Virus record (IMG/VR): IMGVR_UViG_3300044829_000002
Coordinates: 1 to 64,000 of that record
DNA length: 64,000 bases
Direction: 5' to 3' (one strand)
DNA from: a virus
Lineage: Duplodnaviria; Caudoviricetes
A program made the translations under genes and the position numbers. How positions within the stretch are numbered: position 1 is the stretch's first letter; each line of letters begins with the position of its first letter. Positions 1-64,000 of this stretch are shown here, in pieces. Below the pieces are notes generated by a model that saw only the letters and a program-made list of their open reading frames with translations, was not told the DNA's origin and made no database searches.

Positions 1-687
1 GCCGGGGCACATCGTTGATGCCCGCATGTACTCGTCGGCCAGCGCTGCGGCGCTCACCGACTCATCGGCGTCATGCACCGACGAGCTGGCTGGCCTGCCG
101 CAACTCCTCACGCCGCAGATGTGATGCCGCCTGCCGGTGCGCGGCACGAACTCATGCGGCACGGCCAGCCCGAGCTGGCGCAGCCGTTCGGTGGCGACCT
201 CGTCCAGCAGCTCGTCCAGCGCCTTGGGTACCGGGTCGTCGTTCGGCATCTGCACGGATAGCTCACCCAGCTCGACCATTCTCAGCGGCTCTCGCAGATC
301 GTCATGGCTGGCACCGCGTGCGCGAGCTACCCCGTAGACGTAGGTCAGCCGCTCGGACAAGCGTCTCTGCTCAGCCTGCTCAGCTCGCGCCCATTGCTCG
401 GTGCGAGCAATCTCCTCGTCGGCCCGTTGCAGCAGCGCCTTGGTCACCCGTTGGTGCTCTTGCGCCTGCCGGTAGGACTTGGCCTTGATCACCACGTAAT
501 CCTGTTCGGTCAGGAACGCCTTGGCGTGCTCGACGGTCAGCTCAGCGAGCGTCGGCCGCAGCGCGACCCAGGCGAGCACGGCGTGAGCCACAGCCACCGC
601 CGCTTCATCCGGTGTCTTGCCGTTCAGCCGCGCCTCGTGTAGCGCCGCCACGGCGTCCTGTGCAACCTCCGGGTCCAGCTCGGTCAT
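1..687 (-). CDS. Hypothetical phage protein, partial (runs off left edge; absent from ORF track)
   Basis: ATG at 687 overlaps the stop of the upstream ORF. Manual translation MTELDPEVAQDAVAALHEARLNG...SYRQAQEHQRVTKALL...RRLSERLTYVYGVARARGASHDDLREPL stays open to base 1. Confidence 0.65.
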   Translation of the reverse strand, partial: MTELDPEVAQDAVAALHEARLNGKTPDEAAVAVAHAVLAWVALRPTLAELTVEHAKAFLTEQDYVVIKAKSYRQAQEHQRVTKALLQRADEEIARTEQWARAEQAEQRRLSERLTYVYGVARARGASHDDLREPLRMVELGELSVQMPNDDPVPKALDELLDEVATERLRQLGLAVPHEFVPRTGRRHHICGVRSCGRPASSSVHDADESVSAAALADEYMRASTMCPG

Positions 688-1169
688 GTCTTGTCCTTCC
701 TGGCACGGCACGCCGCGCCGGTTCCCTCAGCGAACAGATGCGCTGCCTCGTTCAAAGTGTCGATCTTGACTCGTGCCCACAGCGCCTCGTCCTCGGTGAA
801 CCCGCCGTCGATCTGGCCTTGCAATTGCTGTGCTCGACGGTGCAGCACGTTACGCACGTACGACCGCTCCTGCTCGGACGCGAGTAGCTTGCCCCGCAGC
901 ACGAATCGCTCCATCCTCGGGATCTTGAACGTGCCCCGCATGACACAGCCCTGCAACCGGCGGAATTGCTCCGCGTGCGGCAGCGAGTGCATGTCGAACT
1001 CGGTCAGATCCTCCGCGTACACGTTCAGGTGCAGCTCGTCGGCCAGATGTGTCACGTACGCGGCCAGGTGATCAAGCGCGTCCTGCTCGGTCCAGTGCAT
1101 GGTGCGTTCCCACTGAGCCGTCTCGCCGGGGATGGTCAGCATCCACACGTCGGTCACTTCTGCAACCAC
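684..1169 (-). CDS. Hypothetical protein
   Basis: 161-aa ORF of normal composition; its stop overlaps the next start. Confidence 0.55.
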   Translation of the reverse strand: MVAEVTDVWMLTIPGETAQWERTMHWTEQDALDHLAAYVTHLADELHLNVYAEDLTEFDMHSLPHAEQFRRLQGCVMRGTFKIPRMERFVLRGKLLASEQERSYVRNVLHRRAQQLQGQIDGGFTEDEALWARVKIDTLNEAAHLFAEGTGAACRARKDKT

Positions 1170-1947
1170 CGGCGGCGCATGTCGCGCATCAATCCGGTTA
1201 GCTCGCGGGTGAGCGCAATCGGAGTCGGCACGTCATCCTTTGCGTACTGCAACAGGTCGCTATGACGTCGAGCCAGCTCGTAATACCGCTTCTCCAACGG
1301 GCCGACGGTCCTCACGGGATCGCCTGCTCGTGGCCGCTACTCTCCTGATGATCAGCGACGAATCGGGCAGTCATCACCGGATCGCCAGACGCCACGTAGA
1401 GCTGGCACACCGAGCACTTCCATGTGTACGGCATCGCCTTGCGCACTGCCTTTTGCACCTTGCGACGTTCCAGCGAGCGGCCCATCAGAATGCCGCTGCC
1501 GTACAGCGCTGCCAGCAGCAGCACGTCAATTATCCAGCTCATCATTGCCACTTCCCATCGTTGAGCATCCACGATGTGAGCGCGCCCAGCCCACCGGCAG
1601 CGCCGATGCACAGGAGTGACAGCGTGGCGAACCGCCAGCCGAGATCCTTCCACCACGCCGTGACCAGTGCCCCGATCGGTGCAGCGATCACGAGTGTCAG
1701 TATCACGGCCCCGGCGATCTGTAGGCCCGTCACGGCTTGTCACCCGGCCCGGTCCACTGGAACGGCTCGCCCTCGACGGCCATGTCCAACAGCGCCACCT
1801 TGTAGCAGTTGTCACAGACGCGCTCGCTCGGCAAGTCTTCCGCCCGGATCTCGCCGAACGTCGCCGTTGCCTCATCGATCGCGTCCTGATCCGACCACGT
1901 CGGGTCGATGACGAACGCGTGGTGGCACATGGCGCACGTGAACGTCT

Positions 1948-2361
1948 TCATAGCGGTGCCTCCACGACGAGCTGGAACCCGGTGCCGTAGTAGCCGTTGC
2001 CGTCGCTGCCGGAGATCGTGGCAAGGTTGATCTGGGCGTTGTCCGCGTACACGAAGATCCGGTAGGTGTTCGTCGGGAAGCCGAAAGGGTCAGACACGCA
2101 AGTGCTTTCCTCGGCCACCACGTTCACGGCAGTGATCACGTTGTCCACCGCGACCAACTCGCGCAGGCTGTAGTTGCCGTTGGAGCAGCCGCCGCAACCC
2201 ATGTTGGGCACCACGCGGATCTGCGTGCCGTTGTCCAGCGTCAGTCGGCCGTCCACGCCGTAGGGCGGGATCTCCGTCTCTGCCGCGACGATCCGGTGGC
2301 CTATCAGCAGATCACGGATCTTGGCCTGCTCGAAGTGCCGCACCCACCGATCGGCACTCAC
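1948..2361 (-). CDS. Conserved phage hypothetical protein with CxxC motif (LTLDNG...NMGCGGCSNG...DNVITAV)
   Basis: GTG start overlaps the upstream stop (GTGA); motif pattern recalled from an actinophage family. Confidence 0.6.
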   Translation of the reverse strand: MSADRWVRHFEQAKIRDLLIGHRIVAAETEIPPYGVDGRLTLDNGTQIRVVPNMGCGGCSNGNYSLRELVAVDNVITAVNVVAEESTCVSDPFGFPTNTYRIFVYADNAQINLATISGSDGNGYYGTGFQLVVEAPL

Positions 2362-2621
2362 GGCTTCGTCGGCCACTCGTCGGGGTACGGCGTGCCGTCC
2401 GGCGCGGTTTTCAGTGACCGGCCGGTGCGGTTCGGCGACGGACGGGGACGCCACCGCGTCGAGCGGTTCAGGTAGACCCGCTGCGCCTCGATATGAGCGT
2501 TGACACAGTCGTCACAGCGGCAGCCCGAGCGGTAGGACACGTCATTGACGAGCCAGCTAGCGGGGTGCTCGGTGCGCAGTAGAGTCGGTTCGATGTCCAT
2601 CGGGTTGAGCGTGTCGGTCAT
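2358..2621 (-). CDS. Small Zn-binding protein (YRSGCRCDDC motif)
   Basis: Strong RBS GAGGAG, operator and promoter upstream, GCRCxxC motif. Confidence 0.6.
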   Translation of the reverse strand: MTDTLNPMDIEPTLLRTEHPASWLVNDVSYRSGCRCDDCVNAHIEAQRVYLNRSTRWRPRPSPNRTGRSLKTAPDGTPYPDEWPTKP

Positions 2622-2639
2622 GAGCGCTCCTCGGGGTTG

Positions 2640-2658
2640 TGTCGGGTGTAGTGCGACA
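2640..2658 (-). promoter_or_regulatory. Palindromic operator TGTCG-N9-CGACA (copy 1) next to promoter TAGACG-N17-TAACCT
   Basis: Sequence tgtcg-ggtgtagtg-cgaca; minus-strand -10 and -35 read directly. Confidence 0.7.
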
Positions 2659-3564
2659 GGTTACAGCAGCGGCTTGCCGTCGTCTAGCGGGTGTGCGTCG
2701 TCCTCGTACTCGTCGTCCAGCAGATCCCGAGTCGCCGGTGGCCGGACCCGCAGCGCGTCGTCCAACGTCTTGTCCGGCAAGCTGCCCGTGCCGCGTCCCG
2801 GCCGTGCAGCCGGTGTGATCCGGCGACCGCAGCACGGGCACGTGTAGCTGCCTCGCATCTTGCAGTCCCGGTCATGATCACTCATAGCATGTCCGACACG
2901 AGCCGTGCAGCAGGTTCGGCACAATGCGCTTCCCAGTCTCGTCAAGCGGCATCACGCCAGGCTCGTTGATGTTGCACGTCGGGCACGGCATCCCCGCGCC
3001 GCATTCGCAGCTCGACGGCCAGCCCCGGTCAGGGTGGTTCTCGCACACCCAGTAGTCGCCCGAGCAAGTCGCGCACACATGGTCACTCATCGTCGTGCCA
3101 CTCGTCTAGGTTCGGCAGTCGTAGCAGCCGCTCGAAACGGGTGACCCAGCGACGTCGGCGGCGCTCCCAGCGAGCCGCACGCCGGATCTTGCGCTTGCCT
3201 CGTGCATCCGTCGCCAGCATGTCCGGCAGCTCGTCGCATCGGATGCCGCCTCGCTTGACGGTCACCACAGGCAGATCAATCCAGCAACCGGCATTAACGG
3301 CGGCACCGTCGGGCAGCGGGGTGTGCAGTTCCACGCTCGGCGCGACCCAGCCGCCAGCGGCCACCATCCGCTCGCACATCGTTCGTTCGCTCGACGTCTC
3401 CTCCGTCATCGACACAGAGGCTCCCCACTTGACCGGGTTGTGCTCGTGATCAGTCCACACGCCGGTTCGGGCGAATTCACGGCACGGCTCACAGATCCCG
3501 CTCCGAGCCAGCCCGCACGATGCCTCGTGCTGGCCCACCCCGCCGCACACGTCGCACTTGAACA

Positions 3565-3762
3565 TCAGCCGCCTCCGTGATCCTCGATTGGCACGCCCGC
3601 AATCTCGCAGCGTTGCCTCATGTCGGCCGTGCCGTTGCCGCCAGGGAAAGCCAACAGCCGGTCGAGTACGACGCCGTCCCCGTTCGCCATGTGCTGGCCG
3701 ATGATCACCCAGTCACCATGTGCCATGTCAGTGCTCCTCGGGTAAGGCAACCTCAGTGACAC
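3565..3762 (-). CDS. Truncated SLOG/YspA (DUF2493)-like C-terminal fragment
   Basis: LLAFPGGNGTADMRQRCEIAGVPI matches the C-terminal SLOG motif; the N-terminal half is missing. Confidence 0.45.
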   Translation of the reverse strand: MSLRLPYPRSTDMAHGDWVIIGQHMANGDGVVLDRLLAFPGGNGTADMRQRCEIAGVPIEDHGGG

Positions 3763-4313
3763 CCGACAGTCGAGCGGCGCACCCGGCGCACACCAGATCC
3801 GGGTGAGACTGCCGCAGCGGCGCGGTGTGCGACATGCCGCCGCACTGCCACATCGTCAAGTGGACCGTGTTGCCGCTCGGCAGATGCGTCGCGGCCAGCG
3901 TGTAGCGGACGGCATGGACCTTGCGAGCTAGCGGCCCGCGTGCCGTGGCCCAGGTGACAGTCTTCGGACGGTGTTTGACCACCCGCCAGTCAGCCCATTC
4001 CTGTTGCTCCCGGCCAGTACGAGATCGCCAGCCCCACCGGCCGTCGCCGTAGTAATGCCGAGACAGCAGCCGCCGCCCGACCAGCAGCGTTTCTTGCAGC
4101 GGTGTGCGCCCGTAGTTCACGGGTCCACGTCCTCGTCGGGCACGATGTCCAGCTCGGTGATGTGGCACGGGTGCTCGGCAGCGCACGTGACAGCGGCCAG
4201 CTCGGTCAGCCCTTGCGCCAGCAGGCCGTGCGTCTGGCACACGAGACTCCATCCGTCGTCCGGCTCGTACTCGTCGGTGTCGTCGGCCAGGCAGAACGGC
4301 ACTAGGTCACCCA

Positions 4314-4505
4314 TCAGTGCGCGCCGAACATGGCAGTGAGGAACCCGGCGAACACAGCAGCGATGATCCCCGTAGCGAGCACAGCGCAGAACGCGAATAC
4401 CGACCAGTAGGCCAGCGCACGGAACGGCGGCGTATCCGGCAGCTTGCGCGTAGGCCGGTGGCGGGCAACAGAATGGCGGGTAGCTGCGTACGGCGTGATC
4501 GTCAT
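4314..4505 (-). CDS. Small membrane protein
   Basis: C-terminal hydrophobic helix; RBS AAGGAA; operator upstream. Confidence 0.55.
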   Translation of the reverse strand: MTITPYAATRHSVARHRPTRKLPDTPPFRALAYWSVFAFCAVLATGIIAAVFAGFLTAMFGAH

Positions 4506-4530
4506 GGCGGGCGGTTCCTTACTTGGGGTG

Positions 4531-4549
4531 TGTCGTGCTCGGTGCGACA
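4531..4549 (-). promoter_or_regulatory. Palindromic operator TGTCG-N9-CGACA (copy 2)
   Basis: tgtcg-tgctcggtg-cgaca; -10-like TAGTCT immediately upstream on the minus strand. Confidence 0.7.
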
Positions 4550-4760
4550 AGACTATCTCGGATAGTCGCTGCGGTACAGACCTCACGACCCGTCGTCCTC
4601 CGCTCGGCGCTGTAGCTCGCGCTTCAACTCAGCCAGCGCAGCAGTGCCGCGTAGGCCCGCTTGCTCGATCTTGTGCAGTCCCTCCACAAAAGCTGCACTA
4701 CGCCGCTTGCTCTCCTCGATCCACGCGGCGACCGCATCAGACAGCCAGTCCGAGCCGTCG

Positions 4761-5366
4761 TCACTCATCGTCGGCCTTGTCGATCTTGGCGTTGACCTCG
4801 TCCATGTGGGCCGCTCCGGTGGACATCAGCGCCCGCAGGACGGTGCCCCGGTCGGTCTTGTGTTCGGCAGCCAGTTGATTGACCAGCTTGTCGGCCGTGG
4901 CGGTCAAGCGGAAGCTGGCTACTCTGCGTTCGGTCATGGCCTGATCGTATACGACATCCTCTACTGCTCGATCAGACCCGTACCACTTGCTCATCGGCGG
5001 TGGGAACGGCACGCGGCCTATGCCCGTGTCGCAATACAGCAGCACCCACACGCCAGGAACAGCCGCGCCAACTCTCAGCGGATCTCGTCGCACCACTGGC
5101 ACGTTAGACGGTGCCCGTTGGTCGTACTTGCTGATGATCCAACCCAACTCCCGAGACTCGGCGCCGTAGGAATGCACCGACCGATGGGAGTCGCCGCACA
5201 GCGCGAGCAGATTACAGACGCAATCGGCGCCGACTGAGCGGGACAGCCGGTGGTGCGCTTGCATCGTGTCCATAGTTATGGACACGCCGCATATCTCGCA
5301 GCGACCGAGCGCACGGGTCCACACGGCCAGCCGAGCGTCGGCGTATTTCATGGTGTGCCCGCTCAT
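4761..5366 (-). CDS. HNH endonuclease fused in frame to a C-terminal ribbon-helix-helix domain (possible separate leaderless RHH start at 4937)
   Basis: RCEICG...HHRLSRS...NLLALCGDSH (HNH), then MTERRVASFRLTATADKLVNQLAAEHKTDRGTVLRALM (RHH pattern); TACGAT lies 6 nt before the internal ATG. Confidence 0.65.
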   Translation of the reverse strand: MSGHTMKYADARLAVWTRALGRCEICGVSITMDTMQAHHRLSRSVGADCVCNLLALCGDSHRSVHSYGAESRELGWIISKYDQRAPSNVPVVRRDPLRVGAAVPGVWVLLYCDTGIGRVPFPPPMSKWYGSDRAVEDVVYDQAMTERRVASFRLTATADKLVNQLAAEHKTDRGTVLRALMSTGAAHMDEVNAKIDKADDE

Positions 5367-5638
5367 GCGCGTGATATCCGCGTGAGCCGAATGAACGTCC
5401 ATTCGGGGTACTCCTCCGACGGTGTGGCCCGCAGCCGGTAGCCGTGGCGCATGGCCGATAAGTCGATCTGTCTGGTCAACTCGCTCAACACGGTGCATTC
5501 GATCGTGATCGGTTTCTCGTATTGCATCCGGGCGTCGAGTTGCCCGGTGCCGTACCCGGCGACGAACGCCGCATCTTCATATGGCCCGCCGACTGATGTC
5601 ACAACCACGAATGGCATGACCAACCCGTAGCCGCTCAT
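5363..5638 (-). CDS. Conserved phage hypothetical protein
   Basis: ATGA coupling to the next gene; motif GGPYEDAAFVAGY. Confidence 0.5.
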   Translation of the reverse strand: MSGYGLVMPFVVVTSVGGPYEDAAFVAGYGTGQLDARMQYEKPITIECTVLSELTRQIDLSAMRHGYRLRATPSEEYPEWTFIRLTRISRA

Positions 5639-6278
5639 CGATCATCCGCCCCATAGATGTCTATGCGGAATCGTCCGCATTGCTTCCTGAATCGCTTCAA
5701 GATTCCGCGTGATCCGGTCCAGCCGTTCCTGGTCGTGCACTGGACACCACAGCGGACCCCATGACGTTCCCGCAGGCTCGGAGCACCCGGATTCGACGCA
5801 TGTACGCCCGGACGGCTCCTGGCAGACGTGCCCGCTTTCTGACTGGCATTCAGGATGACTCATCGGTTGGCCTCCGCTCGGTGCACCACGGATCAGGACC
5901 GGCGTCGATCAGAACGAACCTCGCCACCGGGTGCAGCATGCTCATAGCTGCCCGTTCAGTGTCTTAGCCATGCACTCCGGGCAGACCTCGCCGTCCTCAT
6001 CCGAGTACCAGCCCACCGGCTGGCCGGTGAGCACTTGGATCGGGTTGTAGCTGCGGATGTCGCGCATGGTCCGCTCACGGTGACACAGACTGCACTTCAC
6101 AGCGGCGGGGTGTCGATTATCGGCCGGAACCCGATCGTCGGGTGTTCCATTCTCAGTTGCCATTCCGCATCCTCATCTTCCTCGTCCTCTCCATTGACAC
6201 ATGCCCGGTCCTCGTTGCTCGTGCAGTCCGACGGGCACTCGCCGGTGTCGCTGAACGGGCAGAACGGGTCGCTAGTCA

Positions 6279-6809
6279 TCACTCGCTCCGCTTGGGCATC
6301 GGCAGACTCAGGTTGTATCGCAGCGCCTTAAGCACCCACTGATTACGGGACAGGCCGACGGCCTTGGCTCGCTTGTCGATCGCAGCGCGGAGTTGGTCGT
6401 CGTCCGGTCTGACGAGGAAGGACTGGCCGTCTGCGAGGGGAGTACGCGACAGAGACGGACTGCTAACTGATCGAGCGGTCTTTGTGGCACGTCGGCTATT
6501 GGCAACCTGCTCTTGTTGCGTCGCCCATCGAATATTGCCCGGCTCATAGTGGCCGTCATTATCGATTCGATCGATACTCCACCCCTTGCCTGGATGATCG
6601 CCAATTGTGGTCAGCACGTAGGCACGGAAGACATCGAAGGACGCTTCCCATGCCGGGTCAACTTTGATGCCGCGCCCGCCGTAGTGTTTCCAGTTCTGCT
6701 GACTCGGGTAATTGCACCGTGCCCGCATCCCGCGCCACAACACATAGAGAGGCGTGCCGGTTCGCCCGTCGTTCAGAGTCAAAGCGAACCTCCATCTGGT
6801 TGATACCAT
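6279..6809 (-). CDS. HNH-type endonuclease fused to a C-terminal RHH (Arc/CopG-like) domain
   Basis: LYVLWRGMRARC...YGGRGIKV...SIDRIDNDGHYEPGNIRWAT, followed by SFLVRPDDDQLRAAIDKRAKAVGLSRNQWVLKAL. Confidence 0.8.
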   Translation of the reverse strand: MVSTRWRFALTLNDGRTGTPLYVLWRGMRARCNYPSQQNWKHYGGRGIKVDPAWEASFDVFRAYVLTTIGDHPGKGWSIDRIDNDGHYEPGNIRWATQQEQVANSRRATKTARSVSSPSLSRTPLADGQSFLVRPDDDQLRAAIDKRAKAVGLSRNQWVLKALRYNLSLPMPKRSE

Positions 6810-8201
6810 CCGCCGTAAACATTACCAGAGCGATATCACAGATCAGGCCAGGCTCGACCCGGCGCTGTCCCATCCGGTGCCTCGCCCACTTCCACGGCAT
6901 CCTCGTCACGCTCACTCACGGAACGGGTCCAGCATCGGCAGAATCGCTCTCAGCGTGTCGGCCCCACGCCCCGCAGCCGCACAGAAACACCCTGCAACGC
7001 GGCGCTGCCTCAAAGCTGGCGTCCACAGCATCACCCCGCCGAACAGGCTCGGTGTGATGCTGCACCAGATGCCCGCACTGACAAGTACCTGGAGGCCGCT
7101 CAACAGCAGGATTATCCGGCGCTGGCGGCTCGTCCGGCCGGAAATGGAACGCATCCCCGTGATGCTCCCAGTCGTCATCGGCGGGAACGTCTGCTGTTAT
7201 GTCATACCAGCCGACCATCGGTATCACCCCGGCGTTGTAGGCATCGATTATGGCAGTCAGATGGCCTGAGCGGCACCGCACCTTATAGATCACGCATGCT
7301 TGGCCGATGCGCCTGCCGGTTGTTCGGTGTTCTGGCTGGTTCACCGTATGTTCCTCGTGTGTTTGGTGGAAACCCCAAGGGTGGCTTGGCCTCGTTTACG
7401 GCGTATGTTGGCTATTGAACCGCCGTAACCAACGGTCCATAGATGGCACGCACGGCCACACAGCCTTGCAGCGGGCGCAGATCATCCCGCCTTGACGGAT
7501 CAGATTCACCGGGACATGCGGGCCGACGTCCACTTGCGCCCCAGTAGCGGGCACGTCGTCGCCGCGCTTCCACTCGGTCATGGATGTTTTCCCCTCAGAA
7601 CGATCACAGCTTCGGCGGCGACAGGCAGATGCCCTTGGCCGTTCATGGCGAGACTGCCCGTCCCGTCGGGATAGACCGTCAGCACGTAGTCGATCAGGCC
7701 CACAACAGGATCATCGAATGTCCAGATCACTTGCTCGGCAGGCGTCATGACATCAGCCTCGCATCCCTGACGGTCTTCAATTCCTGGCGCGCATGCTTGG
7801 CGCACATCGACAACCATTTGGCCTCGCCAGCTACCCACACCACGGCTTGGGTCAGCCGCTCGCAGCCCCCGGCGTCGCACGTATCGGTCAATACCACCGT
7901 CTGCGGTGTCCAGCCGTTCTCATGCATGACGTTGCTTCCTCTCGATCGCCCGATCTCGTCGTCTGCGCAGATCAGCTATCGCCGCGTTGCGTGGCGAGTC
8001 GGCCTCGATCGCCCGCAGCGGTACATGCCCAACGTGATAGAACCCCGTGTCGGCTCGGCACGGGTAGACCGTGACGCCGTGAGTGACCCCGTTGTTTGAG
8101 CCTGCGGGCCTCAGCCTTGGCAGCCTTGCGGTCGATCCAACTCACCTTGTCACCGCACGTCTTGCAGCGGCCCATAGCCCGTCTCGTGTAGCTGCGGCGA
8201 G

Positions 8202-8744
8202 TCACGGGAACCGCACCGGAAGACGCTCGTCAGGCACCCGGCACTTGCCCCGGGCGAGCGGGTGGATCGGCTCGCCCGACTTGGTACGGCCCAGGCAGTA
8301 GATGTTCGGGTAGTGCCACAGTATGCGCTTCATGCGGTAGATGTGCGCGCCGTACCGTGTTGGGACGTTATTCCCCCACGCGGCCATGACCGTGCTCGAC
8401 GCGTCCAGCGCGGCATAGAACCAGTTGACCCAGTCCGGGCCGATCGGGTCATCAGCCGTCCGCAGCTCACGCGGGTCGCTCGCACAGTAGGCGAACGCGT
8501 TGATCAGGATGCACCGGCCGTAACCCCACCGCTGGGAGAACTTGACCACCCGCAGCAACGTCGGATCATTGATCATCGCGCTCGCCTTGGACGGGTTGAG
8601 CATGTCCCAGCAGATCGTCGGCAGGATCGTGTCCCACGTGCGGGTCAGTTGATAGCGGTACGCGTGATCATCAGAGAACACAGCCTCGCCGTACATGAGA
8701 CTGCCGTCAGGCATCGGCAGCTCGGCGCGCTCGACGTCGGTCAT
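8202..8744 (-). CDS. DUF1643 family protein
   Basis: YRYQLTRTW...MLNPS...DPTL...WGYG...NAFAYCASDP...AAWGN...HPL motif series. Confidence 0.85.
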   Translation of the reverse strand: MTDVERAELPMPDGSLMYGEAVFSDDHAYRYQLTRTWDTILPTICWDMLNPSKASAMINDPTLLRVVKFSQRWGYGRCILINAFAYCASDPRELRTADDPIGPDWVNWFYAALDASSTVMAAWGNNVPTRYGAHIYRMKRILWHYPNIYCLGRTKSGEPIHPLARGKCRVPDERLPVRFP

Positions 8745-9541
8745 AACCCGAACCGGATCACGGAGGCCATGAGGCAGGCGAAATTGGGACACAGCCCGAG
8801 CTGCCCGAAATGCCCCAAGTTCACGTGGATCTCGGCCTGCCGTTCGGCCAACTCGACCAGCCGCTCCGTCTGCGCCTTGTCCAACAGCGGCGGATCTTCC
8901 TTGCTGAGCCGGATCTCCTCCTCCTGCTCAGCAAGGTCGAGACACAGCAACCCGTACTGGATCTGGTCGCCGGGGTCGAGCGCGCTCCATGTGTCTTTCC
9001 ACGCGGAAACGATCGCGCTCGCAGAGTTCCGCAGCAGGTCAACGTAGTCATTCATCATGTTCTCCTCATCTGTGCCCGTACGGCCAGCAGTTGCTCAGCC
9101 GTCAACGTCTTGGTGACCGGCGTGCCCGCGTAAAGCTGCAACGTCTCATCCACAGCATGCTCGACCGCCCGTTGTCGCAGCACGAACAGGCGCACCCACA
9201 GCACGCCGAGCACGAACCCGAGCACGACGCCCAATGCAAGGCACGTCCCGACCGCTGCCCACGGCAAGATCACGTCACTCATGGTTTGAACCTTTCGTCA
9301 ATCGGCCACGGGGTGTCCACGAGGGATGCCTGCCACAAGGTCAGCACCCGCTCAGTGGCCCGGATAACGGCGTCAATCTCCCTGCACAAGTGGGGGCCTT
9401 CACGCGGCACCGGCGGTCCCACCATTGAGTGGCACAGCTCACGCGGCGCAGCACGGCAGAACTCGCACGAGATCGCCAGTACGTCAGGATGGTGCATCCC
9501 CTCGATCAGCACCATCAGTTCATCGTGACTCATCACGTCGA

Positions 9542-9898
9542 TCACCCGGTTAGGCATCTTGTCTCGGCCCCCAACGTCCAGGGGTTGCCCTTGTTACGTT
9601 CTCTGTTGTCCGGCGCGCACGATGGGCGAATGTTGTTTCGCCGGTACGTGCCGCCCTTGAACTCGTGTCGCTTGCGCTTGTGATTGCCGACCGACTCCCC
9701 GCACACGGTGCATTCCCAGCCGGGAATGATGCGGTCCACTTCCATCGACTCGTAATCCACCGGCGTCTTGCATTGCCAGCACGGCACGGTGACCCCGTCC
9801 CCGCCGTGTCCGGCCTCCGGTGAGAGCAGCCAGCGGCGGCGCGCTCGCCGGTCCTTAGCAAACCCGCGCTTGTCCGGCTCTTTGCATCGTCTGCACAC
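9542..9898 (-). CDS. HNH endonuclease (actinophage type) with a short Cys/His insertion
   Basis: CWQC...VDRIIPG...GGTYRRNNIRPSCAPDN. Confidence 0.7.
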   Translation of the reverse strand: MCRRCKEPDKRGFAKDRRARRRWLLSPEAGHGGDGVTVPCWQCKTPVDYESMEVDRIIPGWECTVCGESVGNHKRKRHEFKGGTYRRNNIRPSCAPDNRERNKGNPWTLGAETRCLTG

Positions 9899-10812
9899 AG
9901 CCTCATCCCTCTCACCTAGCCGAACAGCTCGTCCTGCAACACATGCAGGATGGACCGCAAGTCATGATCGTTGCGTGCCCATCTGTCGATAGCCTCTCCC
10001 AGCTCGGGGTGTCGCCGCTCGACTTCCTCGACCACCACGTCATATCGCTCACCGCGTGCGCTGAAATACGCGGCCGGTACGTGCGCCAGTTGCAGCTCCA
10101 TCCGCTCGGCCAGCCGCAGCAGCGTCAGGTCATCGAACCACGCCAGCACCGCGTGACTCATGGCTCCGTCACGATCTCTTGCACGATCGTCTGAGGCAGC
10201 AGACTCGATACGATGCCGTTCTCCCATTCGATCTCGCAGCTTGTTCGCAAGTGATGGATGCCCGTGATGACGCCCGAATGAGTTGGCCGCTCAGCGGCAT
10301 TTACTGCCACCACGTACTTGCCGATCCAGCGCTGAGTCAGATCAGCAGCGTGCGACGGTGACGCGGTAACCACCGGCGGCGTCAGAATGGCGGCTGCCAC
10401 ATCAGCAAACGCCCGCTGCAACTCGACTATCGCCTGTGCCACGGCGGCATCGCGTGCGGTCGCCCGGATCATTGCATCGGGGTATGTTTTCCACTGGTCG
10501 CTCATGATCTTCCCTTCATCTTGCGTTCCCATTGCCTGTAAGACTCAGCGCCGGTGTCGGCCAATGCCGCCTCGTGCAACGCGGCAGCGGCGTCCAGATG
10601 CTCGTGACGGCACGACGTCTCGCACAGACTGGGATCCCAGAAACTTGGGCTAGCCGGGACCAACCAGGACCACACTCCTTTGTCTGTGTCGTCCACGACG
10701 GAGAACAGCTCGTCGTCATATCTGTTGCGATAGTTCCTGCGGTGCCCGACGCGGCGGTGTCCCTCGTCAGTCTCCAACCATTCGACGGCCGGAGTGAGTG
10801 CGAATCGTCTAC

Positions 10813-11268
10813 TCATACCGTCAACTGTCTGGCGATGCGGCGCAGCAGCTCCGGCTTGGGCACCCACAGCGCCTCGTGCCCCGGCCACTGAATCGGAGCG
10901 ATGCGGCGCGGTTTCTCAAACGCCAGGTGGAACAGTCGAGCGCCATGTCGGTCAGCGACGCCGGTGACGATGCCACTGGCCGCGAACTGAGCATGAGTCT
11001 CAGCACCCGACCCGATCCGGCAGCAGCGATGAGTGACCGGGCCTCGCTCGGTGTCCTCGACGGAATCAGACGCCTCGTGGACGTCGATCAACTCAGCAAC
11101 CCCGAGCACAACGCCGTGCGGCAGCTCCCTCCCGCCCGCCGCATAGCGTTGGCCGGTGTGAATCAGGACGAGGCCACGGTAGTCGGTTGACCATGTTCGG
11201 TTTTCGATCGTCTTTGACCCGGACATCAGCTCGTCGGCGAATGGCTGTCGCAGCGTTATGGCCCTCAT
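10813..11268 (-). CDS. ASCH domain protein
   Basis: MRAITLRQPFADELMSGSKTIENRTWSTDYRGLVLIH...G.VLGVAELIDV...PGHEALW. Confidence 0.9.
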   Translation of the reverse strand: MRAITLRQPFADELMSGSKTIENRTWSTDYRGLVLIHTGQRYAAGGRELPHGVVLGVAELIDVHEASDSVEDTERGPVTHRCCRIGSGAETHAQFAASGIVTGVADRHGARLFHLAFEKPRRIAPIQWPGHEALWVPKPELLRRIARQLTV

Positions 11269-11581
11269 GATCTAAGTGCCCGCGAATAGCGCGCCAACTC
11301 ATCTTCTGTAAAGCGTCGCTGTACAGCAGGCGCACTTTCACGTCGTGCTGAGTGCGACGCATGCGGGGACTCAGGCTCGCTCGTCATCGAGCTAACCAGC
11401 CGCGCAAAGATACGGGCGTGCTGAATGCACATGCGCGGGTAGCTCCCGGTGCGGATCTCGTATCGAGCGAGCCGAGAACACATATGTCGGGGTGCTCTCT
11501 GCCCGGTCGGCTCATCACACGTCAAGATATCCTCCGGCACCGGCACGATCTCGACACCGGCCACGATCTCAATTCGCCTCA

Positions 11582-11998
11582 TCAGACTGAGGCGGTGCGT
11601 TCGATGGACTTGATCACGATCACGGCACCAGCCGGAATGTCATTGAGGAACATGGCCTCACTGACCTTCGTTTGGCCTGGCTCTAGATTCTGGACGAAAT
11701 CCTCGGCCGTATCGTACTGCCGTGTGTGAGTGGCGTTCTCTGCCGACACACTGACCCAGTAGTCGCTGCGCTGCGAGCTGTGATTGACGTACGTGATCTT
11801 CAATGTCGCGCCGCCGTACGTGTCATTGACGGGCCGACCCAGGGTGACGTCGGCCCGTGCGTCACGGGAAGCAAGGCCCTGGCTGATGCCGGAATCGTTG
11901 GGTGGCGTGCCGTGGTGCTGCGCGCCAGGTGACGTGCATGCAGTCAGTGAGGCGGCGAGTAGAGCGGCTGCCACTGTTGCGGTGATCTTGTGGTTCAT
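11582..11998 (-). CDS. Lipoprotein (FxLYD-like Ig fold)
   Basis: Signal peptide with lipobox LTAC; NHSSQRSDY...NLEPGQT motif. Confidence 0.7.
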   Translation of the reverse strand: MNHKITATVAAALLAASLTACTSPGAQHHGTPPNDSGISQGLASRDARADVTLGRPVNDTYGGATLKITYVNHSSQRSDYWVSVSAENATHTRQYDTAEDFVQNLEPGQTKVSEAMFLNDIPAGAVIVIKSIERTASV

Positions 11999-12354
11999 GA
12001 TCGTTTCCTCTCGGGGTTGTTAGCGTGCTCGTATTCGAGCACCGCTCGGTGAAGCTGCTTGCATGCTGCCGCTATCCATGAGTCAACATGACTCGCGTGT
12101 GCGTCGTGTAGAGCCTGCTCGGCTTGCGCCAGTCGGCGGGATGCCTGCTCATGGGTCAGCGGCTCGGCTCGGGTCCACCAGCCGACGTGCGTCCGCTCTA
12201 GATTCCAGATTCGGTCGATAGCGTCATGGACCGTGATGCATTCGCCGTGACGAGCGACGGCCAGCACTACGACGATGCCGACGCCGGTTTCCAGCCGCTC
12301 GCCAAGGTGAGGCTGCCGCACAAAGTGAGTGTCGGCCCGTGCTGTTGCGCTCAT
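11995..12354 (-). CDS. Hypothetical protein
   Basis: RBS GGGGGA before ATG; stop overlaps the lipoprotein start. Confidence 0.5.
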   Translation of the reverse strand: MSATARADTHFVRQPHLGERLETGVGIVVVLAVARHGECITVHDAIDRIWNLERTHVGWWTRAEPLTHEQASRRLAQAEQALHDAHASHVDSWIAAACKQLHRAVLEYEHANNPERKRS

Positions 12355-12383
12355 GGTTCCCCCTTTTTGATCTTGCACTTGCG

Positions 12384-12450
12384 TGCCGGTTAGAGACTCG
12401 AACTCATCGAGCGGGCTACTCACCCGCTTGCGTCGCCACCGTGGACCGGC
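12384..12450 (-). ncRNA. tRNA-like cloverleaf (degenerate tRNA or tRNA mimic; AGT in anticodon position)
   Basis: Acceptor GCCGGT/ACCGGC, 5-bp stem GCGGG/CCCGC with 7-nt loop TGAGTAG, T-loop GAG-TTCGAGT-CTC, weak D arm, no CCA; intergenic. Confidence 0.45.
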
Positions 12451-12477
12451 TTGGCCCGCCTTTCGGCGGGGTGACGT

Positions 12478-12618
12478 TCAGACTTGCCAGCGGCGCGGAA
12501 CCTCCCGACTGGTCGGCTTGTGCTCGTCGCGCTGCGGTTGCGGGATACGGCGGGCTGGCACGGGGACTAACTCGCGTTCGCGTCGAGCGATTGTCTCGTG
12601 GTCGAGTTGTGCGGTCAT
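12478..12618 (-). CDS. 46-aa hypothetical peptide (first gene after an operator-controlled promoter)
   Basis: RBS CCCCGAGGAG; MTAQLDHETIARRERELVPVPARRIPQ... Confidence 0.5.
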   Translation of the reverse strand: MTAQLDHETIARRERELVPVPARRIPQPQRDEHKPTSREVPRRWQV

Positions 12619-12641
12619 GGTGTGCTCCTCGGGGTGGAGTG

Positions 12642-12660
12642 TGTCGTGCTGAATGCGACA
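12642..12660 (-). promoter_or_regulatory. Palindromic operator (copy 3) overlapping promoter TAGACG-N17-TACTGT
   Basis: tgtcg-tgctgaatg-cgaca. Confidence 0.75.
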
Positions 12661-13187
12661 GTACGCTGTGACGCTCCATCCGTCTAGACCGATCATGCGC
12701 CGACAAGCCGTCAACTGCCGCGTGATTGCTCAGCGACTCTGGCGCGTAACGCCTCAATCACCGCCTCAGCGGCGATACGGGTCACGCCGTACATGCGCCG
12801 GTCGAGTTTGAAATAGTCATCCCACACAGATCCAGGCGGGTGATAACCCAAGTCGCTGGCAAGCGCGTGGATGAGATTGGCCTGCGTGGTCGTCATCGGC
12901 TGAATGCGCGTCATGATCCCCCCTCCCTCATTCCTGCGGGCCGAACATGGCCTCGTCGTGGTCGAACGCGTCCTGATCAACCTGTCGGCGAGCGGGTGCC
13001 ACGGTCACACGAGACTCACCCGGCAGAGTCAAGCGGTCACCGTTGCCGAACTGGATTACGCGCACGGCACCGGGCGAGGTAATCCACACGACGTCGAGCC
13101 CGACAAGTAGCAGATGTGCTGGCGTGCCGAAACTGGTAAGCCGCATGCCGACTGTCAGGTCGTTAACGGTGATAGTGGTCATGATCT

Positions 13188-13664
13188 TCACTCTCCCTTG
13201 GGTGCTGCGAACCGCTGCGCGGCGGCGCTGCGGGCTCTGCTCCTGAATGCACGCTGTGATGCTCTGATGCACGTCTTGCAACCTCGTCTAAGCCTGCCTT
13301 TCGCACCGTTGGGTGCTTGCAGTACTAGATTGTCACCGCTCAACGGGTGACCCTTGGGGCAGTGAGTAACACGCGTGCCGTGGTGGCGACCCTTGTTGGC
13401 TCGATCCCAGTTGTTATCAGCGACGGTGCCGAGGAACAGATGCTCATCACGGAAGCACGGCGGGTTGTCGCAGTGATGGAGCACGCACGGTGTCTCGGGC
13501 GGAATGGGTCCGTGCAGCTCGACCCATGCGGCGCGATGCGCTTGTTGCATGGAATTGCCAACGCTGATCTGGCCGTAGCCCTTTGTTGAGCGGTGCCCAT
13601 CGAAGACGATGCACTCGCCCTCGGAATGAGATCGCGCGGTGAGTCTGACAATCACTGACGTCAT
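13188..13664 (-). mobile_element. Free-standing HNH homing endonuclease inserted in the 3' end of the HTH gene
   Basis: ECIVFDG...GYGQI...AHRAAW...GPIP...VLHHCDNPPC...HLFLGTVADNNWD; its C-terminus duplicates the HTH end RSAAAQRF. Confidence 0.8.
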
Positions 13665-13924
13665 CGTGTGCGCCTGCTGAATCGTTGTGCGGCGGCTGAA
13701 CGCGTCACGCCTAGCGGACCGGCGATTTCTTGCCACGAGAACCCTCGCACGCCATGCTCGTCGGTGGAGCGCAATTGTGCGGCAGCTTCACGCACGCCCT
13801 CAGACGCGGCGCGGTCCAGCATCTTGACAATGGACGCAAAGCCCTCAACGTCATCGCTGCCAGCAGCTTTGAGCATCGCGGCCAGTTGGCGCTCCCAGCG
13901 GCGGATCTCTTCTGGCTCAAACAT
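13661..13924 (-). CDS. Helix-turn-helix DNA-binding protein
   Basis: SWQEIAGPLGVTRSAAAQRF HTH motif. Confidence 0.75.
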   Translation of the reverse strand: MFEPEEIRRWERQLAAMLKAAGSDDVEGFASIVKMLDRAASEGVREAAAQLRSTDEHGVRGFSWQEIAGPLGVTRSAAAQRFSRRTR

Positions 13925-13947
13925 GGCTAGCTCCCTCGGTCGGTGCG

Positions 13948-13966
13948 TGTCGTGCTGAGTACGACA
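13948..13966 (-). promoter_or_regulatory. Palindromic operator (copy 4) overlapping -10 TAATGT
   Basis: tgtcg-tgctgagta-cgaca, upstream of the HTH gene. Confidence 0.75.
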
Positions 13967-13980
13967 TTACAGCATGAAGG

Positions 13981-14014
13981 AGCCGGTGTACAGAGGGTCT
14001 GTACACCGGCTTTT
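13981..14014. terminator. 14-bp hairpin (contains GTACAG-N5-CTGTAC) downstream of the ArdC-like gene
   Basis: AGCCGGTGTACAGA-GGG-TCTGTACACCGGCT followed by TTT. Confidence 0.6.
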
Positions 14015-14025
14015 GGCGGGTCGGC

Positions 14026-14424
14026 TCAGATAGCTTGGTCAGTCTGCGAGATATCGAACACCGACACCAGGCGGAAGAATTTACGACCCGGCTTGGCGTC
14101 CTCGCCGGGTGTGCCGTCCAACTCGACAGTTCCGGGGGTGCCAGCGGCGGAACCGGCCGGTGCGAGAATACGCATTCCGTGCTCGCCCTTGCGGACCTGA
14201 CGGCCGACTTCCTGCCAAGCCTTGAATCCGCGAACCTCAACGGCTCCGGGCATCTGCATGGCGATCAAGGCGGCGTTGCGCTCGCTGTACTTGTCGGCCA
14301 TGAGGGTGAACGTGCCGTCCTCGGGGTCCATCTCGTCCATGAATGAGTCGAGACGGTTGCGCAGTGCGAGAACTTCGGCATTCTTGTCGGTGATGCTGCG
14401 GCGGGTGCGGGTCTGTGCGGTCAT
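14026..14424 (-). CDS. ArdC-like N-terminal ssDNA-binding domain protein (putative anti-restriction)
   Basis: YSERNAALIAMQ...VRGFKAWQEVGRQVRKGEHGMRILAP...FFRLVSVFDISQT. Confidence 0.8.
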   Translation of the reverse strand: MTAQTRTRRSITDKNAEVLALRNRLDSFMDEMDPEDGTFTLMADKYSERNAALIAMQMPGAVEVRGFKAWQEVGRQVRKGEHGMRILAPAGSAAGTPGTVELDGTPGEDAKPGRKFFRLVSVFDISQTDQAI

Positions 14425-14451
14425 TTCTGGCTCCTAGTGCTGCTCGGCGGG

Positions 14452-14504
14452 TGTCGTGCTAGATACGACAGTACGCCGCCGACTTCTGTACAGTCAAGCT
14501 GTAC
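14452..14504 (-). promoter_or_regulatory. Promoter TTGACT-N18-TACTGT with operator copy 5 (14452-14470) and GTACAG-N5-CTGTAC over the -35
   Basis: Both motifs and a near-consensus sigma-A promoter read directly. Confidence 0.8.
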
Positions 14505-14533
14505 GGCAGACCGAGTTTCAGACGGCGCTCGAC

Positions 14534-15904
14534 TCAGGACAAGGCGAAATTACGCGGCTTGCCCGTGCGCTTCAAGACAGGCCGATCTCCCGTGTGCATC
14601 TGCCACCGACGGCACGTCATATCCACGTATGCCGGACTGATATCCATGCCCAGCGTGAACCTGCCCGACAGGTGCCCAGCGATCACAGTTGACCCGCTGC
14701 CGACGAACGGGTCCAGCACGAGATCGCCAGGGTCGGTGAAGCTGGCGATGAACCAGCGCGGCAACTCGACCGGGAACGTTGCCGTGTGGCCCATCGTCTC
14801 GCTAGACCCGGCCGCGATGTGCAGCACGTTGGATGGCAGCGCAATACCGGACTCGGTCTGATGCGGCCCGAGCAGTCCTGACGGCCCAGCACTGCCGCTA
14901 CCGGGGGTGATCGCCTGCTCACTCGGTTTCGCATTCGCTTCCGGGTCGAACTTGATCTTGTCGGATCGGGTGAAGTGCCAGACCGATTCCCACGCGTCCT
15001 TGAACATGCTCGGGTATCTGCCAGGCACGCCGTTCTTGGTGTCAACCCAGCAGAACTCATCCACGAACCGCCAAGCCCATTCCCTCACGTGAGCTATCAC
15101 AAGATCATGCACATACAAGTCGCGCTGGCCGTTGTCGGCGTGAGCCTTGATATTGACCAGCCACGAGCCGTCGTCGGCCAGCGCGGCGGCGACGTTGGTC
15201 TGCACAGCTTCAAACCACGCCACGTACTCGTCAGGTGGGATCGGCTTGAACCCGCTGTCCTCGTCGTACTTGCGTTGACGGGCGTAGGGCGGGCTTGTGA
15301 TCGCCAGATTCACTTTCTCGCCGTCGAGCAGCTTGCCCACGTCGTCGGCGTTGCGCGAGTCACCGCACATCACGAGATTGTCACCTAGCCGCCAGATGTC
15401 ACCCGGCCGGGTAATCACCGTGACCGACGCCGGTGGCAACTCGTCCGGGTCCAGCGGCGGTTCACCGTCGAACGGGTCGGCGTCACCGATCATCGCGGCC
15501 AGCTCGTCCTCGGTGAACCCGAGATCATCGATCTCGTAATCGTCCAGCGCGCTCAACTCGGTCACCGCCTCGTGTAGCTGCCCGGTGTCCCATTCGGCTA
15601 GCTCGGCGGTTCGATTGTCAATGATGCCGTAAGCGCGAGCCTGATCCATCGTGCCGTCGAATATCTTGACGTCCACGTACTCGACATCTTCGGCCACGCT
15701 CGCCGCCAGCCAGCCGCTCCCGGCGATCACGATCCCGTCCGGCAGGATCACGATGTTTTTCTGCTGGCCGAACAGCCTCAGCGATGCCCTGATCGCGTCC
15801 ATGTTGCGAGGGGGATGCAAACGTACGTTGCGAGGGTCAGCCAACAGGTCAGCTACCCGTCGTGCCTCTAGCTTCATCTGGGGGCGTCGCGTCTTAGGGG
15901 GCAT
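14534..15904 (-). CDS. ParB-like domain fused to a beta-class (N4-C/N6-A) DNA methyltransferase
   Basis: N-terminal ADPRNVRLH...FGQQKNIVI...DNRTAELAEWD; TSPPY precedes LVLDPFVGSGST; HTATFP. Confidence 0.9.
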   Translation of the reverse strand: MPPKTRRPQMKLEARRVADLLADPRNVRLHPPRNMDAIRASLRLFGQQKNIVILPDGIVIAGSGWLAASVAEDVEYVDVKIFDGTMDQARAYGIIDNRTAELAEWDTGQLHEAVTELSALDDYEIDDLGFTEDELAAMIGDADPFDGEPPLDPDELPPASVTVITRPGDIWRLGDNLVMCGDSRNADDVGKLLDGEKVNLAITSPPYARQRKYDEDSGFKPIPPDEYVAWFEAVQTNVAAALADDGSWLVNIKAHADNGQRDLYVHDLVIAHVREWAWRFVDEFCWVDTKNGVPGRYPSMFKDAWESVWHFTRSDKIKFDPEANAKPSEQAITPGSGSAGPSGLLGPHQTESGIALPSNVLHIAAGSSETMGHTATFPVELPRWFIASFTDPGDLVLDPFVGSGSTVIAGHLSGRFTLGMDISPAYVDMTCRRWQMHTGDRPVLKRTGKPRNFALS

Positions 15905-15931
15905 CCTCGCATTGAATCACCCGAGACATGA

Positions 15932-15965
15932 CTAAGCCCCGTACCGGGGGAGATACGGGGCTTAG
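15932..15965 (-). terminator. 12-bp hairpin, likely terminator after DUF932
   Basis: CTAAGCCCCGTA...TACGGGGCTTAG perfect inverted repeat 13 nt from the stop. Confidence 0.65.
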
Positions 15966-15977
15966 CCGATCGGGGGG

Positions 15978-16985
15978 TTACTTGACGGCGAATTGCGCGA
16001 ACGCGAGTTCCTTCACGGTGCCGACGCGGTTGCGCGGCTCGGCGGAACGGGTCGCCCGGACGAGGTTCGCGTCACGCTTCGGGCCAACAGGCGTGAACCA
16101 GTCGAGGTATTCGGTGACGGCGTTGTAGCCCGCCCAGCGGGTGCCGCGAATGTTGGCCTGTGTGTCGGCGTCGGAGAACAGCTTGACCAGCTCGCCCTCG
16201 CGGCGGGCGTGAATATTGACCGAGCGCGGCTTGGACTCGTCCTTCGGCACCGGCCAGATCAGGCGGGTTTTCTGGACGAACTGCGCCTCGCTCATCGGGG
16301 CCTGGATCATCTTCTCGGCCTCGGCCTCGAACGCACTGTCGAATTTGAACGTCAGGCCCAGCGCCCGACGGATCTCGGCGACGGCGAGCGTTGCCGACGA
16401 TGTGTGCCGGACCTTGACCATCGACTTGTGATTGACGAGTGCGGCGCGCTCGGTGTTGCCGCACACGACGCGGACTGGGGTGTCGAGCAACAGCAGCGAG
16501 CCGGTGCCGTCGTGATAGTTGAGCATCGTCAGATACCGGTTGAGCGCGTCCACGCCGCCGATCAGCATGTCCTCGCTCATCTTGGTCGTGACGAACACTG
16601 CACGCCCGCCTCGCAGCGAACCGGCTGTCTCGAACCGGCCGTTGGTTTGGCCCTTGATCGCGTCGAGGAGTTCAAGAGTCTGCTCGTTCTGGATCGGCTC
16701 CCAGACGCCGCCGACGACGCCGAACGGCTCGCGGATCTTGGTGAACGGGTTGGAGCGGGACACGGCGTAGAACCCGTCAACGGGTGCGCCACGGTTGTCG
16801 AGCACGGGGGTGTCGTCGCGGCGTACACCCCAGCCGCCCAGGTGGCCCTCGTCTAGAACGTCGGCGGCGGTCAGGTCGCGGTCGAATGTGACACCGAGCC
16901 GATGCCAGGCCGGTTCGCGTGCGAATACGGCTGCGGATACGGTGCTGCCGTCTGCGTTCTGATGAGTCTCGATCTCGTGAGACAT
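15978..16985 (-). CDS. DUF932 (phage/plasmid-like TIGR03299-type) protein
   Basis: REPAWHRLG...IQNEQ...FETAGSLRGGRAVFV...NYHDGTGS...TPVRVVCGNT...RHTSS...GTRWAGYNAVTEYLD. Confidence 0.9.
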   Translation of the reverse strand: MSHEIETHQNADGSTVSAAVFAREPAWHRLGVTFDRDLTAADVLDEGHLGGWGVRRDDTPVLDNRGAPVDGFYAVSRSNPFTKIREPFGVVGGVWEPIQNEQTLELLDAIKGQTNGRFETAGSLRGGRAVFVTTKMSEDMLIGGVDALNRYLTMLNYHDGTGSLLLLDTPVRVVCGNTERAALVNHKSMVKVRHTSSATLAVAEIRRALGLTFKFDSAFEAEAEKMIQAPMSEAQFVQKTRLIWPVPKDESKPRSVNIHARREGELVKLFSDADTQANIRGTRWAGYNAVTEYLDWFTPVGPKRDANLVRATRSAEPRNRVGTVKELAFAQFAVK

Positions 16986-17018
16986 GGTGACTCCCTCTCG
17001 GGGTGGCGTGCGACCCGG

Positions 17019-17066
17019 TGTCGCACTAGACACGACACTAGTCGCACCCTCTGACAAGAGTCAACA
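17019..17066 (-). promoter_or_regulatory. Promoter TTGACT-N18-TAGTGT with operator copy 6 (17019-17037)
   Basis: tgtcg-cactagaca-cgaca, with extra GTCGCAC half-sites at 17008-17014 and 17041-17047. Confidence 0.8.
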
Positions 17067-17086
17067 TGCTAGCTCGCAACTACAGC

Positions 17087-17242
17087 TCACCAGTAGTGAT
17101 TACGCCCGCCGATCTCGTGGCCGGTCGAGCCAGCCAGCAAGAGAACAGCACCGAGCGCGGCCAGCACGAGGCCGATGATGAACAGCAAGTGGATGCCGAA
17201 CAGCAAGCCCACGATGAGCAACACGATACCTAACACAATCAT
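17087..17242 (-). CDS. 51-aa membrane protein, DUF6131-like (missed by ORF track)
   Basis: MIVLGIVLLIVGLLFGIHLLFIIGLVLAALGAVLLLAGSTGHEIGGRNHYW; ATGA coupling; ends in GGRxHYW. Confidence 0.7.
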   Translation of the reverse strand: MIVLGIVLLIVGLLFGIHLLFIIGLVLAALGAVLLLAGSTGHEIGGRNHYW

Positions 17243-17505
17243 AACGTCTCCTCTAGCTGTGCCCGTATCTGTTCACTGGTCGCCGCATTCGCCTGAATCG
17301 CGGCAGCCTGCCTTTGCTGACCGTACTTGACGATCTGTTGCCGCGTCCAGAGTGGTGTGCTGCCGTAGCGGACTGTCTCGGGCGGGAACGGGACACGTGC
17401 TGTGCCGTTCCGGGTGCGTTCCCGGATTTTGTCGATCGTTTTCAGATTCACACCGAGCAGCTCAGCTACGGCAGCTCGGTCGAGTAGTTGTCGCCGCTCA
17501 GTCAT
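17239..17505 (-). CDS. AlpA/excisionase-like winged-HTH protein
   Basis: LLDRAAVAELLGVNLKTI...FPPE.VRYGSTPLWT. Confidence 0.75.
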   Translation of the reverse strand: MTERRQLLDRAAVAELLGVNLKTIDKIRERTRNGTARVPFPPETVRYGSTPLWTRQQIVKYGQQRQAAAIQANAATSEQIRAQLEETL

Positions 17506-17518
17506 GCACGTCCCCTTC

Positions 17519-17671
17519 CTAGTCGCCGGTCTGCTCGGCGTCGGCAGTCGCGCCGTCGGCCGGGAGACTGTAGCGGTCCCACGCCCAGCGCAGCACCCGG
17601 CCCTTGGCGTCCTGATCCAAGTCCTCGATCGTTCTTACGATCTTGCTCATTGCTTGCAGCTCACGGTCCAC
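17519..17671 (-). CDS. 50-aa hypothetical protein (missed by ORF track)
   Basis: RBS GGGAGG, GTG start; DRELQAMSKIVRTIEDLDQDAKGRVLRWAWDRY. Confidence 0.65.
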   Translation of the reverse strand: MDRELQAMSKIVRTIEDLDQDAKGRVLRWAWDRYSLPADGATADAEQTGD

Positions 17672-17685
17672 AGCAATCCTCCCTT

Positions 17686-17704
17686 AGTCGTGTCGGGCGC
17701 GACA
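17686..17704 (-). promoter_or_regulatory. Operator copy 7 (AGTCG-N9-CGACA) overlapping -10 TAGTGT
   Basis: agtcg-tgtcgggcg-cgaca. Confidence 0.6.
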
Positions 17705-17740
17705 CTACCGTGTCAACCCGACGCCGTGCATCAACACATG

Positions 17741-17770
17741 CAGATGCCCGCCGGGATCGACGGGCATCTG
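17741..17770 (-). terminator. 10-bp hairpin terminator
   Basis: CAGATGCCCG...CGGGCATCTG just after the stop at 17793. Confidence 0.6.
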
Positions 17771-17792
17771 TCTCGCGCAAGTCGGGCGTCTG

Positions 17793-18203
17793 TTACGCGC
17801 TCCTCGCTCCTGAGAGATTCCGTATCGTGTTCCGCCCCGGCTGGACCGAGTCTTGGTACTTGGACGGTCGCGCAACCCGTGCAGGATTCGCCTTGGCCTT
17901 TTCCTTCACGACCGCATTGGCAATCACCAACTCAAACTGGAACGCCCGCACCGCTTTCTTGCCCTTGCTGTCCAGCAAGTTGAGCCACCGGGCAATCCGG
18001 GGTGGCGTGACGAGTCGATAGCGTTGTCCGGCAACGCTCCATGCGATCTGCTTGGTTGTCACTCGCACACGCGACGCCTCGGTGCCGTCTGTAGCGTCAA
18101 GATCACGAGCTATCGCGTATGCGATGGGGCAGTGCCACTCGTTGTTTACCTGCGCTGCGTTGATCGCGTCGGTGTTGACCTTGATCGTGTAGTTCTCTTG
18201 CAT
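17793..18203 (-). CDS. Hypothetical protein (HCPIAYAI motif)
   Basis: Open frame with a purine-rich leader. Confidence 0.55.
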   Translation of the reverse strand: MQENYTIKVNTDAINAAQVNNEWHCPIAYAIARDLDATDGTEASRVRVTTKQIAWSVAGQRYRLVTPPRIARWLNLLDSKGKKAVRAFQFELVIANAVVKEKAKANPARVARPSKYQDSVQPGRNTIRNLSGARSA

Positions 18204-18227
18204 TGCTCTCACTGTTCTCTTTCGGGG

Positions 18228-19034
18228 TTAGACCGCTCGCAGATGCGTAGCAGTCTTGGCGGGTTTGCTTTGGTCGAGTTCCTTTAGCCGTCGGAAGATC
18301 ACGTGCGCGTCACGGGAGTATTTATCCAGCCGGTCCAGCTCACTCCATGACAGGTGCCCGAGATCACTGACACCTAGACCGTCGATGATTGGGCGCGTCT
18401 CATCCATGAGATCCCTCAGCACGTGCAGCACGTGCAGAACCTTTATCAGCTTCGGCGTAAGACACTCGCCAGTCTGTTCCTTGACCAGCCCTTTGATCAC
18501 TGACGCCGTGGGCTTGCCGTCCGTCTGTTTAAGCGTCTGCTCCCACACGCCAACCATCAGATCCGGGTCAGCTTGCAGCGCGGACAACTGCCGTTTCTGC
18601 TCCCTTGTTTGCGGTGCCGGTAGATCAGGCCGCTTAGCCTCGACAATGTCCGCGACATCCTTGTGTGCGTCCTCCTCCTTAAATGCCGCCTCGAACACCT
18701 CCGGTGGGATCTCCTCCGGCGGCGTCTCATCAGCGGCAGCACCGTACGTCTCTACGTCGGACGGCTTAAGTGATGACGCTGGCTTGGCGTCCTCCAACTC
18801 GCCCCACGCTTTCAGATGCCGCAGCACACGGGGCACAGTCTCGCCGGACTCACGAGCGAACTCGCTGGCGCTGGTCTTACCGGAAACTTTACGTTCGTTA
18901 AGTTGCGCGGCGGTTGGTCGGCCGTTGTGCGGCTTCTCCACCGAGCAGGCGACGAGCAGCGCCAGCCTCACGTCCCTGCCTTGTTTGATCAGCGCGCCGA
19001 ACTCGTGCGCGTTGTCTTGCCATGTGCGGGTCAT
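18228..19034 (-). CDS. Conserved actinophage hypothetical protein
   Basis: Strong RBS GAGGAGG; FGALIKQG...LALLVACSVEK...SASEFARE...RVLRHLKAW motif; operator upstream. Confidence 0.7.
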   Translation of the reverse strand: MTRTWQDNAHEFGALIKQGRDVRLALLVACSVEKPHNGRPTAAQLNERKVSGKTSASEFARESGETVPRVLRHLKAWGELEDAKPASSLKPSDVETYGAAADETPPEEIPPEVFEAAFKEEDAHKDVADIVEAKRPDLPAPQTREQKRQLSALQADPDLMVGVWEQTLKQTDGKPTASVIKGLVKEQTGECLTPKLIKVLHVLHVLRDLMDETRPIIDGLGVSDLGHLSWSELDRLDKYSRDAHVIFRRLKELDQSKPAKTATHLRAV

Positions 19035-19052
19035 ACCTTCCTCCTCGGGTGG

Positions 19053-19071
19053 TGTCGTGTCGAGTACGACG
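19053..19071 (-). promoter_or_regulatory. Operator copy 8 (TGTCG-N9-CGACG)
   Basis: tgtcg-tgtcgagta-cgacg. Confidence 0.65.
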
Positions 19072-19102
19072 GTAACAGAACCGGCCGACTAACGGAAGTG
19101 CG

Positions 19103-19570
19103 CTAACCCGTTGATGGGCACGCAGGCACCAGTGACGACAAGTTGGACGGGCTTACCGCGTAACCGGGGAACCACGCCCAAATGATCGGCGTGTTCGGCC
19201 CGTGAGTCCGCGTCCTGACCTTGTACCAATACGAATTGCCGTTCATCGAACTACCCAAAGTCCAGCAGCGGCCCATCATCCCCGTCACGGGGTACACGCC
19301 GTAATCGTCACCCTTGGACCAGCCGTAGAACACGTAACACGGGTCCGACGTCGGCCGGAGTCGAGCTGAGACTTTGGTCGTGATGTTCGCCAGCGAGTAG
19401 TAATTCCAGTCCCGGTCGTAGGCCAGACCGCGCGTGCCGCACCCGGCCGGACTGACACGAGTCAGATCACGGCCGACGCCGTGGCCCTTGGCTGTGTAGG
19501 CCGACGCGGGCGGGCCGGTGAACAGCGTTGCCACTAGGGCCAGCGTCAGAATGATTACCAGTTTCCTCAT
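19103..19570 (-). CDS. Secreted protein of unknown function
   Basis: Sec signal MRKLVIILTLALVATLFTGPPASA; aromatic-rich mature part with 4 Cys. Confidence 0.7.
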   Translation of the reverse strand: MRKLVIILTLALVATLFTGPPASAYTAKGHGVGRDLTRVSPAGCGTRGLAYDRDWNYYSLANITTKVSARLRPTSDPCYVFYGWSKGDDYGVYPVTGMMGRCWTLGSSMNGNSYWYKVRTRTHGPNTPIIWAWFPGYAVSPSNLSSLVPACPSTG

Positions 19571-19587
19571 GATCGTTTCCTCTCGGG

Positions 19588-19606
19588 TGTCGGGTCGGAT
19601 GCGACG
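19588..19606 (-). promoter_or_regulatory. Operator copy 9 (TGTCG-N9-CGACG) overlapping -10 TAGCGT
   Basis: tgtcg-ggtcggatg-cgacg. Confidence 0.65.
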
Positions 19607-19609
19607 CTA

Positions 19610-20038
19610 TCACTCGTCTATCCCGACATCGTCAGGGATCTGCCACGCATCCCCGACGCGTTTCAGTACGTCCCCGATAGGCCGCTTGGGATGCTCAACT
19701 GGCGGCGGCGGCGCTTCACCGGCCGCAACCATGCCGCGTCGAGCTAGCAGCTCCGCTTTCCATGCCGGAAGATCATCCGGGTCCGCGTCAACCTGATCGG
19801 CCACCGTCCCGGCCGTCGTCAGTCGCGCCTCCCGAACTCGCTTGATCTCGGCGCGGATCTCAGCCGGTGAACAGAACGGCGACCGCTTGCAGATGCTCAC
19901 CGCCGCCTCTGTGGCATCCCTGAAATCGAGATCCGCCAGCAGTAGATGCCACGCGTCGGGCGTGTACTCCTCCATCTTCTGTTGCGGGCACGCCGCGTAC
20001 ACCAGCTCGGTCACGGTCAACGATTCCTCGGGAGTCAC
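19610..20038 (-). CDS. Replicative helicase loader/inhibitor-like protein
   Basis: TPDAWHLLLADLDFRDATEAAV...PFCSPAEIR; directly downstream of the Rep gene. Confidence 0.65.
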   Translation of the reverse strand: MTPEESLTVTELVYAACPQQKMEEYTPDAWHLLLADLDFRDATEAAVSICKRSPFCSPAEIRAEIKRVREARLTTAGTVADQVDADPDDLPAWKAELLARRGMVAAGEAPPPPVEHPKRPIGDVLKRVGDAWQIPDDVGIDE

Positions 20039-20922
20039 ACCAAAGCCTTTCTGTCGGAAGATGCCAGCATGTCTTGCGCGTCCCTGATCCGGGAACGGCG
20101 GCGGTTGATGATCGCGGCCTTGTCCGGCTGGCCGGGTCGGCGGGCGCGCAGTGCTTGCAAGCGCAGTTGCTCGTACTTGTCCCGCAACTTAGGCATCGAT
20201 TGAATGTTGGCCCGCCAGAACTCGTCGTCCTGGCACCAGTCGATCGCTCGGTGTACTTGATCTTCGGTCCTGCCGTCGTTGTCGAGCATCAGCCGCGCCG
20301 CGTCCTGCCAGCGCTTGCCGATGGTTGGAGCCTTGGACCCGTTGCCGACGATGCGGTCCCGGAGGTGGGTGCACAGCCGGTTCACGTCCTGCCGGGTGGG
20401 AGCGACATCGGCTGATGGTGGGTCCGGCGATTCGTCGCCGGACGTAAAGCTCTTTGTCTTTACCACCGTCTTGGTAGGAGGAACATTATGCGTATACGCG
20501 TCATGTACATTATCTGATTCCGCAGCACCATTATGCGCTTCCTGATCATGGGACAAACCTCCATCGCTTGCACCCAGGTCCACACCGGCGTCAGCCCATA
20601 CGATCCGATAGCTCAGCGTGCGGTCCCACACACCGTCCTCCTGCTCGGTCAGTGCCTCGATGTGACCTAACGTCCTGAGTCGTGTGAGAATCCGCTGTAT
20701 CTGCGCAACCTTAAACCCGGTTTCGTTAGCCAACTCTTTTAGGTTGACCCGCCACCAGCCGTCGTGCACACCAGTGGCGGCGCACGGCCGATCAGGGTCC
20801 AGCCGGTAGGCAATACGTGTCAGCACTAAAGCCCCGTTGCCGTAGCCGTCCAGGTCGCGGATCAACTGCGCTCTTACCTGCATGTAGTCGTGTGCGCCGA
20901 TCGACGCTCGGTTGATCATCAC
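20035..20922 (-). CDS. RepA-like replication initiator (N-terminal HTH + DnaD-like C-terminus)
   Basis: ELANETG...IQRILTRLRTLGHIE; LMLDNDGRTEDQVHRAIDWCQDDEFWRANIQSMPKLRDKYEQL. Confidence 0.85.
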   Translation of the reverse strand: MMINRASIGAHDYMQVRAQLIRDLDGYGNGALVLTRIAYRLDPDRPCAATGVHDGWWRVNLKELANETGFKVAQIQRILTRLRTLGHIEALTEQEDGVWDRTLSYRIVWADAGVDLGASDGGLSHDQEAHNGAAESDNVHDAYTHNVPPTKTVVKTKSFTSGDESPDPPSADVAPTRQDVNRLCTHLRDRIVGNGSKAPTIGKRWQDAARLMLDNDGRTEDQVHRAIDWCQDDEFWRANIQSMPKLRDKYEQLRLQALRARRPGQPDKAAIINRRRSRIRDAQDMLASSDRKALV

Positions 20923-21602
20923 GAACTCTTGTTCAGGTAGGGCTTAAACAGCGCTAACCATTGCCGTTCCAGAGTGAACGCTGCGGCCCTGTCCGCGCAT
21001 TGGTGCGCTTGCCAGCGAGAGAATCGCTTACCCGAGTTTTGATGACTGCGCATTCGATCTACGAACTGTGCCGTGCTACCCACGTAGCACGGCACGTTGT
21101 CGGGGTCGTACAGCAAGTAAACGACAGGGACGCCACCTCTAGGACGCGGTGCTCCGGTCGGCAAAGGGTAGTCGCCCTGCCATGAGTCAGCGTCCTGGCC
21201 GTTGGGTACGAACATTGCCGCGTACCGGAGCTGGTTCCCGCCAACCGGCATGTGCGCGTTCCAGCGTGTCGCGTGGCCGGTAACTGCGATGTGGCGATAT
21301 TGCTCGTAGTGGTCGGCCAGATCCAAGATCCCGATCTTGCCAGCGTTAAACAGTCGGGCCAGCGCGAATAGATATTGTTCCTCGGCTTCGAGCTGTAATC
21401 CTTTGAGCTGGTCGCGCTTACGATTTAGGAACTCAATGTGTTGCAGTGACGCTGCACAGGCATCTACTGGCCCGTCATCGGCTGCGGTTGCTAGAGTGTG
21501 CACAGCTTCACCTACCCCTACTAGGTCGGAGTTAGACGGCGGCAACCTGTCCCAAGGTTCCGCCGTCGTCTTACGTTCGGACCTAGAACGTAGCAGCCTC
21601 AC
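20919..21602 (-). CDS. GIY-YIG nuclease family protein
   Basis: VVYLLYD...CYVGST...RMRSH...ERQWLALFKPYLN. Confidence 0.8.
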   Translation of the reverse strand: MRLLRSRSERKTTAEPWDRLPPSNSDLVGVGEAVHTLATAADDGPVDACAASLQHIEFLNRKRDQLKGLQLEAEEQYLFALARLFNAGKIGILDLADHYEQYRHIAVTGHATRWNAHMPVGGNQLRYAAMFVPNGQDADSWQGDYPLPTGAPRPRGGVPVVYLLYDPDNVPCYVGSTAQFVDRMRSHQNSGKRFSRWQAHQCADRAAAFTLERQWLALFKPYLNKSS

Positions 21603-21647
21603 ACGACGAATGCGCGTGAGGCTGCGTACGACTTTCTTAACCCGCTC

Positions 21648-21905
21648 TTAGCGGTTGAGCCAGTCCGGCCGGACTTCGGGGCAGTGATGCCGATCGTGCC
21701 CGCCGCCGTGCAATAGCTGGCCGCTGGCGAACTCGTGCGCCATGTGGCGGATCGACCGGCGCACAGCATGAGCACCCTCGATCCGGTACGTGCCACCGGG
21801 CACGATCTCGGCGTCGAGCATCGCGCCGCGTAGCTGAATGACCGGGTCGGCACAACTCGGGCACGGCACAACTGCCGGTCGCGTGAGTGTTGCGTTACGG
21901 TTCAT
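21648..21905 (-). CDS. Small Cys/His-rich protein, probably leaderless (TGGACG-N18-TACACT-N6-ATG)
   Basis: CPSC...HHC motifs; promoter read directly upstream. Confidence 0.5.
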   Translation of the reverse strand: MNRNATLTRPAVVPCPSCADPVIQLRGAMLDAEIVPGGTYRIEGAHAVRRSIRHMAHEFASGQLLHGGGHDRHHCPEVRPDWLNR

Positions 21906-21946
21906 GATTTCAGTGTAGAGCCAGGCACGACAGAACGTCCATTCGA

Positions 21947-22357
21947 TTAACTGCCTGGCGGGTTCAGGTGATTGTCGGCCAGCAACACCCGCGCATGTGT
22001 CACCGAGATATGCAGCATTTCCGATATGGCTGTAGGGGTAAACCCCTCGACGGTCAACTCGGCGGCAGCGATGTGCAACTCCTGGCCCGTACATGTCACC
22101 GGGTCGCCTTTCTTGCGTCGCTCTATCGCGGTCTCGTCCACGATCGCCTCGTTGGCTTCCTTCGCTGCTATTTTCTGAGCAATAATCGCCTTACGTAACA
22201 TGCTTTTCGGCAGCGTCTCATGGCACCGCATGCAGAACCGGCCAGGCTGATTCGGGTAGACGATGGTGTCAAGCACGTCTTGGATGATGTGTCCGCGCAG
22301 ACACTTGCCGTCGTACCAGACGTCCACGAGCGGCACGGGATGCATTCCTATAGGCAT
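21947..22357 (-). CDS. Zn-ribbon + C-terminal HTH protein
   Basis: CLRGH...CMRC; LTVEGFTPTAISEMLHISVTHARVLL. Confidence 0.55.
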   Translation of the reverse strand: MPIGMHPVPLVDVWYDGKCLRGHIIQDVLDTIVYPNQPGRFCMRCHETLPKSMLRKAIIAQKIAAKEANEAIVDETAIERRKKGDPVTCTGQELHIAAAELTVEGFTPTAISEMLHISVTHARVLLADNHLNPPGS

Positions 22358-22363
22358 GATGGA

Positions 22364-23692
22364 CTACCCGAGTTTCGACGGATCGACCTTGATCGCCGCC
22401 ATGATCTCTTCAATCGTGATGAACTTTGCCTCGACCCCGCCACCGGTGATCACGTCAACGGCGTCCATAGCGTGCTCGCCGTGTTTGTCGTTGAGTTGCT
22501 TGATCAACCCGCGCCGGATCTCCGAGTCTGGCTGCACCGTGCGAGCCTTCTCTGTGACCGGCTTGACCCTGTCGTTCAGGATCTCTCGCAGCTCGCGGAT
22601 ATTCACCTTGCGGATCGGGATCTCCTCGCCGCCCATGCGCTCAGTCAGCACGTCCCGCGCCTTGTCGCCGAACTTCTCCACGAACGCGATCACCAGCCCG
22701 TGCCACACGTTGCTCGTCAGTTTCATGTCCGGCCGGTCACCGCTGTACTCGACCCCCTCATCGAATTTGGCGATGAACTCCTCGAACGTGCCAGGCTCGG
22801 CCTTGGGCTTGTCGGCTGACTTGCTCGGCTCGGGTTGCACGACGTCGGCTCGGGTGTGATCGTCGTCCGGCACGCTGGTCATCGTGTATGTCTGCGGCTC
22901 AGGTGTGCCGTCCATCTGCTCCAACGCATCCGGGTCGAGATCCGTCCGCACAGTCTCGTCGCTGGCGATGCCCATTGCCAGTTGCGGGCTTGACGTCGGC
23001 GTGAACGACCACAGTCTGCGGACGGCTGTCTTGCGGCACATCGGCAGCTCAAATTTGCGCCACGGGTTGTCCGGCCCGCCGAATTTGTAGCCCGCCGAGT
23101 TGTCCCGTGCCTCCAGCGCGTCGTCATGGCCGATCGCCACCCAGCCGACGCCGGTAGAGCTGCGCGCAATGGCGTAGTGGATGATCGGCTCGCCACGCTT
23201 GCTGCGGTCCAAGATCGGAATGTGATGCAAGCGCTCATCCAGGCCGAATTGAACCTCATGTTCCTCGTTGGAGAAAATCGTGCGCGCCGTGATCGTGACG
23301 CCAGAGCGGGCACCCAACTCGACCATTCCCCGATAACCGATGATCCATTGAGCCTCAGTGACGCGCTTTCGCTTGGACTCGTAAGGCAAAATCCAACCTT
23401 GCCCAAGAGAGGCCACGTTGGGCCGCAGGTCGAGTTGCGCCGCTGTCATCAGCGCGCCGAGGAATGATTCCTGCGTGCATTCGATCAGCTTAGGCACGGT
23501 GCGAATGGCCGTGATGCCGTCCCGGATGAGTCGCTTGGCCTCATGCTCACCCGGCATCGCATCCCGAAACGCCGGGAGCATCGCCTTGACCAGTTCGACC
23601 CGTTCGTCGGTTTTGCGTTTCAGCAGTCCAACCTCTTTATTTTGCGGAGCCGACATACCCACAGCAGCTCTCGCTCGATCCGTACCCGTCAT
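22364..23692 (-). CDS. recT: RecT-like ssDNA annealing protein with a long C-terminal extension
   Basis: PKLIECTQESFLGALMTAAQLDLRPN...GQGWILPY...IIGYRGMVELGARSG...MCRKTAVRRL. Confidence 0.9.
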   Translation of the reverse strand: MTGTDRARAAVGMSAPQNKEVGLLKRKTDERVELVKAMLPAFRDAMPGEHEAKRLIRDGITAIRTVPKLIECTQESFLGALMTAAQLDLRPNVASLGQGWILPYESKRKRVTEAQWIIGYRGMVELGARSGVTITARTIFSNEEHEVQFGLDERLHHIPILDRSKRGEPIIHYAIARSSTGVGWVAIGHDDALEARDNSAGYKFGGPDNPWRKFELPMCRKTAVRRLWSFTPTSSPQLAMGIASDETVRTDLDPDALEQMDGTPEPQTYTMTSVPDDDHTRADVVQPEPSKSADKPKAEPGTFEEFIAKFDEGVEYSGDRPDMKLTSNVWHGLVIAFVEKFGDKARDVLTERMGGEEIPIRKVNIRELREILNDRVKPVTEKARTVQPDSEIRRGLIKQLNDKHGEHAMDAVDVITGGGVEAKFITIEEIMAAIKVDPSKLG

Positions 23693-24150
23693 TGTCTAGC
23701 CTCTCTCCGGTTGGCCTCGGTGATACTTTTGCACTTGCGACACTGCCTACGCGCTCGCCAGAGATAGACATTCTGCGGGTCGCCGAATGAATGTCCACGG
23801 ATGCATTCGGCTTTAAGTGCGGGTCCGCTCCCTCGTCCTTTAGCGCGCATATCGGCGAGGTTGTCAGTCTGTGTATCTGCAAGCAGATGGTCATCAGCCC
23901 AGCAGTCAGGCACGTCGCAGCGGTGCATGATCACTGGCGTGCCTGATGGGATGGGGCCATGCCGTTCGATCCACGCGACGCGATGCACAAGTTCAGAGCA
24001 GTGATCATGATCCGTGCTGATCCTTCCGTAACCACGCTTATCGTGTTTGCCGGTAAAGATGAGACATGGCGTTTCGAGCGGGCCTGGCTCACCAAAAGAT
24101 CTGTCGTAGAGCCGGTCAAGAATTAGGCGCGGCTTAACACCCCGCTTCAT
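23689..24150 (-). mobile_element. HNH homing endonuclease between the recombination genes
   Basis: GPLETPCLIFTG...GYGRI...VHRVAW...HRCDVPDC...HLLADTQTDN...CIRGH. Confidence 0.8.
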
Positions 24151-25220
24151 GAGTCCATGCCCTTCAAGTTCCAGCTACGCCGGTAGCGCAGGCCGGTCGG
24201 GAGTAAACCCGCATTGTCGGCCACCATCTTTTCCACGTCGATCTCGGTGACGTATCGCTCGACTCGATACCGCTCGGCCAGCTCGGCGTTGGCCTTGACC
24301 CAGCCCTTGTTCGTACCGTCTATCACTCGTGATGCCCGCCACGTTGCGGCCAGCGTCCGGTCGGGCCATAACAGCTCCGTGCTTTCGCCGACCTGTGCTT
24401 GCAAATTGGCTTCGTCGTCAGCCAGTCGGGCTTTGAGTAGGTCGAGCACGCGCTTGCGGTTACGGATACGGTGCATCAGGTCGGCTTGCGAGCCGGTCAG
24501 CATGTGCTCTCGGCCTCGTTCGGGTTGCCCGTATTGCTGTTTGATGCCCTCGGCCGCTCGTCGGGTCGCGGTCGGCGGCACGTCCATGATCACATGCCGT
24601 CCCCAGAACTTGGCCGCAATCAACGCCATGTTGATCATGAGTTCCTCGTCGCGTTGCATCACGCGGTGAATGCTGCGATGCCGCGAGCCGTCCACCACGA
24701 AATGCACGTGATCCCGGCCTGTCGCGAATAGCTGCCATTGACCTTGGAACTGGAACGGCACCGGGATCTCCGGCGCGGTCAGATCGTCGCCCCACTCACG
24801 GTCATCGATCTGAGTCTTGGCCTCGATGATGCACCGGCCAGCGGGACACACGGACAGCCGGTCCAGGGTTGCCCCGGCGCGCTTGTACCGCTTGGATTGG
24901 ATCAACCCGGCGCGGCGGATCTTGATCGGGAAGTCTGCGTAGCGGTTGAGCCAGTGCTGAATCGCCGCGTCCTCGTAGTCGAGCCCGTACGCCTGCTGGT
25001 CGTTGGTGTAGTCGATGGAGCGGCCCGTCTTGTCGAGCCACACCGTGTACGCGTCGCCGTAGGTGGACACGCCCAGCAACGCGGCCATGTCGCTCGCGCA
25101 CATCATGTTCTGTCGCAGATCCAGCCATGTGCCTCGGTGCTCGGTAACTGAGGATGCCGGAAGGATCTGGCGACCGTGTGGCAGTTGCCAGGGATGGTCG
25201 GGTAGTTGCGGTGCGCTCAT
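24147..25220 (-). CDS. YqaJ-like viral recombinase exonuclease (RecE equivalent)
   Basis: WLDLRQNMMCASDMAALLGVS...YG.DYE...ATLDR...IIEAKT...YQ-like FQGQWQL. Confidence 0.9.
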   Translation of the reverse strand: MSAPQLPDHPWQLPHGRQILPASSVTEHRGTWLDLRQNMMCASDMAALLGVSTYGDAYTVWLDKTGRSIDYTNDQQAYGLDYEDAAIQHWLNRYADFPIKIRRAGLIQSKRYKRAGATLDRLSVCPAGRCIIEAKTQIDDREWGDDLTAPEIPVPFQFQGQWQLFATGRDHVHFVVDGSRHRSIHRVMQRDEELMINMALIAAKFWGRHVIMDVPPTATRRAAEGIKQQYGQPERGREHMLTGSQADLMHRIRNRKRVLDLLKARLADDEANLQAQVGESTELLWPDRTLAATWRASRVIDGTNKGWVKANAELAERYRVERYVTEIDVEKMVADNAGLLPTGLRYRRSWNLKGMDS

Positions 25221-25279
25221 CGCGGGGCCTCTCTTGTCGGGGTGACTGAACGATTGCACGGGGGTGTGACAGTTCTCAT

Positions 25280-25298
25280 TGTCGCATCCAGTGCGACA
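25280..25298 (-). promoter_or_regulatory. Operator copy 10 upstream of the recombination/replication operon
   Basis: tgtcg-catccagtg-cgaca. Confidence 0.7.
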
Positions 25299-25405
25299 CG
25301 AGCGCAATTCGTTGTTAGGGCAGTCCGTTAGTATCCGTAGCAGCCGGTCGTGCGGGTCCGGCTTCCCGTCCGCTCCGGGTGCTCCGGGTGTCCAGGGTGG
25401 ACGGT

Positions 25406-25453
25406 GTGATCCCGCCGACTGGTCCGGTGCGCGGAGTCAGTCGGCGGGATCAC
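25406..25453. terminator. 16-bp perfect inverted repeat after the late operon (terminator or core of a structured RNA)
   Basis: GTGATCCCGCCGACTG / CAGTCGGCGGGATCAC. Confidence 0.6.
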
Positions 25454-25512
25454 TGCCGTTCGGGGAAGCCCTCAGATCAATTCTGCGGCGCTCGACTCTG
25501 TTGCCGCGCTAG

Positions 25513-26733
25513 TCACACGCGAGTGCTGGCGTTGCTCAGGGAGCCACTGAGTTGGCCGTCGCCATGTCGATCCTCGCGTGATCCATTGCCGAGTTCAGCA
25601 GCCGCAGCGCATTTGCGAGTGCCCTGCGCTATCTGATAGGCGTCATTCCATGCCTCCCAATAAACGTCCGCGTGATCTCGCAGGCGCAATTGCTCGGCAA
25701 CGTCGCGGCCAGCAGCGGACAACTCGGCCCGCAGCCCCGCATCACGGACAAGTCGCGTCAGTTGTTCGTGCCATTGCTTGGCGCTGCCAGCCAGCAACCC
25801 AGCGCCCATGTCGTGCAGCCGTTTGTATTCAGCACGCGGGGACGCGACCCAAGGCACGCCGCACGCTGACATTTCGAGTGGCTTTAAATGAGACTTACGT
25901 GCGTTAAAGGTCGTATCGGCCAACGGAGCGATGCCGACTCCGATGGTGGCAACAGCGTCCGGCCAGCGCAGCAGCGACACCTTCCCGGCCGCTGGCGGAT
26001 CGGCAGTCAGGCCGAACGCCTTGCCGACACCGATCGCGTCCTCACCGAACCCGAGAAACGACGCGCTCCTGTTCTCAGCCAGCACGCGGCGCAGCGCCGA
26101 GCCGACAATCTCCGGGTCATGCGGATGTGAATGCAGCACGGCAGGCCAGCCGATCATGGTCGAGTCGCGCCGCTCGTGACCGTAGTAATGATCGGCCAGA
26201 TAGTTGGGCAGCACACGCCCCGGCTTGCCGTCGCGTGCGTAGCGATGCAACAACCCCGATGTCGAGACTGTGACCAGCGTGGCATCCCGGCATGCCCGCA
26301 ACAGGTTCTCCCATGTGTGCGGCACCGGCTGAATCGCATTCAGCCGTTCCACCATCGCCGCTAGCTGTGGCCCGCGATAGCCCTGACGCAGCAGCGACTC
26401 TCGATGCATGTCCGGGTGAACCAGCAGCCACGCCGCATTGTCCGGGTCGATTGAGGACAGATCGTCATCCACATCAACCACGCAGGCCACGCCGCGTTCA
26501 GCCAGCAGCGCGGGCACTTGGCACAGCAGCCGATGCGTCGGCCGTTGCAGCACGATCACGTCGGTGCCGTCGGGCACGGTCACGTCCGTGACGACATCAC
26601 CGGTTACTTCGATGGTGAGTTTGCCGTCGGCGATAACGACGTCATGACCTTGTGCCGCTAATGTCTGTCCAGGCCATATCAGCCTGTGATGTCCACACCC
26701 GTACGAATCGGCCGGATACAGCACTACGCGCAC
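25513..26733 (-). CDS. Glycosyltransferase, GT-B fold (GT4-like)
   Basis: ADSYGCGHHRL...IVLQR...VVDVDDD...IGIAPL...KSHLKPLEMSACGVPWVASP. Confidence 0.85.
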   Translation of the reverse strand: MRVVLYPADSYGCGHHRLIWPGQTLAAQGHDVVIADGKLTIEVTGDVVTDVTVPDGTDVIVLQRPTHRLLCQVPALLAERGVACVVDVDDDLSSIDPDNAAWLLVHPDMHRESLLRQGYRGPQLAAMVERLNAIQPVPHTWENLLRACRDATLVTVSTSGLLHRYARDGKPGRVLPNYLADHYYGHERRDSTMIGWPAVLHSHPHDPEIVGSALRRVLAENRSASFLGFGEDAIGVGKAFGLTADPPAAGKVSLLRWPDAVATIGVGIAPLADTTFNARKSHLKPLEMSACGVPWVASPRAEYKRLHDMGAGLLAGSAKQWHEQLTRLVRDAGLRAELSAAGRDVAEQLRLRDHADVYWEAWNDAYQIAQGTRKCAAAAELGNGSREDRHGDGQLSGSLSNASTRV

Positions 26734-26894
26734 TATGACACCTTGGCTGGCGGCGTCGGCTTCCCGGCAGGCTTAACATCCGCTTTCACCGTCTCAGGCT
26801 TAGCCTCGGCCGTCTTGTGCTCGTGCGCCTCCAGAGCCTTGACCCGCTTCTCCAACGCGGCCAGCCGGTCGAGTGCGATTTCCAGATGAGACAT
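26733..26894 (-). CDS. 53-aa coiled-coil peptide (missed by ORF track)
   Basis: MSHLEIALDRLAALEKRVKALE...; RBS GAAGGGA; TAGTG coupling to the GT4 gene. Confidence 0.55.
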   Translation of the reverse strand: MSHLEIALDRLAALEKRVKALEAHEHKTAEAKPETVKADVKPAGKPTPPAKVS

Positions 26895-26909
26895 GATCCA
26901 TTCCCTTCG

Positions 26910-27584
26910 CTAAACAGCAGCTACATGCACCATTGAATATTCGTTCGTAGCGACCACTGTATTGACCGCCCCTCCCGATGACTGCTGACCGGCCACCGAG
27001 ATCACGTCAGCCGCAGCGCACAACACCGGAATCATCGGACACAGCACATCAGCGGGACCGCTGCCGCCAACACCGTTGAACCCGGCCGTCACCTTGCTGC
27101 CGTTGATCCCGACACCGTTTTTCAGCAGGATCGCACTGTGCTGGCCCGCTGTCGCCGGTAGACAGAACAGGCCGGTTATGTTGTACACCCCGGCGACGGG
27201 TATGACGATGCCTGCCGTGGTCACCGTCATCCCTTGGCTCACGTCAGCCGTACCGGACCATGTGATGTTGGTGAACGAGCCAGCTCCCGCGTTCGGGATC
27301 GACTGCGTGGTGGTTTGCCGCATCATGGCGTAGAAGGTTGCGCGGGCACCTATCCATGTGGCGTCCACAGTGTCGCTGCCGAGCACGTAATGATCAGGAC
27401 CGACAGACAGCAGTGTGACCGTGTCACCGATGACAGGAATGTATGAACTCAGGTACGGCAAATCCACATCGGTGGACGTGTCGCCGCCGATCTGCACCGT
27501 CACCGCTGGAGGCGAGCCAGCAACCAGCGCTGTGACCACAGCTCGACGGCGGTCAGCGTTCAGCGGGCGACTCTCGCTCGACAT
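26910..27584 (-). CDS. Minor tail protein (short OB-like N-terminus + beta-sandwich tip)
   Basis: Follows the hub gene; LPYLSSYIPVIGDTV...; GIVIPVAGVYNI. Confidence 0.65.
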   Translation of the reverse strand: MSSESRPLNADRRRAVVTALVAGSPPAVTVQIGGDTSTDVDLPYLSSYIPVIGDTVTLLSVGPDHYVLGSDTVDATWIGARATFYAMMRQTTTQSIPNAGAGSFTNITWSGTADVSQGMTVTTAGIVIPVAGVYNITGLFCLPATAGQHSAILLKNGVGINGSKVTAGFNGVGGSGPADVLCPMIPVLCAAADVISVAGQQSSGGAVNTVVATNEYSMVHVAAV

Positions 27585-28732
27585 GTGATCACCTGCGCTC
27601 CGTCACTAGCTCGCATCCCTAGCGGGAAGGAGTCGGCTATCAGGTTCCAATCGATGCCCTGATCGGGGTCGGTCACCCGGATCACATCCCCAGATTCAAG
27701 CGCATAGTTCGGGATCACCGGCACGGTGAGAATGTCGGGGATGCCGAGCTGCCGTCTCAGGGAAGTTCTGGCAGCGAGCACACACTGAGTGTTGCTCGTC
27801 ATCAGCGGCGAGGACTCGAACGCCACCCGCACACCGACACGGGCAGCGTAGGTCAACGACTCAGGGTTGTCATCCTGCGCGTAGCCACGGAACGGCGCGG
27901 ACGGCGACATGGCCGACTCACATGTGAACACCACCGCGTTGATATAGGAACCCGCGTCCAGGGAACGGGTCGGCCGCATCATCGTTGACGCCTCACCGGG
28001 CGCGTAGATCATCACAGGGTCGTCGTCGGTGCTCGACTCGGCTTGCCCGACGAACGTCCCCATCGGATCGACATACAGTTGCCAGCCTGCGGCCAGCGCC
28101 AGGTTGTGCGCTGCATCCTGCACCGAGTCCTGCTCCGCGTAAAGCTGCGTGTGCGGCAACAGCAGATCGGTGTCGGGAATATTCACGGACACGTGCCCGA
28201 CAGGGACACCTGAGTTGATGAACCGCAGCAAAGCCGTGTTGTACGGAGTACCGGTCAGCACCTTCGTGGCGATCGGGAATCGGTCAAGGAACCACATCCG
28301 GTCATAACCCGAGATCGACAGTTGCGGGTAAGTCCCCTCCACCTTCGTCACAACCAGAGTTGCCAGCGGCACGTACTCATATTCAGGCTGGCCCACTTGC
28401 TGATTCACGTCCCAATATTTCAGGCCGATCCACGGCCTGATCTCGGTGTCCATGTATGCGAACAGGTCGCCGACCTCATCCGGGAACAGTTGGCCGGACA
28501 CGTCAAGGAAGTTGATCGTTCCCGAACGGCGCACCGACGTCCGGTCCACCTGAATCGACCCGCCGAGAGTCGAAACGACCGCGCCCGAATCGGGGTCCGT
28601 GATCGACGTGCCGTCAATGGTGGCGACCACTTGCCCGCCTTGCAGAATCTCGACGTAAGCCAACTGTGTGTGAGGCTTAGCCACCGACTCCAAATAGCGA
28701 TCCGAAACTCCCCACATCAGGATGCCTGGCAT
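27560..28732 (-). CDS. Minor tail protein (baseplate hub, DUF5047-like)
   Basis: Position after the Dit-like gene; DRTSVRRSG...YVPLATL...SGYDR...INAVV...DLESGDVI. Confidence 0.7.
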   Translation of the reverse strand: MPGILMWGVSDRYLESVAKPHTQLAYVEILQGGQVVATIDGTSITDPDSGAVVSTLGGSIQVDRTSVRRSGTINFLDVSGQLFPDEVGDLFAYMDTEIRPWIGLKYWDVNQQVGQPEYEYVPLATLVVTKVEGTYPQLSISGYDRMWFLDRFPIATKVLTGTPYNTALLRFINSGVPVGHVSVNIPDTDLLLPHTQLYAEQDSVQDAAHNLALAAGWQLYVDPMGTFVGQAESSTDDDPVMIYAPGEASTMMRPTRSLDAGSYINAVVFTCESAMSPSAPFRGYAQDDNPESLTYAARVGVRVAFESSPLMTSNTQCVLAARTSLRRQLGIPDILTVPVIPNYALESGDVIRVTDPDQGIDWNLIADSFPLGMRASDGAQVITCRARVAR

Positions 28733-31386
28733 TCGATATAGCTGAGCGTGTGCGTGTCGAACCGCATGTAGGGCTGAGTGCCGTCCGCGTCGCAGAACGT
28801 GAAATCGGTCATGTCCTCGGTGTACTGCCGGTCAGTCAGCATCACGTAGGACCGCCCACCCTGCGCCCATTGCAGGATCAGGATGTCGCCGGACGCAACC
28901 AGCGCATCCAGCCGCGCCAGTTGCGCCTCGTTGCTTGTGATGACAATGAGTTGCCCGTCCTCGCCGCCGACCCAGTCACGGATCTTCACCGGCCCGCCGT
29001 CCCTGCCGAGCGGGTGATAAACCTGCGCGTCCTCGACGCGAGCGAACGATGCCTGCCTGCGCCGGTTCACAGCCACATGCAACATGGGGTCAACCGCTGA
29101 ACGCAGCATCGTCCGCGCCGGTGCAGGCAGCAGCATCGTCACGTACTGCGACGGTGCCGACCCCATGTTGTTGGCGTTGAAAATCCAGCCGTTCGTGGCC
29201 CGGTACAGCACCGGCCGTGCTGGCGGGCAGTCGAAGTCGGCAAAGTCGGCCTGCTCGCCGTTGCCGTACCCGAGCGGCAGAGTTGATGTCGCAGCCGCCT
29301 GCGAGAACCGGACCTGGCTCCACACCAGCGGCCCGCCCATCGCCGCCTTGCCGTCCACCGGCACCGTGCCCAGGCCCCAGCCAATCCGAGTCACGTACAC
29401 ATCAGCGGTGGCTGATGACCCGTCATTCGGGACAACACCGCGAGCTGCCGACACACCGGCCGGACATGTGGCTGAGATCGACACCCGTTGCGGTGTTGTG
29501 GTGAGTGTGACCTGAACGCCTGTCGATGTCGAGTTCACAGAGCCGTTGGCGTCATTCAGCCATTCGATCTTTGGCGTGCACGTGAACGTCCCCGATTGGA
29601 CCCACGCCCAGAACGAGAAAATGTGGGCCTGACCAACTACCACCGGGAAATTCCAGTCAGTCTCCGGCACCGCATTAGACGTGCCGAGTCGTAGCGGGTT
29701 GTTTGCTGCCGCACGCGGCGTCCAATGCAGCAAGCCGCCAGGCGTGTCACCCGCAGCGGAGATCGCCTTGTTCATCCACAGCCATTCGCAGCCGTCCGTG
29801 GCAGTCGTCCAGCTAAACCCGGAGGCAGCCGACCGTAATTGCGTACCCGCCGACGCCACTTGCGGATGCGCCCAGTTATCAGCCGGACCCCTCGCGGTGG
29901 CAACACGCTCGCCGCGTTCCAGCACGAACGCTGTCGGGTCAGCAGTCAGCCCACCAAAAGTCCACACGGTGGACGAGCCCGCGTGGATGCTGACCTTGTC
30001 GATGCGGTGTATTTCCGCCGCGCCGCCCGTGGCGATCACCTTCGCAACCGGTATGGCCTGCACCGCGTTGCCCGGTGCGACAAGCGTGGCTGACGCCTGC
30101 GTGTAGACACCGGCCGATGCGCTGTCCGTGATGTTGGAACCGAATACGGTCGAGATCGTGCCGCCTGATGAGTTGATCCAGCGGATGCCGATCGCGCACG
30201 AGCGTGCCGACACTGCCGCATGGAAGGAGCACAGCGCGGTGTACGTGTCGCCGCCGCTCACTCTCGGCATGCCGAAAGTCGCGTCCACCGCACCCTTGGC
30301 CTGCATATCGCCCGATGCCGACGAGGACATCTGCAACGACTTGGTGCCGTCAGCCGCATCCGTCGAAGACGACGTCGGCGCGCCCATATTCACGTCAGCC
30401 GTCCACCCGCCGATACCGCCCTCGAACGAGGAATTGTCATACGTCAACTGGTTGACCGGAGAAAACACGTTCACCAGTGCTCGGCACTGCTGATCATCAG
30501 TCAGCGCGGCAGCCGTCACGGCCGGGGTGTACGGCGGCACCAACACATAAACAACTGTGAACGCGGACGACACTCCCCACGCCGAATACCAGTAGGCACC
30601 CTCCGGGCCATTCCAGTTCTTCCCGACCTTCACGTACGCCTTATAGGTGGTGCCGTTCTGCAAATCCGATGTCAACGCCCAACTAGCCTGCGCGCCCAGA
30701 TGCGCGGCCGAATCGTAGACCGGAGTGTTCACGTCCGGGCTGAATCCTGGGATGCTGTAAACCGCTGAGCTGAACACCTTCACTTGCCACGCGGTCTGCA
30801 ACTCTCCGTCAGTGTCGCTGTAAACCCATGACACAGTCGGTCGGGAGTTGTTGGAGAAGTTGGTGACCGTCGGCGCGGCGAGCGTCGGCTGGTTACGGAC
30901 ATCAACATCGATGTACTGCTCGTAGTTGCGGTAGAACGCGGCCCCGCCTGCGTTGTCCGCGAAGAACTGTGTGTAGCTGTCGAGCGCGTTGACTTCCGCC
31001 TCGGTCCATGCCCGCCCGCCAGGTGCCCGGTTCGATGTCGGCCCGAAAAAGGTGACGATCGTTGTTGAGCACAGCGACAGCGACAGTTTGGCAACAGGTG
31101 ACCCGCCCAACTCGCTGTACAGAGCTGTGTACCCGTTGTGGCAGTGAGTGCTCCCCGTGCCTCGCGCTGCGCGCAGCCTCAACCGACACGTCTTCACCCG
31201 CTGCGTGGCTGTGAGTCCTGGCGACATGTTCGTAAACGACATCTTGAGGTACGCGTTGATCGCGGTGCCGATGACGTAGCTGGCATCAGAGTCATCCGAT
31301 GTGGCGATCACAGCAGATGCGGCGCCGACAGCGGAGATCGATGCAATGGCAAGTTGCCCGAACGGTCTTAGCGTCTGAACAGGCAT
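28717..31386 (-). CDS. Large minor tail protein (FN3-like and carbohydrate-binding-like modules, Dit-like C-terminus)
   Basis: Immediately after the TMP; NSSFEGGIGGW CBM-like start; DFDCPPARPVLYRA...YHPLGR C-terminus. Confidence 0.7.
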   Translation of the reverse strand: MPVQTLRPFGQLAIASISAVGAASAVIATSDDSDASYVIGTAINAYLKMSFTNMSPGLTATQRVKTCRLRLRAARGTGSTHCHNGYTALYSELGGSPVAKLSLSLCSTTIVTFFGPTSNRAPGGRAWTEAEVNALDSYTQFFADNAGGAAFYRNYEQYIDVDVRNQPTLAAPTVTNFSNNSRPTVSWVYSDTDGELQTAWQVKVFSSAVYSIPGFSPDVNTPVYDSAAHLGAQASWALTSDLQNGTTYKAYVKVGKNWNGPEGAYWYSAWGVSSAFTVVYVLVPPYTPAVTAAALTDDQQCRALVNVFSPVNQLTYDNSSFEGGIGGWTADVNMGAPTSSSTDAADGTKSLQMSSSASGDMQAKGAVDATFGMPRVSGGDTYTALCSFHAAVSARSCAIGIRWINSSGGTISTVFGSNITDSASAGVYTQASATLVAPGNAVQAIPVAKVIATGGAAEIHRIDKVSIHAGSSTVWTFGGLTADPTAFVLERGERVATARGPADNWAHPQVASAGTQLRSAASGFSWTTATDGCEWLWMNKAISAAGDTPGGLLHWTPRAAANNPLRLGTSNAVPETDWNFPVVVGQAHIFSFWAWVQSGTFTCTPKIEWLNDANGSVNSTSTGVQVTLTTTPQRVSISATCPAGVSAARGVVPNDGSSATADVYVTRIGWGLGTVPVDGKAAMGGPLVWSQVRFSQAAATSTLPLGYGNGEQADFADFDCPPARPVLYRATNGWIFNANNMGSAPSQYVTMLLPAPARTMLRSAVDPMLHVAVNRRRQASFARVEDAQVYHPLGRDGGPVKIRDWVGGEDGQLIVITSNEAQLARLDALVASGDILILQWAQGGRSYVMLTDRQYTEDMTDFTFCDADGTQPYMRFDTHTLSYIECQAS

Positions 31387-34300
31387 TTAACGCCTCGGTC
31401 CTTTGATCGCATTCACGTTCTGCTTCGCGCTCACCAGTCGCGCCAGTCCGTCGGTGTCAATCTGAATACCCATACCGGCTAGCGAGCGAGAGAACGACCT
31501 GACCAGCGACTCCTCCGTGATCACACTGCCACTGCCTGCCGAGCGCGGAGTGCTGCGTATCTGCTCCGCTGGCCCCGCTGGGATGATCATTTCGCCCTTG
31601 TGAACATATGCCATTTCCGTCTTCGGGATCGACCAAGCGCCTGTCTTGTAGCCCGACACTGGCGGATCGATTGCAAAGATCGAGCCGTACCGGGACCTGA
31701 TATACCGAATACCTGCGGCGATGTTGGCTATCGGGTCGTTGATGTTCAGGCTCGTGCCCGGCAAGTGATAGGCGGCAAAGGTTGAGGGAATCGTCTGCAT
31801 CAGACCTTGTGACGGGTGACCGGCCGCAGCGTTCGAGTCGGTGAGGTTGATCGCGTTCGGGTTACCCCCGGACTCGTAAGAGATCCGGCGCAACAATGGA
31901 GCGAACCAAGTACCTGGAGTGCCGGTCAGTTGAAGCGCCGCCTGCACCCACTGGCCGAGCGACCCGCTCGCCTTAACGAGCATCGAAGAAATATCCGGCC
32001 CGCCGATAGACAGAGCCCCGCCTGCCTGCTTAGCCCACCGGCCGAGGAACGCGGTCGCGCCACCGGCCTTGTTGACGATGCCCTTCAAGATCCCGGACAT
32101 GATGTGTTTACCGGCGTCGATAGCCCACGACGGAGGCGACTTGATGCCGAGCGCACCGAGGATTTTCTTCGGCAGCGACCCGAACCAATTCTTGATGTTG
32201 TTCCACACAGACTTGATGCCATCCCACAAGTGATTCATGATCGCCGCGCCACGAGCTTCCAGGAACCCCATGCCGCCAGCGATCAGCCCCGCGATACCTC
32301 GGCCTAAGCGACCGAACCACTGGCCGATGCCGCGCCACGTCGCGGTGATGCCGTTCCACAGCGCGTTGAGCAACCGCTGACCAGCGTTGGTCAGATACAC
32401 CGCGCCTGCCGTGATGAGGCTGCCGATAGCTCGACCGAGATTCCCGAACCATTGACCGACTCCGCGCCAGATTGCTGTTATGCCGTTCCATAAACCTTGG
32501 ATCAAGCGCTGTCCGGCGTTGAGCAGCCATGACGCGGCGGCGGCGAAGAACCCGATGATTTTCCCGCCCATAGACGAGAGGAAGTTCAGCACAGCCTGCG
32601 AGGCGTTGATGATGGCATTTTTGATTGTGTTCCAATGGCTGATGATGAACAGCACCAGTAAAGCGATCGGCCCCATGATCACCGCAACTATCAGCCTCCA
32701 GTGATCCTTGACGAATGACCACACAGCGGTGAATATTTTCTTCGTCCAAGCCAGGATCGTGTTCCACTTCCAGATAATTAAGGCGACCAAGGCTATGACT
32801 CCGGCGATGACCCAAGCCACCGGACCCATAGCTATCACCCATGCCAGAGCGATACGCGCCGCCTGAATCAATGACTGAGTGCCCAACACGATCCATGCGC
32901 CGACCTGTACAGCAACCGACGCTATAGCCCCGGCGGCGGCTGTGACCCAGCCAGCGGCGATGACAGCCGCTCCAGCCACAGCTCGCGCCGCCGATGCTGC
33001 CCAACCGGCGATCATCGCGGCGAACGCTGCCGCCTGCGAAACGACCGTGTCGCCAGCGGCGGCACGCAACATGAACCAACCGATAACCTGCCGCCCTGCC
33101 GACACGAGTGCCGCCGCGCCGGTGCTGATCCAGCCGCCGATGATCACCGCGAACGCAATAGCGGATGCAGCCGCCGCCCGGTACGCACCACCCTGCGCGA
33201 TCAGCCACGCGACTGACGAGCGGACCGCATTCACCATCGCCTCCGTGCCGTACAGCACCCAGAGAGCGATAGATTCCCCGAGACTGATAGCTGTGGTCAC
33301 ACCGAGGCTCACAATCGCAGGCAAGAGAACAGCGGTGATCACTCCGGCGAAAATGGCGAACGTCGTGCGGTGAGAATCAAAGAAATTGATGATCCCAGTA
33401 AGAGCGTCGGCGTAGATCCGTATGGCGTTGACCGTGATCAGCAGCGCTGCGCCGATGATCTGCGCAGCGACCTGAAATACCTTGCTGATCGTGGGCCAGT
33501 TGGTTTGCAGCCAATGAAAGATCGGTATAAGGATCTTGTTCCACCATGTGCTGAGGTAGTCACCGATAGCCTGGATCGCCGGGACGACATTCGCTTTCAA
33601 CCGATCGAACACGCCCTTCATTGCGTCCAGATTGCCGGGTGTCAGCAGGCTCTTGCGAACGAACGCGAACGCGTCACCAACCGCATGCCCGAACGTACCC
33701 AGAGCAGGGATCACGTCACGGAGAATGATGTCAGCCGCGTCGGACAGCACCGGTAAAAGCTTCGTGCCGACCGCGATACCGGCCGTGATCACGACCTGTT
33801 TCAGTTGGCTCATCTTCTGGTTGAAGGTGGTCTGTTTGATCTCCCAGTCCTTGACGTTGCCGCCCGCTTCCGCTTGAGCGGATGAGATTGCTTTCACACT
33901 GGACTGGAACGTTTTCATGTTCTCGCCAGTCAAGTGCAGCGCCACTTGCAGCCCGGTCTGCCCGCCGGTCATTTTCGCCAACGCCGCCACGTATGTCAGC
34001 GCCGACGGCGAACCCGATTTCAGTAGATCGGAGAACCCGTGAGCACGGCTGTAGGACACCAGCCATTGCCGCGCCAGGTTGGCCTGCTCGAACGTCATCG
34101 AGCCGATGGACTTGCGATATTCATGGATCGAAAGCGTGCCGTCAGTGAGGCCCTTGGCTAGCTTCTGGACAGGCGCGGGCAGATTCTTGAACATTTCGTT
34201 TGCTTTACCGGCAGCGATAGTTGACGTATTCATCGCGTTAGTGATCGTCAAACCAGCCGGACCCATATGGTCAGTGATCGCCTTGGTGATCATCTGTAAC

Positions 34301-35181
34301 GTGCCGGTCAAGCCGCGCTGACCTAAATGCTGAGCCACGTCTGTAGATGACAGGCCGAACGCTGCCATAGCTTTCGTTTCCTGCGCCGTCGGGTTAGCCA
34401 GTGACAGGATCGCGTGGTTCAGGTTTTGTGTCGCCTGCTGTGCGCTGATGCCCTGCGCTGTCATGGTGGCAATAGCGGCTGTCGTCTGCGCAAATGAGAT
34501 CCCTATAGCCGCAGCGTTGGGCAGCACTGAGTGCAGGGATGAGGCCAGGTCGTCCATCGTCATCTTGCCCCGGCCGACGGCGGCAACCAGTTGGCTCATG
34601 ACCGTTGCAGGCGGGCCAGCCTTGCTACCGAGATCGACCAGCGCGGTTGTCAACGCGTTGGCTACCACTCCTGTATCGGCCATGTCCACCTTGGCACCCT
34701 GCGCCGCCGCCTTCATGACGTCGAGCGCTTTCTGTCCGTGGAACCCGGCAGACTCGATCATGTACATGCCGCTAGCAAGTTGCGTGGTTGACGTGCCGGT
34801 GTCGCGTGCCAGTTTCAGAACGCCGTCGCTGACCATTTTCAGTGATCCGGCTTGCTCACCGGCAGCCGTTACCAGCCGTGTCATCTGCGTCTGGAATGTC
34901 CCGGCCAGCTTGACAACCTCGACACCGACACCGGTAAAGATCGCGGCAGGGATAAGAGACTTGCCGATCAGCGCGGTTTTGAACTTCGAGACGAACCCTT
35001 CACCACCGCGTCTGCCTGACGCTGCCGCACCGGCCGCTGCGCCGGTACCTAACTGCTCGCCGCCTGCCCGTGCGGCTGGCACTGCGCCGCGAAACCCGGC
35101 TGTGACACCCGCACGTGTCGCCGCAGAGAATGCCCGGAAGTCGGGCAAAATTTCGACATACGCGCGGTCAATAATTGTCAC
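31387..35181 (-). CDS. Tape measure protein with C-terminal lytic transglycosylase (SLT) domain
   Basis: 1264 aa, Ala/Gly-rich, W-periodic helices; ESGGNPNA...SQGLMQ...DPIANIAAGIRYIRSRYG. Confidence 0.95.
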   Translation of the reverse strand: MTIIDRAYVEILPDFRAFSAATRAGVTAGFRGAVPAARAGGEQLGTGAAAGAAASGRRGGEGFVSKFKTALIGKSLIPAAIFTGVGVEVVKLAGTFQTQMTRLVTAAGEQAGSLKMVSDGVLKLARDTGTSTTQLASGMYMIESAGFHGQKALDVMKAAAQGAKVDMADTGVVANALTTALVDLGSKAGPPATVMSQLVAAVGRGKMTMDDLASSLHSVLPNAAAIGISFAQTTAAIATMTAQGISAQQATQNLNHAILSLANPTAQETKAMAAFGLSSTDVAQHLGQRGLTGTLQMITKAITDHMGPAGLTITNAMNTSTIAAGKANEMFKNLPAPVQKLAKGLTDGTLSIHEYRKSIGSMTFEQANLARQWLVSYSRAHGFSDLLKSGSPSALTYVAALAKMTGGQTGLQVALHLTGENMKTFQSSVKAISSAQAEAGGNVKDWEIKQTTFNQKMSQLKQVVITAGIAVGTKLLPVLSDAADIILRDVIPALGTFGHAVGDAFAFVRKSLLTPGNLDAMKGVFDRLKANVVPAIQAIGDYLSTWWNKILIPIFHWLQTNWPTISKVFQVAAQIIGAALLITVNAIRIYADALTGIINFFDSHRTTFAIFAGVITAVLLPAIVSLGVTTAISLGESIALWVLYGTEAMVNAVRSSVAWLIAQGGAYRAAAASAIAFAVIIGGWISTGAAALVSAGRQVIGWFMLRAAAGDTVVSQAAAFAAMIAGWAASAARAVAGAAVIAAGWVTAAAGAIASVAVQVGAWIVLGTQSLIQAARIALAWVIAMGPVAWVIAGVIALVALIIWKWNTILAWTKKIFTAVWSFVKDHWRLIVAVIMGPIALLVLFIISHWNTIKNAIINASQAVLNFLSSMGGKIIGFFAAAASWLLNAGQRLIQGLWNGITAIWRGVGQWFGNLGRAIGSLITAGAVYLTNAGQRLLNALWNGITATWRGIGQWFGRLGRGIAGLIAGGMGFLEARGAAIMNHLWDGIKSVWNNIKNWFGSLPKKILGALGIKSPPSWAIDAGKHIMSGILKGIVNKAGGATAFLGRWAKQAGGALSIGGPDISSMLVKASGSLGQWVQAALQLTGTPGTWFAPLLRRISYESGGNPNAINLTDSNAAAGHPSQGLMQTIPSTFAAYHLPGTSLNINDPIANIAAGIRYIRSRYGSIFAIDPPVSGYKTGAWSIPKTEMAYVHKGEMIIPAGPAEQIRSTPRSAGSGSVITEESLVRSFSRSLAGMGIQIDTDGLARLVSAKQNVNAIKGPRR

Positions 35182-35184
35182 GGG

Positions 35185-35560
35185 CTAACCACCCCCATTC
35201 GGCATGGACGGATCAACGCCCACCGCTCGAAGAAAGGCTTGACTAGCGTCCTCATCGCCCAGCCACCATGCCGGAGCATCGGACGGAATCTCCGCGCTGC
35301 GCCGCTTGGCTCGGACACCGCCGAGGGTCCACTCAGAGACGTTCAGGTCGGCATCGAGTTGCTGTCGGTTCTGCATGGCCTCCTCCTGACTCTCCGCTTC
35401 TGGCTGCCGCTGCAAGAGCTGGTAGTAGAGGTAGTTCAGGAAGCGGTCGGCACTGATTCGGCGGAGGTCAACTCCTCGACCACTGCATTCGCCGTCGAGT
35501 TCTGCCCAGATTCCTGGCTGTCGGCACCATCCAAGGAGTTGGACGGTGCTTCGGTAGGGC
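35185..35560 (-). CDS. Tail assembly chaperone, -1 frameshift extension (T part)
   Basis: -1 frame overlapping the G ORF with no RBS of its own; LLGW...W.ELDG...GVDL...DRFLN.LY motif; precedes the TMP. Confidence 0.7.
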
Positions 35561-35888
35561 GCAAACCGTATTGTTCCATGATCCACGGCATGAGCTTCTG
35601 CACCTGGTTGAGCGAGATCGGCGCTTCCTTGCTGGTCATCCGGGCCTGGAATGTGGCTGCCGATTCGTCCACTAGCACGAGGTTGAACAGGTCCACGAAC
35701 ATCTGTTTCATTTCGGGGCCGAGAGTGGTCGAGTCGATGGAGTCAGCGAGGCTGGCGAAGTCAAGCAGGGTGAGCACGGGGATATCAGGGACGCAATCGA
35801 ACACATCAGGATGGATGCGGAATGCGATGCGGCGTTGCGGTTCCGTGAAGTCCATGATCTGGTCAGTGGCTTCGATGGTGGTTGTCAT
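35436..35888 (-). CDS. Tail assembly chaperone (G)
   Basis: Ends ...YGLRPT...; two genes upstream of the TMP. Confidence 0.8.
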   Translation of the reverse strand: MTTTIEATDQIMDFTEPQRRIAFRIHPDVFDCVPDIPVLTLLDFASLADSIDSTTLGPEMKQMFVDLFNLVLVDESAATFQARMTSKEAPISLNQVQKLMPWIMEQYGLRPTEAPSNSLDGADSQESGQNSTANAVVEELTSAESVPTAS

Positions 35889-35994
35889 GCCGCCAAGCAT
35901 TCCGCACTCAGCGCTGTCTGTTATCGCGTTGTTATAAAGCGATTCTCGTGCGGCTGAGCCTGTCTGTACCGTCAGCCGAATGCATGAGTAGTCG

Positions 35995-36046
35995 CGTCGC
36001 ACTGACTACGACACGGGAGCACGGTAGCTGTACAGCCAGACTGTAC
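35995..36046 (-). promoter_or_regulatory. Operator copy 11 (35995-36013) plus GTACAG-N5-CTGTAC (36030-36046) inside the tail operon
   Basis: cgtcg-cactgacta-cgaca; gtacag-ccaga-ctgtac in a ~200-nt gap. Confidence 0.6.
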
Positions 36047-36091
36047 GAGAGACGCTCTGAGCGATTCGGATCGATACAGAGTGAAGCTCGA

Positions 36092-36541
36092 TTACCCAAA
36101 CATCGCTGGTAGCGCGTCGCGCAGAAACGGCGTACCCCTCATGCCACGCGTCGAGCGCACAAAAACAGTCTTCCGATTTTTGCGTGCGATCAGCGGACCG
36201 CCAGGAGCGCTCACGCGTGGCGTGAACACGAGCACCCGTGCATTCTTGGGATAGATGCGTGCATGGCGCGGACCGTACAAGCCTGTTCCATCGTGGACCC
36301 ACATGGCGTACTTCACATCGGTGCCGACCTCGCACACCAGGCCGCGCTCCGTGATCACCAGTGCCGCGTGAATCGAAGACCGCAGCCGCCCGTGATCAAC
36401 GGGGCATTTCAACTTCGCCGCCGCCTCAACCTTGAGACCTCGCCGCAGCAAATCACGAGCCACCCCACCGCGCGGGTCACGCAGCATCCGCGCCACCGCC
36501 GCCACGTCTAGCTGATGTCGGATGCGAGGTACCGGACTCAT
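36092..36541 (-). CDS. HK97 gp10-like tail completion protein
   Basis: CPVDHGRLRSSI...EVGTDVKYAMWVHDGT. Confidence 0.85.
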   Translation of the reverse strand: MSPVPRIRHQLDVAAVARMLRDPRGGVARDLLRRGLKVEAAAKLKCPVDHGRLRSSIHAALVITERGLVCEVGTDVKYAMWVHDGTGLYGPRHARIYPKNARVLVFTPRVSAPGGPLIARKNRKTVFVRSTRGMRGTPFLRDALPAMFG

Positions 36542-37059
36542 CGCTGCATCGCCACCGTGAAGTTGACCTGAGTGCCGACGCATGCACCTTCGGGGCCGAC
36601 AGGAACCATCTGGTTCACGATGTACTCCACGATCTGATCCGCCAGCACCAGTTCGGCCAGTTTGCAGCACGTGGCCGTCAACACCAACCATGCGTCACCC
36701 ATGATCTGCTGAGCCGACGTGTCCAGTGCTGTCACGCTCGGCCCTTTACCTTGTGCGTCAACCGTCGGCGCGCACCGGATCAACTGGACAGTGAACTCCG
36801 ATGCGAGAAACGCGCCCTGGCAGCTCGACTGTGGCGCGGTGGACTGAGTCGGGAAATCATCGGTGTAGTAGGTGCGCGCCAATGAGACCACCAACAGGCC
36901 GCACTGCTCGCAGCCGTCCCACGCGATAGCGCCAGGCACAACCCCGGACCGTCCGTTCCTCGCATCCCACACGCCCGCTGCCGCGAGATCCGACACGATC
37001 CGGGCCAGCACTGCCGACGCCACCGTGTAGGACGCGCCAGCGCCAGTCAGAAGCGTCAT
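36538..37059 (-). CDS. Tail terminator-like protein
   Basis: Synteny; IAWDGC..CGLL...VQLIRCAP...GPEGACVG. Confidence 0.6.
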   Translation of the reverse strand: MTLLTGAGASYTVASAVLARIVSDLAAAGVWDARNGRSGVVPGAIAWDGCEQCGLLVVSLARTYYTDDFPTQSTAPQSSCQGAFLASEFTVQLIRCAPTVDAQGKGPSVTALDTSAQQIMGDAWLVLTATCCKLAELVLADQIVEYIVNQMVPVGPEGACVGTQVNFTVAMQR

Positions 37060-38102
37060 GACGTCGGCTTGAGTAGCTGCGCGACGGTATCGAACATGCC
37101 AGCGATGGTGTTTGTAATGGATTCCGAACTGGTCAACACCGTGAACATGTCATTGTTGTCGCTCGTCTTGGTGACGCTGTCTGTCCATTTGATGCCCGAT
37201 AGAGCGATGTCACCCATCCAATAGGTGACGCTGCCGACCGCTGCCCCGCTGTGTCCGAATCTGACCTGAGAGATAGGTGCTCGAGTGTTGATGCCGGTCG
37301 CCGACACCGAGTTATCGACCACTTCCCTGTCTACGCCGTCAGGTGCGTTGTACTGCCGGACGTGCACGCCGCCAGCGACGGAATCGCCTACGCATTTCAC
37401 TTCCAACTCGAAGAATGCGTTCAGCGGGATCGTGCCCACGCTCGTGCTTTGCGTGGCGCTGGCACTGTCGCGCACAACGATGTGACCCGTCGTGTCGATG
37501 CCGACCGACCCGCACACCGCACCGGCGCTGTCGAGGAACTGGACAACGTGCACCAATGTGCCAGGGTTGGCCGTGAAATACAGATACGTTCGCAGGTACA
37601 CCGGGCTGACCGCGCCGGAAGTGAAAGCCTTATCCCACTGTGCGTACGCCTGCCCCGGTGTCGCGCCGAGCAGCACCTTGTAAGCATGCTGACCCGGCCC
37701 GCCGTCGTCATTCGGCGGAATGTGAGTCGAGTCGAATGTGAGCGTGCATGTGGCTGACATGAAGGTCGCATCCCACGGGTCACCGCTGGAGCCGAACCCC
37801 GCCGCGAGCGTGGTAGGCCCCGAGTTCGCATGGGTCGCAATGTTCCCGTCCACGCCCAGCCATGCGTCGTTAAACAGTATCGGCCGAGAAATCACCGCCC
37901 ACGCGAACGCGTCAACCGCAAACCTGGGATTCTGCAAGATCGCCTCAGCTAAGGCGATGCGGCTTTCCTGTACGCCCGTACCTGTCACTGCGGGCGCACT
38001 AAAGGAAGCTAATGCCTGACTAACAGACGCGGCCTGTATTTGCTCGCGGAATTCCTCCTGGCCTACCGCCTGCTGATATTGCTCTGCAAGTGTCAGGATC
38101 AT
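37056..38102 (-). CDS. Neck-region protein with an inserted lectin-like beta-sandwich
   Basis: Helical N-terminal ~85 aa and C-terminal ~30 aa flank a beta-rich ConA/LamG-like insert. Confidence 0.5.
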   Translation of the reverse strand: MILTLAEQYQQAVGQEEFREQIQAASVSQALASFSAPAVTGTGVQESRIALAEAILQNPRFAVDAFAWAVISRPILFNDAWLGVDGNIATHANSGPTTLAAGFGSSGDPWDATFMSATCTLTFDSTHIPPNDDGGPGQHAYKVLLGATPGQAYAQWDKAFTSGAVSPVYLRTYLYFTANPGTLVHVVQFLDSAGAVCGSVGIDTTGHIVVRDSASATQSTSVGTIPLNAFFELEVKCVGDSVAGGVHVRQYNAPDGVDREVVDNSVSATGINTRAPISQVRFGHSGAAVGSVTYWMGDIALSGIKWTDSVTKTSDNNDMFTVLTSSESITNTIAGMFDTVAQLLKPTS

Positions 38103-38911
38103 CAGGTACCCACCCGCCTAGCTAGATGTCCGTCCACCGAGTATGCCTTGGCGCGACTCGTCAACCCGTTGGGGTTGTAGGCGTGCAGGAACAGATCGCA
38201 CATGCGCAGACCGAGCCTGCCTTTCTCGATGACGGCAGTCAGGTCAGGCAGTGTGATCGACACGCCTTGTCGTGCGAGGCTGGTCACGTTCGGCGGCAGT
38301 GAGCAGTCATCGCCGTGCATCGCCCGGATAAATTCGCAAGCAAGCTCCCCGATCGCACCGGCAGCGGACGCAGGCACGTCTTCTCCGTACAGCGCGGTCA
38401 CGCTGAACGTGCCAGGCTGCGTGTCATCCAGCAAGAGATTCTGGCAGTACGGGAAAGGTGCACCGGACAGGCGTACCAGTTTGCGGTTGTCGTCCACTCG
38501 ATAGGAGGAACCCGTGACGACTATCCCGTCCATCTTGACTTCGGTCACCGAGTTAACCGGCGCTGGCAGCATGACCTCGGACAGCGACGAGCATGAGCAT
38601 GAGTCGCCGCACGAGGCGCATCCGGCACCGATGGTGCCCCAGCCGTACCAGCCGCCGCCGCCGGAGATCAGCGACCCCCAGCCGACACCAGGCATGGCGT
38701 CCCACACGTTGCCAGGGAACGACGTCGGTCGGCATGTGCGGCGACACGGCCGCAGCTTGACGGAGTTGGTGCCGAATCTCTGGCCGGACATGCTCCACAG
38801 AATCTCGGTTGCCGCCATGACGGCCCAGCCTGTGACCACGGGAGACTCGGACATCACGTCACAGGTCCACCGCACATTCCAGGGTGCGACCGGACCGAAT
38901 GTTGCGCTCAT
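38102..38911 (-). CDS. Head-to-tail adaptor
   Basis: ATEILWSMSGQRFG...LRPC...LPAPVNSVTEV...ELACE...C.LP..VTSLARQGVSI...TG/GLRMCDLF...NP. Confidence 0.8.
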   Translation of the reverse strand: MSATFGPVAPWNVRWTCDVMSESPVVTGWAVMAATEILWSMSGQRFGTNSVKLRPCRRTCRPTSFPGNVWDAMPGVGWGSLISGGGGWYGWGTIGAGCASCGDSCSCSSLSEVMLPAPVNSVTEVKMDGIVVTGSSYRVDDNRKLVRLSGAPFPYCQNLLLDDTQPGTFSVTALYGEDVPASAAGAIGELACEFIRAMHGDDCSLPPNVTSLARQGVSITLPDLTAVIEKGRLGLRMCDLFLHAYNPNGLTSRAKAYSVDGHLARRVGT

Positions 38912-38922
38912 GATTCAGCTCC

Positions 38923-39273
38923 TCAGATCGCGGGCACGAGGCCCACGGCAGCTCGGACCGAGAATAGAACCAGCCAACTCGCGAATCTTTGGACTGTGTT
39001 GCCAGCCCAAAACTCGGCCAGATAGTTGCCCGGAGTCGGGAACTCAGTGCCGGTCCATGTGTAGCCGACCATTCCGGTTGGCCCGTCGATGAGCGTGGCG
39101 TTGAACGTCGTAGGTGCGCCGTCGCGTTCGCGGACGATGAATTTGACGGTGTAGCCGGTGAGGGTCAGCGCGGCACCGTTGCTGTCCTGGTATTGATACA
39201 AGAGGGGCATCGGCCGTTCCCCGGTTACGAACGGACCGATGTTCTGATTCGGTTCAGTAATCTGAATCGTCAT
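38923..39273 (-). CDS. BppU-like Ig-fold virion protein
   Basis: LTLTGYTVKFIV...DGPTGMVGYTW...PGNYLAEF. Confidence 0.6.
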   Translation of the reverse strand: MTIQITEPNQNIGPFVTGERPMPLLYQYQDSNGAALTLTGYTVKFIVRERDGAPTTFNATLIDGPTGMVGYTWTGTEFPTPGNYLAEFWAGNTVQRFASWLVLFSVRAAVGLVPAI

Positions 39274-40850
39274 GTGCCGTCCTCCTCTCCGCTGATCATG
39301 CCACTACGACGCCCGGATATGATGCCGCTCGGCTCGCTCCCCGCACCTTGCAACACAGGCTCTCTGCCGTGTATCCGTATCCGCTGCGGCAGCAACAGCA
39401 GGTAGTTGTTGACACCTGGTGTCGGGATGGTGACAAGCACCGGGATGCGGACAGCGCCGACAGTCGAGCCTGCACCGGCAGTCGGGGTTGGGATGGTGAC
39501 GATCACCGCGACGACAACTGCCGACACGTTCACACCGGCACCCACGGCCGGAGTCGGGATGCTGGTCGTGATCGGCGTGACGCTCTTGCTGACGTTCGCG
39601 CCGCCGCCGACAGTCGGCGCCGGGATGGTGACGATCGAGACGACGCTGGCTGGTCGAGTTGGCACGCTCACTGTCGGCGCCGCAATGGTGGTCGAGATCG
39701 CCACCACTGCCGCGTTGACGTTCGCGTTGCCGGACGTACTGACATTCGGTGTCGGGATGGTGGTTGCGACAGGAACGGCGACGGCCTGCACACCGGCTCC
39801 GGTCGCCACCGGCGGCGTCGGGATGGTTGTCGATATCGGGACAACTGTCGAGCTTGCGTTCGCGGCACTGCTGATCACCGGCGTCGAGATGGTGACCGCG
39901 CTGGCAACGACGGTGGCTGTGGCGGTCGCATTCGATATGGCGGTCACGCTCGGCGTCGGAATCGCCGTCGTGACAGCTACGGCAGTTGCGTTGATGTTGG
40001 CGTTACCGGCAGTGCTGACCGACGGCGTGGGGATCGTGACGACGATCGGCACAACGGTCGCGGCGACCGTGACTCCGATCGATACTGCCGGAGTCGGGAT
40101 GCTGGCCGAGTTGGCGACCACAGCAGCGGTGATGCTCGCGTCGCTGCTGATCGTCGGCGTCGGCACGGCGACAGCTACAGCGACCTTGCCGGGCGTTGCG
40201 GTCGCGTTCGACGTGACGCTGACTGCCGGAGTCGGGATCGCTGTGGCAACAGCGACCACGCTGGCGCTGACGTTCGCGTTGCCTGCGGTACTGACCGAGG
40301 GTGTCGGGATGGTCACCGGCACTGTGACGACGCTGACGGTTACCGTGCTGCCGACGCTGATTTGAGGAGCTGGGATTTGCGTCGAGCATGCGACGACGGT
40401 GGCGCTGATTGCCGCGCTGGATGTGACGGTCGGTGTCGGGATCGTCGTAACGATGGGGACAACTGTCGCTGCTACGGTCTCGCTAGTTGCGACTGCTGGA
40501 GTCGGGATGGTTGTAACGACGGGAACGACCGTTGCCGTGGCGGTCGCGTTCGAGGCCGCGCTGATCGTCGGAGTCGGGATCGTAGTTGGTACGGCGACGA
40601 CGGTTGCGGCTGCGTTCGCGGCGCTGGTCACGATAGGTGTCGGGACGGTAACCGTGACAGCGACTACCGTGGCTGGGACCGTGGCGTTGCTGGTGACGCT
40701 GACTGCTGGTGTCGGGACCGTGACGGCTGTCGCCACAACAGCGGCGCTGGCTGTGGCGTCAGACTGTGTGGTGACTGGCGAGATTATGCGGGTCGGCTGA
40801 CGGTCCTGATCAGCCTGTCGAGGCGTGCCGTAACGGATGAGCCTAGCCAT
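39270..40850 (-). CDS. Thr/Val/Ala-rich repeat protein (~20 x 22-24 aa, IPTP core); putative virion fibre
   Basis: Repeats counted manually in the translation. Confidence 0.75.
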   Translation of the reverse strand: MARLIRYGTPRQADQDRQPTRIISPVTTQSDATASAAVVATAVTVPTPAVSVTSNATVPATVVAVTVTVPTPIVTSAANAAATVVAVPTTIPTPTISAASNATATATVVPVVTTIPTPAVATSETVAATVVPIVTTIPTPTVTSSAAISATVVACSTQIPAPQISVGSTVTVSVVTVPVTIPTPSVSTAGNANVSASVVAVATAIPTPAVSVTSNATATPGKVAVAVAVPTPTISSDASITAAVVANSASIPTPAVSIGVTVAATVVPIVVTIPTPSVSTAGNANINATAVAVTTAIPTPSVTAISNATATATVVASAVTISTPVISSAANASSTVVPISTTIPTPPVATGAGVQAVAVPVATTIPTPNVSTSGNANVNAAVVAISTTIAAPTVSVPTRPASVVSIVTIPAPTVGGGANVSKSVTPITTSIPTPAVGAGVNVSAVVVAVIVTIPTPTAGAGSTVGAVRIPVLVTIPTPGVNNYLLLLPQRIRIHGREPVLQGAGSEPSGIISGRRSGMISGEEDGT

Positions 40851-40886
40851 TAGACGTCTCCTCCGCTCCTATACCGGCAGTCCGCT

Positions 40887-41324
40887 TTATTCCTTCCACA
40901 CGAAATACGTCTGTACAGCCTGACCTGTGCCGTTTTCTACCAGTATCCCGATCCCGTTCGAAGCGACAGCAGGGACGGACAATCCGTCACCTGGGAATGT
41001 CCACACGACTCCTGATCCGATTGCAGCACCGAGCACCGTCCGATACCCGAGATCGCTGGTCGTAGGTGCCGTGCTGGAATACGTGTTCTTCAACAAGGCG
41101 AGTGAAGCCACGTCCTCCTGCTCCAGCGCGGCTGAGGTTAAAGTGGACCCCGGAGTGCCAGCCGTAGTCAGCCTGCACAGCTTCAACGCGACCGCCGTGG
41201 CTGTGGTATTGAAAATCCCAATCTCGACAATCTTGGGTCTCACTGTGGTCCCGCCGACAAGCGCGCAAAGCGGCAACGTAGTACTGCCAGCAGTGGTCAA
41301 GCCTCCTGCTACATATCTCGACAT
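40887..41324 (-). CDS. Putative virion structural protein
   Basis: Beta-rich and G/T-rich; RBS GAGGAGAGG; lies in the structural operon. Confidence 0.55.
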   Translation of the reverse strand: MSRYVAGGLTTAGSTTLPLCALVGGTTVRPKIVEIGIFNTTATAVALKLCRLTTAGTPGSTLTSAALEQEDVASLALLKNTYSSTAPTTSDLGYRTVLGAAIGSGVVWTFPGDGLSVPAVASNGIGILVENGTGQAVQTYFVWKE

Positions 41325-41334
41325 GATGCCTCTC

Positions 41335-42012
41335 CTAGTATCGGTACGGTGCCATTATCAATTCTGGCAGTTGCGCAGCAACCGCTGCACTCTCTACCTC
41401 GACACCCAGCAGACGCGGCTGCTGCCCGGTAGGCGCGGTCAGGCCGCACGTTTGAGATCCGGCACTAGCAGCATTCTGATACGCGTAGTAGGCGACATAG
41501 CTCGCGGTGGACTTGTCATGTATCCCGGTCTCCGTCGCGCTCGAACGGTAAGCACGCGAGCCTGGTGCGATCGCGTTGAAGTCACAATCAAGCCAACTGA
41601 CAGTGCTGTTCGCGGCCTGCGTCGTTATGGTGCCGCTCGGAGCTGAACCGCCAGCAGCGTTCATCGTGGCCGGGGTGCCTAACTGCGCCCCGGTGTACGC
41701 CTCGGTGATGGAGGAGTGCCACCCGTTGCTGCCGGACCACGCGACCGTAACGGACATCGAGCCTGGCGAGCCGGACACGACGCACCACCACAGCCCAGCC
41801 CAGCCCTCACCGACCACTGCCGATGTGATTCCGGTAAAGGTTTGCCCGCCACCAGTTGGAGTGCCGCCAATAGTGGCAATCTTCTCTGACGCGGCCTTGA
41901 CGATAATGATGTCCCCGTTGGCCGGGGTGAACGCAGGCGAAACAGTGGAGACGGTGCTAGAAGCAGCCGACCCTTGCACAGCCGGGGAGTTGTAAGGCGT
42001 CGGCCCTGGCAT
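41335..42012 (-). CDS. Putative virion structural protein (beta-rich)
   Basis: S/T/G/A-rich composition; lies in the structural operon. Confidence 0.55.
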   Translation of the reverse strand: MPGPTPYNSPAVQGSAASSTVSTVSPAFTPANGDIIIVKAASEKIATIGGTPTGGGQTFTGITSAVVGEGWAGLWWCVVSGSPGSMSVTVAWSGSNGWHSSITEAYTGAQLGTPATMNAAGGSAPSGTITTQAANSTVSWLDCDFNAIAPGSRAYRSSATETGIHDKSTASYVAYYAYQNAASAGSQTCGLTAPTGQQPRLLGVEVESAAVAAQLPELIMAPYRY

Positions 42013-42032
42013 TAGCTGTCACCTTCACCCTC

Positions 42033-43217
42033 CTACGGACTCGGAACGGTGCTGCCGTCCGGGTGCTTGTTACCCGTCCAGGCCGTGATCGTGCCCGGAG
42101 CTGCCGAATAGGCATCCCCGTACACCGCACCGGCGAACACGTTGTCTGTGACCGATACGGCTGAGCATTCGTTGCGGAAGGTGTACGCGCCGCCCTGCAA
42201 GTAGTTGTTCTTGACGATCTCGCCAGTCTGCAACGTGCAAGGAATAACCTGCCAGAATACTGCCGCCGTCACGGTGCCCGACGTTGCCACTACAACCCGG
42301 TTGCTGTCATAGGTGATGTTGTTGCCGCCCTGGCTGAACAGCCCGTCACCGTGGCACGTGGACGAACCGCACTGAGCACCGTCGGTCGCGTAAATCTCGC
42401 TGTGCTGAATCAGGGAGCCACCGGCCGGGTCGAGGCCCTGCGGGAAGCCAGAGAAATTGGAGCGATTGACCAGCATGGGTCGAGTCGAGTTCGTCGTCAC
42501 CGCGCCGATGTCGCTGCCGCCGTTGTATGTAGTGCCTGAGCGCAACGTGGAATCGGTAACGCTCAGCGTGGCCCCGGCCGTGCCGTTGGCGCACTGCGCG
42601 TACACGTCATGCCAGGTGCTCGACGGTGCCCATTCGATGATCGACTGAGTGACGTTGAGATTGCCGCAGCCCGTCCAGTAGATGCCGCCCTTGACCCATG
42701 CGTGGTCGAGACTCAGATTCGCCTGATCGCATCGCAAGTATTTGTAGGTGGCGTTCCAGCTCGTGCACCCGGCCGGGATGACGCCGTTGGCCTGGGAGTA
42801 CACGGTCAGCGCAGACGTGGCACCGAGATAACCGGTGGTTCCAGCGTCCGGGTAGGTGCTCGGTGGGGGCGGTGGGGGCGTGGTCGTGGTCGGTGCCGTC
42901 GTGGTCGGGGTCGCGGTCACCGTCACCGTGTTAGTTACGGTGTTGGTCACGGTCGCTGTAGCCGTCGTGGTCACGGTTTCTGTGGTTGTCGGCCCGGTCA
43001 CGGTCGTTGTCGGGCCTGGCGCGGTGGTCGTGGCCTGAGCCAGCGTGCACGTGATCGTCTCAGTGAGCGCCACGGTGTCGCTGTTGCGCGTGCACGTGTC
43101 CGATGATGTGGCCGCACCGGATCGTGTCGCGTTGAACGCGATTAGCCCTACAACGAGCAGAGCCGTTGCGATCAATACCGCCAGACGCTTTCTGCTCCAA
43201 ATACGTAACGAAATCAT
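42033..43217 (-). CDS. Secreted right-handed beta-helix protein with Thr/Pro linker
   Basis: Signal peptide, then a T-rich linker, YPDAGTTG and repeated Asn-rich beta-helix turns (HGDGLFSQGGNNITYDSN...NNYLQGGAY). Confidence 0.65.
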   Translation of the reverse strand: MISLRIWSRKRLAVLIATALLVVGLIAFNATRSGAATSSDTCTRNSDTVALTETITCTLAQATTTAPGPTTTVTGPTTTETVTTTATATVTNTVTNTVTVTATPTTTAPTTTTPPPPPPSTYPDAGTTGYLGATSALTVYSQANGVIPAGCTSWNATYKYLRCDQANLSLDHAWVKGGIYWTGCGNLNVTQSIIEWAPSSTWHDVYAQCANGTAGATLSVTDSTLRSGTTYNGGSDIGAVTTNSTRPMLVNRSNFSGFPQGLDPAGGSLIQHSEIYATDGAQCGSSTCHGDGLFSQGGNNITYDSNRVVVATSGTVTAAVFWQVIPCTLQTGEIVKNNYLQGGAYTFRNECSAVSVTDNVFAGAVYGDAYSAAPGTITAWTGNKHPDGSTVPSP

Positions 43218-43235
43218 AATGCGACAGTCCCTAAC

Positions 43236-43763
43236 TTATGGTGTGATGTCCATTGCAAATACGCCGAGCGCATCCCATGTGATTGCGAATGTCCCAGCAA
43301 CGGTCGAAAAATCCGCCCCGAACGTGACGGCTACCAACATCGCGTCAACCTGCGGAGCGGGCGCGGTCAGCGAGTCGGCATACATGATGCATCCGCGTGC
43401 GTTGGTAAGCGTCGTCGTAGCCACAGACACGTCCGTCATGTCATACATGATGGAACCGGCAGGGGACTCTGAGAACGTCGGCGCAACCGATGTGGCACCC
43501 GCTGCGGCGGCAGAGAACAGCACCCCACCGGCAGCCCAGCCGGTGCCGGAAACCTCGGACGTGTTGGCCCAGATCGGGGACGCGGCCGAGAAGTTGATCG
43601 GCGCGGTGCCGTCCGTCAACGCGTTGGAGTGCAGTGCAATCTTGTTCGTCAGCGACTTGAACGGACCTGTACCAGCCGTCGCTGCCGTGCCGCCAGTGAG
43701 CGCAACAAGGGTCAGCAAGTCAGTAATCGTCGTGATGTACAACCCGCTCTTAGTCCACGCCAT
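43236..43763 (-). CDS. Virion structural protein (fibre base-like)
   Basis: KIALHSN...EVSGTGWAAGG...YDMTD...TLTNARGCIMY...FGAD...GTFAITW pattern of a widespread phage structural family. Confidence 0.6.
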   Translation of the reverse strand: MAWTKSGLYITTITDLLTLVALTGGTAATAGTGPFKSLTNKIALHSNALTDGTAPINFSAASPIWANTSEVSGTGWAAGGVLFSAAAAGATSVAPTFSESPAGSIMYDMTDVSVATTTLTNARGCIMYADSLTAPAPQVDAMLVAVTFGADFSTVAGTFAITWDALGVFAMDITP

Positions 43764-43765
43764 GA

Positions 43766-44002
43766 CTACATCCTCACTAGCTTCATCTTGATTGCCTGCG
43801 GTGTGACATTGACGTCTTGCCGTTGACTGACACCCGCACCCTGCGCACCGTGCTCAGTGACCGTGCCCTCATCGGTCGTAACCGACTTGAACGGCAGACC
43901 CGACTCCTCGTGTGCCCGCCCTTCGGCAGACACGCGAGGCTTCGACCGGTGGCTGATGACACCGATCGAAAGCATCCGGTCCCTGAATTCGTTACTCATC
44001 AC
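43766..44002 (-). CDS. Hypothetical protein
   Basis: 78 aa, tightly packed after the major tail gene. Confidence 0.5.
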   Translation of the reverse strand: MMSNEFRDRMLSIGVISHRSKPRVSAEGRAHEESGLPFKSVTTDEGTVTEHGAQGAGVSQRQDVNVTPQAIKMKLVRM

Positions 44003-44009
44003 ACGTCCC

Positions 44010-44690
44010 TTATGTCAGCAGAGTGAATCCGACAGAGGCAGCCGGTGGCGCGTTGGTGGTCAGGTTCCACAGCCAGTGATCCGCCGTGGTAGAGACACCG
44101 CCAGCGCCGACAGGCAGCCAGCTTGTGCCCGAACCGGGGCCGTCACTCCACTGAGCCGATGCCGCCGACGTCTCGCACATGAACTGCAACACCGACTTGG
44201 CGTTCTCCACCGTGTAGCCGTTCACGCGAGCATTCAGGCAGTGCGGCCACGCGTTGTAGATGTACTGCTGTAGGCCACCCGCCGAGCACGCGCCGGAACC
44301 GGCGACGCGCTGCCACACTTCCATCGAGAAATGAGACGTCGTCACGCCCTCCATCAACGCGAAGCCGGTGCCGGACACGGGAGCCGTCGTGGTCAACTCA
44401 CGCGCCGACAGCACAAGCGGAGTCATGTCCGGGTCCACCGAGCACAGGTCCACCGTGAGCTGCATCCTCTTGAAGATCGGCGCGTCTTTCTGGTTGACGC
44501 ACAGCAGCCCGTCGGCCGTGCGCTCGAAGAACTCGGTGCCGTCCTCGTATTGCGGGGACTGGTCAACTTTCGTGAACGAGTTGGTTACGATCACACGACC
44601 AGACGCGCCGGTGATCGGGATACCACACGCGTCCACCTGGACGATGCGGATAACGGTGCCCTTGATCGGGACTCCGGCGGTTGATGCCAT
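44010..44690 (-). CDS. Major tail protein
   Basis: IRIVQVDACG...YEDGTEF...LC.N.KD...LTVDLCSVDP...FSMEVWQ...WP. Confidence 0.85.
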   Translation of the reverse strand: MASTAGVPIKGTVIRIVQVDACGIPITGASGRVIVTNSFTKVDQSPQYEDGTEFFERTADGLLCVNQKDAPIFKRMQLTVDLCSVDPDMTPLVLSARELTTTAPVSGTGFALMEGVTTSHFSMEVWQRVAGSGACSAGGLQQYIYNAWPHCLNARVNGYTVENAKSVLQFMCETSAASAQWSDGPGSGTSWLPVGAGGVSTTADHWLWNLTTNAPPAASVGFTLLT

Positions 44691-44705
44691 GACACAACTC
44701 CCTTT

Positions 44706-45641
44706 TTACGTTGCCTTCGGCACGCCGAGTCCGACAGACCCAGCGAAATGGCAGCAGTCCCAACCGAGCAAGTACCGCCGCTCGGCGATCATTTTGATGG
44801 TGTTCTTCTGTTTGTCCATAGCCTGCGCACCGCTGGCCCGGACCTTAACCGCACCGCGATAGCACATGATGTTCCCGGTGGCGTAAATCCAGCACTGGTC
44901 AGGTGTCCGCACTGCTCCGGCCGGGGACGTGCCTGGATACCCGGCACCAACCGAGACCTTGTTGCCGTTGGCGGTATACATCCGCGCGCCCTTGGTCTTG
45001 ATCAGGCCGTACGCGTCGAAGGACGGCAACGCCACTTGCGGGATGTGGATCACGCCAACGCCGTTGTAGCAGTCGGCCAGCGCGCCTTCCAGCGCCCCGA
45101 GCACTTCCGATGTGCTGGAGAACAGGTTCGGCGAACCTCCAGCGGCACCGGTTACGACCACTGCCGCCGTTTGCAGCAGGATCGAGTTCTGCGCCGTGCC
45201 GCCCGTTACCGGCGCGTCAAGAATCTGCGCGTTCGCTGCCAAGTGGGGGAACACTATCGGCTGACCACCGGCGACACCTGTCCAGAAGGAACGCTCAACC
45301 TGCCATGTTTCGCTCGACGCGAACGCGGCACGAGCCTGCATGTCCGCTTCCTCGTTGCCGACCGCCGAGCAGTCGAATTCCACGAACACCGAGAATGCGG
45401 TAGCTCCGCGTGGTGCGAGGCTGACCGTGTTCTGGAACGCTGGCGGCGACGGTGCATTACCGGTGCCGGTGACCGCTAGACATTCGTCATACGTCGAGCT
45501 CGGAGTGGCACAGTTCGGCTGGTAGGTGATGCCGTTCTGCCAATGCTGATCGTTGGCGACCGGGAAATCGACAACGCTCAGCAAGCCGTACGGGAGGGGT
45601 GTGTACAGCGGCGGGTCAACAATCTGCCTTCCACCTGACAT
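44706..45641 (-). CDS. Second capsid-fold protein (major capsid pentamer-like)
   Basis: PLPYGLLSV...HWQNGITY...E...VERSFW...GVIH...GNKVSVGAGY...WIYATG...AERRYLLGWDC; directly after the MCP. Confidence 0.7.
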   Translation of the reverse strand: MSGGRQIVDPPLYTPLPYGLLSVVDFPVANDQHWQNGITYQPNCATPSSTYDECLAVTGTGNAPSPPAFQNTVSLAPRGATAFSVFVEFDCSAVGNEEADMQARAAFASSETWQVERSFWTGVAGGQPIVFPHLAANAQILDAPVTGGTAQNSILLQTAAVVVTGAAGGSPNLFSSTSEVLGALEGALADCYNGVGVIHIPQVALPSFDAYGLIKTKGARMYTANGNKVSVGAGYPGTSPAGAVRTPDQCWIYATGNIMCYRGAVKVRASGAQAMDKQKNTIKMIAERRYLLGWDCCHFAGSVGLGVPKAT

Positions 45642-45694
45642 CGCCGCTCACCCCCTCCGCACATCTGTCTGCCCGTGCCCTGATCACGTCAGGA

Positions 45695-47491
45695 TTAGAT
45701 GTTCGCGCCGAGAGCAACGGCACCAGACGCGGCACCGTTCACGGTGAAGCTGATCGTGTAGCGACGGGATTCGTGTCCGACCTTGGCGACCAGGTGGCAC
45801 TCCTCGGCCCATGCGGCGGTGAAGTCGTTCTCCGCATTCAGCACCGAGTCGCGGACCACACCGAGATCCAGAGTGAGCCCGTTGCCCTTGATGAACGTGC
45901 CTGCCGCGTAGACCAGGAAGTCGGCCTGCGTCGGCCATAGGGTCATGTTCGCGGACGGGAAGCCGAACAGGCCGCTAGTGCGAACCTGCCAGTCGTTGAC
46001 CCACTGGACACGCAAGTTGCGGTCAGCGAACCAGCCGTTGATCTGCGCCTGAGTGACGGACAACATTTCGACGTTGGTGCGCCACGCCAGATCAGCGGTG
46101 ATCACGTCGGCCACCCAGAACGGAGCGATGACTTCCAGCACGTCGGCGTCGCACATGGCGAACTTGGCCCGGTAGTCCGTCGCGGCGAGATCCAGACCGG
46201 AAAGGATCTGGTTGTACGCCGGTCGTGTCGCGCCGCCGCCGGTGATCGCAATGGCGGCAGTGGACAGGGTGACCATCTGGCCGATGATGCGCGCGTTCTG
46301 CGCGTGCGACCACGCGGAGTTCAGCAACCGCAGCGTGTTCGCGGTCGCCTCCGGGTACGCGTCGTCGGTCAAGTTACCGGCCGTCATGGTGATGCCGTAG
46401 CACTCCAACCGGGCCTCGTTGAAGCCTGGGCACGGGACGCGCATCGTGGGCTTGTTCGGGCTACCCGTCACGGTGGCGATGTCGTCAGTCTCAGTCCACA
46501 CCCACGGCATGGACGCGGAGCTGAACGTGGTGCCGAACCCTGCAAGATTCTGGTTGGCCGACGCGCCAACCTGATACACCGCGTCAGCCAGCGACGGGGA
46601 CGTGGGGAACCTGATGCCGCCGCGGGTCACACCGAATGTCGGAAGGTCCACTAGGCCGTCCTGGCATGCGATGTTGAAGAAGTCGTATCGAATCTGGGAC
46701 GGGGCACACCAGCCACCACCGGCAACGAGCGCTTCCTGGTTGGCTTTGGTGGTCAGATGCCGGAACAGCTCCTCGATCTGCGCCGGGGGAGTTCGATCGT
46801 CCACGGTGTGTTCGTATTCGTTGCGGATCTGAGCTACCAGAACCTCTCGGCCGGTGCCGTCACGGGTGGCCGGGATCGACCGGGCGGTTTTCTGGAACGC
46901 GCCCACAACGTCGGACAGGCTGGTCATTTCCTGGTTGCGTGCCACGCCGGGAATGTCAACGCCTGCCGTGACCGCCAGCCGGTTCGCTGATGCGGTGACC
47001 GCTGGCGGAGCTACCCGCTGCGCTGCGGACAGCGACGCGGTTGCCCGCTCGGTGACCTGTGCGAGATCCCCGCCGAGCCGGGAACGGCCCTTGTCGCCCA
47101 TGACGGCGAACAGCGCGGCAGTCGCACCACGCGTGGCAGCGGCGGCAATGGCCTCGACGTCCACTCCGGTCTGAGTCTGCGCAGCCTCAGCAACCTCAGC
47201 CTGTGTCGGGCCGTGCACGCGGGCCTCCAGGTGAGCCTGCTGATCTACCAGGCTGGCCTGCGCACGAGTGGCAGCTTCCTGCGCCCTCGCATTACGGCCC
47301 GCGATGTCGGCCCGGATCGAGTCGATGTTGTCCGTGAGTTGCATCTGGTACTGCACCGTGGCTGGAGTCACTTCCTCGATGCCGCGCACGCGGTCGAATT
47401 CGGTCACTGCCGTGGTCTCCAGCGTCGCGATGTCCGCATCAGACAGGAGGGTGAGATCGGCTGGCAGTTCAAAAGGCGTTACATCTGTCAT
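45695..47491 (-). CDS. Major capsid protein (hexamer-type) with N-terminal scaffold-like region
   Basis: LVAGGGWCAPSQIRYD...DGLVDLP...RGGIRFPTSP...G.LTLDLGVVRDSVLNAENDF; RBS AGGGGAG at 47491. Confidence 0.9.
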   Translation of the reverse strand: MTDVTPFELPADLTLLSDADIATLETTAVTEFDRVRGIEEVTPATVQYQMQLTDNIDSIRADIAGRNARAQEAATRAQASLVDQQAHLEARVHGPTQAEVAEAAQTQTGVDVEAIAAAATRGATAALFAVMGDKGRSRLGGDLAQVTERATASLSAAQRVAPPAVTASANRLAVTAGVDIPGVARNQEMTSLSDVVGAFQKTARSIPATRDGTGREVLVAQIRNEYEHTVDDRTPPAQIEELFRHLTTKANQEALVAGGGWCAPSQIRYDFFNIACQDGLVDLPTFGVTRGGIRFPTSPSLADAVYQVGASANQNLAGFGTTFSSASMPWVWTETDDIATVTGSPNKPTMRVPCPGFNEARLECYGITMTAGNLTDDAYPEATANTLRLLNSAWSHAQNARIIGQMVTLSTAAIAITGGGATRPAYNQILSGLDLAATDYRAKFAMCDADVLEVIAPFWVADVITADLAWRTNVEMLSVTQAQINGWFADRNLRVQWVNDWQVRTSGLFGFPSANMTLWPTQADFLVYAAGTFIKGNGLTLDLGVVRDSVLNAENDFTAAWAEECHLVAKVGHESRRYTISFTVNGAASGAVALGANI

Positions 47492-47640
47492 GGTCGTTAC
47501 TCCCCTAGGAACGTAGCCGTGAGGCGGCATTGAAGGGAATGTAACAATCATGGACGGCAACTGACCACTACTTTGACGGCAAGTTTTGGGCAACTCTCGC
47601 CAGGTGTCGCAGTCCGTTCTACAGGCTCGGCACATAGCAA

Positions 47641-47698
47641 AGCCCCGCGCGAACGTGGCCTGATCGATTGCTCGACGTTCCAGGGATGGCGCGGGGCT
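47641..47698 (-). other. Compound hairpin in the capsid leader (attenuator/terminator or processing site)
   Basis: 10-bp outer stem AGCCCCGCGC, 6-bp inner GAACGT, GCAA tetraloop, followed by TTT on the minus strand. Confidence 0.5.
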
Positions 47699-47712
47699 GT
47701 GCGTGTCAGAGT

Positions 47713-47808
47713 TTAGCGGCTGGTCCCGACGGGCTCGGGTGCAGGAGCAGGCGGCGGCTCTGCTGGAGCGGCAGGCTGCTGAATTACCGGCTTGTTACAA
47801 TTGCACAT
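47713..47808 (-). CDS. 31-aa MCNCNK peptide (missed by ORF track)
   Basis: RBS AAGGA; MCNCNKPVIQQPAAPAEPPPAPAPEPVGTSR; CxC peptides are common after actinophage proteases. Confidence 0.6.
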   Translation of the reverse strand: MCNCNKPVIQQPAAPAEPPPAPAPEPVGTSR

Positions 47809-47814
47809 AATGTC

Positions 47815-49557
47815 CTAATCCTTTCCGTGAACCCTAGCGGCCAACTGGCTGGACAGCAACCGCAAGGCCCTCTGGTCGAGTTCAGCGTCGGTCGGCTGCG
47901 AGGTATGAACCGACACCAAACCGGACGCGATCATAGCTTCGATTTTACCGGACGCAGAAACATACGTCCGAACGCGAGGCACCTGGAACCCTGACACGTT
48001 GACCGTCAGCATGCCAACAAGCCGGAGTTGCCCGCCGATCATCCGCCAGTCCGGCGACACCTGTCCAGAGGCCCGCAACGCCTGCACCCGTGCGGCCTGA
48101 GCCGACGGCCGGATAGCACCGGCAACCCAGATCCCGGCTTTGCAGTTCCCGGTGACGATGTCAGCAACTACTGCCTCGGTATTGTCGTAATGCTCGGCTG
48201 CGCGCTGCCACGATCCGATCGTCAGTGACGCGTGCCCGATCCCGGCCGTGATCTGCCCGACCGCCACACTCGTCCCGTCATCGCACGACTGACTGCCGGT
48301 CAAGTAGTAGGAGTGGAAGTCTTCACGCGGTGGCAGAATGCACTCTCCCTGATATCCCAGGTGACAGACACCCCATTCGGTTGCCAGGCCGTAGACCTGA
48401 CCGGAATCAGTGACCGTGATCGGCGTGGGCACCTTGATCTCAGGATCATTGAACCAGTCCCTCTTCGGCCGATACGTGTCGTGCCAGGCATGGGCGACAA
48501 GCGCATGCTGCGGCTCAAACGGTGGCTGCTTCTGTCCGGCCGCTTCCAGGTGTGCAGCCAGATGGTTGTAGACCGCTTCCTTCTCATGCTCAGGGATGCG
48601 CGAGCCATGCACGGCGTTGATCACTGCCGTGCATGCCGAAATGTTTGCCGGTCCCGGCACGCCGGTGTCGCTGATCTCGTGATGCAAGAATCGGCATTCA
48701 TCCCGCTTGACGTAATCGTTCGCGTCGTCGGTGTCCACGAACGCATACGCGGCACGTGCCGCCGCTGGACTCGTGTTGGCCGCGAGTCGCGCTTCCTGAG
48801 CCGCCCCGTCCCATGCCTCGCTGGACAACTCGGACTCATGGACCGACACGGCAGCTCGGACGATCAGTGCGGCTGCGGCTACGACCGTCCCCCCGTCCGC
48901 ACCATCGATCGTGTGCAGGGTCGCCTCGACGTAGGCAGGGATGTCGCACAGTGTCGCGGCCCGCATCCGTGCCGAGTGAAAGATGATCTTTTTGGGGGAT
49001 GCGAACAGCAGCGAGATAATGTCGCCGTCGTCCTCGGATTCGTTGTCCTCGTCGTCCCACACGTACTCGACATCAGCGTCCGTGATGTCATCAGCGTTGA
49101 TCGAGACTCCGTTGAGCATCTGATCGCCCATCCGCCGCTGCGCCTCGGCGGCGTCGGCGTGAGTGTCGAACCGGCCCTCGCCGTAGATCAGCGCACCGTC
49201 GCGCCACACCCGATCGATCCGGCCGACCGCGACGGTCACGTCGTGGTCGCCGCCATGACTGGATTCTTTCTGCCATTGCAACGGCATCGTCACTGTGGCG
49301 GTGTCAACCCAACTCAGCGAGTCGGTGGCGAACTCCCGGCCGTCTCCGGTGGGGGTGCCTTCGACCACGAGCACGCCACGCCATTGAGTGGTGGCGCTGT
49401 CGGCTGTGAACGTCTCCGCGTCTCCGCTCATGCCGGACATCATGGGAGCGAACGTCTCCACCGTCTCAGTCTCGCTCGCGTTGTCTTTGAGTCGCTTGTC
49501 CTTTTTGGTGCCCTCGTTGGGCTTCCCTCCAAGCACCGCGCTGTCCGTGGTGGTCAT
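47815..49557 (-). CDS. Capsid maturation protease (multi-domain)
   Basis: EGTPTGDGREF...PLQWQ...VAVGRID...GVSINADD...RAATLCDIPAY; C-terminal GDWR-like SPDWR.IGGQLRLVG. Confidence 0.85.
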   Translation of the reverse strand: MTTTDSAVLGGKPNEGTKKDKRLKDNASETETVETFAPMMSGMSGDAETFTADSATTQWRGVLVVEGTPTGDGREFATDSLSWVDTATVTMPLQWQKESSHGGDHDVTVAVGRIDRVWRDGALIYGEGRFDTHADAAEAQRRMGDQMLNGVSINADDITDADVEYVWDDEDNESEDDGDIISLLFASPKKIIFHSARMRAATLCDIPAYVEATLHTIDGADGGTVVAAAALIVRAAVSVHESELSSEAWDGAAQEARLAANTSPAAARAAYAFVDTDDANDYVKRDECRFLHHEISDTGVPGPANISACTAVINAVHGSRIPEHEKEAVYNHLAAHLEAAGQKQPPFEPQHALVAHAWHDTYRPKRDWFNDPEIKVPTPITVTDSGQVYGLATEWGVCHLGYQGECILPPREDFHSYYLTGSQSCDDGTSVAVGQITAGIGHASLTIGSWQRAAEHYDNTEAVVADIVTGNCKAGIWVAGAIRPSAQAARVQALRASGQVSPDWRMIGGQLRLVGMLTVNVSGFQVPRVRTYVSASGKIEAMIASGLVSVHTSQPTDAELDQRALRLLSSQLAARVHGKD

Positions 49558-50990
49558 GTCGTCTCCTCATCAGATGGGCTCAAAATATCAGGCGCAAGCG
49601 AAATATCGGTGGCCTGATCACCGAACGCGACCCGTACACGGTCGAACATGATTGGCCCGACTCGTTTCAACGCCTCCGACAACAGGTCTAGGTCGGTCGA
49701 ATATGCCAAGCAGCAATGAGGCGACCAAGGCTCATGCTGCAAGGGAAGCGCCTCGAACATGTCGGCAGAATCGATCACGTGACGGGCCTCATCGAACGCA
49801 TCGGTCAGGTACCCGGTCGGGCCGTCCCCGACATTAAGCACCAGCGCCGGGGTGTCGCTGATCGGATTCCAGATCGCCACACCGAACCCGCTGGCCTCGA
49901 TCACACCGTAGCCGCTGAACAGAGACTCGGCGTTAGCGACGACCGACTGCCTCGCCGTGTCATCCCAGGTTGCCGCATCACCGAGGAACAGCAGCGTCAG
50001 ATGCAACTCGTCGCGGGGCTCGCCGCCGTCGAGCGCCAGCCGGTCAAGATCGATATCAGCCGGGATGAGTGCGATCATCGCCCCAGTGTGTGCGGGTACG
50101 GCTGCAATCAGCGCGGCCGACGCCGTCTCGCCCTCTGAGTCAATGGCGGCATCGCCGACTTGATCGTCAGGGATATCGAACTGTAGCGTACAGCGACAAT
50201 TAATCGTATTTGCGGGCGAACCACCCGCATCGTGCGGTCTGGACATGGCTTCACCGCCGACCTCGAAGTTGTCATTCAGATCCACCGTCTGACCGCTGGC
50301 TTCCAGATGCCACGGCCGAGTCCGTGGACCCCCAGTGGACAGCCATGTCTTAGTCGCCGGAACATTGAGCGCCTGCATCTGACTCAACGCTCCCGCGTTT
50401 GCCGCTCCGTTGACTTCCGTCCTGGCGATAACCTCAGCTCGCGGCATGGACAGGCCTGTGGCCGAGTTGATCGCCCGCGCCATATCGGCAATGCCGGACC
50501 CGGCCTGCAACTCGTCCAGCAGAGCGCCGCGTGCATGCTCCCAGATTTCGTTGCCGATGTTGACCAGCCGGTTGCGGGCTTCCTGTAAATACTGCTCGAC
50601 GGCCGGGTTGGTCACGCGTGGAATATCGAACGCAACGCCAGCCAGACCAGGCGGCATGCCAGGGTCGGTCAGGCCAGTGTCGAGCGGGTCACTGAGAGGG
50701 TCAGCGAGAGGATCGACTGACGCGATCAGTCCCGGATTCAACGCCCTGACGATCGGCACGGCGACGTCATTGACACCCTGCCAGTAGGCGTGAGCCACAA
50801 CCGGCAACAGTCGCGCATCGACACGCTTATCCCACACTGTGCGGATCGAGCCGAGATCATCAACGCTCACGCTCCGGCTCAATCCGCTTGTCACGCTGCG
50901 GAGTGTTCCTCGGATCTCGGCGGTGACCCGCACGGTGATGTCGTCGCCTAGCTGATCGAGCGCGGACAGGCTTGGGCCGTTGACGCGCAT
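49554..50990 (-). CDS. MuF-like minor head protein fused to a 2H phosphoesterase
   Basis: RAEVIARTE...KTWLST...RTRPWH..A.GQ...PHD..G...INCRC (MuF); ELHLTL.FLG and PHCCLAY (2H motifs). Confidence 0.85.
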   Translation of the reverse strand: MRVNGPSLSALDQLGDDITVRVTAEIRGTLRSVTSGLSRSVSVDDLGSIRTVWDKRVDARLLPVVAHAYWQGVNDVAVPIVRALNPGLIASVDPLADPLSDPLDTGLTDPGMPPGLAGVAFDIPRVTNPAVEQYLQEARNRLVNIGNEIWEHARGALLDELQAGSGIADMARAINSATGLSMPRAEVIARTEVNGAANAGALSQMQALNVPATKTWLSTGGPRTRPWHLEASGQTVDLNDNFEVGGEAMSRPHDAGGSPANTINCRCTLQFDIPDDQVGDAAIDSEGETASAALIAAVPAHTGAMIALIPADIDLDRLALDGGEPRDELHLTLLFLGDAATWDDTARQSVVANAESLFSGYGVIEASGFGVAIWNPISDTPALVLNVGDGPTGYLTDAFDEARHVIDSADMFEALPLQHEPWSPHCCLAYSTDLDLLSEALKRVGPIMFDRVRVAFGDQATDISLAPDILSPSDEETT

Positions 50991-50993
50991 GGC

Positions 50994-52808
50994 TCACCGC
51001 ACGACCGGACTCAGCGTCGGCAGCATGTTCACTACCGCCGCGTCGGTCATGCGCGTACCGATGCGGGGTGAGCCGTCCGGTGCGAGATAGCACTGGTAGG
51101 CACCGGGGCTGCCGGGTCGAGCTTTGATGAAGTCACCCCAGGTGCCGGTGTTCACCGGGCATTGGAACAGGTGAGCCTGGCATTCAGCCGGGTGCAGCAG
51201 CTCGTACCCGCCGTTGCTCAACGGGGAGATACGGATTGCGTGCGGCAGTCGTGCCTGCTTCAAGAGTTGGACGGTGTGTGCTTCGCTGCCTGGTCCAGGC
51301 TTGCCGTCAGGTGGCGGGACAGGCTGTTCGGGTGGCGTATTGGTCGGTGACGGCTCCGGCTCTGCACCTGAAACGGCCGGTGCGTCCGTCGGGATCGTTC
51401 GCGTAGTGCCGATCGGTACCTCGACGTAGACGCCGGTCAGTTCCTTCAACGCGGCGAACGCGGTGGCCGGGTCTGTGGAGAGTTTCAGCAGGATCATCCT
51501 GATCAGCTCGTCGTTGGACGGCTTGTCATCCTCATCGAACCCGATCTCGCGCCGCAACGCTTCACCGGATATTTCGCCCAGGCCGTAGGCGGTGACCGCC
51601 TTGTCGGAACGGTCGGGGCGGATGGTGATTTCGCTCGCGTCGTACCAGACGACGATGTCCTCGATGCTTTCTCCGGCCGCGAGGAGACGCGGATGGAGGT
51701 AGCCCTCGGTCAACGCCTGGCAGATCAGTTCCGTGTCGGGTGCCAGGTATCGCTTGAATGATGTTTCCTCGATCAGCCAGCCGGACCAATGGTTGATGTC
51801 GGCCATGCCGAGCAGTGATTCCGGGGGGACGTCCAAGTCCATTGCTAGCCGCTTGTCGGCAGCCTCCCGCTTCTCGATGATCTTCTGATCGAGTTTCATC
51901 GTGAAATCGATGTGTTGCACCTTGTCCACGTATTCCGCCGCGATGCGGATCGGCATGGGCACCACGGCCGACGCTGAGCCGGGGGTGCTGATCGCTTCCG
52001 CCGCGATCTCGATCCATTCGGCGACGAACGGGTCGGCCGCGTCCTGGAATTCTTCTCGCACAGGGAAGGTGACTTCGTTCGGCAGTACGAGCAGGCCCGC
52101 CGATGCGATGCGGGAAAGATACTGGCTGACGATGTGCCGGTTCGCCAGCTCAAGCTCGCGCATGGTGGATCGTGCGGCGCGTGCTGAGGAGTCGGCGATG
52201 TGGAAGAACCGCTTGTGGGGTCGCCACACCCGGACCACGAGGGATTCAGCGGACAGGGACCGCCAGCGGATGGTGTTGCCCGCCGACCGCTCATCCACTA
52301 CCTGATACGGCGACACCGCATTCTCAGCCGTTCCGTAGCGACTGGCGGCGGTCGGCCGATACCGGACCTCGTCGGTGGAGCGGGCGGTCCACACGTTCCG
52401 CCCGTCGGCCAGGGTCTCTCCGATGATGAATCCTTCACCGGGGACCGAGAGATACACGGCGAGGTTGGACATGATGCCGGATTGGGCACCGGCTGATAGT
52501 TCGGAGATCAGGTCAGCGGCGGGGCCGACGTCGAGAATGGTCGGCTCGTCTTGACCGGCGTCCTTTTTCGCGGCACGGAGCCGAACGCGGGACAGCATGT
52601 CCGCTTTCCACATGACGGCGTTGCGGAACATGCCGAGCGAATCCCAGTAGCCCCACGCTTCCCGCTGCCATTCCTGCTCATCGGGTAGCAGTTTGGAACG
52701 GTATGGGTCGGTGGCTGATTGCTGGCTGACGATGGTCGCGGCAGCTACTAGTCCGGCAGACGACTGTTTCGGTGTGGGCGCGAGCCAGGACAGCAGCCTT
52801 AGTGCCAT
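50994..52808 (-). CDS. Portal protein
   Basis: WQREAWGYWD..G....VPGE...RVWRPH...ADS...SRIASAGLL.LP.E...RLAMDLDVPPE.LLG...NHWSGW. Confidence 0.9.
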   Translation of the reverse strand: MALRLLSWLAPTPKQSSAGLVAAATIVSQQSATDPYRSKLLPDEQEWQREAWGYWDSLGMFRNAVMWKADMLSRVRLRAAKKDAGQDEPTILDVGPAADLISELSAGAQSGIMSNLAVYLSVPGEGFIIGETLADGRNVWTARSTDEVRYRPTAASRYGTAENAVSPYQVVDERSAGNTIRWRSLSAESLVVRVWRPHKRFFHIADSSARAARSTMRELELANRHIVSQYLSRIASAGLLVLPNEVTFPVREEFQDAADPFVAEWIEIAAEAISTPGSASAVVPMPIRIAAEYVDKVQHIDFTMKLDQKIIEKREAADKRLAMDLDVPPESLLGMADINHWSGWLIEETSFKRYLAPDTELICQALTEGYLHPRLLAAGESIEDIVVWYDASEITIRPDRSDKAVTAYGLGEISGEALRREIGFDEDDKPSNDELIRMILLKLSTDPATAFAALKELTGVYVEVPIGTTRTIPTDAPAVSGAEPEPSPTNTPPEQPVPPPDGKPGPGSEAHTVQLLKQARLPHAIRISPLSNGGYELLHPAECQAHLFQCPVNTGTWGDFIKARPGSPGAYQCYLAPDGSPRIGTRMTDAAVVNMLPTLSPVVR

Positions 52809-52885
52809 TGCCGCGCCTCCCAAACGTTACGGTTTGTAGCGCAGCATATCTACCGGGAGTCGATTTTGCCGCGTCGTCTTCGCGG

Positions 52886-53470
52886 CTAGATCCAACGCCG
52901 GGGTAATCCCTGAGTGCCGCCGCCTCGGTCCCAGTGCCAGTTATAGGTCACTTCTGGCAAGTGAACGATCTTGGCATTCTGCGCCACGCAGTCCATCGTG
53001 AATCGCTCGTCTTCCCCGCCGACGATCGGCCACTCCTCATCAGGTGGCGTGAACCGTACCGCCTGCGCCAGCTCGGTTCTCACCATCACCCCGGACATGC
53101 TGCCGGTGATGTGGGGCTCGGCGTTGTCGAACGGCTTGCCGAAATACGGCAGTGGGTCCGGGCCGCGAATGTAGGTCAGGTCATACCAGCCGTATACGTA
53201 GTCCGCGTCGGTGTCCTCGGCGCAGGCTAGTAGTCGTTCGATGTGCTGCGGCTTGTGCTCGTCGTCGTCGTCCAAGAACGCAACCCACGTGGTACGCACA
53301 CCGGCCAGCGCCCGATTGCGGGTGTCCCATGCACCGATGTGAAACAGATCCACAGCGACAGACACACCGTCAACCCGGTGGGTCTGCTCCCACACCGAAT
53401 CGAGCGCCCGCCACAGCAAGTCTCGACGCGGCGGGATGGTTGGAATAGCGACCGTCACGTCGCGTTTCAT
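52886..53470 (-). CDS. Glycosyltransferase family 2 (paralog 1)
   Basis: VTVAIPTIPPR...TRNRAL...WVAFLDDDDE (DxD). Confidence 0.85.
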   Translation of the reverse strand: MKRDVTVAIPTIPPRRDLLWRALDSVWEQTHRVDGVSVAVDLFHIGAWDTRNRALAGVRTTWVAFLDDDDEHKPQHIERLLACAEDTDADYVYGWYDLTYIRGPDPLPYFGKPFDNAEPHITGSMSGVMVRTELAQAVRFTPPDEEWPIVGGEDERFTMDCVAQNAKIVHLPEVTYNWHWDRGGGTQGLPRRWI

Positions 53471-53775
53471 CAGCCGAGGCGGTCCACGAGTACAGCGGCG
53501 GCTCCCCACACGGCCAGCCAGATCAACACCGGCAGCGGTAGGCCCCGGATCAGCCAGGTACCACCCACCAACCCGAGGGAGATCCAGCCGGAGGAGCACC
53601 AGTGACAGGACACCAACTCACCGATAGCCCAGTGATTGCCGTTGGGCCGGTCCGGTCGCAGCCCCACGATCTTGTCCCGTGTCCACTGGACGGGCGGGAA
53701 ATCGTCCTTGACTGTCAGCCGCGTTAAGCGAGCTGACCCAACCGATAATACAATCAGTAGTAGCCAGAGTGTCAT
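53470..53775 (-). CDS. DUF1360-like membrane protein
   Basis: ARLTRLTVKDD...ELVSCHWCSSGW. Confidence 0.75.
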   Translation of the reverse strand: MTLWLLLIVLSVGSARLTRLTVKDDFPPVQWTRDKIVGLRPDRPNGNHWAIGELVSCHWCSSGWISLGLVGGTWLIRGLPLPVLIWLAVWGAAAVLVDRLG

Positions 53776-54314
53776 TCTCCCACCACTCTCAATATCCCCA
53801 ACTCGTGCGGACATACGCCGCCATTGATATGCCGCCCGAAATTACAGTTAGCGCACAACACCCGGAATCCTGCCGGGTAGCCGCGTTTACGTAGCCAGCC
53901 AGCGAGACGCACGCCATTAGTTTCGCGTCGATGAGCCGCGCCGTTGCTCTCAATGTGATCTAGTTGCAGAAACGCTCGCTCAGTCTCGCCGCAGCAACAG
54001 CAGAACCCGCCATACGCGTCAATGGCTGCCTGCTGATCCGCTCTCGCCCACGATGCGTTCTGCTCTCGACGTCGTTCACGATTGAGTTCTCGGAGTTCTC
54101 GTTCCCGAGGTTTGTACGCCTCGTTATATGCCTTGACGTGCTCCCGATGCTTAGCTCCCCAAACCCTATGCCGCTCTCGGTACAACTCTCGGTGAGCTTG
54201 GCGGTACGCTCTCATGCACGTTTTACATTGACTGCACAGGCCGTCTTTCTTACCCTTGCTGCGCCAGAACTCATCGTCGGGCTTGCTTACCTTGCAACCC
54301 GTACAACGCCTCAT
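53772..54314 (-). mobile_element. HNH endonuclease with N-terminal Zn finger
   Basis: CTGCK...CKTC; AYGGFCCCCGE...LQLDHI...VLCANCN. Confidence 0.75.
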
Positions 54315-54550
54315 GCCCGCTCCGGCCAGTGCCAGGTGCCGCCGGGTGAATCCTCCGGCATCGAATGGCCGATGTGCTGATTGAGGAAGATGCCTTGCGG
54401 GTTCATCACGGCCAGCCCTACTCGGTGCTCGTCGTCGTCGGCGTCCACTTCGGTCACGATCGCGGCGCGGCATTGCTGCGTGTACTCGCCGCCCGGTGTG
54501 CCGTAGCTGACGTAGTGAACGATGCGGCCCACGGTCGGTTGCTCAGTCAT
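54311..54550 (-). CDS. Conserved phage hypothetical protein
   Basis: PTVGRIVHYV...RAAIVTEV...LAVMNP.G...GTWHWPER. Confidence 0.7.
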   Translation of the reverse strand: MTEQPTVGRIVHYVSYGTPGGEYTQQCRAAIVTEVDADDDEHRVGLAVMNPQGIFLNQHIGHSMPEDSPGGTWHWPERA

Positions 54551-54852
54551 GGCGCGACCTCCGGCGCGGCGTGCTCGCCAGGCTCGTCAGGCGGCACCCC
54601 CAGTAGCGGCGTGCTCGAATGAGTGTGTGGTGCGATGTAGCCAGCGACAGCGGCGCCGAGTGCGGAAATGACCAGCAACACCAGACCGGCCACAGGAGTA
54701 GGCACCGCAGCGACCGCGTCGGCAACATCAGCAGCGTCACCCGACGCGCCCCACACGGACACGCCAAGCAGCCACAGACCGAACGTGCCGAGCACGGCAC
54801 CAGCACCAGACCCGGCCGTGGCAGCAACGACCTTCGTCTCGATCGCGCTCAT
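54547..54852 (-). CDS. Holin-like membrane protein
   Basis: Two TM helices; KVVAAT...AGYIAPH; directly after the endolysin. Confidence 0.65.
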   Translation of the reverse strand: MSAIETKVVAATAGSGAGAVLGTFGLWLLGVSVWGASGDAADVADAVAAVPTPVAGLVLLVISALGAAVAGYIAPHTHSSTPLLGVPPDEPGEHAAPEVAP

Positions 54853-55859
54853 GCTGGCCCCACAGGGTCAAGAGTGACGTTGCCAGTGTATTTCTGTGCG
54901 GGCAGTGCGGCAGCAATGGCGGTGACAAGCGCTGCCAGTTGCGCATCTGAGAGGGAGAGGTTTACAACGGGAGGGTCTGCCTTGATCGCAGCCACGATCT
55001 CAGCCGTCGTCGGAAAGTCCAATGCGTTGACGGCAGCTACCGTGTCAGTACCAGCCTTGGTCGCTGCCTTTGTCGCGTTGTTCCCGGCAGCCGTAGCCGA
55101 GTTGCCTGCATTCACCGCGTTCTGCGCGATAGTGCGCAACGGCGGATCACTGGTCACCACGGCGTATCGGATATCCGATACCCACTGTCTCGTATCTTGC
55201 AGGAATTGATGTTCCTCGGGTGTCATGTCGTCTCCTGTCGAGCTGTTGGCATAAGGGGAATCGGCGGGCCAGTGAGCATGCAACGCGCTCACGTCGGTGA
55301 TCACGTTGCGATCTGTCGAGTATCCGGGAATGTAGTTGCCGACTTGCTGCCAGATGCAGATGTCGGGTGAACTGGCCGACCAGCCGGGGAAAGCCGTCGA
55401 TGCGGACAGCCAGCACTTCTGATCGATGATCCGATTGGCCCGCAGGTACTTGGCGAGATCTCCTTGCCCGTAGAACGAGATCAGATAGCGGCCCGCGTTG
55501 ATGTCCTGAATGCCCCGGAACGCGTCAGCCACCGCGCCGTAACTCGACGTGGGCACGTTGACGTCCACGCTGAACGGGAACCAGATGGTGCCGTCGGCCG
55601 GGAACTCGCAGCGGATCGCGCCCTCAATACCGATCCGCGCCGCAGCTTGTCCAGCCGAACGGTTGGAGACTAGTTCCCACAGGCCGCGCTCGTAATTGGG
55701 CCAGGCACCCAGCCCAGCGGCGCGCAGCGCGTTGACATGCGATGCCGATTGGGCATATTGACCGGAGACGTAGACGTTGGAAGCGATGATGCCAGCAGCT
55801 TTGAGCACGCTCGGTGGCGGCGGGAACGCGTGATCAGATGCGAACAGAGGACCAGCCAT
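54849..55859 (-). CDS. Endolysin, DUF1906/GH25-like glycoside hydrolase
   Basis: NYE...A...G...IWFPFSVD...FYG...WLSAS...WQQ...DRN motif order; flanked by membrane genes. Confidence 0.75.
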   Translation of the reverse strand: MAGPLFASDHAFPPPPSVLKAAGIIASNVYVSGQYAQSASHVNALRAAGLGAWPNYERGLWELVSNRSAGQAAARIGIEGAIRCEFPADGTIWFPFSVDVNVPTSSYGAVADAFRGIQDINAGRYLISFYGQGDLAKYLRANRIIDQKCWLSASTAFPGWSASSPDICIWQQVGNYIPGYSTDRNVITDVSALHAHWPADSPYANSSTGDDMTPEEHQFLQDTRQWVSDIRYAVVTSDPPLRTIAQNAVNAGNSATAAGNNATKAATKAGTDTVAAVNALDFPTTAEIVAAIKADPPVVNLSLSDAQLAALVTAIAAALPAQKYTGNVTLDPVGPA

Positions 55860-55868
55860 GCCTGAACC

Positions 55869-56210
55869 TTATCGTCTAGCTATTTCATCACCGACGTACT
55901 GATGACTGACTGTGCCGCGTCTGCGAAACACGGCGGCAGCGAACAGCCACAGCCGCCACCATAGACAGATCACGACGAACCCGAACGCGAGCAGCCGCAG
56001 CCATTGAAACGTCACCGAGCGGGGATTAACGAAGTGGCTCAAGGTTGACAGGTCGAGCACGAGCGCAATGGAGATCATGTACATCATCAAGTGCTTGCCG
56101 ATCGCGGTCCTCCGCCACGGCACGCGCGTGTATGCCAACGGCGCCAGGTTGGCTGGGACACAAGCCACGTACAGCATCCATGTCCCTATCGTGATCAACG
56201 TCGGGTTCAT
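55869..56210 (-). CDS. Membrane protein (holin-like)
   Basis: Three TM segments; W.RT.IG.HLM motif. Confidence 0.65.
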   Translation of the reverse strand: MNPTLITIGTWMLYVACVPANLAPLAYTRVPWRRTAIGKHLMMYMISIALVLDLSTLSHFVNPRSVTFQWLRLLAFGFVVICLWWRLWLFAAAVFRRRGTVSHQYVGDEIARR

Positions 56211-56416
56211 TCCTGACCGTCTCTCCCGCTGAGAACCTGGACCAGATCCTCAGCGATGTAGTTACGTTCGATTCGTCGCGTGAGTTTCTGAACAAGTGCT
56301 TTGACCTCAGACGCTTCATTGTGTGTTTGGGCCAGAAGTTTCTTCGCCTCATTGTGTGTTTCGGTGTGCTTGGCTTGCTGTTGACGTCCGCGTCGCCAGT
56401 TCAGCACCCTAATCAC
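56207..56416 (-). CDS. Small basic protein in the lysis cassette
   Basis: ATGA coupling; RNYIAE motif. Confidence 0.5.
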   Translation of the reverse strand: MIRVLNWRRGRQQQAKHTETHNEAKKLLAQTHNEASEVKALVQKLTRRIERNYIAEDLVQVLSGRDGQE

Positions 56417-56705
56417 CGCCTAACTCGCTCCTGCCGTGCTTGGCCCGTACCGCCTGGTCAACAGCCTCGAACGTCTTCTGTGCAGCCAGCGCGGTCGGCA
56501 GGATAACCTGCTGGAACTGTGAGCGGTTCTCTAGGGCGAGGCTACGCCACAGGTCACGGTCAGCTTTAACTTCCTCGTAAGTGCTGCGCTGCACCCAATC
56601 TCGCAGTACGGAGCGAGGCCACCACCGTCCGGTGAAGATCATCAGTACGGCGATTGTGACCAGGCCGCCGGCTCCGATGGGTGCGGCCAGGCTCCACTGA
56701 ATCAT
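56409..56705 (-). CDS. Membrane-anchored coiled-coil protein
   Basis: N-terminal TM; RDLWR motif. Confidence 0.55.
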   Translation of the reverse strand: MIQWSLAAPIGAGGLVTIAVLMIFTGRWWPRSVLRDWVQRSTYEEVKADRDLWRSLALENRSQFQQVILPTALAAQKTFEAVDQAVRAKHGRSELGGD

Positions 56706-57334
56706 CAGCGAGTAGCGATCAGGATGGTCACACCGACCGACACCATCAGGATCACGGTGCCGATGATTGACAAGAGCTGCGCCGTGTCCAGCCGCCGCGC
56801 GTTGGTGTTGTCCACGCCACCGGCCCGGTATTGCTCGATCGTGGTCAGTCGATCCTTCAAGTCAGCGATCTGCGCGGCCAGCGCGTCGGTCGTTGACTTG
56901 AACAACTCGGCCAGTTTGTTGATCGTTTCGCCGGTGGCGACCTCGGATTTATTGATCGCCAGCGTGTTGGACTTGTTCTGCTCGGAGCTGGCTTCCTTCT
57001 GCGCGGCAAATGCCGCGTCTACAGCAACCTTGTTGTCTCGCGCCTCCCGTTCCTGGCGGGTGTCGCGCTCAGCGAATTGGGTGCCGACGGAATGGAACTT
57101 CTCATCCGACAGCTCCCGCAGATGGGTGATCTCTTTCTGAATGTCGGTCGGAGTCCGGTTCACGGTCTCATTCAGCAGTCGAGTGGCAGTGTCGATGCCA
57201 CGCAGCCGTTCGCGGATCACGTCGAGCTGGCCGTCCACGTAATCCCGTTCTGCCTGCACCGACCGGATCAGTTGCTCGGTCGTGAGCACGGTCGGATCTG
57301 GTACTGGGGGTCTTTCAACACTGGTCATGATCAC
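56705..57334 (-). CDS. Coiled-coil protein with C-terminal TM
   Basis: Heptad-rich; hydrophobic C-terminus; RBS GGGAGGG. Confidence 0.6.
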   Translation of the reverse strand: MIMTSVERPPVPDPTVLTTEQLIRSVQAERDYVDGQLDVIRERLRGIDTATRLLNETVNRTPTDIQKEITHLRELSDEKFHSVGTQFAERDTRQEREARDNKVAVDAAFAAQKEASSEQNKSNTLAINKSEVATGETINKLAELFKSTTDALAAQIADLKDRLTTIEQYRAGGVDNTNARRLDTAQLLSIIGTVILMVSVGVTILIATR

Positions 57335-57378
57335 CCTCCCCTTAATTCACAGGAAGCGTATATGACCGCAAGCGAATT

Positions 57379-57939
57379 CTAGGCGGCGAGCCAATCCTGA
57401 TTGACGATGTATGACGTCCAGTCCGACGGCTTGACCCGGCGACCGTCAGCCAGCGACGGCGACGGCTGATGCAACGCCCGATAGAGGAACGCGAACAGCG
57501 ACGAGCACACCACATGACCCGGCACCCCGGCTCCGTGCCAGTTGGACGCGAACAGCGACGGCAGGCCGAGCGCGTCCATCCCGTCGGCGGCGATGCCGAC
57601 CCAGTCGTATTTGGTGCCGATCGTCTGCACCATGTTGTGCGCTAGCGCGTCCGACACCGGGTCGGTGAGCGGCTGATAGATGTTGGACATCATCAGTTTG
57701 GAGTTGAAATATCGGCGCATGTCCACCCAGCCGACGCCGCCTGGTCTGCCCTCAATGCCCCACGGGACACCGTCGGTCCAGTGATGGAACCCGGCGACGT
57801 GATTGCCGAGATTGGGCTTGTCTCGCAGACAGGCACCCCAGCGGATCATGCGGCCTGAGAACCCGGCCGAGCGGACGACGAACACGTGCCCTGGTTTGAG
57901 CTGTTCATACATCGGCAGTAGGTCCACCATCGCAGCCAC
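57379..57939 (-). CDS. Permuted papain-like (NlpC/P60, YiiX-type) amidase
   Basis: NHVAG (His) precedes VVCSS (Cys); IEGRPGGV; G.KYD. Confidence 0.7.
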   Translation of the reverse strand: MAAMVDLLPMYEQLKPGHVFVVRSAGFSGRMIRWGACLRDKPNLGNHVAGFHHWTDGVPWGIEGRPGGVGWVDMRRYFNSKLMMSNIYQPLTDPVSDALAHNMVQTIGTKYDWVGIAADGMDALGLPSLFASNWHGAGVPGHVVCSSLFAFLYRALHQPSPSLADGRRVKPSDWTSYIVNQDWLAA

Positions 57940-57941
57940 TC

Positions 57942-58376
57942 CTATCGCCAGATTTTGTGCCGCACAATCAGACTGACATGACTTTGATCAATGCCGAACG
58001 CGTCCGCGATGACATATTGCGTCTCTGCGCCTGTCGCATAGCGGCGTCGGATCTCGTCAACTTGCTCGCGTGTGAGTTTTGCATATCCGTTGCTCTCGCC
58101 GGGGAAACTATTGCGGGCATCCCGACCACGGGCGTGGCGGTCAGCGACATTCTCTTGCTGCGTTCCCTCGTACAGATGTCCCGGCGCAGTGGAGATACAC
58201 ACCGGATTGTCGCAGTGATGATTGGCTTGATAGCCAGGACGCGGCAGTCGGCCCAGGTGGTCGATCAAGGCCACCTGATGAGCGAACGTGAATTGCCTGC
58301 CGAACCGCCACGCCTTCTGCCGGGCATATCCGTCACAGTTACGAGTGCCAGGGGCTTCGATGCATGCCGATGTCAT
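57942..58376 (-). mobile_element. HNH homing endonuclease with C-terminal HTH
   Basis: AHQVA...HHCDNPVC...HLYEGTQQENVAD...AKLT...VDEIR...IADAFGI. Confidence 0.8.
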
Positions 58377-58996
58377 TACCAGTTCTCCGGCTGGCCGCTC
58401 GTGTTGCGGTCATGATGTCTCCAGTACCAAGACTGCTCCGGTAGATGCACAATCCGGGCACCCGCTGCAACACAGCCTAATTCAAACCGCCAGTCCTCAC
58501 CTCCGGCGATATCACCCTCAGCCGGTGGCGTGAATCCAACAGCCTGCGCCAGCTCGGTCCGGCACAGCACCGTCATGGTGGTGTGGTGCGGGTTGGACGG
58601 GTCGAACACCTTGCCGAAATGGCCCAGCACATCCCACGATCGGGACGTGTCCCAGTAGGAGAACACGTAGTCGGCCACCATCTTGTGGGCGCAACCCAGC
58701 AGCCGTTCCAAGTGCTGCGGGTAGAACTCGTCATCGTCATCCAGGAAGGCCACCCACGGGGTGATCACCGGATCGAGTGCCCGTTGCCGGGTCGCCCAGG
58801 CCCCGTCATGGTCACGGTCAACAGCTATCGAGATCGCGGCCGGTAGATGCGACTGCCGCAACGCACTGGACACAGCCAGAGGGAGCAGAGTGTCGGCTCG
58901 CGGCGGGATGGTAGGGATCACCACCGTCACCGCATCGTCGTCCATAGTGCCGATCCTCAGCAATTGAGCGCTGGCTTCCGCCGCGAGGCTTGTCAT
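58376..58996 (-). CDS. Glycosyltransferase family 2 (paralog 2)
   Basis: VTVVIPTIPPR...WVAFLDDDDEF...GEDW. Confidence 0.85.
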   Translation of the reverse strand: MTSLAAEASAQLLRIGTMDDDAVTVVIPTIPPRADTLLPLAVSSALRQSHLPAAISIAVDRDHDGAWATRQRALDPVITPWVAFLDDDDEFYPQHLERLLGCAHKMVADYVFSYWDTSRSWDVLGHFGKVFDPSNPHHTTMTVLCRTELAQAVGFTPPAEGDIAGGEDWRFELGCVAAGARIVHLPEQSWYWRHHDRNTSGQPENW

Positions 58997-59214
58997 GAGT
59001 ACAGCGCTCCGCGCGCCTTGGACACGGCCCGCTGCAACTCTTCCGCCTCGTCCGGGTAGCGGTAAGGCACGCCGTGGAACACGAGGTTGATCGTGCCGAT
59101 ACGTACACCGTTCTCCTCGGATACGCCTGCGACATATTCGGCGACCCATGACAGGTCCATCGGCCCAAGTGGCGGCAGTGGCCTGATCGGTGGCGGGACG
59201 AAATATTCAGGCAT
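58993..59214 (-). CDS. Hypothetical protein
   Basis: Overlapped start and stop on both sides. Confidence 0.45.
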   Translation of the reverse strand: MPEYFVPPPIRPLPPLGPMDLSWVAEYVAGVSEENGVRIGTINLVFHGVPYRYPDEAEELQRAVSKARGALYS

Positions 59215-60403
59215 TGCCTGCTCCGAACGCAACATAGTCATGGTCCCCATCAGCGAGGTACGGGTGGCAGCGCCACAGATCGATCACGCGGGCACCCGGT
59301 TTCAACGTGCCCCGGAGATCCAGGCCGACCAGCGGCAGCGCGAGCACGACGATGTCAGCCTCAGCCTCATGAGCCTCGACCAAATTACCTCGCGCCAGCT
59401 CGTACGCGAGCCGGTCGCCGAACGAGTCGATCCTGTACCCGGTGCCCGTCTTGTAGGAGCGGCCCAGCACGGCGAACGTCTTACCGGCCAGCTCGGTGAA
59501 CGTCAACCCGCCGAGCGCCAAATGCCGGACCCAGGCCAGATGCTCCTCGTTCATCGCGTGAGTGACCGCGCCGAGCGAACCACCGGCAGCAGCGTAGGCA
59601 TGCCCGTCACGCGGCAGACACGGCCCGCCGAACCCGGCACCAGGAGTCATGGCCTTGTGACCGATCAAGGACTGAGCCGTCAACGCGGCTACCACGTCGT
59701 CGGCGTTGGCACCGCGCTCATGACACATACGCCCGATCTGATTGGCGAAATTGATCTTCAACGTGGCGAACACATTAGTTGCCAGCTTGGCGATCTCAGC
59801 CGACTCATAGGACATGATCATCGGCCGCGACTTCGGAGCCACCTTGCGCAGAATCGCCGACACCACGTTCGCCGCGATCGGATTCTCATCCCCGATGATC
59901 TGCACTTCCGCCGCCCGCAAATCCTGGATCACACTGCCCAATGCGATCAAGGTAGGGCAGTAGATCAAGACCTGTTTCAACGAACGGGCCAACGGCAGCA
60001 GCGTGTCCCGGCACGCACCCGGCGAGACCGTGGACACCACACCCACGATGCACCGCTCCACCGTCCGACTAGGACCGAGATCCTTCATGGCCTGCTCGAC
60101 ATAGTCAGTGACGAACTTCCCCTCCAGCGACGGTGTCGGCACGACGATGAACACCACGTCGGCGTGCTCCAGCATGTCCCGAGGCCGCGTCAACAGCAAC
60201 GCATCAGGCAGGAAAGAATCCGCATACGGCTCCTGGAGACGCGTCCGGCCCACCTTCACTTCCTCTCGCACTGCCGGGTCGCTGTCCCATGCCAACACGT
60301 CCGCATCAGATGCGGCCAGAGTGAGCGCGAACGGCAGACCAAGTTTTCCGAGCCCGAGAACTCCGACGATGGGCCTACTCAACAGCTTGTCTCCTATCTT
60401 CAT
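59207..60403 (-). CDS. UDP-glucose/GDP-mannose 6-dehydrogenase family
   Basis: GVLGLGKLG Rossmann motif; VPTP; KLATN...KINFAN; GFGGPCLPRD catalytic Cys. Confidence 0.9.
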   Translation of the reverse strand: MKIGDKLLSRPIVGVLGLGKLGLPFALTLAASDADVLAWDSDPAVREEVKVGRTRLQEPYADSFLPDALLLTRPRDMLEHADVVFIVVPTPSLEGKFVTDYVEQAMKDLGPSRTVERCIVGVVSTVSPGACRDTLLPLARSLKQVLIYCPTLIALGSVIQDLRAAEVQIIGDENPIAANVVSAILRKVAPKSRPMIMSYESAEIAKLATNVFATLKINFANQIGRMCHERGANADDVVAALTAQSLIGHKAMTPGAGFGGPCLPRDGHAYAAAGGSLGAVTHAMNEEHLAWVRHLALGGLTFTELAGKTFAVLGRSYKTGTGYRIDSFGDRLAYELARGNLVEAHEAEADIVVLALPLVGLDLRGTLKPGARVIDLWRCHPYLADGDHDYVAFGAGNA

Positions 60404-60612
60404 CGCGGGTATCTCAAGGGGTACCCGTAGATCAAAGGCACGTCATAAGACATCGGCAGCGGCTTGCCTATTGGACTCTCCCACAACTTCATGATCTCAA
60501 TGCCCAGTGTCGTCTCGGTACACCAGTGAGGCCCGCAGCAAATCGACACAGGACATTCGTCCAGAACACAAAACGGCTCAGTTGGATCAAGCGCCATGAA
60601 TCGCTCAGTCAT
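60400..60612 (-). CDS. Hypothetical Cys-rich protein
   Basis: ATGA coupling on both sides; C..C...CC..H.C. Confidence 0.45.
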   Translation of the reverse strand: MTERFMALDPTEPFCVLDECPVSICCGPHWCTETTLGIEIMKLWESPIGKPLPMSYDVPLIYGYPLRYPR

Positions 60613-61072
60613 GACGGCGTAGATGCTCTCTCTTGAAACGCTGGCGTTCATTCTTACATGTCCGGCATGACCGCCAGCCGCGCTTGTCAACGCTAGTGTT
60701 TCTCTCATCGAATTGATGTCCACGCAGACAGTGTGTTCTACGTTCATTCCCGTTCGTTCGATGACGCCCCTTAGTCAGGCAGTCGTGCATATTGTCAGTT
60801 TGCGTGCCGAGCCATAGATGATCATCGGCCCAGCACGGCGGGTTGTCACAGCGGTGTAGGACGTGGGGAGTCTCAGGCGGGATTGGGCCATGCCGTTCGA
60901 TCCACGCGAGGCGGTGGACAAGATAAGTCTTGCCCTTGATTCTGACTTGCCCATAGCCGTCCTGGGTCGTTGTACATCTGTCCCATACGAGGCACGGCGT
61001 GTCGAGCGGGCCACTCTGCTCGTGAGACGTCAGCAGCAGTCGGTCAGCCGAGTTCGTGGAGTCGGTCTGCAC
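60605..61072 (-). mobile_element. HNH homing endonuclease
   Basis: GPLDTPCLVW...GYGQV...VHRLAW...HRCDNPPC...HLWLGTQTDN...CLRGH. Confidence 0.8.
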
Positions 61073-61715
61073 CGCGACCTCCCGTGTTTCCTTTGGCCCC
61101 GGATTCAGCGGGCCTTATCGAGTACCGCCAAGTCTTGATGCCGCAAGCATGATAGAACCTCGCCCCTGCATCCAACATGCGGATCAGCGCCAGGTAGTCT
61201 TCGCATTCGCCGCTGAACGGCACGCGCATGCTGTACGGCTGAGGGAACCCGCCAGCCTTCCGAATCGTCGCCGTCCTCACCAGATACGTGACAGGCACGA
61301 AATTGCCGACCCTGCGCAGCCATAGCGCTTGTTTCGGCCCGAACGGAATATTGATCGGCTCAGCCACCAACTTGCCGTTGTCGTCACAGCAGGCCAGCGG
61401 GTCACGCCCACCGATGATCTCCGGGTAACTGAACACCATGTCCGCGCCTGTCCGGTTCGCTGCCTTGACGAGCACTCGCAGATGGTTCGGCTTGAATTCG
61501 TCGTCGTCGTCAAGAAAGGCAACCCAATCCGTCGTTACTCGCTCCAAGGCTTTGTTGCGCGTGGTCGCCGCACCCTCCCGCTCCGTGTCGAGTTGGACGA
61601 CGATGTCGCCGGGTGGCGCCTGCTGATTGCGGACCGAGTCCAGCGCTAATTCGAGCAAGGTCTCCCGGCCGGGAATCGTCGGAATCAGCACGGTCACATC
61701 GGATGCGCGGATCAT
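61044..61715 (-). CDS. Glycosyltransferase family 2 (paralog 3)
   Basis: VTVLIPTIPGR...WVAFLDDDDEF...CEDY. Confidence 0.85.
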   Translation of the reverse strand: MIRASDVTVLIPTIPGRETLLELALDSVRNQQAPPGDIVVQLDTEREGAATTRNKALERVTTDWVAFLDDDDEFKPNHLRVLVKAANRTGADMVFSYPEIIGGRDPLACCDDNGKLVAEPINIPFGPKQALWLRRVGNFVPVTYLVRTATIRKAGGFPQPYSMRVPFSGECEDYLALIRMLDAGARFYHACGIKTWRYSIRPAESGAKGNTGGRGADRLHELG

Positions 61716-61899
61716 CGAACGGTTCGGTCAATCAATACGTACGGGGCAACCTCATTGGACTGCCCCGGCAGCTCCCGCAGCACCATGCCGTGCGACTGCG
61801 CCAGTTCGCTCAACTCGCCCAGGTCCACTTCATCCACGATGCCGGACCACGGCAGCCCCTGGCTCACTCGGTTGGTTATCAGTTTCCGCTCTTGATCGT

Positions 61900-62244
61900 T
61901 CACGTGTCCTCCTCGGAGTCGAGCCGTTGCCATTCCCAGTCGGCGAACGGCGCGTGTAGCCGGTAGCGGCCGGGTGTCATCCCTGCGCCGTAGTAGCCAG
62001 CGTGTTTGCCAGCAGCGCAATCGAGTAGCGCGTTATCAATGCGCTCCCGCAGCGGGTGTTTCACGGAGTAGCCGTCACCAGCGATAGTGACAAGGTGCTC
62101 CGTCTCAGGCTCGTTCAAAATCTTCTGTGCGGCGTCCGGGTCGGGGCAGGCCGGGTCACTACACATGATCTTGATGCCGTGCGCGGTGTAAAGCGTCTCG
62201 CCGCAGCCGAGCGGACAGTATCCGGCAATTTTCATGCCACTCAC
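61900..62244 (-). CDS. Hypothetical protein
   Basis: GYCPLGCG...CSDPACP...HPLRER motif. Confidence 0.5.
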   Translation of the reverse strand: MSGMKIAGYCPLGCGETLYTAHGIKIMCSDPACPDPDAAQKILNEPETEHLVTIAGDGYSVKHPLRERIDNALLDCAAGKHAGYYGAGMTPGRYRLHAPFADWEWQRLDSEEDT

Positions 62245-62659
62245 TCGATTCGATAATCAGCAGTACCGGCCCAGGCGGTCACTGTGCCGGTTACGGTGCG
62301 ATAGGCAGCGGTCATGTGGACTGATAGGCGGCGGCAATGATATTCACCGAACCATTGCCGTGCCTGTCTGTCGGCGTCTGCTAATGCAGAGACTCGGTCG
62401 GACCCAACGCATTGCACGGTCAGATACTCCAGTGAATCAATTATCAGTGTCATCCTCGATCTCCGCTCGTGCGTTCAGCCACGGTGTGCCCTGTGCCCGG
62501 AGTTGCCGCAACCACGCGAACAGCGCGCCGGAATGATCTTCCAGTGCCTCGTCGCGTATCCACGCCAGCGTCATCAGACATGTTTCGCAGACGAACTCGG
62601 TGCGAAACTCGATCGCATTGTGTACCAGCACCGCCGAGTGCGACCACGGCGCGCACGTC

Positions 62660-62863
62660 TCACCCTTGACCATGAGCGGACTGAGTCAGGTCGCTCAGCT
62701 CGGCCACCCGAAATCGCACGGTGGTCCGGTGCTTGACCGGGTCGTAGTCGGCCTCGACGGCGACGGCGAACGCCTGATAGTTCAGCGGTCCCATCACCGC
62801 ACCGATCACGGTTTCTCGGACGTCGCCCCGGTACTTGGCGTTTCCAGGCAGTAACGCTGTCAT
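62660..62863 (-). CDS. Hypothetical protein
   Basis: RBS AAGGGAG; operator upstream. Confidence 0.5.
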   Translation of the reverse strand: MTALLPGNAKYRGDVRETVIGAVMGPLNYQAFAVAVEADYDPVKHRTTVRFRVAELSDLTQSAHGQG

Positions 62864-62881
62864 GCGGGCTATCTCCCTTGC

Positions 62882-62900
62882 GGTCGTGTGCGGTACGACA
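62882..62900 (-). promoter_or_regulatory. Operator copy 12 (GGTCG-N9-CGACA) overlapping -10 TAGTGT
   Basis: ggtcg-tgtgcggta-cgaca; the TAG of the -10 is the upstream gene's stop codon. Confidence 0.6.
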
Positions 62901-63674
62901 CTACCGCTTCATGCGTAACGTTGCTGCTAAGTAGCGGCGATTCGGCGTCAGATACGTCACCGACTCCACATCGAACCACTCACCGAATCGCTCAACCAGC
63001 CGAGCCTCGTCATACCAATCCGCCCACATGCCAACCTCATCGAACGCACGCAGGAACGTCTCACGCATCGGATCATCCGTCACATCATGCGGCGGCTCCG
63101 TACCGGTGTACAGCCGCCACCCTTCATCGGAATACACCATCAGGCGAACCTCACCCAGCGATTGGAGCAGCCCCGCGAATCGTTGCATCGTAGGGATCGG
63201 CTGGCGGATATGGTGCAGCACTCCGGCGCAATGCACCACGTCCACATCCTTGGGCAAGCGGCTGCTGTAGCTCTCAGGCATGACGGTGCTTCCGGCCGGT
63301 TCGTAGCCGTACAGCCGCAGCACCCGCTCAGCTAGTCGCACGTTGGACTCAACGATGTCGGCCAGCCAAACCTCATTGCCAGCCTTGGCGTATTGCAGCG
63401 CCTCGACGCCGATCCCGCAGCCATAGTCGAGTACGTGGGCGTCACGGGTGACATCGAGCTTCAACGCGGACCGCCACAATCCTTCGTGATTGCGCCACCC
63501 GGTGTAGCGGGTGACCTCCAGCGTGTCGATCACATTCCGCAGCGCGACATCGTCCAGTTGCAGCAACTCCGCCGACGACACGTAGCCAACATCATCTACT
63601 GGGATTCTGACCCATTCACGCACGGCGACATGGTCGGTCAGAATCAATGACTTCTCTGGGTCCATCCGGTACAT
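62901..63674 (-). CDS. Class I SAM-dependent methyltransferase
   Basis: VLDYGCGIG motif I; ADIV; DVVHCAGVLHH. Confidence 0.85.
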   Translation of the reverse strand: MYRMDPEKSLILTDHVAVREWVRIPVDDVGYVSSAELLQLDDVALRNVIDTLEVTRYTGWRNHEGLWRSALKLDVTRDAHVLDYGCGIGVEALQYAKAGNEVWLADIVESNVRLAERVLRLYGYEPAGSTVMPESYSSRLPKDVDVVHCAGVLHHIRQPIPTMQRFAGLLQSLGEVRLMVYSDEGWRLYTGTEPPHDVTDDPMRETFLRAFDEVGMWADWYDEARLVERFGEWFDVESVTYLTPNRRYLAATLRMKR

Positions 63675-63676
63675 GA

Positions 63677-64000
63677 TCAGGTCTCCCTGGCGGGCTTGCC
63701 GCCCTTGCCGATGATCTCTAGATGGGGGAGCGGGAAGATCAGTTTGCCGCCTGAGTTCAGATAGCGTTTCTCCCGCTCGATGATTTGCGACCGAAACCAC
63801 CACGGCCCAATTAACATATAGGCCGGTTTACGGTCACGCGCCTCAGCCTCGCTGATGATCGGCACGCCGACCGCCGAGAACATCTTGCCCACCTTGTCAG
63901 GGTTGCGCTCCACCGCGAACCGGCAGTCAAGCTCATCTACCTGTGCGGCCTGCCAGATCACGGCACCACGCGTGGATGCGGCGTACAGGTAGCACTCTTG
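63677..64000 (-). CDS. NDP-hexose C-methyltransferase-like protein, C-terminal domain (partial, 5' end beyond the window)
   Basis: YAASTRG...ERNPDKVG...VPIISE...LIGPWWF...IIERE..YL.SGGKLIFPLP matches the C-methyltransferase C-terminal pattern. Confidence 0.8.
   Translation of the reverse strand, partial: QECYLYAASTRGAVIWQAAQVDELDCRFAVERNPDKVGKMFSAVGVPIISEAEARDRKPAYMLIGPWWFRSQIIEREKRYLNSGGKLIFPLPHLEIIGKGGKPARET

Follow-up and report, generated by a model that had tools for sequence, protein, structure and literature searches.

Between its large terminase and portal genes, a 77 kb siphovirus-type phage with a probable actinobacterial host carries a series of genes for sugar-modifying enzymes, and the locus raises the question of which glycan these enzymes would build and on which molecule it would be placed. 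The window, a stretch of 64,000 nucleotides, corresponds to bases 1-64000 of the complete phage genome, which measures 76,915 bp with terminal repeats; coordinates above 64000 are genome coordinates that continue the numbering of the window. A first-pass annotation had listed three GT2 glycosyltransferases (GTs), a dehydrogenase, a class I methyltransferase (MTase), a C-methyltransferase (C-MTase) fragment, and a GT4, all of which we found where it had placed them, on the minus strand. The inventory grew by two GT-A genes and an SDR that it had missed, all beyond base 64000. By sequence and fold, the enlarged set comprises six soluble GTs (three inverting GT2, two further GT-A, and one retaining GT4) together with four donor- or glycan-modifying enzymes. 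None of the cluster enzymes, the six GTs included, contains a transmembrane segment. The co-orientation with virion and lysis genes that had also been pointed out is real but uninformative, since every functionally assigned gene in the genome sits on the minus strand.

The cluster is bounded upstream by the large terminase TerL (69723-71153; Terminase_6N match) and downstream by the portal gene (50994..52823, minus strand; phrog_776 at 2e-104). The TerL-portal spacing is 16.9 kb, compared with 5.5 kb in relatives that lack GTs, and the gap is filled by the glycan cluster; in closer relatives the same place is taken by a mini-cluster of 7.8 kb, with three GTs, one MTase, and one SDR. The stretch contains three short GT2 paralogs, two more GT-A genes, an NDP-sugar 6-dehydrogenase, the class I MTase, and a full-length 3-C-methyltransferase, with an Rmd-type GDP-4-keto-6-deoxymannose reductase just beyond the window end. 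Interspersed among them on the minus strand are genes for three HNH endonucleases (60605-61072, 57942-58376, and 53772-54473), a holin (55869-56210), an Rv2525c-like lysin (54849-55859), and a DUF1360 protein (53470-53814). The GC3 of the HNH genes (0.56-0.63) is below that of neighbouring genes. The junctions around the reductase and the two MTases are tight: -4 nt between p104 and the Rmd gene, -1 nt between the Rmd and C-MTase genes, and +2 nt between the C-MTase and class I MTase genes.

All three short GT2 paralogs lie on the minus strand, share IPTIPPR and WVAFLDDDDE in the alignment, and score above the PF00535 cut-off of 23.3 bits with a DxD-type acidic motif, which places them in CAZy family GT2 (GT-A fold, inverting). 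GT2a (52886..53470, 194 aa, 39 bits), directly upstream of the portal gene, carries the motif as DDD. GT2b (58376..58996, 206 aa, 24.6 bits) is a GT2a duplicate with 58% identity, and GT2c (61044..61715, 223 aa, 52.9 bits) is 40% identical to GT2a and 46-55% identical to its counterparts in loci L037, L038, and L039. The relatives each hold one GT2a/b-type and one GT2c-type gene, so the GT2a/b type has been duplicated in this phage. The best solved match of the short GT2 family profile is PglI (6e-14). Of the two remaining GT-A genes, also on the minus strand, the fourth (66363-67040) matches PF00535 at 23.9 bits and is 45% identical to a GT-A of a Rhizomonospora prophage and 47% to that of L037, while the fifth (67215-68018) matches phrog_14945 at 4e-36 and has homologs in 63 Streptomyces phage records. 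The GT4 gene (25513..26733, minus strand) lies apart from these, closing the tail genes just before RecE/RecT. Its Pfam score is borderline (25.1 against a cut-off of 25.0), and it matches phrog_7162 at 1.7e-26. The AF2 model (pLDDT 89.2, pTM 0.86) has a predicted two-Rossmann GT-B fold of the retaining type that is closest to GT4 members, with ManT 7qsg, BshA, PimA, MshA, and the GT4 entry 2jjm as top Foldseek matches (1e-12 to 1e-10).

The C-MTase, of which the window holds only the 3' part (63677..64000), proved to be a full-length NDP-hexose 3-C-methyltransferase of 418 aa (63677-64933, minus strand). It contains all three domains of the TylC3/TcaB9/MtmC/KijD1 type: the four-Cys zinc domain PF08421 (45 bits), the SAM domain PF13489 (52 bits), and the C-terminal domain PF08484 (114 bits). 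CRAC and CMHC pairs are present, and its similarity to characterised 3-C-methyltransferases runs over the full length (MtmC at 1e-39 over residues 3-411; TcaB9 at 2e-33) and includes the HEH active-site motif at residue 216. Its start is overlapped by the stop of the reductase gene (64933-65814, minus strand), the sole SDR of its kind in the genome. This protein is nearer to characterised Rmd (PDB 2pk3 at 1e-49, 6x3b at 3e-40) than to GMD (best 8e-27), RmlB (7e-20), or GalE; its nearest homologs bear the name rmd, and both the GxxGxxG Rossmann motif (GHAGFAG) and the Ser/Thr-Tyr-Lys triad (TSEE, YGASK) are present. The first-pass annotation had directed attention past base 64000 in search of dehydratases and epimerases. 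An SDR is indeed found there, but we rejected it as a dehydratase: it is closest to Rmd reductases, with GMDs at 1e-27 or weaker, and its NCBIfam scores for gmd and dTDP-glucose dehydratase are far under the cut-offs.

The proposed C-methyl-branched donor gained strength from these results, as the complete C-MTase is coupled to an Rmd-type 4-ketoreductase and belongs to a clade found beside true GDP-mannose 4,6-dehydratases. Actinomycete homologs are 51-57% identical, and in ten chromosomal loci such a C-MTase is followed by a different SDR, which in L019, the one locus of the ten that was typed, is a true GDP-mannose dehydratase (2e-109). Because the chromosomal homologs adjoin such dehydratases, the branched sugar is probably GDP-linked; the GMD and Rmd context suggests that the NDP-4-keto-6-deoxyhexose whose C3 the enzyme would methylate is GDP-linked. 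We thus regard a C-methyl branch in the predicted pathway as well supported. The genome encodes neither a dehydratase nor a nucleotidyltransferase. The phage would therefore modify host GDP-sugar intermediates instead of making donors from scratch, and for want of a 4,6-dehydratase of its own the pathway depends on the host.

The NDP-sugar 6-dehydrogenase (59207..60403, minus strand, 398 aa) represents a divergent subfamily of the UDP-Glc/GDP-Man dehydrogenase superfamily. The NAD-binding N-terminal domain PF03721 (67.7 bits) and the central domain PF00984 (71.8 bits) are both present, and the catalytic motifs are intact, as had been claimed: the catalytic Cys lies in GGPCLPRD and the Lys and Asn in KLATN, both of which align to UGDH 3vtf. 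The closest structures are UGDH (4e-26), CalS8 (5e-26), UDP-ManNAc dehydrogenase (5e-24), and GDP-Man dehydrogenase (1.5e-16), and the TIGR03026 score of 170 bits is under the cut-off of 189.8. Pfam did not detect the C-terminal nucleotide-sugar-binding domain PF03720 in this protein, nor is it found in about 18 metagenomic homologs at 43-53% identity; the 3vtf alignment extends to residue 347, inside the C domain. With its catalytic motifs intact, the enzyme may plausibly make a uronic-acid donor. The class I SAM MTase (62901..63674, minus strand, 257 aa; Pfam Methyltransf_12/23/31) starts 2 nt after the C-MTase stop and is kept at 49-53% identity in the L037, L038, and L039 clusters. It is probably a sugar O-methyltransferase, with weak matches to D-glucose O-MTase 6uv6 (8e-4) and MftM (5.5e-4); that it would methyl-cap the glycan we infer from this similarity (E about 1e-3). 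The earlier idea that the phage encodes a glycan pathway of several enzymes, with tailoring of the donors, is supported. As to donor making itself, the C-methyl branch stands and the uronic-acid step is plausible, but synthesis of donors from scratch is not predicted.

Similar gene sets recur beside the structural genes of other phages. One related uncultivated phage (capsid 53%) carries the complete cluster in colinear order behind the tail genes. An unrelated Rhizomonospora prophage contains genes for GT4, GT-A, Rmd, and C-MTase immediately upstream of terminase, portal, and MuF; here the GT4 homolog, which passes PF00534, is adjacent to the rest of the cassette. In two other phages, a C-MTase-like gene and two GT2s lie immediately upstream of the gene for the capsid. 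Members of the short GT2 family were found in at least 225 viral stretches; of the 80 viral loci fetched, 59 have a GT4 within 10 kb of the short GT2. The C-MTase of this phage is missing from all 50,697 deposited records of phages with actinobacterial hosts, and no actinophage is among the listed best matches to the reductase. Annotated but apparently unstudied cassettes are found in the Streptomyces phages Zuko and KimJongPhill (GT-MTase-GT) and in the Arthrobacter phages Atuin, Mimi, and Racecar (a region with UGDH, three GTs, and a nucleotidyltransferase). The short GT2 family is common to this phage and KimJongPhill, whose gp107 is 45% identical to GT2a (45-47% for GT2a and GT2b, 31% for GT2c); identity to the Arthrobacter phage GTs is about 34%. 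The GT4 family is likewise shared with both groups of cassettes, and Atuin, like this phage, has a sugar dehydrogenase. With five GT-A and one GT4, the present cluster is larger than any of these regions.

Virion O-glycosylation by phage GTs is reported from Che8, Corndog, and Myrna (Freeman et al. 2023, Cell Host Microbe 31:1216, as cited in PMC12363180 and PMC12619734). Those phages resemble the present one in being tailed actinophage-type viruses with several soluble GTs, in some cases MTases, and in the proposed cytoplasmic glycosylation of their own structural proteins. Their glycan genes lie at the right genome end, whereas here they lie between terminase and portal; this phage adds three donor-tailoring enzymes (the C-MTase, the Rmd-type reductase, and the NDP-sugar dehydrogenase), and a C-terminal acceptor tail is not evident on its capsid or tail proteins. 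Compared with the validated Che8 gp108-110 set, the GTs did not show homology to it: BLASTP gave no match to gp109 or gp110 better than E 0.1, and the sole link is a weak match of GT2c to the gp108 N-terminal part (27% over 99 aa, E 2e-7).

For the sugar itself, the nearest parallel is the GDP-linked route proposed in silico for virenose (6-deoxy-3-C-methyl-gulose) of Coxiella burnetii LPS (PMC3539893). It follows the same enzyme logic, with GMD, then a TylC3-type 3-C-methyltransferase, and then an Rmd- or GMER-type 4-ketoreductase, but belongs to a bacterial O-antigen locus, and the phage lacks the dehydratase. GDP-D-rhamnose synthesis by GMD and Rmd is likewise comparable. Among viruses, chloroviruses and Megavirinae glycosylate their capsids autonomously, PBCV-1 with GMD/GMER and multi-GT proteins (PMC5408694, PMC9614988, PMC10117803). 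They too combine nucleotide-sugar-modifying enzymes with GTs and place unusual, partly methylated sugars on their own particles; in contrast to the 77 kb phage, they are giant eukaryotic viruses of 300 kb to 1.2 Mb, and their enzymes are non-orthologous.

The virion module contains a candidate glycan acceptor. Protein p526 (39270..40850, minus strand) has about 20 repeats, each 22 or 24 aa long and closing with (I/V)PTP, and a Ser+Thr content of 28%, and its AF2 model is of low confidence; we rejected the repeats as a tandem array at the DNA level. The protein is absent from the GT-less relatives L012/L013. The same position in G008, a low-GC relative with GTs, is occupied by an analogous 'SFTG' repeat protein rich in Ser/Thr, while L107, also GT-bearing, has no gene there. 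Ser/Thr-rich repeat proteins in the virion module occurred in both GT-bearing relatives examined and not in the GT-less one, a correlation of two GT-bearing lineages versus one GT-less lineage. Two further Ser/Thr-rich genes follow in the virion module, p225 and p394 (41335..43217, minus strand). The former has a weak match (E 2e-4) to the N-terminal portion of the repeat protein in G008, and the latter, which matches Actinomycetota beta-helix proteins, combines a signal/anchor with a Thr/Pro linker and a right-handed beta-helix. When compared with GT-less relatives, the capsid hexamer/pentamer and phrog_792 proteins show no extension rich in Ser/Thr at their C-termini.

Lipid-linked acceptors at the membrane are also open to soluble GT-A and GT-B enzymes, and soluble GT2 and GT4 enzymes often use such intermediates; the cluster might instead remodel a host envelope glycan during infection (a cell-wall polysaccharide, a teichuronic-acid-like polymer, or a glycolipid), using host lipid carriers and exporters and thereby blocking superinfection or masking receptors on lysing cells and debris. 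PglI, the best solved match of the GT2 profile, works on an undecaprenyl-PP-linked glycan, there are weak NCBIfam matches to the teichuronic-acid enzymes TuaG and TuaD, and the secreted-type beta-helix protein p394 and the lysis genes lie in or near the module. We nevertheless consider this unlikely. The flippase that the first-pass annotation did not see in the window is absent from all 76,915 bp, as is a priming phosphoglycosyl transferase; no marker of lipid-linked export was found in the genome, nor any integrase or other marker of lysogeny, which argues against lysogenic conversion. Five independent phage contexts, moreover, place such genes beside or within head and tail genes and not among early or moron genes. 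The same recurrent link to virion genes weighs against another soluble or secreted target, such as a non-virion phage protein (p394, for example), a host protein, or a small molecule, to which we give little credence. C-MTase and Rmd enzymes belong to families typically found in sugar pathways for natural products and O-antigens, and p394 has its Thr/Pro-rich linker, but no aglycone-forming enzymes are encoded, and nucleotide sugars are lacking outside the cytoplasm, where a signal-anchored protein would receive its glycans.

Many phage GTs modify DNA bases, and this genome encodes a DNA N6/N4 methylase as well as several HNH endonucleases, yet hypermodification of phage DNA with sugars against restriction appears very improbable. 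The first-pass annotation saw no base-hydroxylation enzyme in the window, and a ThyA-type enzyme is absent from the whole genome, which leaves no thymidylate-synthase homolog to make 5hmC, 5hmU, or 5hoC nucleotides; even the newest base-modification route requires one. Neither a C5-cytosine MTase nor, in a search run without a positive control, a Tet/JBP match was found in the genome, and with the largest non-structural ORF at no more than 456 aa there is no phage DNA polymerase. A DNA glycan built by six GTs from a branched deoxysugar and a uronic acid would also be unprecedentedly complex.

On balance, we favor a protein-glycosylation module carried by the phage, with donor tailoring of its own and virion proteins as its target, the latter suggested by genomic position and by the repeated occurrence of such genes beside head genes in several phages. 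GDP-mannose of the host would first be turned into GDP-4-keto-6-deoxymannose by a GDP-mannose 4,6-dehydratase, also of the host. On this intermediate the phage 3-C-methyltransferase would put a methyl branch at C3, after which the Rmd-type enzyme, whose gene is translationally coupled, would reduce the 4-keto group, yielding a GDP-6-deoxy-3-C-methyl-hexose of the evalose or virenose class. The divergent 6-dehydrogenase would supply a uronic-acid donor, most likely UDP-GlcA, and the class I MTase would probably O-methylate a sugar. The GTs would then join tailored and host sugars into an oligosaccharide in the cytoplasm late in infection, with the Ser/Thr/Pro-rich p526 and neighbouring proteins as the best acceptor candidates, ahead of the C-termini of capsid or tail-tube proteins. 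More speculatively, p526 could be the scaffold of a mucin-like glycoprotein layer on the particle, loaded by the six GTs with a custom glycan that would contain a GDP-derived 3-C-methyl-6-deoxyhexose and a uronic acid. GT2 and GT4, with sugar-tailoring genes as optional additions, might then form the core of a mobile 'virion glycocalyx' module exchanged between unrelated phages and present in the 225 or more viral stretches. By analogy with mycobacteriophages, a coat of glycans would protect or stabilise the virion or change how it adsorbs. Tailoring of its own donors by the phage, with a methyl-branched sugar and probably also a sugar acid, would extend the recently found glycosylation of phage virions.

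The phage record (76,915 bp, of which the window covers bases 1-64000) is rated 100% complete by IMG/VR, with terminal direct repeats of 127 bp and a GC content of 60-66%. No near relative among deposited phages emerged when the cluster was searched for near-identity against 50,697 phage records, and the major capsid protein is ~30% identical to its counterparts in Streptomyces, Microbacterium, and Gordonia phages. In transcription order, small genes precede the large terminase (71153-69723, minus strand), followed by the glycan and lysis region, the portal (52823-50994, minus), a MuF-like protein, capsid hexamer- and pentamer-type proteins, the head-tail and tail genes including the tape measure (35181-31387, minus), and a GT4 gene (26733-25513, minus). 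RecE/RecT, a replication initiator, a DNA N6/N4 methylase, and further small genes come last. Since no DNA polymerase is encoded, replication depends on the host. Promoter and terminator scans gave results equal to shuffles at best. Every functionally assigned gene lies on the minus strand; the co-orientation of the glycan genes with the virion and lysis genes, which the first-pass annotation had offered as evidence, therefore carries no weight. GC3 frame analysis does not distinguish plus-strand genes from shadow ORFs, with the plus-strand ORF at 7584-8099 a possible true gene.

Several features of this layout lie outside the glycan pathway. The lysis genes (54849-56210, minus: a PF23778 holin, an Rv2525c-like glycoside-hydrolase lysin, and small TM proteins) are embedded among the glycan genes between terminase and portal, an unusual location. 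Directly downstream of the large terminase and outside the window is a papain-family (C1) cysteine peptidase gene (68808-69587, minus), followed by a 789 nt stretch whose sole coding-like content is two small ORFs. Genes of the early or middle region include those for a DUF1643 protein (8202-8792), an N6/N4 DNA methyltransferase (14534-15904), and a DUF932 protein (15978-17057), all on the minus strand. The longest capsid ORF (45695-47635, minus) opens with a Cys/Arg-rich stretch of ~50 aa absent from relatives, and the true start is probably near the methionine of MTDVTPFEL, at about residue 48.

The three short GT2 genes (52886-53470, 58376-58996, and 61044-61715, all minus; here GT2a, GT2b, and GT2c) proved to be real paralogs, as claimed from the sequence: GT2b and GT2c share 58% and 40% identity with GT2a, all three carry IPTIPPR and WVAFLDDDDE, and all score above the Pfam GT2 cut-off. 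The Pfam score of the GT4 had been borderline, and its label was borne out by structure prediction from a 29-sequence alignment (pLDDT 89.2), with the GT4-family retaining enzymes ManT, BshA, PimA, and MshA as the best structural matches. Two further GT-A glycosyltransferases lie outside the window on the minus strand, one matching Pfam GT2 (67040-66363) and one matching phrog_14945 (68018-67215; E 4e-36).

The tailoring enzymes named in the first-pass annotation were likewise confirmed. Two domains of the UDP-Glc/GDP-Man dehydrogenase family, the N-terminal and the central one, are present in the dehydrogenase (59207-60403, minus), whose catalytic Cys lies in GGPCLPRD. It is a member of a small divergent subfamily scoring below the TIGR03026 cut-off, no PF03720 domain was detected in it, and a viral-contig scan with it found no relative. 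The class I methyltransferase (MTase; 62901-63674, minus) was recovered by Pfam search, and the C-methyltransferase (C-MTase) fragment at the window end is the 3' end of a complete enzyme of 418 aa (63677-64933, minus), which aligns end to end with the solved sugar 3-C-methyltransferases MtmC, TcaB9, and KijD1. Its start overlaps the stop of an SDR gene outside the window (65814-64933, minus; 293 aa). The Pfam name would make this SDR a 4,6-dehydratase, an assignment ruled out by PDB and homolog searches: its closest PDB matches are characterized Rmd-type GDP-4-keto-6-deoxymannose reductases (2pk3 1e-49, 6x3b 3e-40), dehydratases there match at 1e-27 or weaker, and its nearest homologs (50-63% identity, ~295 aa) are in most cases named rmd, P0002 being the closest at 63%. 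The whole genome contains no second SDR of this kind and no sugar nucleotidyltransferase, so the phage tailors host intermediates and does not build donors from scratch. Of the earlier claim that it makes its own donors, the tailoring thus stands and the synthesis from scratch falls, the SDR being a reductase and not a dehydratase. Taken together, sequence, fold, and context support the enzymology well, the substrates of the dehydrogenase and class I MTase excepted.

Homologs of the C-MTase with 51-57% identity occur in Spirillospora, Actinomadura, Nonomuraea, Dactylosporangium, Amycolatopsis, and Rhizomonospora. The next gene in ten of these chromosomal loci is a different SDR, just 25-27% identical to that of the phage; at the sole locus where it was typed (L019), it proved to be a genuine GDP-mannose 4,6-dehydratase (GMD; 2e-109 versus solved GMD structures). 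Because a GMD neighbors this chromosomal C-MTase homolog and the phage partner is Rmd-type, the gene pairs point to a GDP-linked route for the C-methyl sugar. Host GMD would convert GDP-mannose to GDP-4-keto-6-deoxymannose, the phage C-MTase would methylate this at C-3, and the Rmd-type enzyme would reduce the 4-keto group to give a 6-deoxy-3-C-methyl-hexose; we infer the stereochemistry and the step order. The same GDP-linked 3-C-methyl logic has been proposed, in silico only, for Coxiella virenose (PMC3539893).

Comparison with related phages showed how the module is distributed. Two GT-less relatives (contigs L012 and L013; TerL 46%, portal 44%, capsid 51% identity) have a terminase-portal gap of just 5.5 kb without any sugar gene. 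The closer relatives L038 and L039 (capsid 64%) carry at the same junction a 7.8 kb mini-cluster of a phrog_14945-type GT, an SDR, a class I MTase (49%), and two GT2s (53-61%). In another relative, the contig behind L037 (capsid 53%), the whole cluster is found in the same order downstream of the tail genes (GT-A 47%, Rmd 51%, C-MTase 46%, MTase 53%, GT 41%, dehydrogenase-like 31%, and two GT2s), and in L080 and L107 the MuF/p580 genes are separated from the capsid gene by a C-MTase-like gene and two GT2s. A Rhizomonospora bruguierae prophage with terminase and portal of other families (phrog_38 and phrog_104) has a four-gene sugar cassette (GT4 27%, GT-A 45%, Rmd 56%, C-MTase 52%) directly upstream of terminase, portal, and MuF, the sole part of ~50 kb that it shares with the phage. 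The module passes between unrelated phages yet stays by virion genes.

Members of the short GT2 family were detected in at least 225 viral stretches. Of 80 such loci, 59 had a GT4 within 10 kb, 35 a phrog_14945-type GT, 17 an Rmd-like SDR, ten a C-MTase or C-MTase-like gene, three the MTase, and one the dehydrogenase. The GT2 plus GT4 core recurs widely, with the tailoring genes as optional additions. With a GC3 of 0.65-0.84, the glycan genes differ little from the other genes of the phage. At least five HNH endonuclease genes (53772-54473, 57942-58376, 60605-61072, 13188-13736, and 23689-24150, minus) and one GIY-YIG gene (20919-21602) were seen; three of the HNH genes sit inside the glycan cluster with GC3 below their neighbors (0.56-0.63), which suggests that they are selfish elements that may promote module shuffling.

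Additional observations concern these relatives. The Rhizomonospora locus (strain NBRC 107566, NZ_BBQH01000015.1, ~176-193 kb; L027, L035, L036) is a prophage or prophage remnant with the order DnaB-like helicase, GT4, GT-A, Rmd, C-MTase, terminase, portal, MuF. The closest relative found, L038 and L118 (IMGVR_UViG_3300015242_000025; capsid 64%, phrog_792 protein 67%), is low-GC, with GC3 ~0.13-0.25 versus ~0.75 in this phage; hosts within a single phage lineage seem to differ greatly in base composition. A four-gene module recurs in uncultivated viruses (L077, L081, L084, L089, L094, L096, L116), where a GT4 and two short GT2s accompany a distant C-MTase-like gene (23-27% over ~410 aa), with no counterpart found among deposited actinophages.

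Among cultured phages, gp107 of Streptomyces phage KimJongPhill is 45%, 47%, and 31% identical to GT2a, GT2b, and GT2c, and belongs to a GT-MTase-GT cassette. Arthrobacter phage Atuin has an annotated UDP-glucose dehydrogenase, a nucleotidyltransferase, and three GTs, including GT4 and GT2 homologs. The C-MTase matched only a cyanophage and uncultured jumbo phages among deposited phages, at 25-34% identity. The GTs of Che8, whose virion glycosylation is experimentally validated, show no detectable relation to those described here, except for a weak match of GT2c to the N-terminal part of gp108. Tailed-phage virion glycosylation was not demonstrated until 2023, in a few mycobacteriophages (Freeman et al. 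2023, as relayed by PMC12363180 and PMC12619734), in which it alters antibody recognition, a point of relevance to phage therapy.

This precedent, the position of the cluster by virion genes, and the lack of TM segments in all ten glycan enzymes make virion proteins the best inference for the target, and a rather likely one. The enzymes might instead glycosylate phage DNA, which is unlikely: a thymidylate-synthase homolog, required even by the newest 5-hydroxycytosine route, is absent, as is a C5-cytosine MTase from the genome; a Tet/JBP search, run with no positive control, gave no match; and no ORF has the size of a phage DNA polymerase. The absence of integrases rules out lysogenic serotype conversion. 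Soluble GTs are capable of acting on lipid-linked host glycans during lytic growth, but the genome encodes neither a priming transferase nor a flippase (the first-pass annotation had already seen no flippase in the window), and we regard such action as improbable.

Within the favored reading of virion glycosylation, the capsid hexamer, pentamer, and phrog_792 proteins have no extra Ser/Thr-rich C-terminus compared with the GT-less relatives, which counts against a strict Che8-type mechanism. The virion module does contain three extra Ser/Thr-rich genes (p394, p225, and p526) missing from L012 and L013. In p394 (42033-43217, minus), an N-terminal signal/anchor helix and a Thr/Pro-rich linker are combined with a right-handed beta-helix, and the protein may be a depolymerase or bind glycans; the beta-helix resembles secreted Actinomycetota proteins, and a signal anchor is odd for a virion gene.

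The protein p526 (39270-40850, minus) has ~20 tandem repeats, each 22 or 24 aa long with (I/V)PTP at its end, conserved as protein with no DNA tandem array. Ser and Thr make up 28% of it, V, T, A, P, S, and I together 82%, and charged residues are nearly absent. It has no match in PHROGs or the Rhizomonospora genome and only weak feature-based viral matches in the ESM Atlas; a single-sequence AF2 model gave a periodic all-beta pattern at low confidence (pLDDT 45.5). At the p526 position, the GT-bearing low-GC relative G008 encodes a protein of 658 aa in which a long Ser/Thr-rich 'SFTG' repeat array is accompanied by a weakly p225-like N-terminal part (E 2e-4 over 51 aa) and a short C-terminal motif, ISGEEPGT, versus ISGEEDGT in p526. 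Because GT-bearing G008 has a repeat protein there, whereas a DUF4082 protein of 215 aa is all that the GT-less L013 encodes at this position, the comparison suggests the p526-type protein as a candidate mucin-like acceptor. It covers very few lineages, and L107, with no Ser/Thr-rich repeat gene at this position, is an exception.

The system probably represents phage virion glycosylation with phage-encoded donor tailoring and with GT families unlike the validated mycobacteriophage ones. The C-MTase/Rmd pair, together with the actinomycete C-MTase-GMD loci, gives a workable way into a GDP-linked 3-C-methyl sugar pathway. As Zuko, KimJongPhill, and Atuin are cultured carriers of the same GT family, the prediction is directly testable. 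The findings suggest that the known phenomenon reaches further: instead of drawing on host sugars alone, this mid-sized phage tailors donors itself, among them a rare C-branched deoxysugar.
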